Origin: Takakia lepidozioides | Taxonomy: Eukaryota; Plantae; Bryophyta | Assembly: GCA_030704615.1 (NCBI GenBank) | Contig: CM060731.1 | Coordinates: 64,976,001-65,040,000, forward strand | Reading direction: 5' to 3' | DNA: 64,000 bases | In this document: positions 1-64,000 of the stretch, piece by piece | Numbering within the stretch: position 1 is the stretch's first letter | How the letters are laid out: each line of letters begins with the position of its first letter | The notes under the pieces: model-generated | Database searches by the model: none | Told to the model about the DNA's origin: nothing | The model's input: only the letters and a program-made list of their open reading frames with translations | Program-made: the position numbers and the translations under genes

Positions 1-290
1 GGAAGTGATATGGCCCACTAATTGATCTTTAAAAATAAAACAAGCCGCAAACCGCGAGAGGCTCTGTCCATTGAATCAACAATTTTGACAAGCTGCCACG
101 TGGTTTATACTTAAGAGCTTTTCTAGACCAATCATACTCTTGACACGCTGTAAGGTCTGTTGTTTGACTTCAACATGATTCAAAGCCTCTGCCAATAAAA
201 AATAAAAAATAAAAAATGATATTGACCTCGTCTTTTATTTTGGCAGTGATATGGCAGTGATATGGTCCTCGTGAGTCAATCATCTCCAAC

Positions 291-937
291 CCCATCTAGG
301 TGATGCTGGGTTCAAATCCTGCTACGTACCTGTATCTGGTGTTATCTTCATCCCCTTCCCTTGGGTGAGCATGGCAAGGTTACTTTGAAAGAGGTTAGTT
401 TCTCCTCTTATTGCACCTTAGAAGGGGCCAAAGTTAAGAAAAAAGAAAAAGAAAAGAAAAAGGGAGGGACACAATTTAAAAACAAGACAAGACAAGTCGG
501 TAGCCTGGTGCCACCCAGGTCACTCCGGGTTCAAATCCTGCTACCTTGTCACTTGAGCCTATGGTCGTTCTGGTTATTTTTACGCTCCCCTCTTCTATTC
601 AGTTTGATCAACGGGCCTGTCCCTTTCTAAGAAAAAAGAAAAAAGAAAAAAGTGGTTATTTTCTCCTCTCACTGTAATTAAGAAAATAACCAACAGTCAG
701 TAGCTCAGTTGGTAAAGTGCATTGAGTGCCATCCGGATGACCTTGGGGTCAAATCCTGCTACTTGACGGGTGTGGTACACTCTTCTCCCCCTTCCCTGCG
801 CAGTGTCGCATTGGAAAGCTATACGGCGAGGTTACTGAGAGGTTATTTTCTCCTCTCTCTATCAAGGGGCCTGATTTGTGAGCTGTCGCTCCCAGGTGTT
901 TCCCTTTAAAATTTATAAAAAAAAAAGAAAAAAAAAG
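291..937 (+). mobile_element. Three tandem tRNA-derived SINE-like copies (~291-465, ~487-652, ~696-937)
   Basis: Each copy has a Pol III B-box GG(T/G)TCAAATCCTGCTAC (~309, ~528, ~747), a related GGTTA(G/T)TTT body motif and an A-rich tail. The third also has an A-box TAGCTCAGTTGG (701-712) and a tRNA-like stem gtcagtag...ctacttgac. Confidence 0.6.
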
Positions 938-1101
938 CAACTCTGTTCTCTGTTCCCGATTTTTTAAATAAATAAATAAAATTAAGGGATATTTTCCTAT
1001 AAAATAAAAGAGAAAATTCACCCTTTTCCAGTCTTCAGGAGCATCTGCAAAAAGCTGCCAAAAACTACTTTTCATGGACATATATCCTCCCCACCACTTT
1101 A

Positions 1102-1120
1102 CATATATATATATATATAT
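1102..1120. repeat. (AT)n microsatellite
   Basis: Visible dinucleotide run. Confidence 0.85.
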
Positions 1121-2166
1121 CCCAAACTAAGATTCTGGATGAACTTAAATGAATAAATAAATAAATAAACCCACCCTGGAGTTGATGAGCAGGACAGTTG
1201 GCAGGCTTTGCAGGGCACACACACCCATCTCTGCCACCTACCCCGAACTTTTCGTCTGCCCCTGCCCGCTAACAAGTGTCATAGGCCCCAAAAGTTCGGG
1301 CGCTGCCCAACTCACACGACCGCCACGTACGCTACTAAAAAATATCAAACGTGCGAAGCGGCCATGTCGCAGCGAAATATAAGATTATTCGTAATAATAG
1401 TACTCAGACCGGACGGAAAGTTTTCCCGCGGAAGAGCACGTGTTGGGGCCATACTGCCCGCTGCCCGCCTGCCACGCTGCGCGAGGCTCCCGCCCTTGGG
1501 TCGCTGCCTGTCTGTCTGTCTGTCTGTCTCGCTCGCTCGCTCGCTCCCTGTCTGTGCGCAGCGCAGGTTTGGTTTTGTTGTGTTGCGACCACGGCGCAGC
1601 GACGATGGTGCGCGCGATGATGCTGTGGAGGCCGCAGTGCAGGCCTCGGATGCTTGGCTTTGGGCTGTTGGCGTCTGGAAGCTGTGGGATAAAGCTGCGG
1701 GTGGTTTTGTGGAAGTAATTGGAGAGAGGTTGTGAGAGGTGCGAGAGGGACGTAAAGGACGATGTGCGGGCGAGAGCGGGAGAGGTAGGAGGGGTGTATT
1801 CGAGGGAGGGAGGGAGGGAGGGAGGGAGTGCGGGGTTTGCAGTTCGTAGAGGTGAATGCATCCCTGTTGCGGTAATTCATTTCAAGCTCATGGTGGAGGT
1901 CGAGCATGCGAGAGTCGGGCGGGCGGTTACTATTCAGCTCGACTTCGCAGCATTGCCAGAAAATAGTTTCTAAGTATGTGTAGAATTGTGATGGGCTTGT
2001 GACGGTTTGAGCAGCAAATTTTGGTGGTTGAGAGTTTGTGGGTAGCACAGCAAACTCAAGGGGATCGCTGGTTCTTTCACACGCGTGATAGATGGAAGTC
2101 GACATTCCGGTTAGGGCCGTCGCGATGGGAGTCAGACACACTTGCTCGAGAAATAAGAGAGGAGCG

Positions 2167-3971
2167 ATGAGTGGTGTTCGATTTGGAAGGGCATCCGCTA
2201 CTGGGGGATGGTCTTGTTGCAAGCTTTGGACAAGGAGAACACAACATTTGGCAGTTTTGGTGTCAGTACTGCTATTGGCAATGAACGCAATGGAAAGGGT
2301 CGGAGCGATCACCAACGCACAGGACGTTCTGGCACTAAAGCAGGTCAGCTACCTTGTTTTTATGCGAGCCGCCATTGTTCGTGACTGGAAGAGAAATGAG
2401 TTAGTCTTTGACTCACAATAGGACCTTCTCATCATAGGCAGGAATTTAGACTTCTGACGAAAAGTGGACTGAAGCAGGATGCCAAGGTGGCCAATTGCTT
2501 GTGTGGTGTATAAGAGTACGTCCACCAGAATAGCACGTCTGCGTGTTGCTGCACATTGAAATTCTATATGAGAGCAAAGTGGCGAGATTTGAGAGTAGTG
2601 AGAGTAGTGGCTTACCTGAAAGTCACCTCTCTCTTTTTCTATGTCTCTCTCTCCCTCCCACACCCGCACCCACGCAGAGGCATGATCAAAGCCGAGAGAA
2701 CAGTATCATCTGCACTAGCCAGTTGCTCTTGTCAGCCATCCTTCAAAGCTACGATGGTCTGTAGAATATCACAAGTGTGTTTCTCCTTTACATCTGACAT
2801 AGGCCGAAATCCAATTCAGGTGAAAATGGCGGTGAATGCGGTTTCCATCATGCCTTCATCATGCCTGGGCTCATGGAACTTCTCAGTGGACCCCTGTAAT
2901 GCGCGTTCAACTGCGCAGTTCACCTGTGGCATTGACTGTACCTCTGGATTTGATGGAGTGTGGCGGGTGACTGGCCTGAGATTAGAGGCCGCTGGCTACA
3001 ACGGTACTCTGTCACCCTACATTGGCAACCTTTCTGCTCTGCAAAGGGTGATCGTGTCAGGGAATTCGCTGGAAGGCTCCATTCCAGCAACACTTGGCCA
3101 GTTGAAGGAACTTTTTCAGTTGGATCTGTCATCAAATAATTTTTCAGGGACCCTACCTGAGTCACTTAGCCTGCTTTCAAACCTTGAGTTTTTCTCCGTG
3201 GCCAACAATGTACTGGAAGGTCAGATTCCCTCGTCATTCAACAGCATGGTGAATGTAACACAGATGTATCTTAACAACAATCGGCTGAGTGGCGCCATTC
3301 CCAATCTTAGTGGGATGAAGAGCTTGTACTACGTGGATGCAAGCACCAACAATCTGACAGGGCGTTTGCCCTCGGGATTCCCCCCTGCACTCTCAATCCT
3401 CTCCCTAGGCAGGAATCAGCTTGTTGGACCCCTTCCTCCAATTCTGTCAAACCTCAATCTACTTCAGGCTCTAGATTTGAGAAATAACCATCTAAGCGGC
3501 GGTGTAGGTGCCTTCGTATTTACGATGTCTAGTTTACAACAACTCAATCTCTCATACAACAGTTTCACATCGCTTGGGGTCACAAATCTCTCAGTTGCAA
3601 ACAGCCAGCTCTTATCGTTGGACCTGAGCTACAACCAGATAGGGGGCCCACTTCCAGAGGCGATGGCAAGCATGAAGAAGCTTTCTGTCCTTTCACTTCG
3701 GGGAAACAAGTTCACTGGTCCAATCCCTGACAGGTATGCATTGAAAGCGGCGAATACTCTCTCTGGAACAGAACAGCTGGGGCAGCTTTACCTTGACAGC
3801 AACTACCTGACAGGTGACATTCCTTCTCCATTAGTAAGATTGTCACCTGATAGTATCAGTGCAAATTTGGTGAACAACTGCTTACGAAGCTGTCCGCCCT
3901 CTCTTTTCTTCTGTCAAGGTGGTGGCCAACGATCAGCAGAACAATGTAAGATTGCCAGTTCCAACACATGA
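2167..3971 (+). CDS. Secreted extracellular LRR protein (no transmembrane or kinase domain); model join(2167..2343,2820..3971)
   Basis: Exon 1 encodes a hydrophobic signal-like stretch (HLAVLVSVLLLAM) and the LRR N-cap start (ITNAQDVLALKQ). A phase-0 GT-AG intron (2344-2819) joins it to VKMAVN...SWNFSVDPC...FTCGIDC, followed by ~10 plant LxxLxLxxNxLxGxIP repeats and a C-terminal Cys cap. An upstream ATG at 2092 is also in frame. Confidence 0.88.
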
Positions 3972-4498
3972 GTCCATGGTGATTTGAAGTTGCACACTTT
4001 GGCTTATGTCATCTGCCAGATTTAGTTATCGAAATAGAGAGTAGAGTGTCGCTATGTACCCTTGGGCAATGGAAGAGGGTGAGAACGAGGAATGATATCT
4101 GGAAGTTTATGTACTGAATTCTGCTGTCATCAGCTTAGCCTAGTTATAGTGCAAGTTACCCAGGGTGGACAGTGAGGGCCTAACAGAGTTATGTTGCCCT
4201 ACCTTTAATTGCACACAGTATGGAAGGCACAGTAGCTTTGTAGATATTCAACAGGCTGCAGAGGACTTGATCAGCTCTGACAAATAGCTGGATCACATTT
4301 ATGAGCTAGAAATGTTGGTGTTCATATCGCACCTATTGGAGATTCAGTGTCCCATCAATGTCCCATGGATCTGGATCAAAATGTGCTCGTTGTTGGTAGG
4401 TGTTGTTGGTAGGTGTCGGTTTTGTTGGCTCTCTTTGTAGGAGAGAGACTATGCATTGTGTTGAAGTCAACGGAGAATATGTGGTCAAAGGACTTCAC

Positions 4499-4537
4499 AC
4501 CATATCAAGGCTCCAGACCATATCAAGGCTCCAGACT
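4499..4537. repeat. 18-bp tandem duplication ccatatcaaggctccaga
   Basis: Two adjacent identical copies. Confidence 0.8.
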
Positions 4538-5204
4538 GGTTAGTTGTGATAAGTCATGCTCCTTACTCTCACCTCCCCCTTATGTTCTACCAAAGCAAGA
4601 GAGCTCATTACTTAACATAGACTTAGGCTCTTAATCAGCTGCAAGCAAAGTGAGTACACATAGTTGTCAATGATTCAGTCACACAGTTGACATAAGAATG
4701 CTCAATGGCTAGTGGTGCAATGGCTTTTGCCTTTCTTATTTGCCATACACCCACCCGACACTGATGTTGGACACTGGAAACTACACTTTGGTAAAAGGTG
4801 CTATTCACATCCACCACTACCCAAATTTGCCTGATAACCGTCAGAAACGAGCTAACATGGAACTGTACGTATTTAAGACTTGAGCTTTCTGGCAAACGAA
4901 CTAACACTCTCATGAAATGTTCAGAGTAGGAGAAAACGCACAAGGCTGGAGAACAGGCAGTAGCAAAATTTCAAAAATGTAGAGAAAATCTCTTAGTTAT
5001 ATCCAAACCTACCTTTTTCCTGCAGAAAACTTCTTTTGATGATTGCGGGAAATTATGCACCAAAGAATTGTGAGGATAGTTTCGGCGAGGAAAAAGGCAA
5101 GTGTGACGGTTGCTTTACTGTGGGCAATGCAGGCAAATGGAAAATACTGATTGATAATGAATGCCCCAACCAAACCCCCTTAAATGTAAGGAAACTTCAA
5201 TGTA

Positions 5205-8200
5205 TCAAGAGTCATCAAGCTCTGCAAGTGTCATCCTGGCGTAAGGCAACCAAATTGAAGTGGCAGACAGATCCATCTTCAATGCAAAGCACAGACCTCG
5301 AAGGATAACCAATGCACGCACTACCTGCATACATATTAATACGAATAAATTTAGCATGAAAATTGTAGGGGAATGCACACAGTCAGAACAATGTGTTTGG
5401 GAGCTTTTGTTGTCAAATTTTAAGAATTTTGTGCCATGCCTGTCCTACCCATACCCAAATCGATGTGAGAAAACCAAAGAACAGGTGAAAAATATATGCA
5501 TCAGGGACATGAATAAGCACTACATAATCAGGAATGTCCTTTAACACTCAAATAAGACATGGGGAGGCAACAGCATGGATATGAAAACAAATTAAAGGAG
5601 AACAAACAATGCTAGGAAACACAATTCGGCAGTGGAAGTGTGATGCAAGTAGTGGTGTGTGCAAGAAAAGTGCGCAGGTATACCATCCAAATGGCCTGAT
5701 TGAAGGCGGTAAGAGGAGTTGTGCGCAAAACAGAGTCTTCAGACATGGGGGAAACAGTAGCCTCCTGCATGTAGCATGTATCAAACATTATACGAGCCAT
5801 TGTGGCCAGTCTGCTATCAGACACCACACCCCCATGAATGTCCTTGAACACCAAACCCAATTGTAGCAGTGCCCTTGCAATGGCCGTGTCGTCATTGCTT
5901 GATAAGGACTGCACCATAAGTGCCAGCTTCTTGCGCATTCCCTTCTCCAGCACCTTACTCTGCTCACCCCTCATAACCCACCTTCTTGTCAACTTTGTAT
6001 GCCACATGTGCATATCCCACAACGTTGACTAAAGGTTCCTCTGCTCAAAGCAACCATATGGGAGTAAATGACACCAGGCTAGTTAAGGTGGCAGAATTTA
6101 CTTGGCCGTAGTCCAGCAGCCCAAGTCGTCCATCTGGTAAAAGCAGCAGATTGCCAGCATGTGGATCTGCATGAAACACCCCATCTACAAGCAGCATCTG
6201 CACCCAGGTGCACGTTAGATGACCAATACCTACAAGGTTATGGGCAATCAATGGCATGGGTTAAGTCTGCATGGAATGTACCTGACCATAAGCATGCACC
6301 AAGTGCTCCAGTGCAGAAACTACCTCAGGTATCCTGTGTCACACCACTTTGCCCCGTCAGACAAAACTCAGTAACATGCAGTCCTCATTTCACACGTCTG
6401 GCATAAAATACCCACCCAGCCATTTCTTCGTTCTTTAAACAGCTCCTGCAGTTAACTTGCGACCAGGCAATTTTTGAACCCTTCATATCTGACACTAGCA
6501 AAATAAAGCCAATGTAAATTTCAACCTAGTCTACAACCATTGGTGGAATTCCCAAATACCTGCTCTGCAATTCTTGTGGTGCATTAGGGTGTAATATATG
6601 AGTAAAGGGCACTCCATCCAGCCTCTGTAATAAAAGACAACACAAAACCAGCCAATAGTTTAGTCAACCTCTAAAGCCTGAATGCTACAAACTGCGTCGG
6701 TGTTATGTGAAAACTAAAATAAGAGAAATCTCTACCTCCATCACAATGAGACGCTTGGCACAGAGTTCAGGCATTGGTGCAGGGCACACAATGTGGTCAA
6801 ACCCGTTCGCTCCCAAACTCCGCTTGATTGCCATCTGGATCCCCATCCATTGCCATTTCACTGCTTTCATACCCATCTCCATAAAAACTTTCCCCAAGCG
6901 CAAAGAAAGAGAGAAATTGCAGCATGGACAAAATAACATGTTCTCCACCATTTGAAGTCCAAAACACATCCCGACCACGAATAGGAAGCATACCATAAAC
7001 CAAACCTCACGTTCGAAATCAAATTCCAGTGGTATTGTTGCCTGGATCTCTTTCACAATCTACAATTACAAAAGAAGAATTAGTATCCGCTGAAAGTTAG
7101 CATTCAGCTGTATATCTGGAATACACACAAATGTGACTATCCAAGCCAAACTTGACATATGGTAAACCAGGTACAATAGTGGGGTGACAAGAAAAGATGG
7201 AGTGAAGGAATATATGGTTCTGACATCAAGGCTTGTGATGCATATGCGTTAATATGACTCCAGGTCAGCTGCATCAGTCCAAGAGATTATCTGCTGGGTA
7301 TAGAGTGGAGAAAATCTACCTACTCTGTCATAAGACATGCGACTTGCAGGCAAAGGTCAGATGCCACTTACAGGGACAAGATCACATGGGAGCTGCCCCT
7401 CCAAGAATTTTGCCACCTGCAAATTGAGCAGAATATGACAGGCTACACAATTAACAGAGTTTGCACAATCATATATGCTGAGGAAAGAGTAAATACTCCC
7501 TACAGACATTAGAAGGTAACCCAAGCAAATGTTGCACTAAGTTAAAACCTACACTAACTCAAACATAGAGGGTGCTGTCTTAACATTTCGTTTTCAATCA
7601 CAGTCTCAGGCCATCCACAACTGACAAGTTGCCACCACTCCCCACTGACTTCATCAGCACCTGACAGTGGGTGTAGACATACAGAACTGCACTCAAATTT
7701 ACGTGCGAACCGGTCTACAAATATTTGTACTGAGTTTCTGCCACTTTCCCGAAGTAGCAGGAAAATTCAGTCATGATGTCAGTTAGCACTCAGCAGACAA
7801 CGCTAGTCAAACAGTTAGGTCTTGACGTAAGCATAATACTATGAAGTAGGACCTGAAATTTCGCTTCACTTATCCTGAGAACATATGAGCCAGCTTGCTC
7901 AAAGACTATGCTGGAAGGGTGGCTGAAGCGGCCTCCTGTACCCTGAACATTTGGATTTGCACTATCTCCCTTCAAGCAGAGGAAATGAACGTATCACAGG
8001 TACAGCTACTGCATGCCACCCATGAGAATTCTTTGTCATCAAGGCACCCAAGAGAAGCTGTAAAATTATCATACCCATCCAATGTTGCGAAGATCAGATT
8101 GCATCACTTTTTCCATGCCCAAATGCTGCACTTTAATTACAACTCGTGTTTCATCCCTCAATACACCTGCATGCACCTGTCTTCCCATCCATCAACAATG

Positions 8201-10212
8201 ACAACAATAATTACCACATATTGCACCTTCTTCCTTCTTACTCACCCAAATGGAGATTACCTGACTACTGATTTTACAAGCTACCATGCTTGACATCCTC
8301 TAAAATCTGAGCCTTATGCTCCTCTCAACTCTTTGAGTTCATCAAGGTACTCATCAGAACAGCACAACATGTTACCTGAGCAATAGATGCAGCTGCAATA
8401 GCTGTAGGATCCACATGCAAGAACACAGCATCCAAGGGCACCAGCCCTTGTGCAGTGAGTGGCAAAGCGGAATGGCATGGACAGGTGGAAAGCTGTTGCA
8501 TAATACTGCGCTCCACTTCTGCATATGGACGGGGTGGTGCATTGTCTAGTAGACTAGACAACCGCCGTGTCCATGGTTCTGGTATGAAGTCCTGTATGTG
8601 CAGAGCAAGTAAATGTGAGGTTTATTTGTACTGCTGCGATTCATCCATCAGATCACAACCATCCCCTCTGATAAACTTGTTCACACAGAAAAAGCTAAGA
8701 AGCAGAGAGAGTAGAGCCACAAAAGAGACTTACAGCTTTTGAAGCCAGAATCTGGGCAGATTTGACATAAAATCCACTCATGTCCAACACCAATTTATGA
8801 ACTTTCTCCCCACCCCACTCATGCCGCCCTGCCCATATTTTTTCCTTCTCTTGGGCTGGCTTCTGCCTCACCTGCCTCTTCGTCCTCATGTATCTGCCCT
8901 CCCAGCAGCCCTACGGGCTGCACATAAATTACCTCTGGCTTCTAGTAGCAGGCAAACAATCAGCTAAAAAGATAGCACTTAAATTAAAAAAACAACAGAA
9001 ACTAGGAACAATCAGCTGGCTAACTCTCACACCAAAGAGTAGGAGACATGGCACACACACTCAGAAGACAATGCCTGCCCTTCAGCTGGAACACCCAGTT
9101 TGCAAACGCAGCTTCCAAAACTCACCTACAGATTCACCCAACGACTTTGACAAGAGAGAGCTAAAATACAACTCATCCGGCCCTCTCAGCTCAGACTGAA
9201 CCAAACCAACTGCTCCCTATTTCCAGTTCCTCACCAATTTCTGCCATTTTAAGAAACTTTGGCCATCCATCTGTAACTTACCCAAGGTAAATGGGGAGAA
9301 GACGACGCCAGAAGCGCGCGGTCCGGTAAACATCAGGTAAACACCAGTACACCAGGGGCTGTGCAATGGTGAGCCCTAGCACTGGCCCTGCAATATGCTG
9401 CACCACCCTCTGTATGGCCTGTGGAATCTCCTTCACTCCACAACATACAGATTGAGACGAATAAGGTTACCCATTTTGGGAAATTTTTGTTTCCACGAAT
9501 TATAAATGTCAGAGGGTTTATAAAATGCAATCAAAGACTGCTGTAACCATGCAGTACAGACTCAACATTCTGTTCTGGTTGGGCATGCACTGCTCCACAA
9601 ATGACCAATGCAAGGAATGCCAGCTACTGATCACTATCATCCACTTACAGCCCAACGTCGAAAGGTCGGGTTCACAAGTAATACCGGAAGTTTGAGAGGG
9701 CCGGAGGACAGCGTACAAATACTCAATGCTTGCAGATAGGGCCAAGCACCGGAGCAGAAGGATCTGGAGAGCAAGAGCACCCCGATTTTGACAACCATGA
9801 CAAGCCCTCCAAGGACAATTGCAAATCCGCTTGCTTCCAATTTTCTATCTTCCACCCACCCTGTTCTACTGCTATTTAAGAAGACATGAAGCAGGTTCCT
9901 TGACGCTGATTCTCCCCGCCTTCTGCCTGCGCGCAGCGTGCCAAATTCTGAATAACTTGAAGTTCGTAGCAGAGGGTGATCGTAGGTCTGACTTGCAAGA
10001 GCTGCGCACACATACTTGCGACGACCTTCCAAGAGCGTAACCTGCTCACAATTTGCTCGCTGAAAGACATCCTGAGGCATTGAGCACGACACTGCTTCAC
10101 GAATCTTGGTTCCCCCAGCACTGTCACTGTTATTACTACTCGATGCCATGGGAAGCAGTCGCCGATGGTGCCGCCTAATCCGCTGCCGAGCTTCCTTGTC
10201 ATCCATTCCCAT
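5205..10212 (-). CDS. ABC1/UbiB-family atypical protein kinase (ABC1K), multi-exon
   Basis: Exons encode RTARFWRRLLPIYLG, GFYVKSAQILASKA, SLLDNAPPRPY, AIAAASIAQV, EFDFERE, RLIVME and DGVFHADPHAGNLLLLPDGRLGLLDYGQ. The last exon, 5205-5324, is VVRALVILRGLC...ELDDS*. The start codon is uncertain (10212 or a downstream Met). Confidence 0.88.
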
Positions 10213-10450
10213 TGCACTATGTGCTTTACCTGCACTTGTCGACTACAAATAAGGTGAACAACACCACAACCAACCTTTTCCGTCTCTTACTAAGCCTCAT
10301 GGCAGGGGAGCGTAGAGGTGGCATGCACAGAATGGAGCACCGTGGCTGGAATCATGCTCGACATTAGGGCCGAGCTGCAATGAACTTGGAGCCGAGAAAG
10401 CTAGAAACTCGAAGAGAGTACGCACAGAGAAGATAATCGCAGAGCCTTGT

Positions 10451-10458
10451 CACGTGGC
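10451..10458 (+). promoter_or_regulatory. G-box/ABRE (CACGTGGC) in a ~540-bp divergent intergenic region
   Basis: Exact ABRE consensus between the head-to-head ABC1K gene and the small hydrophilic gene. A motif this short can occur by chance. Confidence 0.3.
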
Positions 10459-10754
10459 CGCTACATCTCGTCTGTGCTTCTTGCTTGCTCAACGATGCTA
10501 TGGATGGGAGAAATCAAAATACAATAAGACTCTAGGGTAGGATGGCCTATTCTGCATCATCAGCCGCCGTCAGAGCAGTTCACTTCAGCGATTTGTCAAA
10601 AGTGTGGGAAGTTTTGGAAGTTTTGGAGTGGTCAGGATTCTCGGGGAGTCTCCAAATCAGCTCAACGTAATCAAATAGAGGCTGATTACATAATGTAGAG
10701 ATTGAGCTCTCCATCAAGGGTTAAGGAGGCGTCTTCGGAGAGTAGAATGGACAC

Positions 10755-11622
10755 ATGGCAGATGCATGCAGATATTACATTGCTGCCACAGCCACCTCGC
10801 TGCACTGCAGCTGCCACGGCAGCAGTCGGTTTGATAGTCCTGATCTATCACGGTAAGCTTGTGCCTCTGTCAGGATGCTCAGGATAGCAGGATTGCACAG
10901 TATAGGACGTTCGAGGATTTTTCAGCCGCGGGTGTTGCAAGGCTCATTACACCACGCTCGGGTCAATACCCGGATCCGTTTCCACAGCTCGGATCCGGCT
11001 ATGGAGAGACAAGAAAATCAGCGTTCAGAAGATCCTATTCTGTAATTTAAATAAAATCGGAGCATGCAGCGTCCTCTTGATTCCTTGTGATTATCTTTGA
11101 TGCAGATAGCAACTGCAGCAAGACAGAATTGGTGCCAAGAGCAAGCTAAAGTTGAATTGATGGCTTAACTGGTCAATCAATTTGTTCGGATTATGGCAGG
11201 GATCAAATGTCAGACGCGTACGGGGATGCATACTCTTCGCGATCATCCGATGAAGGTTTTGGACATTACGGAGATGTTGTGGAGAGTGTCCAGGAAAACA
11301 AGGCAAGAAAAGATGCTGATGTGCGGCAGCGCGGTGCGACTGAAGAGCTTCACGATACTACGCCTCCTGGTGCAAGACTTCTGCAGTTGCAGTGCAATGT
11401 TTAGCGTGTGCTTCATGTTTCACAATGTTTACTGCTTCTGTGTGATGAGCCTGTCTTGAGTCTCGTTTCTGTGTGATAACAGAGGTGCATGACGCTTTTG
11501 ACCGCACACAAGGCCATGAGGTTGCGGAGAAAGAAGTGGCTCGCCATAGCACGCAGGAAACAGCATTCGAGGACGAGGGTGGTGCACAGCGACGGCGTCA
11601 AGATCGTGGAACGGTGGACTAG
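10755..11622 (+). CDS. Small hydrophilic protein (~135 aa); model join(10755..10852,11200..11369,11483..11622)
   Basis: Two canonical GT-AG introns with matching phases give an open frame: MADACRYY...DLSR|DQMSDAYGDAYSSRSSDEGFGHYG...TPP|EVHDAFDRTQGHEVAEKEVARH...GTVD*. The motifs YSSRSSDEGFG and FDRTQGHEVAEKE resemble a conserved uncharacterised small plant protein family, from memory. Exon 1 is less certain than exons 2-3. Confidence 0.65.
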
Positions 11623-12235
11623 CCTCTTAATCCAGAGCTACTTGAGGGCTACCTGCGTTTCATCGTGCAAATCAAATAGTGCTCACAACTGAGACGTGAT
11701 TATAGTACATCTCCCGCTGCAGTTCGGCTTCAAGTCAGCCTCTGCTAGTTTTTCCTCAAATGCAACTCCTGTAAAACACTTACAAATCTTTCTTCAACTA
11801 AATGTGTTCCATGAACACTTAGGCAGTATGGGGCTGTCTACAGCTGAATTTGTCGTCCATAGCCTATCTTCTTCCAAATCAGGTCTCAAGACTTCCCTTC
11901 CCTTCTCGCAATCTTCTTCCTCTAGGCAGTATACATCTCATGTGCAGTATTTTGCATAAAATACCTTTTTGTCCATTTCAATTCCTTCTCGCCACATTGC
12001 AAACAGTGAAGATATACTTTCTTGTCAAAGTACTCTGAATGTTGCAGGAATGAATAAATGGAGCCCGTCCCTTCCCCTCATCATTGGTAGAAACTCCGAA
12101 GACAGACAATGATGCATTGCAGTCTGATAAGCATGTACATATGCTCGTTCTACTGTTGTCTTCTACATAATGCACTGATAGATTTGATCAAATAACGGAC
12201 AAGCTACATTTGTGGAAACTTGTCCTACAACATCA

Positions 12236-15200
12236 TCAAGACCTTAACAAAGTTTTCAAAATTGGTGGCTGCACAGTGAAAGAAAGTGGCACTGTCTGTG
12301 AACCCTGTGCATCAGACGCTGGAATAGAAAAAGGAACTTCAAAAGCCAACGCCTTGTATAGACAAACATTGTCCAGCTCACAGTAATACACCTGCCCCAC
12401 GCTCAAACACACACCCCCTTGTCACTGTCATGGCTGCCTCAGTCCATATCCCGCACTTGACTCTTGTGATACAAAATTACAAACAGGTTCAGTAGCCTAA
12501 GCAGTGTAACAATGACCACCTGGTAGTCCAAAGACATTGGGTTGTGAAGACGAACTTTGAGCAAACAGATGTGTCGCCTCTCTAGTATCTTACGCAACTT
12601 AGAACCCTCCCCACCCTCGAGACACAAGAGAAAGCCAAACAAAGGAATCCAAAGTATCCACAGAGGCCGAGTTGTAAGACCTTGCAAGACACGCGCATGG
12701 TTACTGTGCTGGATACATCAGAACCCCGTGTGAAATGGAGAGTAGCATTCCCATCTGGGCCTAGAGCTCCAGTCACAGGTTCCACGACGACAGCACCGTC
12801 TCTCTCTACATCCACATCATATTTGCTTGTAGCCTCCTGCAAGGTTGTCATACTATGTCAGTAGATAGTGCTGTGCACATGACAGAAGGTACTAACCAAG
12901 GAGATGATCCAGTCATAGCCAACCACATTCAGGGCTTTCTCTTTTGCAAAGGGTTAGAGGGGAATGATACACTCACAGTGGTATAATGAAAACCAGCTGG
13001 AAGTGAGATTTGAAGTTGAAGATCACCGCTGACAGAAGCGATGGGATCAATGTGAATTATTTGAGTGTCGGCTGAAAGTCGTTGTCGGAGTCTCCTTGGG
13101 GCACCAGACGGTGCTTGCACTGGAGGTTGCACCCCTTTTAGCTCCAAGGTGTGCATTAGGGGGCCACCTTGTGCTTGAAGATCAAGCACTCTGATGATAC
13201 TGTTGTTGGTGTCCGCCACATACAGCAATCCTGTTAAGTCATGTTCGAGCCATTAGCTTCCCCACCTTTGACTTGGCCATTACTACAACCTCATAATGCA
13301 CACGAGTGAGATCTGTTTATGCCCAGACAAACTCACCATCTAATCCTGGCGCAAGCCCAGAAGGCTCCGATAGCTGTCGACATCCACACAAAGACAAGTC
13401 AGGCCACTAGGACGCTTCGCATGTTCAACTATACAAGCAAGGTCATGAGGTTGATTATGGCATTGAAGAGTTGCTTGACCTAACGATATGGTAAATATCA
13501 AATGATGAACACCATTTGATTTACCACTTCCACAGATGTACATATAAGTATAACTAGGCATCATCCCCAATGGAAATTCTTCCTATGTACTAGACTGGAG
13601 CCCCTGTAACAAGAATACGAGAGTTTCAGACATCACCTGCCCTGCCAGAGCGGGTCCATCATGGAAACCTGCAGTTCCAGTGCCTGCAATGGTGCTAACC
13701 TTCTGACTCCCTGGCTCCATAACTTTGATCTGCCATGCAACGTGTCATCAGGTTCTTAAGCATCATCATGCCTTCAACTGAATGACTGTATTACATTCCA
13801 AAAGCCTAGGAAAGTACAGACAATATGCCTTCAAGCTGCTTGGAACTGTCTGACGTCAATGGCCACAAGGGTACGGCAAACAACAACTTCCGAGTACATT
13901 CTGATACAAGATTCTGTCAAATCACAAGGATAGGACCAACTATTGGTAAAACCATTTGGCCCTCTACATAGAGGTGCATGATCTACAAGCTTTTAAGATG
14001 ATTCACCGGAAACACCTTCGGCTGCAAATGAAGGGGAGTCCATGATTCACCAACTTACCATGCCCTCTAATGGATCAATGTTGACAGCTGACTGACAAAC
14101 TTGATGAATTCCTTAAGCAAAAAGAGAGAGCCAGGTAGCATATGACAGACATATCACCCCATTACAATTAAGCTGGCCACACAGTTGTCATGTTTAGCAA
14201 TATACATTAGCCTCTGCATAAATCCTAGCGTTTTCTTCTTGTATCAAAACCTAAAACTTAGAGTAAAGTCTAGAGTGAAGGCTGATCAGTACCTTGTGAT
14301 TATAGGAATCAGCAATGTAGACCTCCCCATTAGGGCTGTAAAGAACTCCTAAAGGGTGCTGCAACTGAGCGTTGGATCCCACTCCATCCTTGTCACCAAA
14401 CTGCAAGTACCCTCCAGTGTGCATTCAGACTATTAGCGAGTAGCATCTACTCTCACTCATAACATTGAGTCCTTTCTTGGAACCTCCGGATGGGGTTCTT
14501 GTCAAGTGGTTGACTCTTGCATGGGCATAAGATGGACATGCATGACCATGGATTGCACATGTTAACCAACCCTGATTTGTTTCCAGTGCAAGGTGCTACC
14601 ATATCCAAGACAAAATGGTACCTGGAAAAGGTTGTCAGCAAAGTTGGGATCGCCACCAGCTAGTAGCTTGGCCCCTCCTGTTTCTAGATCCACTCGTCTG
14701 ATAGAGCTGCTCTCACTATCCGCTATGTACAGGGCCTTCATGTCTGCACTCTATCATAAACCTACTGTTCAGAAAGTACATGAATTATTTCACCTAGAAA
14801 TACACAGTGATTTTTCTCAATTGCAGTGACAGAGACAAAGAAGGATATTTACTGAAGATCCATATTATGCCAAATACCTCATCAAACCATTTGGACCTAC
14901 AGAAAACCAGATTCGGAATGGAAATGCCTGGCAAGGAAATCCTGGAAACTCTCAGTACATGAAGTCAAGTTTACCCACCAACTTCAAAACAGGTTCATAC
15001 CTGGTGAAAGTGACAGTCCTGATGGCTGAGCAAAAGATGTATCTGAACCTCTACATCACACAAACAATACCACAGAGTGCACCTGCAAAGTGTCAGAACC
15101 TTTGATATACCTGCCCAAGGGACGACTACTTCCATACTCTTGGGCCAATACTCCTTCACAAAATGCTACACTCCCTTTCACCCTTTCCAGCCTGGTACTT

Positions 15201-18200
15201 TCTCTTATGTGGTGACAGTCCCACTCTGCACATGTCACAGGCAATGCCCCTCACAGACTCTACAGGAACTGGAGAAGGTGTGTCATGGTCCTCCATGTAG
15301 TCCTCATCCATTTGCTGTGACTATGTGGCAAAAGAGGAGAGAACCTGCGGCCATTCAGATTGCGCTCATAGCCATCTCCACTGAAGACTTTTGTAACACC
15401 CTCAGAAATGTCGTGTTGCCAAATCTGATGCTGCCCAGCCATTGCAATATAAAGAATGCCATTTTTCGAGTGCAGACATACATCCCATGGCGAATTAAGT
15501 ACCTGCTTAGCAAGTTCCAACACTGTCAAGTTTGAAACCAGCTTCTCCAAATTGCTGACAACCTCAACTTGAAGATCCAGTGTATAGAAAGTAGTTGTAT
15601 GGCAGCTGCTTCTAAACACCATGAGCTCATGTGCAAAGACTAAGTACCTGCGATGCACCTTTCTTGCCACCTTTGTAATCATTTCCCTTCGTGCCATCCC
15701 CAGCAAGTGTCCGGACTGTCTCCTGTACAAAGTCAATCTCCCTGCAACCTCCACATCTCTCTTCTCAGCTCTTTTCCCTGATAAGCTATACGTTGTTCAC
15801 AGGCAAGAAGTTCAAATTGATGCATGAACTGAACAAGTGATGTGCAAGCAGTGGTGAGAGAGACTTCTCCTCACAGCACAACAGTCCAAGCAGGTCCTCT
15901 ATCAGCTTATAACACACTACTGGCTCCACAAACCACGGCAACCAGACATGCAATATTTAAAGGGCTCTTCAAAAGCTTACTAAAAGGAGGTATCACTAGA
16001 AACTTTAAAGTTTGCCACTGAGCAGATGTGAAAAGTTCGCATGGATTTACACTATATTTTCCAGAATAGTCAAGTATGCATGCAGCACTTGCATGGAAGT
16101 AAAGAAACCCACCTAAGGGCATGATTCTCAGTGTCTGCAACGTAGAGGACATTCTTGGTTGCATTGTATGCTACACCCTGCAGGTGCACTCACACAAGCA
16201 TTTGTCATCCCTCTCCCCATTCGAGGAAATGCAGGTTGATACTGATAACAGTGCACAGAGGCTGTAGGACACAGAGGCTGTTTGACTCTCTGTGTCACAG
16301 TTTGTCTTGTTAGTTGTGGTCCGGCTTGCTAGATCGTCCTAGTCTCCTTCTGCTGATCAGCTTCTGCTCTCTTTCGACTTCTGGTCCTGCTGTGACCCCC
16401 AGGGTTATGTCCAGCTCTTGTCTAGCCTTATGGCATCTACAAGGTTATTTTTTCCTCATTCTAATATGATTTAAGAGGCTCTGTTCCTCTGTTCCTCCAT
16501 TCTTTTAAAAAACAAGAACAAAAACAAAAACAAGAGTGAATCACAACAAGGATAAGTTTGAAAGTCCTACCACATTGAATTAGCTTGGAGAAGATTGCTG
16601 CAAGGTCAGCTGATTCCTAGTAAAGATCAGTTGGGTTACAGAAAGCCCAAAGAGGGATGTAATTTAGCTGTAAACGAGTTGATAATTTCATACCACATTG
16701 CCCGAACCATACCCAACTCCTAAATTGATTGGAAAGAGCTGATGCACTTGGCTGATGCTAAACCAGCTTGTAAGAGCTGATCTGCAGCCAGCTCCGTTGA
16801 ATGGCCACCTGTCAAGAAATCCCCAGCCCTATCGGGTAGAGGCATCTAACCTGAGGCTGGTTGAAGGCTGCATAGTCAAAGGAGCCATCTCTCAGTCCTT
16901 CTCCACCCCAGCCTCCAACTTGTAAGATAAAGTTTCCATCAAGATCAGTCACTACCTGGAGTATCCACCATTGTCATTAGGACTGCATCATCTTCTGGTA
17001 AAAACCAATATTACACGGTAAAACGCTTGTGGTTTTGACAAAGACAAAACTAATCATCCCAATCAATGTTTTAGAGCCACCATGGGTTTACTTCAATTTA
17101 TGCTGTTAATAATCTTGAGGTCTGTGCGTGACAATCATAGCAAACGTGCTCAACTAGAATGCCCTAAAAGGAAGTATCTAAACAAGTCCAAAGAGGTAAG
17201 GTTCTAGTGTTGCACAATGCGGTGATGGTTGCTGTCGGAGATGAACAGACGGTGATTCACAAGGTCTGTTGCAAGCTTCCCTGGGAACTTCAAAGGGGAA
17301 GCCACAAGACGATCATCCTTGTCTTTCTCTAAGGTCTCAACAAGAGGCCGGGCATCCAGTTGCTGCTTCTCCCCATAGTACTGCAGTGCCGCCTCCACCA
17401 GATCATCCAAATTCTAAAACAAGACAGTCATTCTTACAGTAAGTTCCCTTCCAAAAACACGTCAAAATCAATGTCAACTTGTCTCCCATACAACCATATG
17501 TGACATTACCTGTGGGGGATGATCTCCTATACCAGCACAGGCAGGAGAGCTTATGTAAAAGTCATCTGGTCATTCGAATTCCACCTGGATAGCATGGTAA
17601 ATGGTTCTTCTCACTGCTCTGCGGTCATACATTGTGCCTTGACCTACCATGGTAATTGATGAGACTCGACAGGACACAGACCTTATAATTCAAAGATTAA
17701 AGACAGCACCTGTCGGTGGCCCTCTCCAGCCAGCATGGCAATGAGTTTGCCCTTAGGGCTCACAAGAGCAAGGGTGGGCCATGAGTTCACACCAAGTTGC
17801 CGCCACATGGTCATGTCCCCATCATTTACAACCTGCCAGGAATGCACTTTCCATGAATCCACCGGTATTCCCACTCATAACCACTTGAAGTGGCAGTGAA
17901 AGGCTTGCATGCAGCCCTCTTAGCTGTAGTACACAGAGAGAGGACACAGACAAAGACCAACTTTAGAGTGAACGGGTGAACTGGCCTTTTCCAACCAATA
18001 CAATATTATGTTCTAAAGGAGCAGGTACCCAGGCTATGACTCTGCAGGCCACATACCATAGTGGAATTCTATTGGATGTGCTGGCCTGCATCAGAAGCAA
18101 GGAAAGGAGTGAACATATCAGAACAGAAATAGAGCCACAATTTGACAAAGAAATTCAGTTACTAACCGGGTGAGTGACATTATAGCGCAAGACAGCGTTC

Positions 18201-19515
18201 CGTATGGCACCTAGATCCTTCTCATTGTCAAACTTGGCCGAATGTACTCCCACCACTGTCAACTGCAGCATAGACCTTCAAGAGGTCAACCTGCTGAATG
18301 CCTCAATGCTAGCACATTCACATACCAAGAAGCTGGCCATCTGCTACACCATCAAGAACTGTAATATGAGTCTGCTTGGAATATTACCGGTTGACCTTTG
18401 TACTTGCTCTCAAGAAAGGCCAGATCAGGCAGCACATGCATACAATTAATGCAGCAGTACGTCCAGAAATCCAGCAGCACCACCTTACCCTGCAAGTCCT
18501 GCCAACCAACCACCGAAAGAAACTAGGTGACTAACCCCTTGTCAAAGTGCCACAGCTCTGCTAGTGCAACTCTCAGGGCTTTCCTGACCCATGAATGTCT
18601 GCAACAACACCACAGCATGTGCCCTTGTTGAACTTACACCAGCAACTATGGTGAAAGTTGCTATGGCACACTGGGATTGACTCAGAATCTGAATGCATTA
18701 TCAGACCCACAACATTGACCTACGTCCCCAGATGTTTCTTAAGGCCTAAGAGACACTTGAGGTTCACCTTCTTCAACAATCACAAGCTCAGTCTGATAAT
18801 TGGCACTGAATACTTTTACTGACTGAATAATAGCTCCATCTCAAAGACTTTGATCATACGGAATTATCTGAAAGGAAACCGTACTTCCATTTCTTAATTC
18901 AAACATTTGTCCGAATTTACCTTTATGTACAATCTTGTTGAGTTACTTGACCTGTATGGTGACTAGCTCTGAAGTTTAAATGGAGGGACCATTCACAACA
19001 AACAATGTGTGGTACCTGTCTCCATGCCCAGTGCCTTAGTACCCACAGACCAAAACCCCCACCACATCCAAGGGACTCATCCATCCTTTGGCTTTTCAAG
19101 CACACCTTTATGCTCTTCATCATTTCCTTGACTCAAATATCCCTTTCTAAGCTCCTGAACCACTCTTTTAGAAAGCAAACACACTCCTCTTACCTGTTTC
19201 ATATTTAGCTCTATCATAGGAGTCCCCAACATTCTTCACTCCCAGACAAGGGGTAGGACACTGCATAGTTTTTTAATCATCCCTCGCCCTCATGTAAGGT
19301 ATATTCTTTGTAAGTGCTCGCATTTCTAGTGATAGAAGATGGGAAGTAATACCCTTTTAAGTTGGAGAGGCGTGGTGTTCAGCCACTCGAGCTTTGGCTG
19401 AAACTCAGGTACCTGCTGTCCTTTTCCTCTGCAACATCCAAAACACATTCTTGAAATGTCACGAAAATTTAGAAGCCATATAACATACACATCTCTCTCG
19501 TTATCAAGCCATTTC

Positions 19516-19551
<36 letters not shown>

Positions 19552-22500
19552 CCCCGCTTCCCCAGTTTCAAAATCTCAAGGCATCTAAAGCCCTGGCCCT
19601 GTTGGGGTCTCACTTTTGGGCACACACCAGACTGATGCTTATGTGAAGGGCTTTCTAGAGGATCTGGAAAGCCCAAACTGATTGTATGTGAAGGGAAGTC
19701 CCACTACTGGAATGAGTCCCTCACAAAGGTAGTGTCTTTTCCCTCTCTTTTCCGTCCAAACTGGGCTATGGCCACAAGGCTATGGCCAACAAAGGTCTTA
19801 TGAGAACATCCTTTGGGCCTCCCATAGTCACAATGATGTCTTAGTCTTTTGTCCTTTTATGCTCTTAGTTCCTCTCCCCTTGGTTGTATGAGTATGTTCT
19901 CTCTCAAAGGTACTAAAGGATTCTGCAACAAGCTGGGATGCCTACACCTTGCCTAAAGTGAGGTCATCTCTACCAGACCAACCGTGGGTGAGAAGTTCTA
20001 TTCCTGTGTCCTGTGGGATGAGGGTCAGATGCAGGTGTCCGCGTTTTTATCCTGAGGAGATGAATGGCTAGCCTTTGGAATTGAAAAATGGAGACTGTCG
20101 GCGGCAGTTGACTAGTCGTTTGGCTCAAAATCAAGAATTTTCGCGAAATGATGGGCCGCCTTTCTAGATCTAGATCTGTTTCTGATCTGGTTGGTGACTT
20201 TAGTTTCTCAATTCCGTCACATTTAAAGGGGGCTCGATTACAGGTAAAGTGTATTCAATTGGGCCACTTCAGTTGTGGGTGGTTCATTAAGTGTCCAGCC
20301 AATTGGCACAACCAGTGGATACCAAGACATGAGAATGCATCTCCAGACAGATGCTGTGCCATATTTCCTAGCAACACCTGGGCATGAGAAAGACCAAACT
20401 AAATGTATATAGTGCATATAAGAAGCTTGAAAAATCTCCTAAAAATTTCCAATTGCATACGGGAAGCAAGACAACAAAGCAGAGTTTTTTAAAATACCTA
20501 GAGTCTAGCTCAGAGATGTATTGCTTGAAGTCCCGAACACGTTGTGCTCGAGACAGCTCTGCACCCAGATGCCAGAGCTGTAGATGTTAGAAACTAGCTA
20601 GGCGGACTAAAATTGACGTTCCAACCATCCAAAATTGTGCCACAGGCACTCCGCAGTGGAAGCCCACAGAACAGAAGCCCACAGAACTTACTAAGATAAC
20701 TAGTCCAAATTCATCTAGCTGGTTTGCGAAAAGACGGACTTCAGATATACATTCATGCTTTCTGAAGCAGGCAGTTGTGAGTGAAGTCTGGCGGAGAATT
20801 CAGGATGCAAAATCTGATGCAGAAACAGGCGAGATATATAGATTCACAAAGCCTAAACACAGAAAACACTGACGAACACCAACGAGAGGAGAGAGGATCC
20901 TTGAAAAAGAATGATAGCAATCAGATTAAACAGATAGATAAGGTGGCATTACAACAGAAAATTACCCTACATGGGGGTAAATGGGCCAGACATACTCTAC
21001 CAGGACTACTTGCAAGGAGGGGTCCACCTACTCCTAGCAGTGCATTCATGAGTGCCTTTGGTGAAGCATATGACATAGCCTGCCATGTTCATATAATGAA
21101 ATCAGTCATGGACCCCTCTCTCCATGTTCGTATTTCATTGCCTATAAACTGTACAAACATTCTACCTTTCACTAACAGCTCAATGTATCAAAATACTGCT
21201 ATACCATTTGAGCACAGATGACACAACTAGCCCAGGCTTGTTGACTGCAGGATGATGTCCAGATACACCCACCTAAATTATTAACCTAACTGCAAACTCT
21301 GCAACAAAAAGGATCTGTCGCAATTGAAAGCTGTGTAAGAGCTTGGTAGCAATCAAATAGCCTTTCACTCCAACATGAAATCTTGCCAACAGTCATTCCT
21401 GGCACCTCAAATTTTTTTAAACTGTCTAAATCTGTGATATTGATGATCAAACCTGGATGATGAAGCACAAGCCAAGTCTTCTAAAGGGTAGCATACACAT
21501 TCATGCTTTACATGAAAATGAGAGAAGAGGACATGGGTGAGGACTAACAAGATACCGTTAGACTCAGATTTGCTCGTAAATCTTAATTTATCAGTTGGAG
21601 AAGGATAGACAGCACATGACTGCAAAAACTGTAGTTTTTAGTTCAATTCTTACAACCTCTAGATGACTAAGCACACCCGAGACACTGACAAGTGCCAATC
21701 CCAACCTTCCAATGAGAGAGGGCAAAAAAGGAGCTCGCAAGACCAAGCCCAAGGCTGCCAAACTTCAAAATGTCGCGCCTGGTTGTGGCATACCTGCAAA
21801 ACATGACCTACTGCTCCCTGTCCACATTAGCCTCCCAATAGACAGAGCTTGCACTTTTGCTTTTGGACCTCAGGTGTGACTGCAGAACCAAACAGCCACA
21901 GTTCTATGGACAAAGTACCACTACCAAGTGTTGGAGTGCACCTTGTCATGTTTACTGCACTGAGTACTACTTAAAGACTGCAGCAGAATAGAGTTATCAG
22001 CTGAGTTCCAGGGAAAACATATAAGCAGTGGAACAACTTCATTTAAAGCCAGCTTACAGCGAGCTGGGAAAAACAAGGAGAGAGGCCAAGCCCATGGGTC
22101 TGACCCGCCAGGCAGTGGAACCTCCGCATTGAGTGCTGCCTGTACATTGCTAATGTTCTCCTCTTTGACATCCCCATTGCTTGGCTCTTCAAGACCATCA
22201 GTGGAGCTAGTGTCTGCATAGAACCATTGCCCACCTTACACCTCCTACATCTCTTCCAATGTAAACTCTCCAGTGCAGAAATACCTACACTTCGAACACT
22301 AACCCAGGCATTGTCCTGCCCCAAGTTTTACCTATCTTAAGAACACAAACCTTCCACTTTGAGGATGTCAGTCAAAGAAATATGGGAGATATCCATTCTG
22401 ATGAGGGAGGGCCCTGCCTCCATCAGCTTCTCTTTGCCCAGTGTCGTTGTCACTGCTATACATCTGACCAGCCCTTCGGTGTGAGATATTTAGAAACAAT

Positions 22501-25500
22501 CAGCTGCTCACTCTTGACAGTGCATAACCAACTTCATACATTTTAACACTTAAGTCCCTTGTATAAGATCCAAGCATATCAGGCCCACATCCTAGACAGG
22601 AACACAACAAGTATTGCAAAGGCTAGCTGTACACAATGGTATCTGGAGCAATGCATGCAATTAAGAACGGAGACCACAATGGGAGCTACCTCATGCCAGC
22701 TGCACGTGCCGCCTGTACACCTGCCAATGCGTCCTCTACCACCACACACTGCAATGCAATGTCAACCCATTAACAACAGCCCAAGGGGGTAGCAGTATAG
22801 GCACACAACCCACCTTGGCACTTGTGCCAGCCCCTGTGTGTCTGCAGCTGCCATGCGAGGCCTGACACCAAGCTGCCTGGGGAATGGAAAGGGAATGAAG
22901 TGGGGATTTTCCATTGTCACCAGACAAACCTGTTTTTTTCTTCCCCTATAAGGAAAACAAAAACAGAGGCTTAGAACATAAGGATGTTCTTTACATTTGG
23001 ACACTGAACTTCAGGTTGGGAACTCAAGGAGATTCATATTCCCTTGTGGGTATTCTCATACTAGACTCTGTTTCTAACATGATGAAAGGCCTCTTTCATG
23101 AATGAAATGAAATTGGTACATTGCGCATGACTTAGAAACTGTTCAACTTTGCTGTGTATTTGACTACCGGGGAACCACACCAATCCATGCTTTCCTCAAC
23201 CGTCATAAAGTGTGAGCACCTCCAAATCATCTAGCTTCCTATGTATATCAATATTTGAATAAATCTCATAGCTGGATGAGTATATAGAAATGGGGGACCT
23301 CTCTTTCAGAGAATGAGATACCTCATCAGGAGATAAACCGAGAGCCCTGGCAGCTGCCAAAAAAATGTCTGGAGCAGGCTTCAAATTTTCAAACAGATCT
23401 GCTGAGACCACCGCATCAAAGCTGTTCCCAAGCCAATTCCCATCAGTCACACACAGCCTTGGTCTATATCAACTTTTAGCATGTCACGAAGTCTTCACTG
23501 AAGAATCCATGGAGTTGAGGGCAAAACACTTTACATGAGAAGACATTAATACTTCATACATCTACCAGAAGCAGATGTGCACATTTATACAGTTTATTTG
23601 GAAAACAGACCTGCCCAAATTGTAGGATCTCTAAGAAAACCTTACTAAAACCTGTAGAGATTAGAAAAAGATTGGGCTTATTGCCAACTTTTTAACCTCT
23701 AATGCAGGATACAATACCACAACCCTACCTTCCTTGTCCAACATGCGCCCAACAAGCTATTTGCAAATGGTTATGCCAGAATGCCTGAATCAGAATTTAC
23801 TTTCAGTTTTTCCTTCAGCATTGTGGAGATAATTCCAAAAATAGCTTTCCGGCAATGACGTACCAAACTGCTCATCCCATTAACACTTCCTTTCCCTAAC
23901 TTCAGATGCGAGAAACTTCTCCAGACGTTCTGACAAGCAACTGGTAGATAATAATAGGCATTATGAAGGATGATACATATGTATGTCACAGAAGTATGAG
24001 TATGTTAGATGTATACTTGGACTGCGGCAAGCCTGCTGCTGCAAGGTTTGCATCCACCTTGATCCGGTCTGCACTTGATGCCACTGCCAGCTTGAGCCCT
24101 GCTTTCTTACACTGCCATCCACGCCTTCTTTTAGGCCATTCATACCTCCTTGGACATCAAGCTCATTAAGATTAATAAGGACAGCAAGTGCACTGTTGCC
24201 TTCTGTACAAGTCTAGACTGTTCGGGAACTAACTACAAATGTCATCTCAAAGGTGCTATCCATCATCTGAGATAAAGAAAGCGTACCTGCAAAATCAGAT
24301 CCAACGCCCCTGGATAACCAAGGCCCGAGTCAGGCTGCGCATACTGTCACATCCAACAATCGGTGCCTGAATTAGTCTCTCTCCAATTCAACTATACCTT
24401 GACCCTCCAACCACAAAATGATCTAGTCTCTTGCTTGCTATCAGAAAAGACATTGCATTGCACAAGAATTTCCAGTCGATAGGCAGAGTAGGCAGGCCAT
24501 CCATACCTATGTGAAACAAACACACATTATTCATTACAACTAGACATTGAAGGGAGCAAGAATCCACCGGTTCATGGAACCTGGCGAGCACAACTAAATG
24601 GCACAAAAATCAGAAATCGCATAATTCCGTCATTGCTTCTTCAAGAAAGTGAAAACAAATCAATTATTGAACCCAGACAAGCACAATTAAAAGGCATCAA
24701 AGTCACAGTACCTTTTCTATGTAAATTTCAAAGAATCGCTTTTTTGCTGACACTGGATCAAATTGGTCGACTCCATACTTTCCAGCCACCCCTCCAAGAA
24801 AGTTGGCCTCACCTGTTACATCCATATTACTTGCCTTAACACAAGGGAGCCCCACACAAATGTTTGCTTCCCTCTGAAATCATGATAATCTCTCCAAAAA
24901 TCTCCCTCTCTCGCCCTATCTTCCAATGAGACTGGCACTGCACCTGAAGCATCCAGCTGGTACTCCATACCATCCCATTGGCACTCAGAGTATCGTTGTG
25001 GCTATAATCCCAGTGACACTATCCTTAATGAACCTTTCGTCGAATTAAATGCCAAGGTCCAATTTCTGAGATAGAGTCTCCCACAAATCTTGCAGAAAAC
25101 TCAAGATTTTGACTTTGAAAGATTTTTGAAAATGGATTCAGCTCGAGCATACTCCCAAATGTATACTGGCATTGAGACTGCTGAGGCAATAGGTTTCAAC
25201 GCGGTGGATAATAGCTCTCACTGCAATCAATTACGGAGTATGGGATGGGTGCTCTCCTCCTTATTTCCACTCCGCTCCTCTCAACCACCAGAAATTGAAG
25301 GGTGTATGGTCGTCCAATTCCCTACCGCACCTCAATCCTCAAAAAAGGCGATACGAATAATTGAAGTCGAGATTTTCCAGGGGAATTGCTAGCACGAGCA
25401 TATACAGTGCTGTGAATGCGTGAGAGAGAGAGCGGTACCAGTGCCCATAAAGGGAACGAAATCAGAAGCGGAAACATTTATCCCAAGCTCAGAAAATAAC

Positions 25501-25844
25501 GCAACGCCAGCTTCGCGAGAGGGTTCTTCGCTGTCACAGAGCACACCATCCATATCGAGCAGCACGCCCCGCACAGTGGACCACTGCTTCTCAGCCTCTG
25601 AAACACTAACCTCCTGCGTACTGCTCGCATAATTCAGGGGAGGCTCTCTATCCCCTCCAATTCTCCTGTGCACCGAGATTTCGCGCTTACCAAGATGTGG
25701 GCAGCTCATGGGCTTGCACCCAAAATGCAGGCTACTCTTTGGTGATCTATAAATTCTGCGAGTAGGTGGAATTAGGCATGGTGGGCACGGCCGTATCCGT
25801 TGAATGCAATGACAATGCGGACGCACAGAGATACAGAGCGCCAT
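12236..25844 (-). CDS. SOQ1: SUPPRESSOR OF QUENCHING 1 homolog (HAD domain - TM - thioredoxin-like - NHL beta-propeller - C-terminal domain), >20 exons
   Basis: Transit-peptide-like N-terminus, then [37 protein letters not shown] and [17 protein letters not shown]. The Trx-like [23 protein letters not shown] lies at ~18420-18500, followed by [13 protein letters not shown] and [14 protein letters not shown] repeats include [28 protein letters not shown] and LYVADTNN. The last exon is [12 protein letters not shown]...LRS*. Confidence 0.95.
19518..19548. repeat. (TC)n microsatellite in a SOQ1 intron
   Basis: Visible dinucleotide run. Confidence 0.9.
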
Positions 25845-27359
25845 AGCTGCTAAGGAGCTCGCACGCTAGGAAGTGCAGCTTGTGCTTGTGTGCGTTTGGA
25901 TAGACTGTCGCATCCTGGCCTCTCGCACCGTGGAACAGAATATCCCTTGTGGATAGAATATCCATGTTATGGATCCACACAGGCTGGGCGACAATAGCAG
26001 AGTTTAGTCCAGCGAGGGCATTGACGTGGTCACTTGCTTGAATGCATACAGTCTGACTTGTATGCATTCAAGCAAGACATCTTTTTGAAAACGTTCGCGA
26101 TTTTGTATGGAACTCCTGTGTCGAGACGGCCAAGAACTCCCGTGACTTCACATTCACACTATCCCATCATCACCCGGTGACGTTTCAGCTTGGTACTCTG
26201 TTTTGGAGTTGCAAAACAGAGTACCCTGTTGGAGCCATCATGGTGAATAAAGGATCGCAAATGAGGGGCCTGTTCTCTCTTGAAGGAGGACAGAACTTAT
26301 TGTTGTCATCTTCAAGAAGGAGATCCTATTTTACACGACGTTACCGCTATTCCCTTTCTGGTTCTTCCTACACTTGCCAGAGTAGATTTGTGGCGAAGTG
26401 GTCTCAGGTCTTTCTGTCTCTCTCTTTGAAGATGCACAGTTGGAAGATACGTTGCTTTCTTGGTGGCCTCTGCTCTGACATGTTTTGGTAGTATCATTTT
26501 CAGCTTACTGACTGAATACATTTGTGAAGAAACTGTATGGTCGAACTGGGTTTATGGTTTGCACTGCGCAGAAGTTAAACTTGAATCAGGGGGAATGGGG
26601 TGAGGTTGAGTGGCATGAGCTTGCAGTATCTAAAGGTGTACCTCATCATGAGTGTCGCGGCCACATACTTAGAGCAGCTCAATGTGCTTGCAGCAGCAGC
26701 CTACATGGACCCTGCCACATATTACGACGTGCATGCCCCCCGTCCCTGCCATCCTGCACGACTAGAATCTCTGAGTTGCAAACCATTACACGTCAAATGC
26801 ATTCAGTACTTCAATCCGGTCATCATATGACTGCTAGATTCAAGCAATGTCTGTGACGTTACGTTGCAGCTCAAGACGGAAGTCGTACACGTCCGCGGCA
26901 ACGGCCGCCGTTAAGGTCGTCCTAGTTCTTCACAACTCTCTGCCCGGAGCTCTCCCATGGCGCACGTAGGGGCGGTTCATGGAGTTGTGGCATTGCCATA
27001 TCCCGACTGCTGTTTTGCTGCAGCGGCCTATGCAAGATTGGAAGGTGCCTCTGCTGGGACCTTGGATTCGCTCAAATCGTCATCGCGTCGGTTGTCTGAT
27101 GGCACCGATCTTCTCGTTATGGGCTCTATCAGCAGGTTCACAGTTCTTGACCTCCCTTCCTACTGGACGTAAGTGCATGCCCACGTTGAGGGGGGTTGTA
27201 ACCTCCGGAGAACCTGAACACATGTACAGCTTATACACCAACACTGAATTGTGCCGATATGGGTTTCCCGATACCACTTGTGGGTAAGGCGAGAATGTAT
27301 TCATTTTTGTTGTGGGGACAGGGATAGCTGAAGGAGGTAGTGTTGGAGGGTGGGTGCAG

Positions 27360-29661
27360 ATCAATCCGAGCCAACCAAATTTCAGGAAGAAGAGTACCAA
27401 CGAGATACTGTGGATTGATAGCTACAAGAAACTGGCGTGGATAGGTGGTGAACTGGAACCAACAGTAGCACAGGTGTTTGAATCTGGCACCTCCACCATG
27501 ACTACTACTACTTTTGAAAGAAGACCAAAGGAGAGGGTCCACTCTAACTGTTCTCTCATTCCTGGGGATGTGAGGAGGCTCTCTAAGGCAGGACAACTGA
27601 AAAAGAAAGGCAATGCAACCAAGGGAGCATTTCGGTAGACTCCAATACTTATGTGTGTCTCTTGCAGGAGTGCGTCAAGATAAAAGGCTTAGCAGAGGGA
27701 AAGCAAGTGCATGCCCACATTATTGAAAGTGGAGTTAAGCCAAGCATTTTTGTATACAACAGCCTCGTTAACATGTATGCCAAGTGTGGGAGCGTGGTGG
27801 ATGCATGCCTATTGTTTGACAAAATGCCTGAACGAGATAGATTTACGTGGAACATAATGATGGCAGGATATGTCAAGCATGGGTGTGGTAGGGAGGCCTT
27901 GGAGATATATGAGGAAATGCTATGGGAAGGGGTGAGCCCCAACAATGTTACATTCACTTGTGTCCTCACAGCGTGCGGCAGCCTAGGAGCCCTGGAAAAG
28001 GGCAAAGAGGTCCATGCTGATATCATCAAAGCCGGAGCTGACCCAGATGTCATTCTGGAGACTGCCCTTGCTTCAATGTATGCCAAATGCGGGAGCATGC
28101 AGGATGTACGTCGAGTGTTTGACAGTATGGCTGAAAGAGATGTGGCCTCATGGAATGCGATGATTGCAGGATATGCTCAGCATGGGTGTGAGAGGGAGGC
28201 TTTCGAGATCTATCAGCAAATGATACGGGAAGAAGTCGGACGAGCTCACTTTCATTTGTGTGCTCCATGCTTGCCTTGGAGCCCTAGAAAAAGTCAAAGA
28301 GATTCATGCTGACATCATCAAAGCTGGAGTTGAGCCAAATATCAATCTGGAGAATACTCTTGTTGACATGTATGCCAAATGTGGGAGCATGAAGGATGCA
28401 CGTCAAGTTTTCGACAATATGTCTGAGCAAAATGTGGTCTCGTGGAGTGCAATGATTGGAGGATATGCTCAGCACGGCTGTGGTAGGGAGGCTTTGGAGA
28501 CCTATGAGCAAATGATGAGCGCCAGGGTGATTCCCAACCAGGTCACATATGTTTGCGTTCTTAATGCATGTGCCGTCCTGGCAGCCCTCGAAAAGGGAAA
28601 AGAGGTCTATGCTGACATCATCAAAGCTGCAATTGCGCCAGATATTATTCTCGAGAATGCCCTTGTCAACATGTACGCCAAATGCGGGAGCATTAAAGAT
28701 GCATTCCTAGTCTTCGACAATATGGCTCGACGTGATGTAGTGTCATGGAGTGCAATGATAGCAGGATATGCCCAGCACGGTTGTGGTAGGGAGTCCCTGC
28801 AACTATTTGAACAAATGCAACAGGTAGGCACTAAGCCAAATGGTATCACATTTCTCTGTGTTCTCTCTGTTTGTAGCCATGTGGGCCTAGTGGATGAAGG
28901 CTGTCACTACTTTGGTTCCATGAGTCAATATCATGGCATCACCCCTGCGGTGGAGCATTTTGGCTGCATGGGTGGACCTTCTTGGCCGTGCAGGGCAACT
29001 GGATGAGGCGGAGGACTTAATTAAGAAAATGCCAATGGAACCAGGTGCTGCGGTTTGGGGGGCCTTGCTTGGTGCTTGCGAAATTCATGGTGATGTGGTG
29101 CGAGGAGAATGGGCTGCAAAATGTCTTCTTAAATGGGATCCTCAACATGCCTATCCTTATGTGCTGCTATCGAATATATATGCTGCAGCTGGCAGGTGGG
29201 ATGATACAGTAAAAGTGAGAAGAATGATGAAGGACCGGGGTGTCAGAAAAGAGCCTGGTCACTGCTGCATTGAGGTCAACAAACAGGTGCGTATATTTCT
29301 TGTAGATGACAAATTGCATCCACAAATCAAGGAAATCCATGCTCAGCTGGAGAGATTATCTGGGCAGATGAAGGAGGCTGGGTATGTGCCTGACACGCGC
29401 TTTGCATTGCGTGATGTGGAGGAGGAGCAAAAGGAATTTTCTCTTTGTCACCATAGTGAAAAGCTGGCCATTGCTTTTGGGCTGATCAGCACTTCCCCTG
29501 GGATGCGTCTTCTTGTCATCAAGAACCTTCGGGTTTGTGGTGACTGCCATACGGCCACCAAGTTCATCTCAAAGATTGTTGAGCGAGAAATCATAGTACG
29601 GGATACCAATCGTTTTCACCACTTCAAAGATGGGCTTTGTTCTTGTGGGGATTACTGGTGA
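27360..29661 (+). pseudogene. PLS-PPR-E-DYW gene with a half PDF motif at its 5' end; three frameshifts (locus 1)
   Basis: After an acceptor at 27358-59 it reads INPSQPNFRKKSTNEILWIDSYKKLAWIGGEL (diverged PDF half), then the same linker as loci 2/3, PLS repeats, E1/E2 and PGHCCIEV...HSEKLA...CGDCH...DYW. Frameshifts at ~27605, ~28235 and ~28970 split it across four ORFs. Confidence 0.85.
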
Positions 29662-30974
29662 AGCAACATCCATGAAGGTACATTGCTTCAAATGTGAAGG
29701 TGGATAGGTCATGGATGAAAGATAGGGGTGGCCTGCAAGGAGTAGGGATGGCAAAGGGGACTGCAAAAGAAGGTAAGCTATGTTAGCCGCTTAGTCATGT
29801 TTATAGTGTTTATGATCTTCGTTTAAGCTCTAGAAATATGAAGACCTGAAGCTTTTGGGCTTTGTTGAATGTGCCTTAAGAGAACTCACTCCAGAATGAA
29901 GGTTCCTTGCAGGCCTTCACAAGTCAGTCTCCTGAACCTACATCCGATATAGTTGAATAAGCTTCTAGTTTGAAAACCATATTGCACTCCAACCCCTTGG
30001 GTGTAAGGAGTTCGGGCATATGGACTGCAGCTTTGAAGCATATTTCAAGAGCTTCAGGTTTCTTTAAGCTTCTATTTTTCAACGAAATTTCACAAACTCC
30101 AGAAAAGTGACCAATTGGCTTGTGGAGCTCACCTCCTTGTTACATGTCAAGTATCTCAACTTGAAGCGTTATTTGGAGGATGCGACATCCTACGTAGAGC
30201 TTTATCACTAAACAGGAGTCTAACTCTATTGAGGAGGTTGGCCACTTGTTTTTATGTTACACGGTGTTCCCCCAAGTGGAGGTGCTGGAATTCCTATGTA
30301 CTACTCTTCACTGTGATTCCATATAACAGTTCTGCAATGCATAGAAAAGACGAGCTTGAACTGTTGAGACAGAGATGTAAGTACATATTGACATTTCTAT
30401 TAAATAGTAGACGGTTCTGCGGACAAATGTAAACAGTTTAAAGAGTCACACAAGTGGCAATATAGTACAGTATTTGCAAAAGTACAGCAGAGCAATGAGA
30501 AGATATCTAAATTACCGAACAACAAACTACAATGATAAAAGGGCAGTTGAAAAGTGATCACATATCTAAACTGCGGGTTTCGGATATCTGTGTGTTGAAC
30601 TTGTATGAAATTGTGTCCCGTTCAGAAGCACGACGATCCCAGTGTCTCCAGCCCTACTTCGCCAGCCCCAAGCACTCCACCTTGAAGACAAGCCCCAAGG
30701 CTCGATCCCATTGGACTGCTCTCCACCCGTACTTCACCAAGCCCCAACCGTCTCTTGACCTGCCACTACTCCCCTATACTCTTGCATGCAACAACCAAAA
30801 CCACAACCACTAGTGAGTTGTTTCTCACCTGTGCCGACAATAGTAGAGCTATCTAAAAAGTAATAAACTAGTGAACTCCAAATGGCTATACCTACCTACA
30901 GAACTATCTAGAAAGTAGAACTATGTTATCTAGCCACTCCTAAAAGAGGCTGTTCATCGGCGTGCTGAAAGTTG

Positions 30975-31375
30975 CCGACGCATTGGTGAGCCCAAATGGC
31001 ATCACCAAAAACTCATATGAACCATACCTTATCATGCACGTCGTTTTTTCCTCTTCTCCTTCCGCTACCTAAATCTGATAGTAACCTGAGCGCAAGTCGA
31101 TCCGATTGAAATACTTTGCGCCTATCAACTATCTGCCAACCGATCGAAGAGGTCGTCAATACTTGGCAAAGGGTAAGTGACGTTTTTATAGTCACCTTGT
31201 TCAAAGCCCTGTAATCAACACATATCTGCAGCGTCCTATCCTTTTCATCTGCAAATAGCATGGGCTCCGTAGGGTGACTTACTTGACCGGATGTATCCAT
31301 TTGCCATGAGGTCCTTGAGCTGTTCCTCAGCTCCACCAACTCTCTATGGCTCAATTGGTAAGGCGCCTTATTCAG
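30975..31375 (-). mobile_element. Degenerate Ty3/gypsy reverse transcriptase fragment
   Basis: Fragments KDRTLQICVDYRALNKVTIK, DLRSGYYQI and [14 protein letters not shown], interrupted by frameshifts. Confidence 0.8.
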
Positions 31376-32009
31376 GTATGTGTACTATACAAATTTATGT
31401 GTACATATATATATTTATTTATATTTACTTTATGTTTATTGTATTTGTTTTCACTTGATATTTGATAAAGTTGTAAATCAAGATAGCTTTGGAATGATGC
31501 TAGAATTGATATCTCATACCGGCTAGTATTGTGGTCATGATACTCATACTCATACCAATATCTAGAAAAAATACATCCACCGTTATATACACCAGACTGG
31601 TATGAAAGTTTTGTGATGGGTCTGGTATCAGGACCAGTCTGGTATGTCCTACACCTGATACCAGACCAACACTGGTCTTGACCTATTCCAATACCTTGGA
31701 ATAGCCAATACCTAGAGGAATTATGGTTACAATGAATATTTGGACATCACTACGCTGATTTGGGGGTCAATTGGACAAGATGGTCTTTTAAATACCCCCT
31801 TCGTCCTAGATCGTGTTAACAAACACCATTGCTATATTATCGAAGAGCTTCTTTTAAACATAAGACAAACGAGTCTTGGCATCACAAAACTTTCTCTCTC
31901 CCCCCCCACCCCCCCCCACATGAATCTAGCAATGAGATTTGAACTTTGATGGCATTCTCTATGTCCTCAACGCTCTTCTTGCATGACAATATGTACTTTA
32001 TAAACCCAT

Positions 32010-32435
32010 ACTAGGGTAGCATGTGCCGTTGGCCCAAGCGTCTAGGGTCATGTAAGCCCAAGTGCAATCTCCTATGCATTCAAGTGCATCTCCTATGTCT
32101 AGGCCCAAGTATGACCTCCAGGGTAGCCTATGCCGTTGGCCCAAGTGTCCAATGTCATCTAAGTCCAAGTGCATCAATATATGAAGGAAGCCATATCTAA
32201 TCATTTTTTTCCACAGAGCCTACGATCAGATTGAACCAGAGACCCTTGATATCTCTCCTGTCGAGGCTCCAACCATTGTCCCAGGAATGCCCACTTTGCT
32301 ATTTTTCGTGAATCTCCAACGACCAAAAGTACTTGGAATTCCACATCTCCCACACCATAGGTCCAAAAATTATGAGACCAAGCCCGTGCACCCCTCCTCG
32401 TCGAGGGCTTTCCAATGGTACCAAGCACCAGGGCT
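32010..32435. repeat. Composite repeat, copy A (ccaagtgcaatctcctatg minisatellite plus a ~180-bp unit)
   Basis: Direct-repeat homology to 34370-34965, including shared blocks ctcctgtcgaggctcc, actttgctatttttcg and gagggctttccaa(t/c)ggtaccaagcacc. Confidence 0.75.
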
Positions 32436-34369
32436 GGAGAGAGACCATAAATTTTTTACGCAATAGTTGTGCTCTGCAAGAAACACATTGCAAACAAGCC
32501 TCCACAAGCTTTGAGTGTTCTTGTGTAGTGTGTTGCCGTAGCTCCCTATTCACAATACTAATTTTGTATACAAGATATACTTCACGCACACAAAGAGAAC
32601 ACTACAAAGAGAACTTGATTTCCAACAGTTTCTCTCTCCATCGCCTAGGAAGATAAACCCATTGTTCCCACGCACCTACTGTCACACACATGCTATGTCG
32701 CTCTAGACCTGTCTTTTGTCTTCTGTGCTTATGTGACTTGTCTGTGTCTTCCCATCCCGTTCCCCTTCCATTTCCATCTCGTCTTCTCCGCTCTTCCCCG
32801 CACTTTCCTATTCGTGGATCAGGAAAGCGGCGCCCCCGCCCTCAACCCGCCCATAGCAGTCCTAGGCACGAAGGGCACCTACAGAGACTCGAGAGAGGCA
32901 GGATTCAAATCAGATCATGCAAAATCACATACCACAAACAATCTCAATTCTAGTGTCTAGGATACGAATTAACCACCCACGTCAATTGAAGATCTACAAT
33001 AGAAATGTTAGCATGGTTCGATTTTGGTTCAAAGACACCAGTGATCCGATAACCAAGGGCTTTTTGACAGCCAACCTTCAAAAGCAAAAAAAAAGTGGCA
33101 GATTGTGAAGAAGTTCATTTCTAAACGTGAACCAGCACTAGCTGCATTCTTATTGGCCAACTCATTTTCAAATTCTTCGTTTTTCTTAGACAGCTTCAAA
33201 AACGCGGGAGGGCGGAGTTCCGCTCTCGTGCATGCGGCGGAGGGTAGATGACATCTACGAGTGGTACAAAGAGCACAAGCCGTACCTTGCCAGCAAAGGA
33301 GAAAGTGGTGGAAAATCTGGTAATCCATTAGCATCTCTTGCCATTGATGGGAGGATGCACCCTCCTCCACAATCAAGGTGAATCCAATATCTATATTGTC
33401 ACATATGCTGACACTTTTTCTGGTTGTCATTTTGCAGCATTTGAAAGCTGACTTGAGAGGATTTTTATAAGATGATACAGATGGAAGAGAGGGACCAGCT
33501 CGTGGGCATCATCACGCTATTTACATCTGATGTAAGTTAATGAATCAAAAGGAGGCTGTTTTTTGACGCCCAAATGAATATTGTTCTATAGTATAGATGA
33601 TGGTCTTATTAACCATCATCCATGTAGAGGGTATTTATTTTGAGTTTTGTAATCATGCAAAGTTTAGAAATAGGTAATTAATGCATTTGTTGCATTATGC
33701 CTACCGGATGGGCATGTACTATTATTTCCATAGAGGTGGATTCCATCATAAAAACCTTGTAAGAATGTGACTTTTTCATTAATGTATACATGCTATTGGG
33801 GTTTCTCGGGAAAATGTGCATTGACCATTAGTGGGAAACTTGCACAAGCCTTTGAAGTTATTTCCTCAAATTTGTTGTTGATTTGCTGGTTGGCCAATAC
33901 AATATCAACTCTATATCCATCTATGTGTTCTAGGTTGTTCAACCAGGCACGACCAACAATATACAAGAAGAGAAAGGTGGAGAATCCACTCGAGAACAAT
34001 CATGAAGCAGTTTTATAGGTATATGTAATGCGATTAACCACTGGTGTTTATTATTGATGTTGACACAACTTACTCTTTGTAGTACTAGACTTATGCTAGA
34101 TTGCGTTGCAATACATTGGGTTTTAATGTTGAATTGTTTCAAATATTTATGATATGAATGGCTAATCCAGGGCACTCAAAAGCTCTCCTTAAGCGCCAAA
34201 AAAACCTTTGCAATAGTAGCCATGGACTTGGAGACCGTGCACGGTGGACCAAAATTGGCGTCCCGGCACAGTTTTCGGTGACTGTCGTGCATAATATCAT
34301 GAATCGCTTTGAATAGAATCAAATAATGTTGAGAAATATTTTTCATGTTGGATTCCTAACTTCAATATC

Positions 34370-34965
34370 TACCTACCAAGTGCAATTTCCTATGTATCCC
34401 AATGCGTCTCCTATGTCGAGGCCCAAGTGCGACCTCTAGTGTAGCCTATGCCGTTGGCCCCTCTATGAATAATTGAAATCTAAGTCCATGTGCAAAATTT
34501 TCCTACATATCCAAGTGCGTCTCCTATGTGAAGGCCCATCTAAGCCTAAGTGCAATCTTTTATTTATGTATCCAAGTGCATCTCCCATGTAGAGGCCCAA
34601 GTGTCCAGTGTCATGTAACTTGCCCAAGTGCAATCTCCTATGTATCCAAGTGCATCTCCCATGTAGAAACCCAAGTGTCCAGTGTCATGTAACTTGCCCA
34701 AGTGCAATCTCCTATGTATCCAAGTACGTCTCCCATGCCCAATTTTTTTTATATTAATTTATTGAGTAGTAATATATCCATTTATTATTGATATATCTCC
34801 TGTCGAGGCTCCCAAGAAAGCCTACTTTGCTATTTTTCGAGAATTTCCAGCGACCCAAAGTACTCTAAATTTCACATCTCCAACACTGCAGGTCCAAAAA
34901 TAATGAGACCAAGCCGGTGCACCCCTCCTCATCGAGGGCTTTCCAACGGTACCAAGCACCGGACC
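34370..34965. repeat. Composite repeat, copy B (~75-bp minisatellite array plus a ~180-bp unit)
   Basis: Tandem units like cccaagtgcaatctcctatgtatccaagtgcatctcccatgtaga...cccaagtgtccagtgtcatgtaacttg at 34545-34740, followed by the unit also seen at 32250-32435. Confidence 0.75.
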
Positions 34966-35558
34966 CTGCGGTCTGGGAGACCTCAACGACGCTACCAAAC
35001 AAACAAACAAACGCCTCCCTTCATATATTGATAACATATTGTACATACATATTGAACTTTATGTACAACAGCGAGCCTAGAGTGAGCGCATGAAGAGGGA
35101 GGCTCGGGTATATTTTGTGGAAGGGCCGGGGTTTGGGGGCAGGTGATACACCACAGTTGGGTGTGGCAATGGCTTACATGGCAGGTGGTCTGCACGGGAT
35201 GCAGCAGAGTTCAATATGACAGTGGTGTCTCTGAAAAATAAGAGTATATGGAAGGTGAGAAAAACTTAAATGCCAAGACCCAGGGTAAAAGAAAGCCTCT
35301 GGGCTGCTCAACGCCTCCCTCCCTGATCGTTTTCAGAGACCACTCTACAATCCCCAGACTGCAAACATAAGCTGCGTTAGCATCTGTGTAAGTCTGGACA
35401 TGTTCGTTGTTCCTCATCGTGTAGAGCCCAATGGAGCCCAAAACAACTTGCATGAATGTTGCTGAAAGCTCACTAGCACCCCTCAGTAAAGGACTTTGTC
35501 AAAATGTTGATGCTGTCGGATTTTCGAGCACAAACGTCTACCTTGGAGCACGGAGCAG

Positions 35559-37690
35559 AGCTGGCATGAGTTTTTTAAAGATCCTTCACGATGGTGGGAC
35601 AACCGCAATCGCAAGGTGTGGCTTTCTCTTAATGTATGATGTGAAGAAGTTTGTCCATCCTGCAGATGTGGGCTCTTGGCTCTTCCTGTTAGTACCATGA
35701 TTTTGTATTCTTCCTGATGTTTACAAGGTTCTTGGGAGAGTCAGCATGGTCTTAGCAGGCCGTGTTTCAATCTATGCCTGCTCAGCTGCACCGTGGTGGT
35801 TCTCACAGACCAATCCGACATGACCTGACTACAGACACAAAACACAAGAGGTCCTTTTGGGTTGATGTTCGGTCAATTCCTCCATGGGTCATGACACAAG
35901 GTCAAGGACAATGTGGTGAGGGCACCTTCTTCTTAACCCAAATCAGCCTGTTTTGCGCTCTTGTCAGACTAGGCCCTGAATTTGCATATTGAATTCTGTA
36001 AGTTGGCTCGTTGGGGGGATCTCTGGTGGTTTGGAGTGACTTTGACAAGTTACTGCCGATGTGGCAGCAGGAAAGTACCCAAAAACAGATAACAGAGATG
36101 AGGAGAAGCACTTTTCCGACCCCAGTCAATGGTGGGACAATGGAGACAAAAAGGTGAATGCCTGTTGGATTACAGAGAGAAGCAGATGCAATTCGGAATT
36201 GGAACTACTGTAATAAGTAGGGTTGGGGTGTTTGCTGGAAGAACTTCACGCCGTCAGTGTCAGCTGCTAGCAGCAGGGCTGAGGATGTATTCATGATTTG
36301 TACACAGGCAGGGATAGCTGAAGGACCAGGGATAGAGGTCCAGATTCATGCAAGAGGGCCAGATTTCAAACACAAGATTACTTCTGATTCCCTGTGGATC
36401 AATAGCTACAAGAAACCTGCGTGGGTAGATGGTCACCTGGAAACAGCAGCGGCAGCAGCACAATTGATAGAACCAGGCACAGGCACCTTCTTCAACACAT
36501 TTCAGCCTGTTTCTCTCTGTTATCAGAGTCGTCCCTAAATTTTGAGGTTGAATTCTGCAAGTTAGCTCGTTGGTGGATCTATGGTGGTTTGGAGTGATTT
36601 TGAAATGTTACTGCCAATGTGGCAACAGGAAAGTATCGAAAAACAGATAACAGAGACGAGGAGAAGCTCTGGAATGAATATGTTTCCGACCACAGTCAAG
36701 GGTGGAACAATCGAGGCAAAAAGGTGAATGCCTGTTGGAAGCGCAAGTCAGCATAGGAACTAGTGTGATAAGTAGGGTTGGGGTGTTTGCTAGAACAAAT
36801 CTAGGCTGTCATTGTCAGCTGCTAGCAGCAAGGCAAGGATGTATGCATGATTTGTGCAGAGCATGGATAGCTGAAGGAGCAGGGGTAGAGTTTGGGTCCA
36901 GATTCATCCAAGAGGGCCAGATTTCAAGCTCAACATTACCTATGATTCCCTGTGGACGGATAGCTACAAGAAACCTGCATGGGTAGATGGTCTACTGGAA
37001 GCCGCAGCAGCAGCGGCACAATTGACAAAATCAGGCACTGCTAATGAAGGCACCTTCTTCAACACATTTCACCCTGTTTTTCCCTCTTATCAGAATAGGC
37101 CCTAAAATTCCATGTTGAATTCTGCAAGTTAGCTGGTTGAGTGAATCTTTGATAGTTTGGAGTGACTTCGACATGATACTGCCAATGTGACAACAGGAAA
37201 GTATCCAGAAACAGGTAACACAGGCGAGGAGAAGCTGTGGAATGAATACTTTTCTGACCCCAGTCAATGGTGGGACAACCGAGGCAAAAAGGTGAATGCC
37301 TGTTAGATTACAGAGAGTAGCAGACGGAACTAGTGTGATAAGCTGAGTTGGGTGTTTCCTAGAACAAATCTAGGCTGTCATTATCAGCTGCCAGGCAAGG
37401 ATGTATGCATGATTTGTGCAGAGGCAGTGATAGCTGAAGGAGCAGGGATAGGAGTGTGATAAGTTGAGTTGGGTGTTTCCTAGAACAAATCTAGGCTGTC
37501 GTTGTCAGCTGCTAGCAGCAAGGCAAGGATGTACGCATTATTTGTACAGAGGCAGTGATAGCTGAAGGAGCAGGGATGGAGTGTGTGTCCAGATTCATTC
37601 AAGAGGGCCAGATTTCAAACACAAGATTACCTATGATTCCCTGTGGATCAATAGCTACAAGAAACCTGCATGGGTAGATGGTCAACTAAA
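35559..37690 (+). repeat. Tandem array of two-exon units (~550 bp) each encoding one OSB-type PDF motif (one degenerate plus three intact)
   Basis: Exon Y (GKYPETGNTGEEKLWNEYFSDPSQWWDNRGKK) / GT-AG intron / exon X (IHPRGPDFKHKITYDSLWINSYKKPAWVDGQL...) / putative GC-AG intron, repeated with homologous introns. Confidence 0.88.
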
Positions 37691-40600
37691 GGAAGCTGCT
37701 GCAGCGGCACAGTTGATAAAATCAGGCACCTCAACCATCACCACAGCTTCTGAAAGAGGATCAAGAGAGGGAGTCCACAATGCCTCTTCTGGCACTTCTG
37801 GGCATGTGAAGATGCTTTGTGAGGCAGGCAGACTGAAAGAGGCTCTACTGACTTTAAACCAAGGAGGCATTTCAGCAGATTCAGAGACGTATGTCTGTCT
37901 CTTACTTAAGTGCATCAAGATGAAAGGTCTGGAAGCTGGAAAGCAGGTGCACACTCACATTGTCCAAAGTGGATTCACGCCAAATGTTTTTCTACTCAAC
38001 ACCCTTGTCAACATGTATGTTAAGTGCGGGAGCATCATGGATGCTCACCAAGTGTTCAACAGAATGCCTCAACGATCTTTGATCACGTGGAATATAATGT
38101 TGGCAGGATTTACCAAGCATGGGTGTGGTAGGAATGCTTTGGAGACCTATGAGCAAATGCTTCACGAAGGGGTGAAGCCCAACCACATTACATTTGTTTG
38201 TGTTTGCAATGCTTGTGCAAGCCTGGGAGCTCTGGAAAAGGGGAAAAAGGTCCATGGTGACATCGTCAAAGCTGGAATTGTACCAGATGTCATTCTGAAA
38301 ACTGCCCTGGTGGACATGTATGCCAAATGTGGGTGCATTAAGGATGCGAAGGGAGTTTTCAACACTATGGCTGAACGAGATGTGGTGTCATGGAACGCGA
38401 TGCTTGCAGGGTATGCACAGCAGGGACGTGGGATGGAGGCTTTGGAGACCTATGATCAAATGATGGGGGAAGGGGTGAAGCCCGACCACATCACGTTTGT
38501 GTGCATTTGCAATGCATGTGCAAGCCTGGCAGCTCTGGAAAAGGGCAAAGAGGTCCATGGTGACATTGTCAAAGCTGGAATTGTACCCAATGTCATTCTG
38601 AACTCTGCCCTGGTGGACATGTATGCCAAATGTGGGTCCATCGAGGATGCAAAGGCAGTGTTTGATACGATGGCTGAGCGAGATGTGGTGTCATGGAACG
38701 CGATGATCGCAGGGTATGCCCAGCAGGGTCACGGGATGGAGGCTTTGGATACCTACGAGCAAATGATGGACGAAGGGATGAAACCCGACCACATCACGTT
38801 TGTTGGCGTTTGCAATGCCTGTGCAAGCCTGGGAGCCCTGGGAAAGGGCAAAGAGATCCATGGTGACATCATCAAAGCTGGAATTGTACCAGATGTCATC
38901 CTGAACACTGCCCTGGTGGACATGTATGCCAAATGTGGGAGTATTGAGGATGCGAAAGGAGTATTCAACACTATGGCTGAACGAGATGTGGTGTCGTGGA
39001 CCGCGATGCTTGCAGGGTATGCACAGCAGGGGCGCGGGATGGAGGCTTTGGAGACGTATGAGCAAATGATGGGTGAAGGGGTGAAGCCCAACCACATCAT
39101 GTTTGTGTGCGTTTGCAGTGCGTGTGCAAGCCTAGCAGCCCTGGAAAAGGGCAAGGAGGTGCATGGTTGCATCGCCAAAGCTGGAATTGTACCAGATGTG
39201 ATTTTGAACAATACCCTCGTGGACATGTATGCTAAATGTGGGTCCATCGTGGATGCAAAGGCAGTGTTTGATAAGATGGCTGAGCGAAATGTGGTGTCAT
39301 GGAATGTGATGATCGCAGGATATGCCCAGCTGGGTCACGGGATGGAGGCTTTGGATACCTATGAGCAAATGATGGGTGAAGGTGTGGAACCCGACCACAT
39401 CACATTTGTTGGCGTTTGCAATGCGTGTGCGAGCCTGGCAGCTCTGGAAAAGGCCAAAGAGGTCCATGGTGACATCGTCAAAGCTGGAATTGTACCAAAT
39501 GTCGTTCTGAACAATACCCTCGTGGACATGTATGCCAAATGTGGGTGCATCGAGGATGCAAAGGGAGTGTTTGACAATATGGCTGAACGGGATGTGGTGT
39601 CATGGAGTGCAATGATTGCAGGATATGCACAACAAGGGCGTGGGATGGAGGCTTTGGAGACGTATGAGCAAATGATATGGGAAGGGGTGAAGCCCAACCA
39701 CATCACGTTTGTTTGCGTTTGCAATGCATGTGCAAGCCTGGCAGCCTTGGAAAAGGGCAAAGAGGTCCATGGTGATCTTGTCAAAGCTGGACTTGTACCA
39801 GATGTCATTCTGAACACTGCCCTGATGGACATGTATGCCAAATGTGGGTCCATCGAGGATGCAAAGGCAGTGTTTGATAAGATGGCTGAACGAGATGTGG
39901 TGTCATGGAACGCGATGATCGCAGGATATGCCCAGCAGGGTCACGGGATGGAGGCTTTGGATACCTATGAGCAAATGATGGGCGAAGGGGTGAAACCCGA
40001 TCACATCACGTTTGTTGGCGTTTGCAATGCGTGTGCGAGCCTGGCAGCTCTGGAAAAGGCCAAAGAAGTCCATGGAAAAATCGACAAAGCTGGAGTTGTA
40101 CCAGATGTCATTCTGAACAATACCCTTGTGGACATGTATGCCAAATGCGGGTGCATCGAGGCTGCAAAGCGAGTGTTTGACAATATGGCTGAACGAGATG
40201 TGGTGTCGTGGAACGTGATGATAGCAGGATATGCCCAGCATGGTTGTCATAGGGAGGCCCTGCAACTATTGGAAGGAATGCAAAAGAAAGGCTTGAAGCC
40301 GGACAGTATCACCTTTATATGTGTTCTCTCTGTATGCAGCCACACTGGCCTACTGGATGAAGGAAGACGCTACTTTGATTCCCTGAGTCATGTTCATGGT
40401 GTCACTCCGACAGTAAAGCACTTTGGGTGCATGGTGGACCTTCTTGGACGTGCGGGGCAATTGGATGAGGCAATGGACCTGATTAATAAAATGCCAATCA
40501 ATCCAGATGTTGTGGTATGGAAGGCCTTGCTTGGTGCCTGCAGAATCCATGGCAATGTGGAGATGGCTGAACGTGCGGCAACATCTATTCTCCAGTGGAA

Positions 40601-41123
40601 TGAACAGGATGCCGAGACGTATGTGTTGCTATCAAACATCTATGCTGCAGCTGGCAGGTGGGATGATACTGCAACGGTGAGAAGAATGATGAAGGTCAGA
40701 GGGGTTAGAAAGGAGCCAGGTCGCTGCTGCATTGAGGTTGGCAACAGGGTGCACACCTTCGTTGTAGATGACAAATTGCATCCCAAAATTAAGGAAATCC
40801 ATGCTGAGCTGAGAAGATTGTCTGGGCAGATGAAGGAAGCGGGGTATGTGCCTGACACGCGCTTTGTATTGCATGATGTGGGGGAGGAGGAAAAGGAATT
40901 TTCTCTTTGCCACCACAGTGAGAAGCTGGCCATTGGTTTTGGGCTGATCAGCACAACCCTTAGGACGCCTCTCCGTCTCATCAAGAATCTTCGAGTGTGT
41001 GGTGACTGCCACACCTCCACCAAATTCATCTCAAAGATTGTTGGCCGAGCAATTGTTGTACGGGACGCTAACCGCTTTCACCACTTTGAAGATGGGATTT
41101 GTTCTTGTGGGGATTACTGGTGA
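35891..41123 (+). CDS. PDF-motif x3 - PLS-PPR (26 motifs) - E1-E2-DYW protein (locus 2); model join(35891..35921,36071..36153,36344..36482,36629..36723,36902..37049,37197..37291,37593..41123), ~1373 aa
   Basis: The final exon is an uninterrupted ORF with L,S + 7 P-L-S triplets + P2-L2-S2, a PG box (KEPGRCCIEV), the HSEKLA...CGDCH zinc deaminase signature and a terminal DYW. All upstream exon phases are compatible. The PPR-DYW part is certain; the 5' exons and start codon are inferred. Confidence 0.85.
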
Positions 41124-42059
41124 AAGGATGTTTTCTTGGAAAGATGCAAGTGTCTTGCTTCATTCATTGATCTGTGTAGCTACTCATATCATCCACCATT
41201 TCCTGGGAATATTGACCTACTGTTGAGTGCATTTCCTGTGGCGTATGCACAGGAAATGATAGTGGGTCTACCCAGCATAGGTGGGAAGTCAACCCATAAT
41301 TGCACTTGACTGAAGGGGGGAATTTTGACCAACTCTGGTGATAGCAGAAGGAAATCAGAGCTGTCCTAATTATGGGTTTGGGTCGTGGAGCTTCTCCAAA
41401 GTGGATACGGTTTGTAATGAGCTTGACTAGAGGGGCAGCCCCGTGCACAAGTGTATTCAGCATCTTATGTGTGGACATGTTTGTATGTTTCTCATGGTGC
41501 TGCTTCAGAGAGCTCTCTTGACTAACCTGCATGAATGCTGTCGAAAGCTAGCCCTAACCCACGAAGATCCAATCCCATGGTTGAGGCTTGAAAGTTCACA
41601 TAGTGATTGTAATGGTATTTGGGTATTCTTCTATTTATTGATGCGTCATGGCTCCCTCACACTTAACATTGGGTTGTGCATGTTGGAGTTCAAGGTTGGG
41701 GGGACAGAGTCCACCTACTCCACCTACTTCAGAACACAATTGCTATAGTTCGAAAGCAGATTTTCAAGCATATGAAACAAGTGTGCATAGATTCAGATAC
41801 TGCCAGTGTACAGGGAAGCAGTGCCAGTGGCTGGCTTGACTCCCAGTGTTCTCAATTACTACTGGAGCTGCCCATCTCAAACAAGCTGAAAGCTCTCCTA
41901 AAATCCACTTTAAGATCTTAACCCAGGTCCCAGGTCCCATGGTAGGTTGGTTGCCAGCAAAGCATTTTATCCTAAGTGAAGTGGCGGTTAACATAAGACA
42001 AGCCAATGGCTAATAAGAGAAATTCATAAGCTGTAACAGCCCGTCTTGTTCCAACGGTA

Positions 42060-42860
42060 AGGACATCATCAGAATAATGGGGTGAGAAGAATCAGGCCCT
42101 TCACGTATGTGAAGCCGGCCGCCGCCCTTGCAAGCGAGCTCACAGGATGATACCTTCAATTACACCTCAAGCAACTGGGATGAAAAAACCAACAAGAGGA
42201 AAACCTTGCTTTGCAAGTTGAGCGAAGGACAAAACCTCTTGATGGAAAAACCCCAGAACCTGGTGGATGAGGTAATTGGCAAATAACTAAGGTTTCAGGT
42301 AACGTCCAAACAAATCAAATCCACGCCAATCAATAGTCACCTGGGAAATGAGCGAGCAAGGTAGATCATCCCTAAAATGCAGTAAATGGGAGAGGCCCGC
42401 TTTCTCCCATAAAAGCCCACCTTCCGCTACAGCGAATGGCCTCACTAAGGGCCTCACTATCCCTGTTCAAGTTCTCAAAGAGGGGCTGCCTTGAGGACCT
42501 GGTCAAAGGATTTGGGGCAGAGTTGTGAAAGAGAACTTTGAATTTGACACTAGGCATGCCAGATAGATTGCCAGGCTTGAGAGCCCTTGGAGACCCTGAC
42601 ATTCGAGGTACCGCCCTGCAAAATCCACCTTAATGAAGAAGCCCAAAGGTTACTAGAAGTAGGAATGGCTCCGGCAATATGATTGCGAACCAGCAGACTC
42701 CAAGGACTAGAAAGATTGGTGAGAACACGAGGAACCCATTTTGCTAGGAGGTCCAGGATCTGGGATTCTAGAATCTTCGCTTGGGCATGGACTCCATATA
42801 GGCCCGCATCCATTGCCCATGTTCGGCCGATGCAACTTACCTAGGTGGTTCAGACAAACT
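42060..42860 (-). mobile_element. Degenerate LINE ORF2 fragment in the inverted-repeat spacer
   Basis: AQAKILESQILDLLAKWVPRVL...PWSLLVRNHI resembles the post-RT 'LLAKW' region of plant L1 ORF2. Confidence 0.45.
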
Positions 42861-44758
42861 CCTACATGTCATCTGCCCTATGGTCTATTTGGTTCAGACA
42901 AATTCCTACGTGTCATCTCATCTGCCCTAATGTCGATTTTGATTTTTCCTCCAGCGACCAGGGTAAGGTGCATAGCGTCGCGACCCTCGATTCCTCAAAT
43001 GCAGAGTCAGTCACCATCCCAAGCTGAGCAACTTACTTTTTTTGTCGCTAGTGTCTAGTAGAGACATGCTCTATGATCTCTAAGGTCCAGAGCTTTTGCA
43101 GAGTGCCTAGTACTACTCATTCTTGTGCGGAAACCAGTCAAATTACGAATTTATAGATGAAGTTCAAGACAACTAATCAACCAGCATTTGTTGCTGGCCA
43201 GGATTTCAGCGGATACCCGATCTTGTGACAGTCTTTGCAAAGTGCTTGTATGTCTGCAGCTGTGGTCCAAGGAAGAATGCAACACCATCGAGCAGCCCCT
43301 GAACTTTCACTAGCTTGTATGTGCAGCTTTTCCCTGTGATTAACCTGGAAAAGCGGCGTATTCGTAAATTTCGTGTTTGATGTGTTCTCTTCATTCTCCA
43401 GTATTTACATCCTGGGCTGTTGCACTGGGCTGTTTACCAAAACTTGTAGTACCGTGAATGTTTTCAGTAGCAAGCATTACGCGAGTTGCTGTTGTGCTGG
43501 GTAAGCCGATGTCGCTGCTCTTGGCAACATCATGCTGTCCAAATTAAGTGTTAAAAAGGTTTGTGACAAATTAGTCCCTGGGCATGACCCCTGTACACTA
43601 CTTACCTATTTGTGCTGTACTGTGGAGTTGCGCAGAACATGGGCTTGCTTCTGGCGTAAGCTTTGTACAAATGCCAGTTCTGACATGTCCTACCAATTGG
43701 TTTACCTTGTTTCCCTGTTTATGAAGGGGGTTGGGTGATGGATGCATAGGCATACTCAGGAGGGCTTGCGGCATCAGGAATAGCCACATCTCTTCTACGA
43801 ATGATTACTAAAGTGGGTTGTGGAGATGCAAATTCTGGCCTCTGGAAAGGTGCCTGTAAGTGTTTGTATGCCTAAGCTTTGCTCCTCATACATGTGTGGA
43901 GTGGCTTGAGAGCATATGCTGTAGGTTTCGTAGGAGGCACAGAAAGGAATCAGCCACCATGTAATATCGCGTGTGTGCATGCATGCAGTGACCTTCTTTG
44001 GAACAGCTGCGGCCAGTGAACTGGTTGGTGTGGTGCTTTAACCTGTTGTGTTCCCACGTCTGCGAGTGGTAAAGGCATTCCGCCTTTCTGCATCACAGCA
44101 GGGTTCCTTAACTTCTGGATGACCTGGCTGCTGTTGGTGCGCAAGGTGATCTCAAGGTGCTTCCTTGTTCCCTCGATAGCCTCATAGGATGTTTTTGAAA
44201 AAGCAAAGACTGATGTGGACTGGCATTTGAGTTTCACTAGTTCTGCTTTTGTCTCTTGCTTCAGAATTTCTTTCGTTTTTACTTCTGAGGGCTCATTCAT
44301 GTATGGTTGGGAGGGTGGCAGGATGCAGAAGCTGGTAAACCACCGCTAGTTAGTCAAGGGTTCCATCCACGAGAAACATACAAACATGTCCAAATGTAAG
44401 ATGCTGTCACACTTGTGCACAGGGCTGCCCCTCTAATCAAGCTCATTAAAATTCATATTCACTTCCATCTTCAAGCTTTGGAGAAGCTCCACCACCCAAA
44501 CCCAGAATTAGGACAGCACTCTGATTTCCATCCACTGTCACAAGAGTCAGTCCAATATCACCCCTTCAGTCAAGTGCAATTATGGGTTCACTTCCCACCA
44601 ATGCCGGGTAGCCCCACTACCATTTCCCGTGGATATGCCACAGGAAATGCACTCAACAGTACATGGTCAATACTCTCGGGTAATGGTGGATGATCTGAGT
44701 AGCTACACAGATCACGGAATGAAGCAAGACACTCGCATCTTTCCAAGAAAACATCCTT

Positions 44759-47700
44759 TCACCAGTAATCCCCACAAGAACAAATCCCATCTTCAAAGTG
44801 GTGAAAGCGGTTAGCGTCGCGTACAACAATTGCTCGGCCAACAATCTTTGAGATGAATTTGGTGGAGGTGTGGCAGTCACCACACACTCGAAGATTCTTG
44901 ATGAGACGGAGAGGCGTCCTCGGGGTCGTGCTGATCAGCCCAAAACCAATGGCCAGCTTCTCACTGTGGTGGCAAAGAGAAAATTCCTTTTCCTCCTCCC
45001 CCACATCATGCAATACAAAGCGCGTGTCAGGCACATACCCCGCTTCCTTCATCTGCCCAGACAATCTTCTCAGCTCAGCATGGATTTCCTTAATTCTGGG
45101 ATGCAACTTGTCATCTACAACGAAGGTGTGCACCCTGTTGCCAACCTCAATGCAGCAGCGACCTGGCTCCTTTCTAACCCCTCTGACCTTCATCATTCTT
45201 CTCACCTTTGCAGTATCATCCCACCTGCCAGCTGCAGCATAGATGTTTGATAGCAACACATAAGTAGTGGCATCCTGTTCATCCCACTTGAGGATAGATG
45301 TTGCCGCACGTTCAGCCATCTCCACATTGCCATGGATTCTGCAGGCACCAAGCAAGGCCTTCCACACCACAACATCTGGATTCATTGGCATTTTATTAAT
45401 CAAGTCCACTGCCTCATCCAGTTGTCCCGCACGTCCAAGAAGGTCCACCATACAGCCAAAGTGCTTTACTGTCGGAGTGACACCATGATCTTGACTCAGG
45501 GAATCAAAGTAGCGTCTTCCTTCATTCAGTAGGCCAGTGTGGCTGCATGCAGAGAGAACACATATAAAGGTGATACTGTCCGGCTTCAAGCCGTTCTTTT
45601 GCATTCCTTCAAATAGTTGCAGGACCTCCCTATGACAACCATGCTGGGCATATCCTGCGATCATCGCGTTCCACGACACCACATTTCGTTCAGCCATCTT
45701 GTCAAACACTCCCTTTGCATCCTCGATGGACCCACATTTGGCATACATGTCCACTAGGGTATTGTTCAGAATCACATCTGGTACAATTCCAGCTTTCGCA
45801 ATGCAACCATGCACCTCTTTGCCCTTTTCCAGGGCTGCCAGGCTTGCACAAGCATTGCAAACGCACACAAACGTGATGCGGTTGCACTTCACCCCTTCCC
45901 CCATCATTTGCTCATAGGTCTCCAAGGCCTCCATCCCGCGCCCCTGCTGTGCATACCCTGCAAGCATCGCGGTCCACGACACCACATCTCGTTCAGCCAT
46001 AGTGTTGAACACTCCTTTCGCATCCTCAACGCTCCCACATTTGGCATACATGTCCACCAGGGCAGTGTTCAGGATGACATCTGGTACAATTCCAGATTTG
46101 ATGATGTCACCATGCACCTCTTTGCCCTTTTCCAGGGCTGCCAGGCTTGCACAAGCATTGCAAACGCACACAAACGTGATGCGGTTGCACTTCACCCCTT
46201 CCCCCATCATTTGCTCATAGGTCTCCAAAGCCTCCATCCCGCGCCCCTGCTGTGCATACCCTGCAATCATCGCGCTCCATGACACCACATCTCGTTCAGC
46301 CATAGTGTTGAACACTCCTTTCGCATCCTCAATGCTCCCACATTTGGCATACATGTCCACCAGGGCAGAGTTCAGAATGACATTGGGTACAATTCCAGCT
46401 GTGACAATGTCACCATGGACCTCTTTGCCCTTTCCCAGAGCTGTCAGGCTCGCACATGCATTGCAAATGCACACGAACGTGATGTGGTTGGGCTTCACCC
46501 CTTCCCCCATCATTTGATCATAGATCTCCAAAGCCTCCATCCCACGTCCCTGCTGTGCATACCCTGCAAGCATCGCGTTCCACGACACCACATCTCGTTC
46601 AGTCATAGTGTTGAAAACTCCCTTCGCATCCTTAATACACCCACATTTGGCATACATGTCCACCAGGGCAGTGTTCAGAATGACATTGGGTACAATTCCA
46701 GCTTTGACGATGTCACCATGGACCTTTTTCCCCTTTTCCAGGGCTCCCAGGCTTGCACACGCATTGCAAACACAAACAAATGTGATGTGGTTGGGCTTCA
46801 CCCCTTCGCGCAGCATTTGCTCATAGGCCTCCAAAGCATTCCTTCCACACCCATGCTTGGTAAATCCTGCCAACAATATATTCCACGTGATCAAAGATCG
46901 TTGAGGCATTCTGTTGAACACTTGGTGAGCATCCATGATGCTCCCGCACTTAACATACATGTTGACAAGGGTGTTGAGTAGAAAAACATTTGGCGTGAAT
47001 CCACTTTGGATAATGTGAGTGTGCACCTGCTTTCCAGCTTCCAGACCTTTCATCTTGATGCACTTGAGCAAGAGACAGACATACGTATCTGAATCTGCTG
47101 AAATGCCTTCTTGGTTTAAAGTCTGTAGAGCCTCTTTCAGTCTGCCTGCCTCACAAAGCATCTTAACATGCCCAGAAGTGCCAGAAGAGGCATTGTGGAC
47201 TCCCTCTCTTGATCCTCTTTCAGAAGCTGTGGTCATGGTTGAGGTACCTGATTTTATCAACTGTGCCGCTGCAGCAGCTGCCTTTAGTTGACCATCTACC
47301 CATGCAGGTTTCTTGTAGCTATTGATCCACAGGGAATCGTAGGTAATCTTGTGCTTGAAATCTGGCCCTCTTGGATGAATCTGGACCCACACTCTATCCC
47401 TGCTCCTTCAGCTATCACTGCCTCTGCACAAATCATGCATACATCCTTGCCTTGCTGCTAGCAGCTGACAATGACAGACTAGACTTGTTCGAGGAAACAC
47501 CCAACTCAACTTATCACACTAGTTCCTATACTCAATTGCATCTGCTACTCTTTGTAATCCAACAGGCATTCACCTTTTTGCCTCGATTGTCCCACCATTG
47601 ACTGGGGTCAAAAAAGTATTCATTCCACAGCTTCTCCTCGTCTGTGTTGCCTGTTTCTGGATACCTTCCTGTTGTCACATTGGCAGTATCATGTCAAAGT

Positions 47701-49518
47701 CACTCCAAACTATCAAAGATTCACTCAACCAGCTAACTTGCAGAATTCAACATGAAAATTTAGGGCCGATTCTGATAAGAGGGAAAAACAGGGTGAAACG
47801 TGTTGAAGAAGGTGCCTTCATTAGCAGTGCCTGATTTTGTCAATTGTGCCGCTGCTGCTGTGGCTTCCAGTTGACCATCTACCCATGCAGGTTTCTTGCA
47901 GCTACTGATCCACAGGGAGTCATAGGTAATCTTGTGCTTGAAATCTGGCCCTCTTGGATGAATCTGGACCCACCCTCCTATCCCTGCTCCTTCAGCTATC
48001 ACTGCCTCTGCACAAATTATGCATAGATCCTTGCCTGGCAGCTGATAATGACAGCCTAGATTTGTTCTAGGAAACACCCAACTCAGCTTATCACACTAGT
48101 TCCGTCTGCTACTCTCTGTAATCTAACAGGCATTCACCTTTTTGCCTCGGTTGTCCCACCGTTGACTGGGGTCAGAAAAGTATTCATTCCACAGCTTCTC
48201 CTCATCTTTGTTACGTGTTTTTGGATACTTTCCTGTTGTCACATTGGCAGTATCAGGTCGAAGTCACTCCAAACTAGATTCACTCAACCAGATAACTTGC
48301 AGAATTCAACATGGAAATTTAGGGCCGATTCTGATAAGTGGGAAAAACAGGGTGAAATGTGTTGAAGAAGGTGCCTTCATTAGCAGTGCCTGATTTTATC
48401 AAATGTGCCACTGCTGCTGCGGCTTCCAGTTGACCATCTACCCATGCAGGTTTCTTGTAGCTATCCGTCCACAGGGAATCGTATGTAATCTTGAGCTTGA
48501 AATCCAGCCCTCTTGGATGTATCTGGACCCAAACTCTATCCCTGCTCCTTCAGCTATCCATGCTCTGCACAAATCATGCATACATCCTTGCCTTGCTGCT
48601 AGCAGCTGACAATGACAGCCTAGATTTGCTCTAGCAAACAAACCAACCCTACTTATCACACTAGTTCCTCTGCTGGCTTCTCACCTTTTTGCCTCGATTG
48701 TTCCACCCTTGACTGCGGTCGGAAACATATTCATTCCAGAGCTTCTCCTCGTCTCTGTTATCTGTTTTTCGATACTTTCCTGTTGTCACATTGACAGTAA
48801 CATGTCAACATCACTCCAAAACCACCATAGATCCACCAACGAGCTAACTTGCAGAATTCAACCTGAAAATTTAGGGACGACTCTGATAGCAGCGAAAAAT
48901 ACGCTAAAATGTCTTGAAGAAGTAGCAGTGCCTGGTTCTATCAATTGTGCTGCTGCCGCTGCTATTTCTACCCACACAGGTTTCTTGTAGCTATTGATCC
49001 ACAGGGAATCAGAAGTAATCTTGTGTTTGAAATCCGGCCCTCTTGCATGAATCTGGACCTCTATCCCTGGTCCTTCAGCTATCCCTGCCTGTGTACAAAT
49101 CATGAATACATCCTCAGCCCTGCTGCTAGCAGCTGACACTGACGGCGTGAAGTTCTTCCAGCAAACACCCCAACCCTACTTATTACAGTAGTTCCAATTC
49201 TGAATTGCATCTGCTTCTCTCTGTAATCCAGCAGGCATTCACCTTTTTGTCTCCATTGTCCCACCACTGACTGGGGTTGGAAAAGTGTTCATTCCAAAGC
49301 TTCTCCTCATCTCTGTTATCTGTTTTTGGATACTTTCCTGCTGCCACATCGGCAGTAACTTGTCAAAGTCACTCCAAACCACCACAGATCCCCCATACGG
49401 GCCAACTTACAGAATTCAGTGTGCAAATTCAGGGCCGAGTCTGATAAGAGGGCAAAACAGGCTGAAATAGGTCGAAGAAGAAGGTGCCCTCACCACATTG
49501 TCCTTGAACCTGTGTCAT
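44759..49518 (-). CDS. PDF-motif x4 - PLS-PPR (17 motifs) - E1-E2-DYW protein (locus 3); exons 49518-49488, 49337-49243, 49052-~48932, 48779-48685, 48522-48375, 48232-48138, 47963-47816, 47668-47574, 47380-44759
   Basis: The final exon is an uninterrupted ORF with L,S + 4 PLS triplets + P2-L2-S2, E1/E2 and an intact DYW (HSE, CxxC). Upstream 95-nt and 148-nt exons are in phase. The usual donor of the third exon is deleted (~48925), so the 5' part is uncertain. Confidence 0.82.
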
Positions 49519-50178
49519 GACCCATGGAGGAATTGACCGACCATCAACCCAAAAGGACCTCTTGTGTTTTGAGTCTGTAGTCAGGTCATGTCGGATTGGT
49601 CTGTGAGAACCACCACGGTGCAGCTGAGCAGGTATAGATTGAAACACGGCCTGCTAAGACCAAGCTGACTCTCCCAAGAACCTTGTAAACATCAGGAAGA
49701 ATACAAAATCATGGTACTAACAGGAAGAGCCAAGAGCCCACATCTGCAGGATGGACAAACTTCTTCACATCATACATTAAGAGAAAGCCACACCTTGCGA
49801 TTGCGGTTGTCCCACCATCGTGAAGGATCTTTAAAAAACTCATGCCAGCTCTGCTCCGTGCTCCAAGGTAGACGTTTGTGCTCGGAAATCCGACAGCATC
49901 AACATTTTGACAAAGTCCTTGACTGAGGGGTGCTAGTGAGCTTTCAGCAACATTCATGCAAGTTGTTTTGGGCTCCATTGGGCTCTACACGATGAGGTAC
50001 AACGAACATGTCCAGACTTACACAGATGCTAACGCAGCTTATGTTTGCAGTCTGGAGATTGTAGAGTGGTCGCTGACAACGATCAGGGAGGGGAGGCACT
50101 GAGCAGCCCAGAGTCTTTCTTTTACCCTGGGTCCTGGCAATGAGTCTTTTACCCTGGACCAGCGTTGGGCGGGTATTA

Positions 50179-52788
50179 CTTTTCTTTTCTTTTTTTTCTT
50201 TTTTTTCTTTCTTTCTTTCTTTTTCTTTTTCTTTTTCTTTTTTGAACAGGGGACTTTGCCCTGGAAGCTTTATTTATGTTTATTTTTGGTGGGGAAAAAA
50301 GTAAAACCCCTAAAAGTACCATGAAGGCACACACACCATAGACAATGAAGGATGAACCGACCTCCTATTGGAGAATTCCAAAAAATTAGGGCATTATGCC
50401 TAATGTAGTGCTGAGTGGTGGGGAGAGCATCTCACCCAGGGAGCTTCTTGCAAGCAAGAGTCTAAGAGCAGGTGTAGGTTTTGCCAGCAGAGGTAGAGTC
50501 CTAGCGAAGAACTTGATGATGACTACTACTCTACTGCTATCGATTTGCTCTTGGAATGTCAACGGAACTTGAGTCTCGCAGCTGACTTGATGTGGCGCCA
50601 GTTAATGTCTTTGTAAAATTCGGGGGAGAGTGTGGATGGGCGCCCTGAGCCCCCTCCAAGCGACTGGTAGGTTGGCAGCCCAGTTGCATTTGCTTGGTGA
50701 AGTGGTAGTGCAGATGTGCCCTTGCCTGCCCAAGAACGATCTGAAGTCTGCATGCAGGTTGGCTGCTTGTTGAGGGTGTTTGTTCATTTTTGCACACAGT
50801 TTCACCCATGCCTTTCTAGCATCAATCTACAAATCCCAGAATATGCGAGCTAATACTGTGGATAATGACAGAGCTTCACCAGAGAGTGACCAGGAGCAAC
50901 GTACTCTCCATAGTTGTCATAGTGTAGAAACGCGGAGGCTCTCAAAGACTGGGCAATCAATGGATTTCGATTTGGAAGAGGTGTCATAGTTTAAAAGTAG
51001 TCTGAGTGGCGTTTGTGGTTGGGTATCCCAGATGGTGTAAAAAGCTTTTATGATTCTCCAGATTGATTCTGAGCCCTGGCACGAGAGGAGGCAGTGTTCT
51101 AAAGATTCTAGCACTCATGTGGAGCAGCATGAGCATAAAAGAACGTCCTAGAATTGAAGCCATTCTCCTACCTTGAGCACTTTATTCGCAATTTGCCATA
51201 GGAATGTAGACATTTTTGCAGATTTGGTCTTGCTCCAGATATTGCTCCAAATTGCTTTCAAGTTTTCATTGGCAAAGCCATAGTACTGCCATTTAACATT
51301 CCACTTGGAGTGGAGAGGGTTAAGTTTGGCTAGTGTTTTGCGGGCTTTTTTTGCTAGGTAGTTGAAGAAGGGGACTTGGGATCAGCCAAAGGACCATGTC
51401 CACTCCTTAGGGTCAAATTGCAGGTCTGCCAGCAACCTTCCTAAAATCCAGATAAAGTTATTTGCTGCAAGCCAGATGTGTAGAGGTAAGGTGGGATCAG
51501 GTTGAGGGTTCATATCTTTTGTCGGGTACGACCAGCAGCATATCCTAACCGGGGTATAAGATGGGGTAATCAATGGGTCGCTCGCTATTCAAAGACAAAG
51601 CCATAGAAACAGGGTCAATATTGAAGGGAAATCCTGTCAGGGTATGATCGGATCTGTGGAGAATGAAAAGAACAATTAGCTTATTGTGGATGATCCCAAG
51701 AGTCCAATAAAGGGATTGGGGATTTGAAGGACCAGTCTGGAGATTCGAGAGCCAAGTGGGGGGGATGGAGGCTGTGATTTGAGGCAATCCAGCCTTGGCC
51801 CTGTTTTTGCCTACAGATAGTGCAATGATATCTGCCTCCTTAAAGCCGTTTTTGCACCATATATCTTTGAGCTGGCAGATCCCCTTGTGATCCCACGAAG
51901 ACCATCTTCTGGCCTGACAGCGTTGGGTTGTGGTGGTTTGGCTGTTGTTTAAGAAGATGTGCTGTTGGGCAGTCTCTTCGAATGTTTGAGGTTCTTCTTT
52001 TTTAAGGAGAGGCCTGAGTTTGGCCCATGCTTATCAAATAGTTGTCCACAATGGTGAGCCTACGAGCTTGTGTTTGAAGCCTTGCACTGCCCATCTGAAG
52101 GAGGGGCCCTATGATGAGTTTTGAAGGGGTGATGCGGCCAGGATGTTTCCTGTCACGAGAATTTCCAGCATCCCCCCTCTAGGCCAAAGAATTTAGGGAC
52201 CCATTTTCCTAACGGAGCGGCAATTTGTATCTCCGGATCGATGACTCCCAGACCACCATCCTTTTTGGGAAGGCATATTTGTCTCCAGGAGACTTGGGGT
52301 CTTCTCCAGCCTAGCAATGATGATTTAGCTCCCTAGATAAAGTTACGAAGTAGGGTTCTAACCTGTTTGATCTGGGAGGTGTTTGATCGCCAGGACAAGG
52401 AGAAGTACCAAATGCCTGCAAAGAGGACTTGATTGACTGCCAGCGCTCTACATGTGATGGAGAGACGCTTTGATCCCCAAAAGGTTAGTTTTCTTTTGAG
52501 TTTTGTCATAGTAGGTGCGAACCGTTGGTTGTCAATGAGGTTGATGCCGAAGGTATAACCCAGGTAAGTGGTTGATTGGCCCGGTTGAAGCCAAGAAAGG
52601 CCTAAGGAGGAGCCCCAAGATGGAGAGGCTCCAATGCATGATTTGTTGATATCTCCGGCCAGAATTGCACACATTTTGGCCCAGTTGACTTTGAATCCTG
52701 AGGCCTGGCAGAATGTCTGAAGGGTGTTTGTAGCATTGCTCAGGTTGGCTGGATTGGCTTGGGTAAACGGTCATTAACGACCGCAGAC
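50179..52788 (-). mobile_element. LINE (L1-like) 3' portion, degenerate
   Basis: A-rich tail on the minus strand (T-run 50179-50243). ORF2 remnants include FCQASGFKVNWAK, TYLGYTFG, VSWRQICLPKKDGGLGVIDP, IWSKTKSAKMSTFLWQI and ESLEHCLLSC. It breaks off in the RT domain exactly where the LTR starts. Confidence 0.88.
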
Positions 52789-53295
52789 TGTAACGGCTCT
52801 TTTGAGCATAGTATAAAAAGACTGCACGCAACTTAGAAGGGGCGATATGAGTATCAGTGATCAATGTGTATTCAGTATATACTTCAGTGATGATATGACG
52901 GACTCTGAAGTAAAGCCAGGCTATTCGAAGTATCTCTGTGTAGAGTGAACGTGAGATGGAGATAATGTGTATTATGCGAAAACGTGAGATGATGAGAATG
53001 TGTATCATTTCAGGATAGTTCTTGTTTGCCTTGACTACCAATTGCTTTACAACTTTAGTCTTTTTGATTAAGATCTTTCATGCCAAAGAGACTGTAAGTT
53101 GAGCTCAATCAATAGGATTAAGCAGCATGCATGGAGATGAATTCATACGATGTTCATGGTTTAGCTATCCTTAAAACAATTACTTCGTAATCGTTTCTGA
53201 AAGCCTACCATCGGACAACCTCTTTTGCATGTCTTAGGAAATGGGCAGTAGTGCTAATAGCCTGTTTTGTCTAAGTCATAAACCAGCGGTTAACA
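52789..53295 (+). repeat. 5' LTR (TGTAAC...TTAACA, ~507 bp) followed by a PBS-like TGGCGACCATACTGGGGA
   Basis: TG...CA termini, with a TGG-initiated PBS-like tract immediately after 53295. The partner LTR is outside the window. Confidence 0.7.
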
Positions 53296-54338
53296 TTTGG
53301 CGACCATACTGGGGACTAACGGTATGTTGAGTTCAAGAGTACTCAAAGAAAGATGGTTACTCAGTGATTTCTTGAAATCACAACAGAACGAGTCAACGGA
53401 AACAAAGGAATGGAAACATTCCTGGAAAAATTTCATGGCTTACCAAGAGCAATACAACAGAAGATCTTTCTTTCAGTCGCGAAAGAAGATGACAAATGGG
53501 GATTGAAGGGAGGAGTGATCAGTATTATACGAGCACCTTGGGAATGTAGGATTAGAAGTGAAGAGTGGTTGTCTCGTCTAGCTTTATTGATTACTCTAAT
53601 CCCAATCAGAAAAGTTTGCTACACTAGTTATATTTTCAGATAAGGATGTTCAAATTATGAATATTGTCACACGATCATAGAAGTAGTGGAGTACTGGATA
53701 CCCAAAGACTTATTGCAAGTCAGATACACTGAAAAAGACAGATGGTATTATTGTGCCCATTAAAAGTTTGGTGATCAATCAGTAAAAAGGAAAATTAAGT
53801 CGTAATACGGATTCTTGCAAGATAGGATAAATCTTGAAGAAAGGGTAGAGACCACTATAAATTTTCTTTACTGACATACCAAGACTGTTTAAAGGGTGCC
53901 GAAAAGGAATTCTACATATGATGTGGGAATGAATGAGGAAAATAAAGATAAAGCTAAGGTGAACGAATAGAGAAATATGCTGCAGAAAGGGAGGCTCGGT
54001 TAAGAGAAGAGTTCCCAGAACTACAGAACTTGAATATTATTCAAGGTGAGACATCAAGACAAATTGACAGTGATAAACCAGAAGATCAGGAAATCGGATC
54101 GGTGGGAAGTGGGAACACTACACCAGAAGAAGTTGCCAATAATGTACCACAAGAAAGATTTGAAGGACCTTCTCCAGTAACAAGTCCAAATCGAGGTTTT
54201 GCTAAGAAAGATTTGAGAACATTCTGAGAGAAGAAGGTGAAAGAAGTGAAAGCACTTCTCCAGAAAGAATAACCAGAATTGCACTCAAAGCTTTTAAAGA
54301 TTCATTAAGCTTAGTAGGGACAACACCTGGAAGACGAC

Positions 54339-57300
54339 CCTGGGGGGTGCACTCTTTATAAAATGTCCGTATCACGTGCGTTCGCCGCCTAATAGAAAAA
54401 CCCCTTGTATACGGGTCCTTGGATCATTTATACCCCCTCTGTACATACATTTTGAAGATTATAAAACCCCCTCCTGTAAATATATAGAAATTTGTAAATT
54501 TTAAAAAGTACCCCCTTATGTATGTATATTTCCCTTTTCAATAATTCAAAAATACCCTCAAATATGTATATGTATATTTTTATATTATATCAAGTTTATT
54601 TATTTAAAAATAGAATAAAATCTAGTAAATTAATTAAAAAAATGTTTCCCTCAATAAAACTTGCTGTGGAATCTCACTTTGAACAATAATCAGATGCAGA
54701 GAGGAAAAGGACATTGTCAATGCCCGATGTGCAAGAGGCATGAAGAAAGTTTCCATTTTCTGATATACAGTCCTGGGTATTTTCATCAGAGAGTGACCCT
54801 CTTGAAGACCATCAAGACCTAGTCACTGCACCTTTGTTCATCAACTAGGACAGTTTCTGGACTTGTTCTACAGTTTTAACCTTCGCAAGGTCCAATTATT
54901 TTCAAAACCTACTGTTGAGAATTCCTCTCCAAAAAGAGATTTCGTGCGCCTTTGCTGCCACTGTTGGAGTCCAACCTGACTCGCAGCTGACAGAGTTCAA
55001 TACATTCAATTAGGTGACAAACATTTCATTTCACCAATACTCCCCACAAGAACAAACACCATTTTGGAAGTGGTGAAAGCGGTTTGCATCCCGTACAACA
55101 ATCTCTTGCTTAGCTATCTTTGAGATGAATTTGGTGGCTGTGTGGCAATCACCACACATCTGAAGATTCTTGATGATCCCCAAAGACATCCCAGAGGGTG
55201 TGTTGATAAGCCCAAAAACAATGGCCAGCTTCTCATTGTGTTGGCAAAGAGACGATTCTTTAAGCTCTTCCTCAACATCATGCAATGCAAAGCACAGGCT
55301 TCACCCCTTCGCACATCATTTGCTCATAGGTCTCCAAAGCCTCCATCCAGCGCCCTTGCTGTGCATATCCTGCAATCATCGCACTCCATGACAGCACATC
55401 TCGTTCAGCCATACCGTCGAACACTCCCTTCATACATGTCCACGAGGGTATTGTTCATAATCACATTTGATACAATTGCAGATGTGACAATGTCACCATG
55501 GACCTCTTTGCCCTTTTCCAGAGCTAACAGGCTTGCACACGCATTGCAAATGTACACAAACGTGATGTGGTCGGGCTTCACCCCTTCCCCCATCATTTGA
55601 TCATAGGTCTCCAAAGCCTCCATATCACGTCCCTGCTGTGCATACCCTGCAAGCATCGCACTCCACGACACCACATCTCGTTCAGCCATGGAAACTCCCT
55701 TTGCATCTTTAATGCACCCACATTTGGCATACATGTCCATCAGGGGAGTGTTCAGAATGACATCTGGTACAATTCCAGCTTTGACAAAGTCACCATGGAC
55801 CTCTTTCCCCTTTTCCAGAGCTCCCAGGCTTGCACACGCATTGCATCCTGCCAACATTATATTCCACGTGATCAAAGATTGTTGAGGCATTCTGTTGAAC
55901 ACTTGGTGAGCATCCATGATGCTCCCACACATAACATATATGTTGACAAGGGTGTTGAGTAGAAAAACATTTGGCGTGAATCCACTTTGGATGATGTGAG
56001 TATGCACCTATTTTCCAGCTTCCAGACCTTCCATCTTGATGCACTTAAGCAAGAGACAGACATACATATCTGAATCTGGTGAAATGCCTTGTGATGTGGT
56101 TAGGCTTCACCCCGTCCCCCATCATTTGCTCATAGGTCTCCAAAGCCTCCATCCCGTGCCCCTGTTGTGCATACCCTGCAAGCATCACGTTCCACGACAC
56201 CACATCTCGTTCAGCCAAAGTGTTGAAAACTCCCCTCACATCCTTAACGCACCCACATTTGGCAAACATGTCCACAAGGGTAGTTTCAAGATGACATCTG
56301 GTACAATTCCAGCTTGCTCCCAGGCTTTCACACGCATTGCAAACACAAACAAATGTGGTTGGGCTTCACCGCTTTGCACATCATTTGCTCATATGTCTCC
56401 AAAATGTTCCTACCACACCTATGCTTGGTAAATCCTTTCAACATAATATTCCACGTGATCAAAGATCATTGAGGCATTTTGTTGAACACTTGGTGAGCAT
56501 CCCTGATGTTCCGGCACTTAACATACAGGTTGACAAGGGTGTTGAGTAGAAAAACATTTGGCGTGAATCCACTTTGGATAATGTGAGGGTGCACCTGCTT
56601 GCCAGCTTCGAGACCTTCCATCTTGATGCACTTAAGCAAGAGACAGACATACATATCTGAATCTGCTGAACTGCCTCTTTGTTTTAGAGTCTGTAGAGCC
56701 TCTGTCAGGCTGTCGCACAAAGTATCTTCACATGCCCAGAAGTGCCAGAGGAGGCATTGTGGACTCCCTCTCTTGATTCTCTTTCAGAAGCTGTGGTCAT
56801 GGTTGAGGTGCCTGATTTTATCAATTGTGTCGCTGCAGCTGCTGCCTTTAGTTGACCATCTACTTTCTTGTAGCTATTGATCCGCAAGGAATCAGAAGTA
56901 ATCTTGTGTTTAAAATCGACCTCTTGGATGAATCGTGTTCCACAACACCACCTCGTTCAGCCATAGTGTTGAACACTCCCTCCGCATCCTCAGTGCTCCC
57001 ACAATGGCATACATGTCCACAAGGGTATTGTTCATAATCACATCCGGTACAATTCCAGCTTTGGTGATGCAACCATGCACCTCTTTGCCCTTTTCCAGGG
57101 CTACAGGCTTGCACACGCACTGCAAACGCACACAAACATGATGTGGTCGAGCTTCACCCCTTCCCCCATCATCTGCTTTCAGGTCTCCAAAGCCCCATCT
57201 CGCGCTCCTGCTCTGCACACCCTGCAAGCATCGCGTTCCACGACACGACATCTCATTCACCCATAGTGTTGAACACTCCCTTGGCATCCTCAATGCTCCC

Positions 57301-60080
57301 ACATTTGGCATACATGGCCACCATAGCAATGTTCAGGATGACATCTAGTACAATTGCAGATTTGATGATGTCACCAGGGATCTCTTTGCCCTTTTCCAGG
57401 GCTGCCATACGCACTGCAAACGCACACAAACGTTATGTCGGCGGCCTTCACCCCTTCCCCCATCATTTGCTCAAAGGTTGGAGCCTCCATCCCGCACCCC
57501 TGTTGTGCATACCCTGCAAGCATTGCACTCCACGACACCACATCTCGTCCAGCCATAGAGTTGAACACTGATCCCTTGGCATCCTCGATGCACCCACATT
57601 TGGCATACATGTCCACCAGGGTAGGGGCAGTGTTCATAATGACATCTGGTAATCTGATAGGCATTCACCTTTTTGCCTCGGTTGTCCCACCATTGTCTGG
57701 GGTCAGAAAAATATTCATTCCACAGCTTCTCCTTGTCTCTGTTACCTGTTTCTAGATACTTTCCTGTTGTCACATTGGCAGTATCATGTCAAAGTCATTC
57801 CAAACTACCCTAGATTCACTCAACCAATTAACTTGCAGAATTCAACATGAAAGTTTAGGGCCGATTCTGATAGGAAGAGACAACAGGGTGGAATGTGTTG
57901 AAGAAGGTGCCTTCATCAGCAGTGCCTGATTTTATCAATTGTGTTGCTGCTGCTACGACTTCAAGTTGATTATCTACCCATACAGGTTTCTTATATCTAT
58001 CCTTCCACAGGGAATCATCGGTAATCTGGAGCTTGAAATCTGGAGCTTGTCCTTGACCTTGTGTCATGACCCGTGGAGGATTTGACCGACCATCAACCCA
58101 AAAGGACCTCTTGTGTGTGCTGCTTGTGTCTTGTAGTCATACTTCCCCTAAACAATCCAACCCAGGCTATGACAATGACCAAAATACCAAGCCCAACCTG
58201 ATGGCAAACCTCCCTCATTCAAAGCCTGATTTTCTGGCGAGTGTGACCACATGCAACATTGTCAAATCCTAGAGAGCCTACTTGTAGAAGTCATGTGAAC
58301 GAGCATTCATGCAGAAAAAAAGTTTATGAAGAGTCTACGGATGTGACGGACTCAGTGCTCTTTCTGCGCTTTAAGTGCAGGGGCGACAACAAGGTCGGCC
58401 ATGCCATAATACTCCCAAGACTGTCGACCTGCCTGACCAGCTGTTCGTTGTCATTGCCTTCCTTCTCCACTCCACGGACCAGCGCATCCAAGGGTAAATT
58501 CAGTGTCTTCTGCACATGTGGTACATGTACAACACAATCGGAACTCGTACTCTCGAATATAAGGCAAACCAGTAGACCTGACTCTGTACACAATTGTCCG
58601 ATTTGCAGACATTGCTTCCATATTGCCCTAGAGTGCACGGTGAATAATAGATTGCTTAGGCGTCAAGATGCTTATTCTAGGTATATGTACAGGTCATGAA
58701 TGTGAGAATAACAAGAAATTCATGAAGTTAGACTTACAGCCAGCCAATCACCAATGGCGCGCGATTCTGGAGGTCTTCCAGCTTTCTTGTTTACCTGCAA
58801 ATTGAAAAGCACATGGAAGAAAAGGTCAGGTGTTTAACTAAGAGGAATTCTCTGGTGTTTATCGGAGAAGGAGAGAGCACCTGTTGAAGAGCAGCTTTGA
58901 ACATGGTGCTGCTATTGGGGTTCCATGTAATGCCGTCAGATACCTGGGAGGTGCTTGCCAGTGGCTGGGAAGTTGCTCCTTCGCTCTTGACTGTGGTCAG
59001 CGTCTGAAGCAAGGCTGGAAATGGAGGCTTGGCATTTGTGCTGATGGTTTGGCTGGGAGCTGGCAAGTTGAGCATGTTCAAGAACACAGAGACAAAGATC
59101 AGAAAGCAAGGAAATCAGATTCTTAGTCTGAATTCTATACCTCAAAGACTCCTAACTTGGATGTGACCACACATATTGATCCAGTATCCTGCTCCTGTAC
59201 ATAGGTCTGCAATTCTAGACAGACGATTGCAAGTCGGATTGGTCTGTGAGAACCACCACGGTGCAGCTGAGCAGGTAGAGATTGAAACACGGCCTGCTAA
59301 GACCAAGCTGACTCTCCCAAGAACCTTGTAAACATTAGGAAGAATACCAAATCAGGGTACTAACAGGAGGCAAGAGCCTGCATTTGCAGGATGGACAAAC
59401 TTCTTTACATCGTACCTTAAGAAAACGCCACACTTTGCGATTGCAGTTGTCCCACAAACGTGAAGGATATGCTCCGTGCTGCAAATTCAGGGCCGAGTCT
59501 GATGAGAGGGCAAAACAGGCTGAAATAGGTCGAAGAAGAAGGTTCCCTCACCACGTTGTCCTTGACATTGTGTCATGACCCATGGAGGATTTGACCTCCC
59601 ATCAGCCCAAAAGGACCTCTCTTCTGTGTGCTGCTGGTGTCTGTAGTCAAGTAATGTCAGATTGGTCTTTGAGAACCACCACGGTGCAGCTGAGCAGGCA
59701 AAGATTGAAACGACCTGCTAAGACCAAGCTGACTCTCCCAAGAACGCGGGAGAGGAGGGGAGAGGAGAGGCGAGGAGAGGAGGGGAGGAAAAAGAGAGCC
59801 CACGGTAGGGAAGGGGAGAAAGATCGCGGGGAGAAAAAAAGGAAAAAAAACAAACAAAAAGAATGATCCCGTGATTTAATCCCGCGGTGTATCACGACCC
59901 AAATAACGTCCTTACCACTAGACTACCCTTTAAAACTTAACAACCCCCTCCTGTAATATTATATTTAAGGTGTTTTAAACCCCCCCATGTATGTATAATG
60001 CTGTACATGGGGGGGTTTAAAATACCCCCTCCTGTGCACGCACGTGGCTGGTACATACTGGCTGGAGTGCACCCCCCAGG
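54339..60080. mobile_element. Non-autonomous TIR DNA transposon (Pack-type), 5742 bp, carrying host gene fragments
   Basis: Perfect 16-bp TIRs CCTGGGGGGTGCACTC (54339-54354) and GAGTGCACCCCCCAGG (60065-60080). TSD AAGACGAC at 54331-54338 and 60081-60088. Subterminal ACCCCC(T)CCTGTA-like repeats occur at both ends. No transposase seen. Confidence 0.9.
55031..59744 (-). pseudogene. Scrambled PDF-PPR-DYW pseudogene (locus 4) inside the DNA transposon
   Basis: Out-of-order, frameshifted pieces: PDF exons and introns (57650-58140, 59232-59744), linker/first PPRs present twice (~56090-55860, ~56930-56340), PLS fragments, and a truncated DYW ending CSCGEYW (55031-55290). Confidence 0.9.
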
Positions 60081-60088
60081 AAGACGAC

Positions 60089-62452
60089 TATCATTGGGAC
60101 AAAGAACTCCTAGCTTTGAATCACTGTTTGGAAGACAAACACCAACACCATTCCAGCCAGCAGCAGCGGGACCATCCCAGTTTGGGCAACCAGTTGCACC
60201 AGTTGCACCGATGGCTTTAGCAGCAAACAAAACCAGATCACCATTTCATTTATATGATGGGAAATCTGATCCAGATATCCATCTTAATCAATTTGAAAAC
60301 ATGTGCACCATTTACAATGAAGCAACAGACCAAGAGAAGATCCGACTATTTCCTTGTTCAATGGCCCGGAAAGGCATTGAATGGTTGGCAACCTTCCCAG
60401 CCAATCACTTTGCGAATTGGGCGGATATGAGAGCCGCGTTTCAAGAAAGATATAGATCCAACAAATCCACGTCTGAAATCTTCACATGATTACAGATTCT
60501 GAGACAGAAAAAGAAAGAATTGGTAGTCGACTACCTGGAGAGAATGAAGACTCTGATCAGGAAGCTACCTCAAGCACTAGGGGATGATTTGCAAAAATCA
60601 TGGTTCATCAATGGACTTCATCCTGAATACGTAACCATGGTTACAGTCATGCCTAACAACACTTTGGCTGAAGCAGTAGGGACTGCAAAGAAGTTGGAAT
60701 TGGGATTCCATCAGAGCAGATGCAAAGATTCCAAGGATCCCTTGGAAGAAGAAGACTCTGATGATGAAGAAAAGCCCAAGCAAAAGAAGAAAGAAGTGAT
60801 TGACAAAACCACTTAATTTGGATCAGAAGATAGCAGAGGCTATGAAGAATTTTAAAGATGAAGGGCCACAAAAGGCAACATGGTGTCACAAATGCGGGAC
60901 TGCAGGACACCTGGCAACGGAATGCCATATGAAGGACAAATACTGTGATATTTGTCATATGAACAATCATAATACCAGCCATTGTATTTACAACCAACGG
61001 GCCAAGAAGACTGGGTACACACGAGAGGTGGGGGTACACCAAGTTCAAATCCGACGGGGAGGATCGGACGAACCAAGACGATACAATATGGGTAATCGTT
61101 ATCAGAGGCCACGAGATGAATATCCACCAAGGGATAGGGAACATCAACCCAGAAACAAAGAAAGCACGAGATGCCACAATTGCAAGAAAGAAGGGCACTG
61201 GAAACATGAATGCCAGTTGCGAATCAAGCATGAGGCAGAAGTGGGAAATATGGAAGCCGGACCAAGTGTAGTCGTAAGTGTGGTAACCTCTGTAGTGGAT
61301 ACCCTTGCGGTAACCCGAACTCAGGCCGAGAAACAGAAACCTCCAGATAAGGAGATCAAAGAAGAACGGAAACAATATCCAGAAAGTGCAGCATGGCAGG
61401 AGGAAAAGAGCTTACACCAGGAGGTAAGTAAAGCCATAGCTCAAATGCAAGAGGGGACTCATATACCTTCTGGAGAGCCAACTCCAGATAAGCAAATCAG
61501 ACCAACGATGAAGACCACGAATACAACCACGGAAACAGAATTGGCCGAAGTAATCTGCCAGACCAAGACCCAAATTACCATTGGACAATTATTAAAAATT
61601 GCTCCACACTGCAAAAAAACTTTGTTCCGGGCAATCGAGGCATTGACCCCCACACCAAAACAAAAACCAACACCAGAAGTTTACACGATTAAACCCACAA
61701 CTATACGACAAACTCTCGATTACGACGAAACAATACCCGTAATACAAGTACGTATTGGACGGAAGATGGTAACGGATGTACTCATCGATGGAAGATCCAG
61801 AGTGAATATCATGACAGAAAATATGAAAAAGTCACTAGGATTGGGGCACATGGAACCCGCTCCATTCACAGTACGAATGGCTGATCAACGAAAAGTGCAG
61901 CCATTGGGGATCATCAGACGACTTGCAATAGAAGTAGCAGGACTGGTATACGAAGTATCAGTAACCATTCTCAGAATGGAGGATGTGGCAGAAGGATATT
62001 CGCTACTACTTGGCCGACCATGGTTAACACAAGCCCAATCACACCACGATTGGGGAAGTCAGACTCTCACAATAAAAAAGGGAGCAGAACAAAGCACCAT
62101 CACTACCAAGCAACGAAGTACTATTCCACGAGAGAAACGACCTTATATAGTGGAAGAGTATGATTGGTCCAGTGGACTGTCGGATGAAGAAGAAGCCACA
62201 GTATACGCAGCACATCCACAATTGGAACCTATTGGGCAACTAGTGGTCAAGCATACCACAACAGTAGGATGTCACATGGTGAACACCCAAGGAGAACCAA
62301 ATACTTCGAGAACGGAAGGTTCAGAGGAAGAAGCGATGGACACACCTCAACACCCTGCCCGTTCTATCAAGAAAGGGAAGAAGACATTCAAATCAGTGAA
62401 GTACCTACCACAATTGCAACCATCGGACAAGAAATTGCAGGATGGACAGTAA
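60089..62452 (+). pseudogene. gypsy gag-protease region (stops/frameshifts)
   Basis: YDGKSDPDIHLNQF...LFPCSMARKGIEWL retrotransposon gag, zinc knuckles, and protease-like LLLGRPWL. Confidence 0.88.
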
Positions 62453-64000
62453 CGGAAGAAACTCAATTGATTCAAGTGAATCTGGGAACAGTGGAAGAAC
62501 CACAAATAATACGAGTAAGTGCAGGTCTTGAAGAAACATTTCTACAAGAAGCTACTGCATTATTCACTAAATACAAGGATGTATTTGCCTGGAACTACAA
62601 AGATTTGAAGGGTATACCTTCTAATATCTGTCAACACCGAATTGAATTGGAAGTTGACACAAAACCAATTCGTTAGAACCGTTACAGAATGAACCCCAAC
62701 TATGCAACTAAAGTTTGGGAAGAAATCAAGAAGTTATTGGATGCAGGATTCATATACCCAGTAGAGACACCACAATGGTTATCACCCATTGTGATAGTAC
62801 CCAAGAAAAATGGAAAACTACGAGTGTGTGTGGACTACCGCAAGTTAAACGCAGGAACCAAGAAAGACCCTTTTCCACTACCTTTCACTGAAATAGTGTT
62901 GGACACAGTGGCTGGACATGAGATGTACTCATTCATGGATGGGTTTAGTGGATACAACCAGGTACAGATGGCAGAAGAAGACCGAGAAAAGACTGCATTC
63001 ATCACTGAATGGGGAGCATATGCTTACAAAGTCATGCCATTTGGACTTTGCAATGCACCAGCCACATTTCAACGAGTAGTATCTGAGATATTCAAGAACT
63101 ATCTCAATGATTTTATGCAGGTATTTTTGGATGATTTCAGTGTCTTCGGACAGAAAACCAAACATTTGGCACAGTTAAAACTTTGCCTACAAGCCTGCAG
63201 AAACAATGGAGTAAGTCTCAACCCGGGAAAATGTACATTCTGTGTGAATTCAGGATTATTATTGGGACACATTGTGTGCCAACAGGGAATTCCAGTAGAT
63301 CCAAAGAAAGTGGAGGTTATCCAGAAAATACCACCACCAGAAAATCCCAAGAAACTCAAGAGATTTCTGGGACAGACGAGCTATTATAGAAGGTACATGG
63401 ACAAATATGCTCACAGAGCGGCGCCAGTCTATAGACTACTGAAGCAAGATGCCGAATATTGATGGTCTCCAGCTTGCCAGGAATCATTTGATTCACTAAA
63501 AAAGGCACTCACAGCAGCGCCAATTCTGATAAATCCAAGATGGGATTTACCATTTCATGTACACAGTGATGCATCAGGCATTGCTTTGGGAGCGGTTCTA
63601 GCTCAGAATGTGACAGGCACAATAGATTCACCAATCTATTATGCAAGCAGGTTACTAACAACAGCCGAAAAGAATTATAGCACCACAGAAAGGGAAACAT
63701 TGGCAATGATTTATGTTGTTCAAAAATTTCGGCATTATTTACTTGGCAATCAATTTAAGTTTCTTGTGGATCATCAGGCTCTAGTTCATTTAGCAAATCG
63801 ACCACTAGCTAATGGCAGGGTTGCTCGATGGTTATTATTTCTTCATGAGTATGACTTTGAAGTTGTTCATAAACTAGGGAGATTACATGTTATAGCAAAT
63901 CATCTGTCAAGGATTACTACAGGAGAACCAGCCACGGGGGTAGAGGATCAACTTCCCGATGCATTTCTGTTTGCTGTTCAACCAGAAGCACCAGATGAAG
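62453..64000 (+). pseudogene. gypsy RT-RNase H region (in-frame stops)
   Basis: ORF 62689-63462 carries RT motifs. RNase H motifs follow a stop at ~63460. Confidence 0.9.

Follow-up and report, generated by a model that had tools for sequence, protein, structure and literature searches.

PDF motifs of the OSB type at the N terminus of a PLS-DYW gene of Takakia lepidozioides

PLS-DYW proteins of the DYW:PG type are C-to-U editors of organellar RNA, and these factors are thought to bear little but a transit peptide before their array. We analyzed a 64,000-nucleotide stretch of Takakia lepidozioides DNA, here called the window, that raises the question of whether such an editor can also carry the PDF motif of organellar single-stranded DNA (ssDNA)-binding proteins (OSBs) and, if so, what the motif would do there. 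Our preferred answer, to which we give about even credence, is that the product of the window gene edits specific sites of organellar RNA from C to U and carries a nonspecific single-strand tether.

Exon anatomy and identity of the PDF motifs

The open reading frame (ORF) at 37581-41123 encodes a PLS-E-E+-DYW protein with a PG box, a catalytic Glu, zinc ligands (HSEKLA and CxxCH), and a terminal DYW, which bore out the preliminary description of a PLS array with an intact PG-type DYW domain. All 16 P and S motifs have canonical code pairs, and the triplets terminate in P2-L2-S2. In a comparison of six near-identical triplets, P5 and S5, both code positions, rank with the eight columns that vary most. 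Judged by these testable features, the gene is a member of the PLS-DYW class and not an OSB.

The ORF opens with the second half of a PDF motif, as had been read from the sequence earlier. Upstream of it lie three direct repeats of ~560 nucleotides with two exons each. In every repeat, exon A has a phase-1 acceptor and a phase-0 GT donor and ends in ..KK|GT, exon B reads AG|IH..PDFK.., and GC donors are used by the B-to-A introns. Joined A and B exons preserve the reading frame, and an eight-exon model on the forward strand (35431-41123; Table 1) gave an open frame of 1460 amino acids from the ATG at 35431 to the stop after DYW in a script check of the frame. The joined model served for this check alone, and all searches and hidden Markov model (HMM) scans were run exon by exon. 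The open frame starts upstream of the interval originally noted (35559-41123), a possible acceptor immediately 5' of the ATG leaves room for one more exon, and exon B0 holds a further in-frame ATG at 35891. The encoded leader has three acidic residues among its first 50 and no clear transit peptide, and part of it is a frameshifted PDF. We rejected the idea of a 5'-truncated copy because compensating frameshifts give an open frame from 35431.

Table 1. Features of the window gene and of its relatives in the window
Feature	Position	Strand	Remarks
Exon 1 (predicted, from ATG 35431)	35431..35615	+	3' part is PDF0 half A (35553-35615) in a shifted frame; weakly transit-peptide-like; joint 35613>35807, GT..AG
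Exon B0, PDF0 half B	35809..35915	+	Stop and frameshift in native frame; gene's frame rejoins native frame near exon end; joint 35914>36628, GT..AG
Exon A1, PDF1 first half	36071..36153	+	12-nucleotide in-frame deletion costs conserved W; DNR to DNG; donor in joints 36151>36306 and 36151>36900
Exon B1, PDF1 second half	36344..36482	+	GC donor after 36476 or 36482, either in frame; alternative in-frame acceptor 36308
Exon A2, PDF2 first half	36629..36723	+	Conserved positions P>H, W>G, D>N
Exon B2, PDF2 second half	36902..37049	+	GC donor at 37050; joint 37047>37195
Exon A3, PDF3 first half, canonical	37197..37291	+	Match to OSB-derived HMM
Start of last exon: canonical PDF3 second half, Ala/Ser/Thr/Gly-rich linker, pre-PPR helices	37593..37880	+	HMM match
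PLS array: L1-S1, seven P1-L1-S1 triplets, P2-L2-S2	37881..40520	+	Canonical code residues
E, E+ with PG box, DYW deaminase	40521..41123	+	HSEKLA, CxxCH, terminal DYW
Inverted paralogue, ten exons, four PDF units, 1236 amino acids open	44759..49978	-	Last unit alone canonical; three fewer triplets; different code
Older family member, frameshifted, degenerate PDF second half	27360..29661	+	HMM and sequence comparison
Scrambled, decayed family copy	55030..59745	-	HMM and sequence comparison

We searched the six-frame translation of the window (106,347 residues) with an HMM built on the PDF motifs of proteins that databases name OSB2 or OSB3 and of their close relatives. By HMM position, exon A supplies the first half of a PDF motif and exon B the second: the B exons of the gene matched profile positions 21-53 (E values of 1e-10 to 8e-8), exon A3 matched positions 2-24 (E of 7e-7), and the degenerate first halves scored lower (A1, E=0.019; A2, E=0.16). 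The proposed OSB-type identity was confirmed by this profile. Pfam held no model matching exon A or exon B, and a homologue search with ORF residues 4-50 gave no match, there being too few shared words in that query; a scan of metagenome loci confirmed nothing. Four N-terminal parts of SSB/OSB proteins, used as tblastn queries on the whole window, found nothing at an E of ≤1, in agreement with the earlier reading that no SSB fold is recognizable. The PDF motif had no sequence match in the PDB, and of two fold searches one gave a best Z of 2.7 and the other nothing at an E of ≤0.001. For a natural PDF, AlphaFold predicted a small fold with high confidence (pLDDT of 94), and this fold retrieved PPR/DYW clusters and one SSB cluster from the ESM Atlas at a TM of 0.85-0.94. 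All scores of a feature search there were under 0.8.

Compared with 80 natural PDFs, a set picked by high score that somewhat overstates conservation, only unit 3, next to the PPRs, keeps all conserved positions among units 1 to 3. Unit 1 has lost LWNE helix residues, the first W among them, and its R>G change in DNR removes an invariant R; unit 2 has an H>L change besides those in Table 1. The three in-frame PDF copies claimed earlier therefore stood as units and in frame but not as uniform consensus copies, since PDF3 is canonical and PDF1 and PDF2 are degenerate. A fourth, divergent motif farther upstream, PDF0 (A0, 35553-35615; B0, 35809-35915), is interrupted by a stop and frameshifts when read in its native frame, and the gene passes through it in another frame. 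The same native-frame lesions are present in the inverted paralogue, which makes an assembly error unlikely as their cause.

Distribution and origin of PDF-PPR fusions

A profile of the B exons retrieved 157 clusters, which comprise OSBs, SSB-PDF proteins, and PDF-PPR fusions, the last from Adiantum, Pteridium, Ceratopteris, Diphasiastrum, and Sphagnum. Among the proteins fetched, 78 combine PDF with PPR. The DYW domain is absent from 57 of these, some of which are fragments, and present in 21, so the co-occurrence of all three was found in the databases. Diphasiastrum accounts for nearly all of the 21, and a moss-like metagenome gene (P0309) is also among them. The PDF motif was absent from all Ginkgo, Cryptomeria, and Taxus PLS proteins retrieved. 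All of these counts describe a sample and not a census. We found no description of a PDF-PPR fusion in the non-subscription literature searched, and a 2024 review names none (PMC11897456). The architecture had been called undescribed, and this held for the publications searched; it is not unique, given the database proteins above. PDF-PLS(-E-DYW) is an old, unnamed protein family of seed-free plants and no one-off. To this family the window locus adds an apparently intact copy, the evidence of shared introns, and the decay pattern of the PDFs.

In a tree of the E/DYW region, the window genes grouped at 99/92 with P0309 and Diphasiastrum P0239, both PDF-PLS-DYW proteins, and the main Diphasiastrum expansion fell on a separate branch. 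The tree needs three gains or losses; it is midpoint rooted and does not give the order of events. The E/DYW region of the window genes nests among ordinary plant DYW proteins.

The introns point to a source of the PDF cassette. A moss-type SSB-PDF gene at locus L005, putatively Sphagnum host DNA, has a phase-1 intron before G-x-Y-P and a phase-0 intron after DNRGKK, both as in the window gene. Its DNA is 72-80% identical to the window exons, with 19 of 21 residues identical in the exon A core. A PDF-PPR gene of Sphagnum compactum also has both introns, and their presence in the SSB-PDF and PDF-PPR genes points to exon shuffling. We rejected an angiosperm OSB gene as the donor type, as it has no intron within its PDFs. 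Scored exon by exon, A3 and B3 were closest to the L005 SSB-PDF protein and A0 to fusion-type PDFs. With moderate confidence, we suggest that an old fusion acquired a PDF cassette anew from a resident SSB-PDF gene, by recapture or by conversion. An SSB-PDF (OSB-type) gene would have donated the two-exon module, the recaptured cassette would have been duplicated in tandem while the older PDF fell out of frame, and the upstream copies would now be degenerating.

Retention and decay in the window copies

The window holds three relatives of the gene (Table 1), of which the inverted paralogue is 94% identical to it. The PPR-proximal PDF is canonical in both of these copies, and all five more upstream units have lost conserved residues. 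Between the two copies, dN/dS was 0.41 for the PDF exons (p of 0.045), 0.32-0.34 for PPR/E, and 0.10 for DYW; among the PDF units, it was 0.25-0.29, although these pairs are not independent. The 93 exon substitutions include no stops (3.9 expected, P=0.019 under neutrality), and exon indels are in frame only. Intron divergence ranges from 1 to 10%, a spread to which gene conversion may contribute. The differences of three triplets and of code residues run through canonical pairs, as expected for retargeted editing factors. The 5' homology of the two copies breaks off at 35271, and the ATG is common to both.

This decay bears on the view that the gene encodes an editing factor of the ordinary kind and that its PDF cassette, carried along by exon shuffling and tandem duplication, is now a passenger or a mere structural N-cap. 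The loss of conserved residues in every upstream unit, the out-of-frame PDF0, the degenerate PDF half in the third gene, and the three gains or losses in the tree are all consistent with it. Moreover, the PDF and first PPRs of a natural fusion were predicted as a single confident fold (pTM of 0.80), and a cap would give the same model. We nevertheless consider the view unlikely, since both copies keep a canonical proximal PDF, the residues W, D, R, K, D, F, and W, which match those of OSBs, are invariant in 50 PDF-PPR fusions from moss to ferns, and the units have the low dN/dS given above. For the tether reading that we prefer, it must be said that a dN/dS below 1 can be inherited or due to gene conversion.

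We compared the predicted splicing with contigs from two runs presumed to be RNA. All four junction types were present, mostly derived from paralogues. Contig joints with GT..AG fell at the predicted sites (35613>35807, 35914>36628, 36151>36900, and 36151>36306), and the joint 37047>37195 corresponds to a GC-AG intron once the cut is moved by two. Junction 37291/37593, singled out in the preliminary description, was not among the 15 joints listed (206 others were unlisted); a junction of its type was seen. Over 3.5 kb, 6222 and 3433 contig records from the two runs aligned, mostly at 90-95% identity. With thousands of records at such identity, the family must be very large, and the joints are not assignable to the window copy. 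These results show splicing at the level of the family; we infer expression and import of the window copy.

The copy in the window might instead be a young pseudogene, or give a truncated or mistargeted product, with the working members elsewhere. The 5' homology to its paralogue ends at 35271, the native frame of PDF0 is disrupted, the GC donors are weak, two neighboring copies have decayed, and the two presumed-RNA runs gave no reads assignable to the locus. We regard this as rather improbable because both copies are open from the common ATG, two frameshifts compensate, zero stops would be unexpected under neutrality, and the codes of the two copies differ via canonical pairs.

The size of the family could also suggest a fast-turnover family with a role outside housekeeping editing, such as guarding organelle or cytosol against single-stranded nucleic acids of foreign or selfish origin. 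Gain or loss of triplets would retarget its members, the leader of the window gene has no clear targeting peptide, and Diphasiastrum shows an expansion, yet among lycophytes predicted plastid editing is lowest in the Lycopodiaceae (PMC9316050). That comparison covers plastid editing, however, and DYW families are known to enlarge as editing becomes more frequent, so we think such a role very doubtful.

Proposed function and comparison with known systems

Our preferred reading remains an RNA editor with a tether. In its favor are the intact DYW domain and PG box, the canonical and variable code, the open frames and low dN/dS of two paralogues, the canonical proximal PDF of both, the fusions in the databases, the E/DYW grouping, and the shared introns. 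The PLS array would read about 26 nucleotides (n-C-Y-n-G-U-n-G-U-n-G-A-n-Y-U-n-U-A-n-G-U-n-U-U), and the DYW domain would deaminate a C downstream of the code-matched site, with RNA as the target that we infer. The array-adjacent PDF would act as a sequence-independent single-strand tether that keeps the editor at nucleoid ssDNA or transcription bubbles, or clasps flanking single-stranded nucleic acid, and would raise its local concentration. This putative role is plausible in that the PDF motif of AtOSB1 alone is enough for ssDNA binding (PMC6963530) and OSB1 limits R-loops (PMC8330923). Against it, we count that no reads were assignable to the window copy, that its leader is not clearly a transit peptide, that OSBs bind as tetramers (PMC6451138), and that the gymnosperm PLS proteins retrieved lack a PDF, which is therefore unneeded for editing in general.

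That the family consists of PPR-programmed cytidine deaminases directed by their PDFs to organellar ssDNA, such as a displaced R-loop strand or replication intermediates, and acting there and not on RNA (organellar DNA editing or defense), is a most unlikely reading that drew no positive support from the window analysis. In its favor, the PDF is an ssDNA-binding module (PMC6963530), designer P-type PPRs can bind ssDNA (PMC9508816), and the bacterial DYW-like deaminase SsdA serves as a DNA base editor (PMC11789416). Against it, the E/DYW region has the ordinary plant placement described above, our searches turned up no plant DYW reported to act on DNA, a site once deaminated in DNA would stay changed so that the gene was no longer needed, and most of the 78 fusions, some of them fragments, lack DYW.

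A PDF on PLS factors of mosses, lycophytes, and ferns, and not on the gymnosperm relatives retrieved, would link organellar RNA editing physically with the nucleoid, and deletion of one 50-residue module makes cotranscriptional editing testable. Whether ssDNA can be a substrate of PPR-DYW proteins is a further question for which the fusions offer a natural test, and the PDF, a small module with no solved fold, is a candidate for trial on synthetic editors.

Compared with PLS-class PPR-DYW (DYW:PG) editors such as Physcomitrium PPR56, the window gene has the same P1L1S1 and P2L2S2 motifs, E, E+, PG box, HSEKLA/CxxCH, terminal DYW, and code, but it adds N-terminal PDF modules on a multi-exon leader with no clear transit peptide. 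With the OSBs (AtOSB1-4) and the bryophyte and algal SSB-PDF proteins it has the PDF motif in common, and with the moss-type gene at L005 the same two introns, whereas it has no SSB/OB-like domain and its PDF is N terminal and followed by PPR-DYW. The closest systems are the unnamed PDF-PLS(-E/-DYW) models of Sphagnum (CAM6051292.1), Diphasiastrum (O6H91 loci), Adiantum (KAI5076972.1), Ceratopteris, and Pteridium, which have the same architecture with one to three PDFs and whose annotations go no further than hypothetical or PPR protein. Unlike the multi-exon window gene, that of Adiantum has no introns, and the Sphagnum gene has the window gene's two introns. PDFs 1 to 3 of the window gene are nearer to the SSB-PDF gene than to the other fusions, and its older PDF is out of frame.

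Possible PDF remnants and an exon-skipping joint around the plus-strand genes

We searched the six-frame window with the PDF HMM and identified candidate degenerate PDF second halves 5' of both plus-strand genes, at 35339-35430 (E value, 1.0) and 25911-25958 (E value, 7.8), neither of which was significant. One contig from the presumed-RNA runs, which is not assignable to a copy of origin, carried the joint 36151>37195, in which an exon A donor is connected to an exon A acceptor and exon B is left out. Skipping of exon B at this joint would shift the reading frame.

Other features of the window

The 43-nt inverted repeat and the 23-nt hairpin listed below are, as sequence features, compatible with a Pack-type DNA transposon having captured the scrambled family copy at 55030-59745.

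Additional repeats and ORFs in the window
Feature	Position	Location
LRR ORF	2556-3971	
Short tandem repeats (~40-74 nt) and a duplicated 151-nt element	32013-32429 and 34374-34960	Directly 5' of main gene
Imperfect inverted repeat, 43 nt, 72%	54339-54381 and 60038-60080	Either side of scrambled copy
Hairpin, 23 nt	59969-60026	Beside scrambled copy
Retroelement ORFs (zinc knuckle and reverse transcriptase)	60800-63462	

PDF motifs in other architectures

Among the relatives fetched, the Diphasiastrum protein P0204 has a second PDF motif (residues 680 to 732) that interrupts its PPR array midway, which may reflect a fused gene model. Three others (P0002, P0006, and P0019) carry 8 to 13 tandem PDF motifs without PPRs, as in a 1,160-aa protein of Kingdonia uniflora. 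The PDF module may not be restricted to plants, since PDF motifs or PDF-like folds were found in metagenome proteins labeled single-strand DNA-binding protein (the P0093 cluster, on contigs of ≤469 kb) and phage hypothetical proteins matched the PDF-like fold in ESM Atlas structure comparisons (TM, 0.67 to 0.74).

Follow-up and report, generated by a model that had tools for sequence, protein, structure and literature searches.

How a near-complete PDF-PPR-DYW gene came to lie inside a decaying LTR-retrotransposon is the question raised by a locus in Takakia lepidozioides. This genome holds about 2,000 PPR genes, which arose mostly through dispersed duplication and show limited signatures of retroposition, and the very large PPR expansions of early land plants have been attributed in print to retroposition (PMC13386178). 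The window analysed here is a 64-kb stretch of contig CM060731.1 (64,000 nt; all positions count from its first letter). We conclude that 54339-60080 is very probably a non-autonomous Pack-TYPE transposon with terminal inverted repeats (TIRs), which carries a scrambled DNA copy of a PDF-PPR-DYW gene and sits within a Ty3/gypsy-type retrotransposon that is itself decaying. An earlier interpretation made from the letters alone (hereafter the sequence-only reading) had called the locus a Pack-type DNA transposon, and this identification is backed by the statistics of the TIRs and the target-site duplication (TSD), by motifs specific to the element's ends and by a cargo that contains introns, all drawn from a single element copy within one 64-kb window.

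Table 1. Features of the element, its cargo and its host, with positions in the window (a dot in the strand column marks features without a strand).
Feature	Position	Strand	Evidence or remark
Left TSD, AAGACGAC	54331-54338	.	Same as 60081-60088; adjoins TIR without gap
Left TIR, 16 bp, CCTGGGGGGTGCACTC	54339-54354	+	One of two window matches
Left internal region, AT-rich, no PPR gene match	54355-55018	.	Window comparison
Inner box CACGTGCGT, 18 nt inside left TIR	54373-54381	+	Alignment of the two ends; mirrored at 60038-60046
Left subterminal motif cluster (ACCCCC-YYM-TGTA type), 4 copies	54400-54525	+ (all)	
Cargo A: DYW deaminase domain, last ~86 codons and stop	55019-55293	-	PF14432, 1.2e-38; 80-81% identity to 44749-45021 and 40861-41133
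Cargo B, C: PLS repeats to N-terminal PPR region	55297-56090	-	86% and 95% identity to 46190-46768 and 46864-47109
Cargo D: second PLS block, reaching 5' end of PPR exon	56091-56934	-	85% identity to 46479-47381 and 37592-38494
Cargo E: third PLS block	56932-57651	-	86% identity to 45663-46389
Cargo F: PDF-motif cassette, two exons, intervening intron and ~20 nt of next intron	57649-58043	-	88-90% identity to 47554-47948 and 36917-37311, including a non-coding stretch with an in-frame stop
Cargo G: gene 5' region	58047-58139	-	
H: 1,090 bp, exactly between G and I	58140-59229	.	Without matches to PPR genes
Cargo I: region of the first exon plus ~10 nt of 5'UTR	59230-59468	-	91% identity to 49587-49828
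Cargo J: partial duplicate of G plus I	59480-59745	-	
Right internal region: (GGAGA)n tract, then right subterminal region	59746-60064	.	
Right subterminal motif cluster, 4 copies	59943-60036	.	Two copies form a 23-nt hairpin, 59969-60026
Right TIR	60065-60080	-	16/16 match to left TIR
Right TSD, AAGACGAC	60081-60088	.	8/8 match to left copy
Host LTR-retrotransposon coding region, decayed	60211-63462	+	gag, zinc knuckle, RVT_1 reverse transcriptase

With both TSD copies included the locus measures 5,758 nt (54331-60088), the element proper taking up about 5.7 kb between the termini 5'-CCTGG...CCAGG-3' (Table 1). The TIR sequence has two matches in the whole window, one at each end on opposite strands, where 0.02 would be expected at up to two mismatches. 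Among 584 perfect inverted pairs in this window (at least 14 nt long and at most 20 kb apart), only the pair formed by the element's ends has flanking direct repeats of more than 2 bp. The perfect 16-bp TIRs and the 8-bp TSD abutting both of them had been described in the sequence-only reading and were recovered at 16 of 16 and 8 of 8 positions, respectively. A second copy of the TIR-bearing ends was not found in the 64-kb window, the TIR string returned 0 papers in a literature search, and an exact-pattern scan for the TIR followed by N18 and CACGTGCGT gave 0 matches in a metagenome collection of which the Takakia genome is not a part.

Mutator-like elements typically have TIRs of about 100 bp or more; here the similarity between the ends drops past 16 bp, and the 43-nt arms are 72% complementary. 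The earlier remark that the duplication becomes 9-10 bp if terminal G's are counted is correct in that a longer direct repeat (GAAGACGAC or GGAAGACGAC) is present when the element's last G or GG is taken as flank, and a TSD of this length would fit the 9-11 bp of a Mutator-like element, i.e., a classical Pack-MULE, the best-known type of gene capturer (PMC8903248). Under that parse, however, the TIRs fall 1-2 nt out of register, as against 16 of 16 matches with the 8-bp parse; given also the early loss of TIR similarity and subterminal motifs that are not mirror-symmetric, we regard Mutator membership as quite unlikely.

The ends could in principle be an accident, with chance 16-mers and an 8-bp repeat happening to enclose a PPR pseudogene that was placed here by ordinary segmental duplication, and chance is indeed expected to produce some 0.3 perfect inverted 16-mer pairs, spaced at most 20 kb apart, per window. 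The joint expectation for such a pair together with an exact 8-bp TSD is, however, about 4.5e-6 per window, and the ends share further structure that coincidence would have to supply, including the second box, which lies at an equal offset in both. The 13-mer ACCCCCTCCTGTA, searched with up to two mismatches, has six matches against 1.1 expected, all of them within 200 bp of the element ends, so that over the full 64 kb this motif is confined to the element's two subterminal regions; together with the CACGTGCGT box in both ends, these matches bear out the earlier mention of subterminal repeats. Copies of the motif lie on the plus strand in 4/4 cases on the left and in 3/4 on the right. Since, in addition, the PPR-like sequence lies wholly within the element ends and the sequence outside them is that of the retroelement, an origin without transposition appears extremely improbable, and the transposon interpretation is retained in what follows.

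An uninterrupted host target site would read ...CCTGGAAGACGACTATC..., and removal of the element plus one TSD copy brings back the host reading frame GTTPGRR/LSLGQRTPSF (the slash marking the junction). The sequence-only reading had noted this restoration of a continuous gypsy frame; the frame was reproduced, but it is weak evidence, as it comprises 44 open upstream codons and no Met. In the recognisable host gag the first Met comes 42 codons downstream of the junction, and gag itself is interrupted by an in-frame stop (60487-60489). Protein searches covered the two sides of the joined empty-site translation separately. The window contains no further copy of this retroelement for an empty-site comparison, and no tRNA-Met primer-binding site was found in the host retroelement by which the insertion could be placed.

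Sequence derived from a PDF-PPR-DYW gene accounts for approximately 63% of the interior (about 3.6 of 5.7 kb), with 80-95% identity to the genes of the window and with PPR and DYW_deaminase as the domains recognised by Pfam. All nine cargo pieces (9/9) read in sense orientation along the minus strand, in a roughly collinear order; on the left they reach the stop codon, and their right-hand limit lies some 10 nt upstream of the putative ATG. The intron sequence in piece F has been kept at 88-90% identity, and one breakpoint of this piece falls about 20 nt inside an intron. The earlier claims that the element encloses gene-family fragments with introns and that capture took place at the DNA level thus both stand. 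The cargo is dead and cannot encode a protein: each frame contains 36-40 stops, and the pieces require three different frames. In piece I, a 22-nt deletion takes out the putative start codon. G and I, contiguous in the window's genes, are separated in the element by H (19% of its length), which matched nothing else in the window at the DNA or translated level and had no Pfam match, and whose two ORFs had no atlas match and low recognition scores.

The shared orientation and rough collinearity of the pieces are better explained by a single gene that was copied as DNA and scrambled afterwards than by a series of independent captures. The sequence-only reading, which listed many fragments of the neighbouring gene family within the element, is corrected on this point and supported as regards the PDF-PPR-DYW identity of the cargo. 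Judged by sequence identity, neither neighbouring gene is the source, since the cargo stands at the same distance (80-95% identity) from the two; piece D, for example, is 85.4% identical to the plus-strand neighbour and 85.2% to the minus-strand one. The source was instead another member of the family. G and J have in common an 8-nt insertion that is absent from both neighbouring genes. A word-index protein search with a 200-aa ORF of the cargo, one that reads across a mosaic junction, returned only ordinary PPR proteins at no more than 53% identity, from which it follows that the protein collection does not include this genome. With regard to age, the 24 perfect TIR and TSD positions, set against a divergence of about 9% between internal duplicates (P ~0.1), are suggestive only; capture probably predates insertion, in which case the element moved with its cargo.

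The left internal region may belong to the element itself or represent the 3' flank of the cargo's source gene; the paralogues begin to diverge from one another directly after the stop codon. An ORF with a C-x-C...H pattern in this region (54661-54819) was considered as a LINE zf-RVT remnant and rejected, as it had no Pfam match at E values up to 10. No Rfam families or tRNAs were found in or near the element. The transposases of hAT elements carry BED, RNase-H and hATC domains; in the ORFs of the element ends, H and the cargo, the Pfam search identified no transposase domain of any kind, in agreement with the earlier statement that a transposase is lacking.

As regards superfamily, the element falls into the class with 8-bp TSDs and is probably either hAT or P. 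Pack-hAT elements with 8-nt TSDs are on record in maize and rice (PMC8903248), and a non-autonomous element of this type, moved by a hAT transposase, is a tentative assignment to which we give somewhat less than an even chance. Both the observed 8-bp TSD and the combination of a short, 16-bp TIR with asymmetric short subterminal repeats are in keeping with it. The hAT superfamily is also the commonest one with 8-bp TSDs in plants; its TIRs follow a 5'-YARNG rule, however, from which the CCTGG start departs, as the sequence-only reading had noted in calling the terminus unusual for hAT, and TSD position 2 is an A rather than the T of the weak nTnnnnAn target preference, this being a single site. 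P-superfamily elements, with TSDs of 7-8 bp, likewise accommodate the 8-bp duplication, and a non-autonomous member of this superfamily is possible, at perhaps one chance in a few; nothing in the sequence favours P over hAT, and the terminus is without the CA start of classical P ends. Two further superfamilies were considered and rejected. CACTA termini and a 3-bp TSD are both absent, the element having CCTGG ends and an 8-bp TSD, and Merlin, whose 8-9-bp TSDs would fit in length, requires 5'-GG where this terminus has CC (PMC8101967). Merlin gave no significant blastp matches in Streptophyta, with one earlier record from Selaginella (PMC8101967).

A sequence of events can be proposed on this basis. 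A single minus-strand copy of a PDF-PPR-DYW gene, made at the DNA level and running from 5'UTR to stop with its introns, occupies the place of the transposase gene; it would have been acquired either because two related elements on both sides of the gene had their outer ends used together or through template switching during repair after excision. Repeat-driven deletions and partial duplications probably then scrambled the cargo, which is also interrupted by 1.1 kb of other DNA (H). A transposase encoded elsewhere would recognise the TIRs, the CACGTGCGT boxes and the clusters of ACCCCCTCCTGTA-like 13-mers, cut the element out and re-insert it through an 8-bp staggered cut; the present insertion hit a Ty3/gypsy-type retrotransposon that was already in decay, in its leader or the 5' part of gag, and left the perfect 8-bp duplication.

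That TIR transposons capture genes is well established for grasses and Arabidopsis, in accounts that mention neither a bryophyte nor cargo from RNA-editing factors (PMC8903248, PMC6379663, PMC13317346); the most recent of these, a 2026 review of gene capture by transposable elements, gives no example from mosses or other bryophytes and none with PPR genes (PMC13317346). A near-whole, intron-containing PPR-DYW gene in a DNA transposon shows that this genome has a DNA-level route. The suggestion in the sequence-only reading that such capture may disperse editing-factor modules is conjectural as far as working modules are concerned, and this copy is thoroughly dead. It is a more far-reaching idea, and one that we consider improbable, that DNA transposons of several superfamilies, the present family included, gave this plant lineage a regular DNA-level route for bringing copies of PPR-DYW genes to new positions, with some whole, intron-containing genes functional on arrival. 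If true, it would help to explain why Takakia PPR genes are dispersed yet limited in retroposition signatures, and the element would bear witness, in decayed form, to the transduplication of whole genes rather than being a collector of scrap. As a single dead copy without sign of function, the element has its value as one data point toward a genome-wide count.

Pack-TYPE transposons (Pack-MULE, Pack-CACTA, Pack-hAT, Pack-PIF and Pack-Mariner) have been described in rice, maize and Arabidopsis (PMC8903248, PMC6379663) and are on record for the CACTA, hAT, PIF, Mariner and Mutator superfamilies (PMC8903248). The element described here is thus of an already known kind, seen in a seed-free plant. 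Like its relatives, it has TIRs and a TSD, no detected transposase domain and an interior of host-gene DNA with introns, rearranged and non-coding; unlike them, it resides in a seed-free land plant, carries essentially the whole of a single PDF-PPR-DYW gene where they carry short segments from several genes, and has the unusual termini given above. It resembles Ds-type non-autonomous hAT elements of the Ac/Ds system in its 8-bp TSD and short TIRs, as well as in having many short motifs, here putative transposase-binding sites, in subterminal regions of about 200 bp that are arranged differently at each end, and differs from them in terminal nucleotides that depart from the hAT rule. Non-autonomous P elements likewise combine an 8-bp TSD with short TIRs and candidate internal binding sites near the ends, but classical P ends are 31 bp long and start with CATG, as opposed to 16 bp and CCTGG here. 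Finally, both the locus and the retroposition model bear on the way in which PPR-DYW genes give rise to dispersed copies close to transposable elements (PMC13386178); in contrast to that model, the introns have been kept and the copy lies within a DNA transposon, from which we infer that this copy moved as DNA and not through RNA.

The element, a terminal inverted repeat (TIR) DNA transposon of the Pack-TYPE kind at 54339-60080, ends in the 16-mer CCTGGGGGGTGCACTC, of which the 64-kb window holds exactly two copies (54339-54354 on the plus strand and 60065-60080 on the minus strand), with 0.02 matches at up to two mismatches expected by chance; the octamer AAGACGAC, the target site duplication (TSD), directly adjoins both TIRs (54331-54338 and 60081-60088). 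Chance alone yields approximately 0.3 perfect 16-bp inverted pairs within 20 kb per window, so that such a pair is not by itself a rarity, and we therefore listed all perfect inverted pairs of at least 14 nt within 20 kb across the whole window. Two inverted PPR genes gave rise to nearly all of the 584 pairs, and no pair but the TIRs of the element is flanked by a direct repeat of more than 2 bp; the joint chance expectation for TIR pair and TSD is approximately 4.5e-6 per window. The TIRs and TSD proposed in a sequence-only reading of this interval are thus borne out, as are its subterminal repeats: a ACCCCCTCCTGTA-like 13-mer has six matches in the whole window versus 1.1 expected, all six within 200 bp of the element's ends. 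Two copies in the right subterminal region form a 23-nt hairpin; all left copies point inward and 3/4 right copies lie on the same strand as the left ones, so the two subterminal regions are not mirror images. A CACGTGCGT box also lies exactly 18 nt internal to each TIR (54373-54381 and 60038-60046). Directly 5' of the duplicated octamer, the target site (54323-54338) carries CCTGG, the element's own first pentamer, which may reflect chance or target preference.

With regard to superfamily, the same reading called an 8-bp TSD with short TIRs hAT-like, but the terminus atypical. We agree. The 8-bp TSD, short TIRs and asymmetric subterminal motif clusters fit hAT and P-type transposons alike, and either assignment is possible, hAT being ahead by a small margin; the CCTGG...CCAGG termini run against the terminal rule of both groups. 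A Mutator-like assignment would call for a 9-10-bp TSD, which puts the TIRs out of register, and for long TIRs, which the element's ends lack. Merlin termini are GG (PMC8101967), which CCTGG...CCAGG does not fit; CACTA is excluded.

Segments of the element, from a BLASTN comparison of the element with the remainder of the window; identities are to the window's PDF-PPR-DYW genes
Segment	Position	Content	Identity
Left end	54355-55018	AT-rich, no match in window	
A	55019-55293	last ~86 codons of DYW domain and stop codon	80-81%
B	55297-55845	PLS repeats	86%
C	55845-56090	PLS repeats to N-terminal PPR region	95%
D	56091-56934	PLS repeats	85%
E	56932-57651	PLS repeats	86%
F	57649-58043	PDF-motif cassette	88-90%
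G	58047-58139	5' region of gene	88%
H	58140-59229	no match in window	
I	59230-59468	5' region of gene	91%
J	59480-59745	5' region of gene	89%
Right end	59746-60064	(GGAGA)n tract, then subterminal region	

Approximately 63% of the element is gene-derived (the cargo), with 19% in segment H and 18% in end sequence, and the cargo ORFs carry PPR repeats and a DYW deaminase domain (Pfam). While these matches support the earlier description of many fragments of the gene family as far as gene derivation is concerned, a single gene accounts for them better. The nine gene-derived pieces share one orientation, with the minus strand as sense, an outcome with a probability of approximately 0.4% under independent captures; read from left to right, they follow the gene roughly from its 3' to its 5' end, apart from three back-steps within repeated regions. 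On the left, similarity to the window's genes begins at the stop codon, and on the right piece I reaches past the putative start codon, itself removed by a 22-nt deletion, into approximately 10 nt of upstream sequence. Pieces G and I adjoin in the window's genes but are parted here, precisely at their junction, by segment H (1,090 bp, with approximately 6 nt missing at the junction), and piece J retains the G-I stretch without interruption; H shows neither a TIR nor a TSD of its own. From this shared orientation, rough collinearity, end-to-end reach and position of H, we take the cargo to be a single, almost complete gene copy that deletions and partial duplications between its PLS and PDF repeats later scrambled and that the 1.1 kb of DNA in H interrupts. 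The stop codon is also exactly where the three paralogues in the window part from one another, and the 3' flank of the source gene may therefore continue into what appears to be the element's own left region. GA/CT-rich low-complexity tracts lie both beyond the 5' end of the cargo (59749-59870) and upstream of the intact minus-strand gene (50140-50334), so some of the source gene's promoter region may lie within the cargo.

Capture at the DNA level, introns included, had also been proposed and is upheld by piece F, which aligns without gaps to both window genes over two exons and the intervening sequence, the latter with an in-frame stop inside and an AG acceptor at its end. Beyond a GTGAAT donor the alignment goes on for approximately 20 nt of the next intron; there similarity stops and a PLS repeat starts. 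Exons and introns are here predicted from ORF boundaries and splice-site-like dinucleotides; on this predicted structure, retention of the putative intron at an identity equal to that of the exons shows that the gene was copied as DNA.

The cargo cannot encode an editing factor: 36-40 stops interrupt each of the three sense frames across 3.1 kb, the TBLASTN match of the neighbouring gene's protein is spread over all three frames, and the N-terminal half of the DYW domain is missing from its piece. For every piece, the plus-strand (35.3-41.2 kb) and minus-strand (44.7-50.1 kb) genes, 82-98% identical to each other, are equally close, and G and J have in common an 8-nt insertion absent from both; the source was thus another family member, or else the capture is older than the local duplication. 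Internal duplicates of the cargo differ by 3-11% and the paired TIR and TSD positions are identical (24/24), which hints weakly (P about 0.1) at a rearranged cargo that predates the present insertion, so that the element may have moved with it.

The two neighbouring genes (35317-41217, plus, and 44665-50092, minus) form a tail-to-tail inverted duplication, with 5' regions 98% identical (35317-35934 versus 49475-50092) and PLS arrays 82-94% identical, offset by whole 303-nt triplets. A Transpos_assoc match (PF13963; 37 bits against a 27.7-bit cut-off) at residues 98-135 of ORF 44759-47392 (minus) falls within the N-terminal PPR region, has no separately significant stretch and probably reflects spurious similarity to a PPR helix pair.

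The host of the insertion is a decayed Ty3/gypsy-type element, with two Retrotrans_gag halves, a zinc-knuckle ORF and an RVT_1 reverse transcriptase to the right on the plus strand. An in-frame stop (60487-60489) divides the gag domain in two; the parts cover profile positions 2-45 and 54-96 and score 15.2 and 20.2 bits, either one alone under the 24.1-bit cut-off. More frame breaks follow before the reverse transcriptase, and the host is thus dead. Excision of the element with one TSD copy did reproduce the proposed continuous frame (...GTTPGRR|LSLGQRTPSF...), but this adds little to the TSD evidence, as the frame left of the junction is open for only 44 codons without a Met. When the two sides of the joined protein were searched separately, those 44 residues gave no match, and the first Met of recognisable gag (60211) lies 42 codons right of the junction; the insertion may therefore lie in the host's leader rather than its coding sequence. 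The window holds no second copy of the host for comparison with the empty site. ORFs at 52333-53041 (minus) resemble, by eye, the C-terminal portion of a LINE (non-LTR) reverse transcriptase, and the left flank may therefore not be uniform retroelement sequence; one of these ORFs, tested with Pfam, gave no match.

Pack-TYPE elements are established in the Mutator, CACTA, hAT, PIF and Mariner superfamilies, with capture modelled as tandem insertion followed by joint mobilisation (PMC8903248, PMC6379663). A 2026 review of gene capture by transposable elements includes no moss, bryophyte or PPR example (PMC13317346). A 2026 survey of RNA-editing factors ascribed the early-land-plant PPR expansion to retroposition and reported for Takakia lepidozioides 2,016 PPR genes, mostly from dispersed duplication and with limited retroposition signatures (PMC13386178). 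The one copy examined here indicates that carriage of a whole PPR-DYW gene by a transposon does occur and, in contrast to the retroposition account (PMC13386178), this carriage is at the DNA level.
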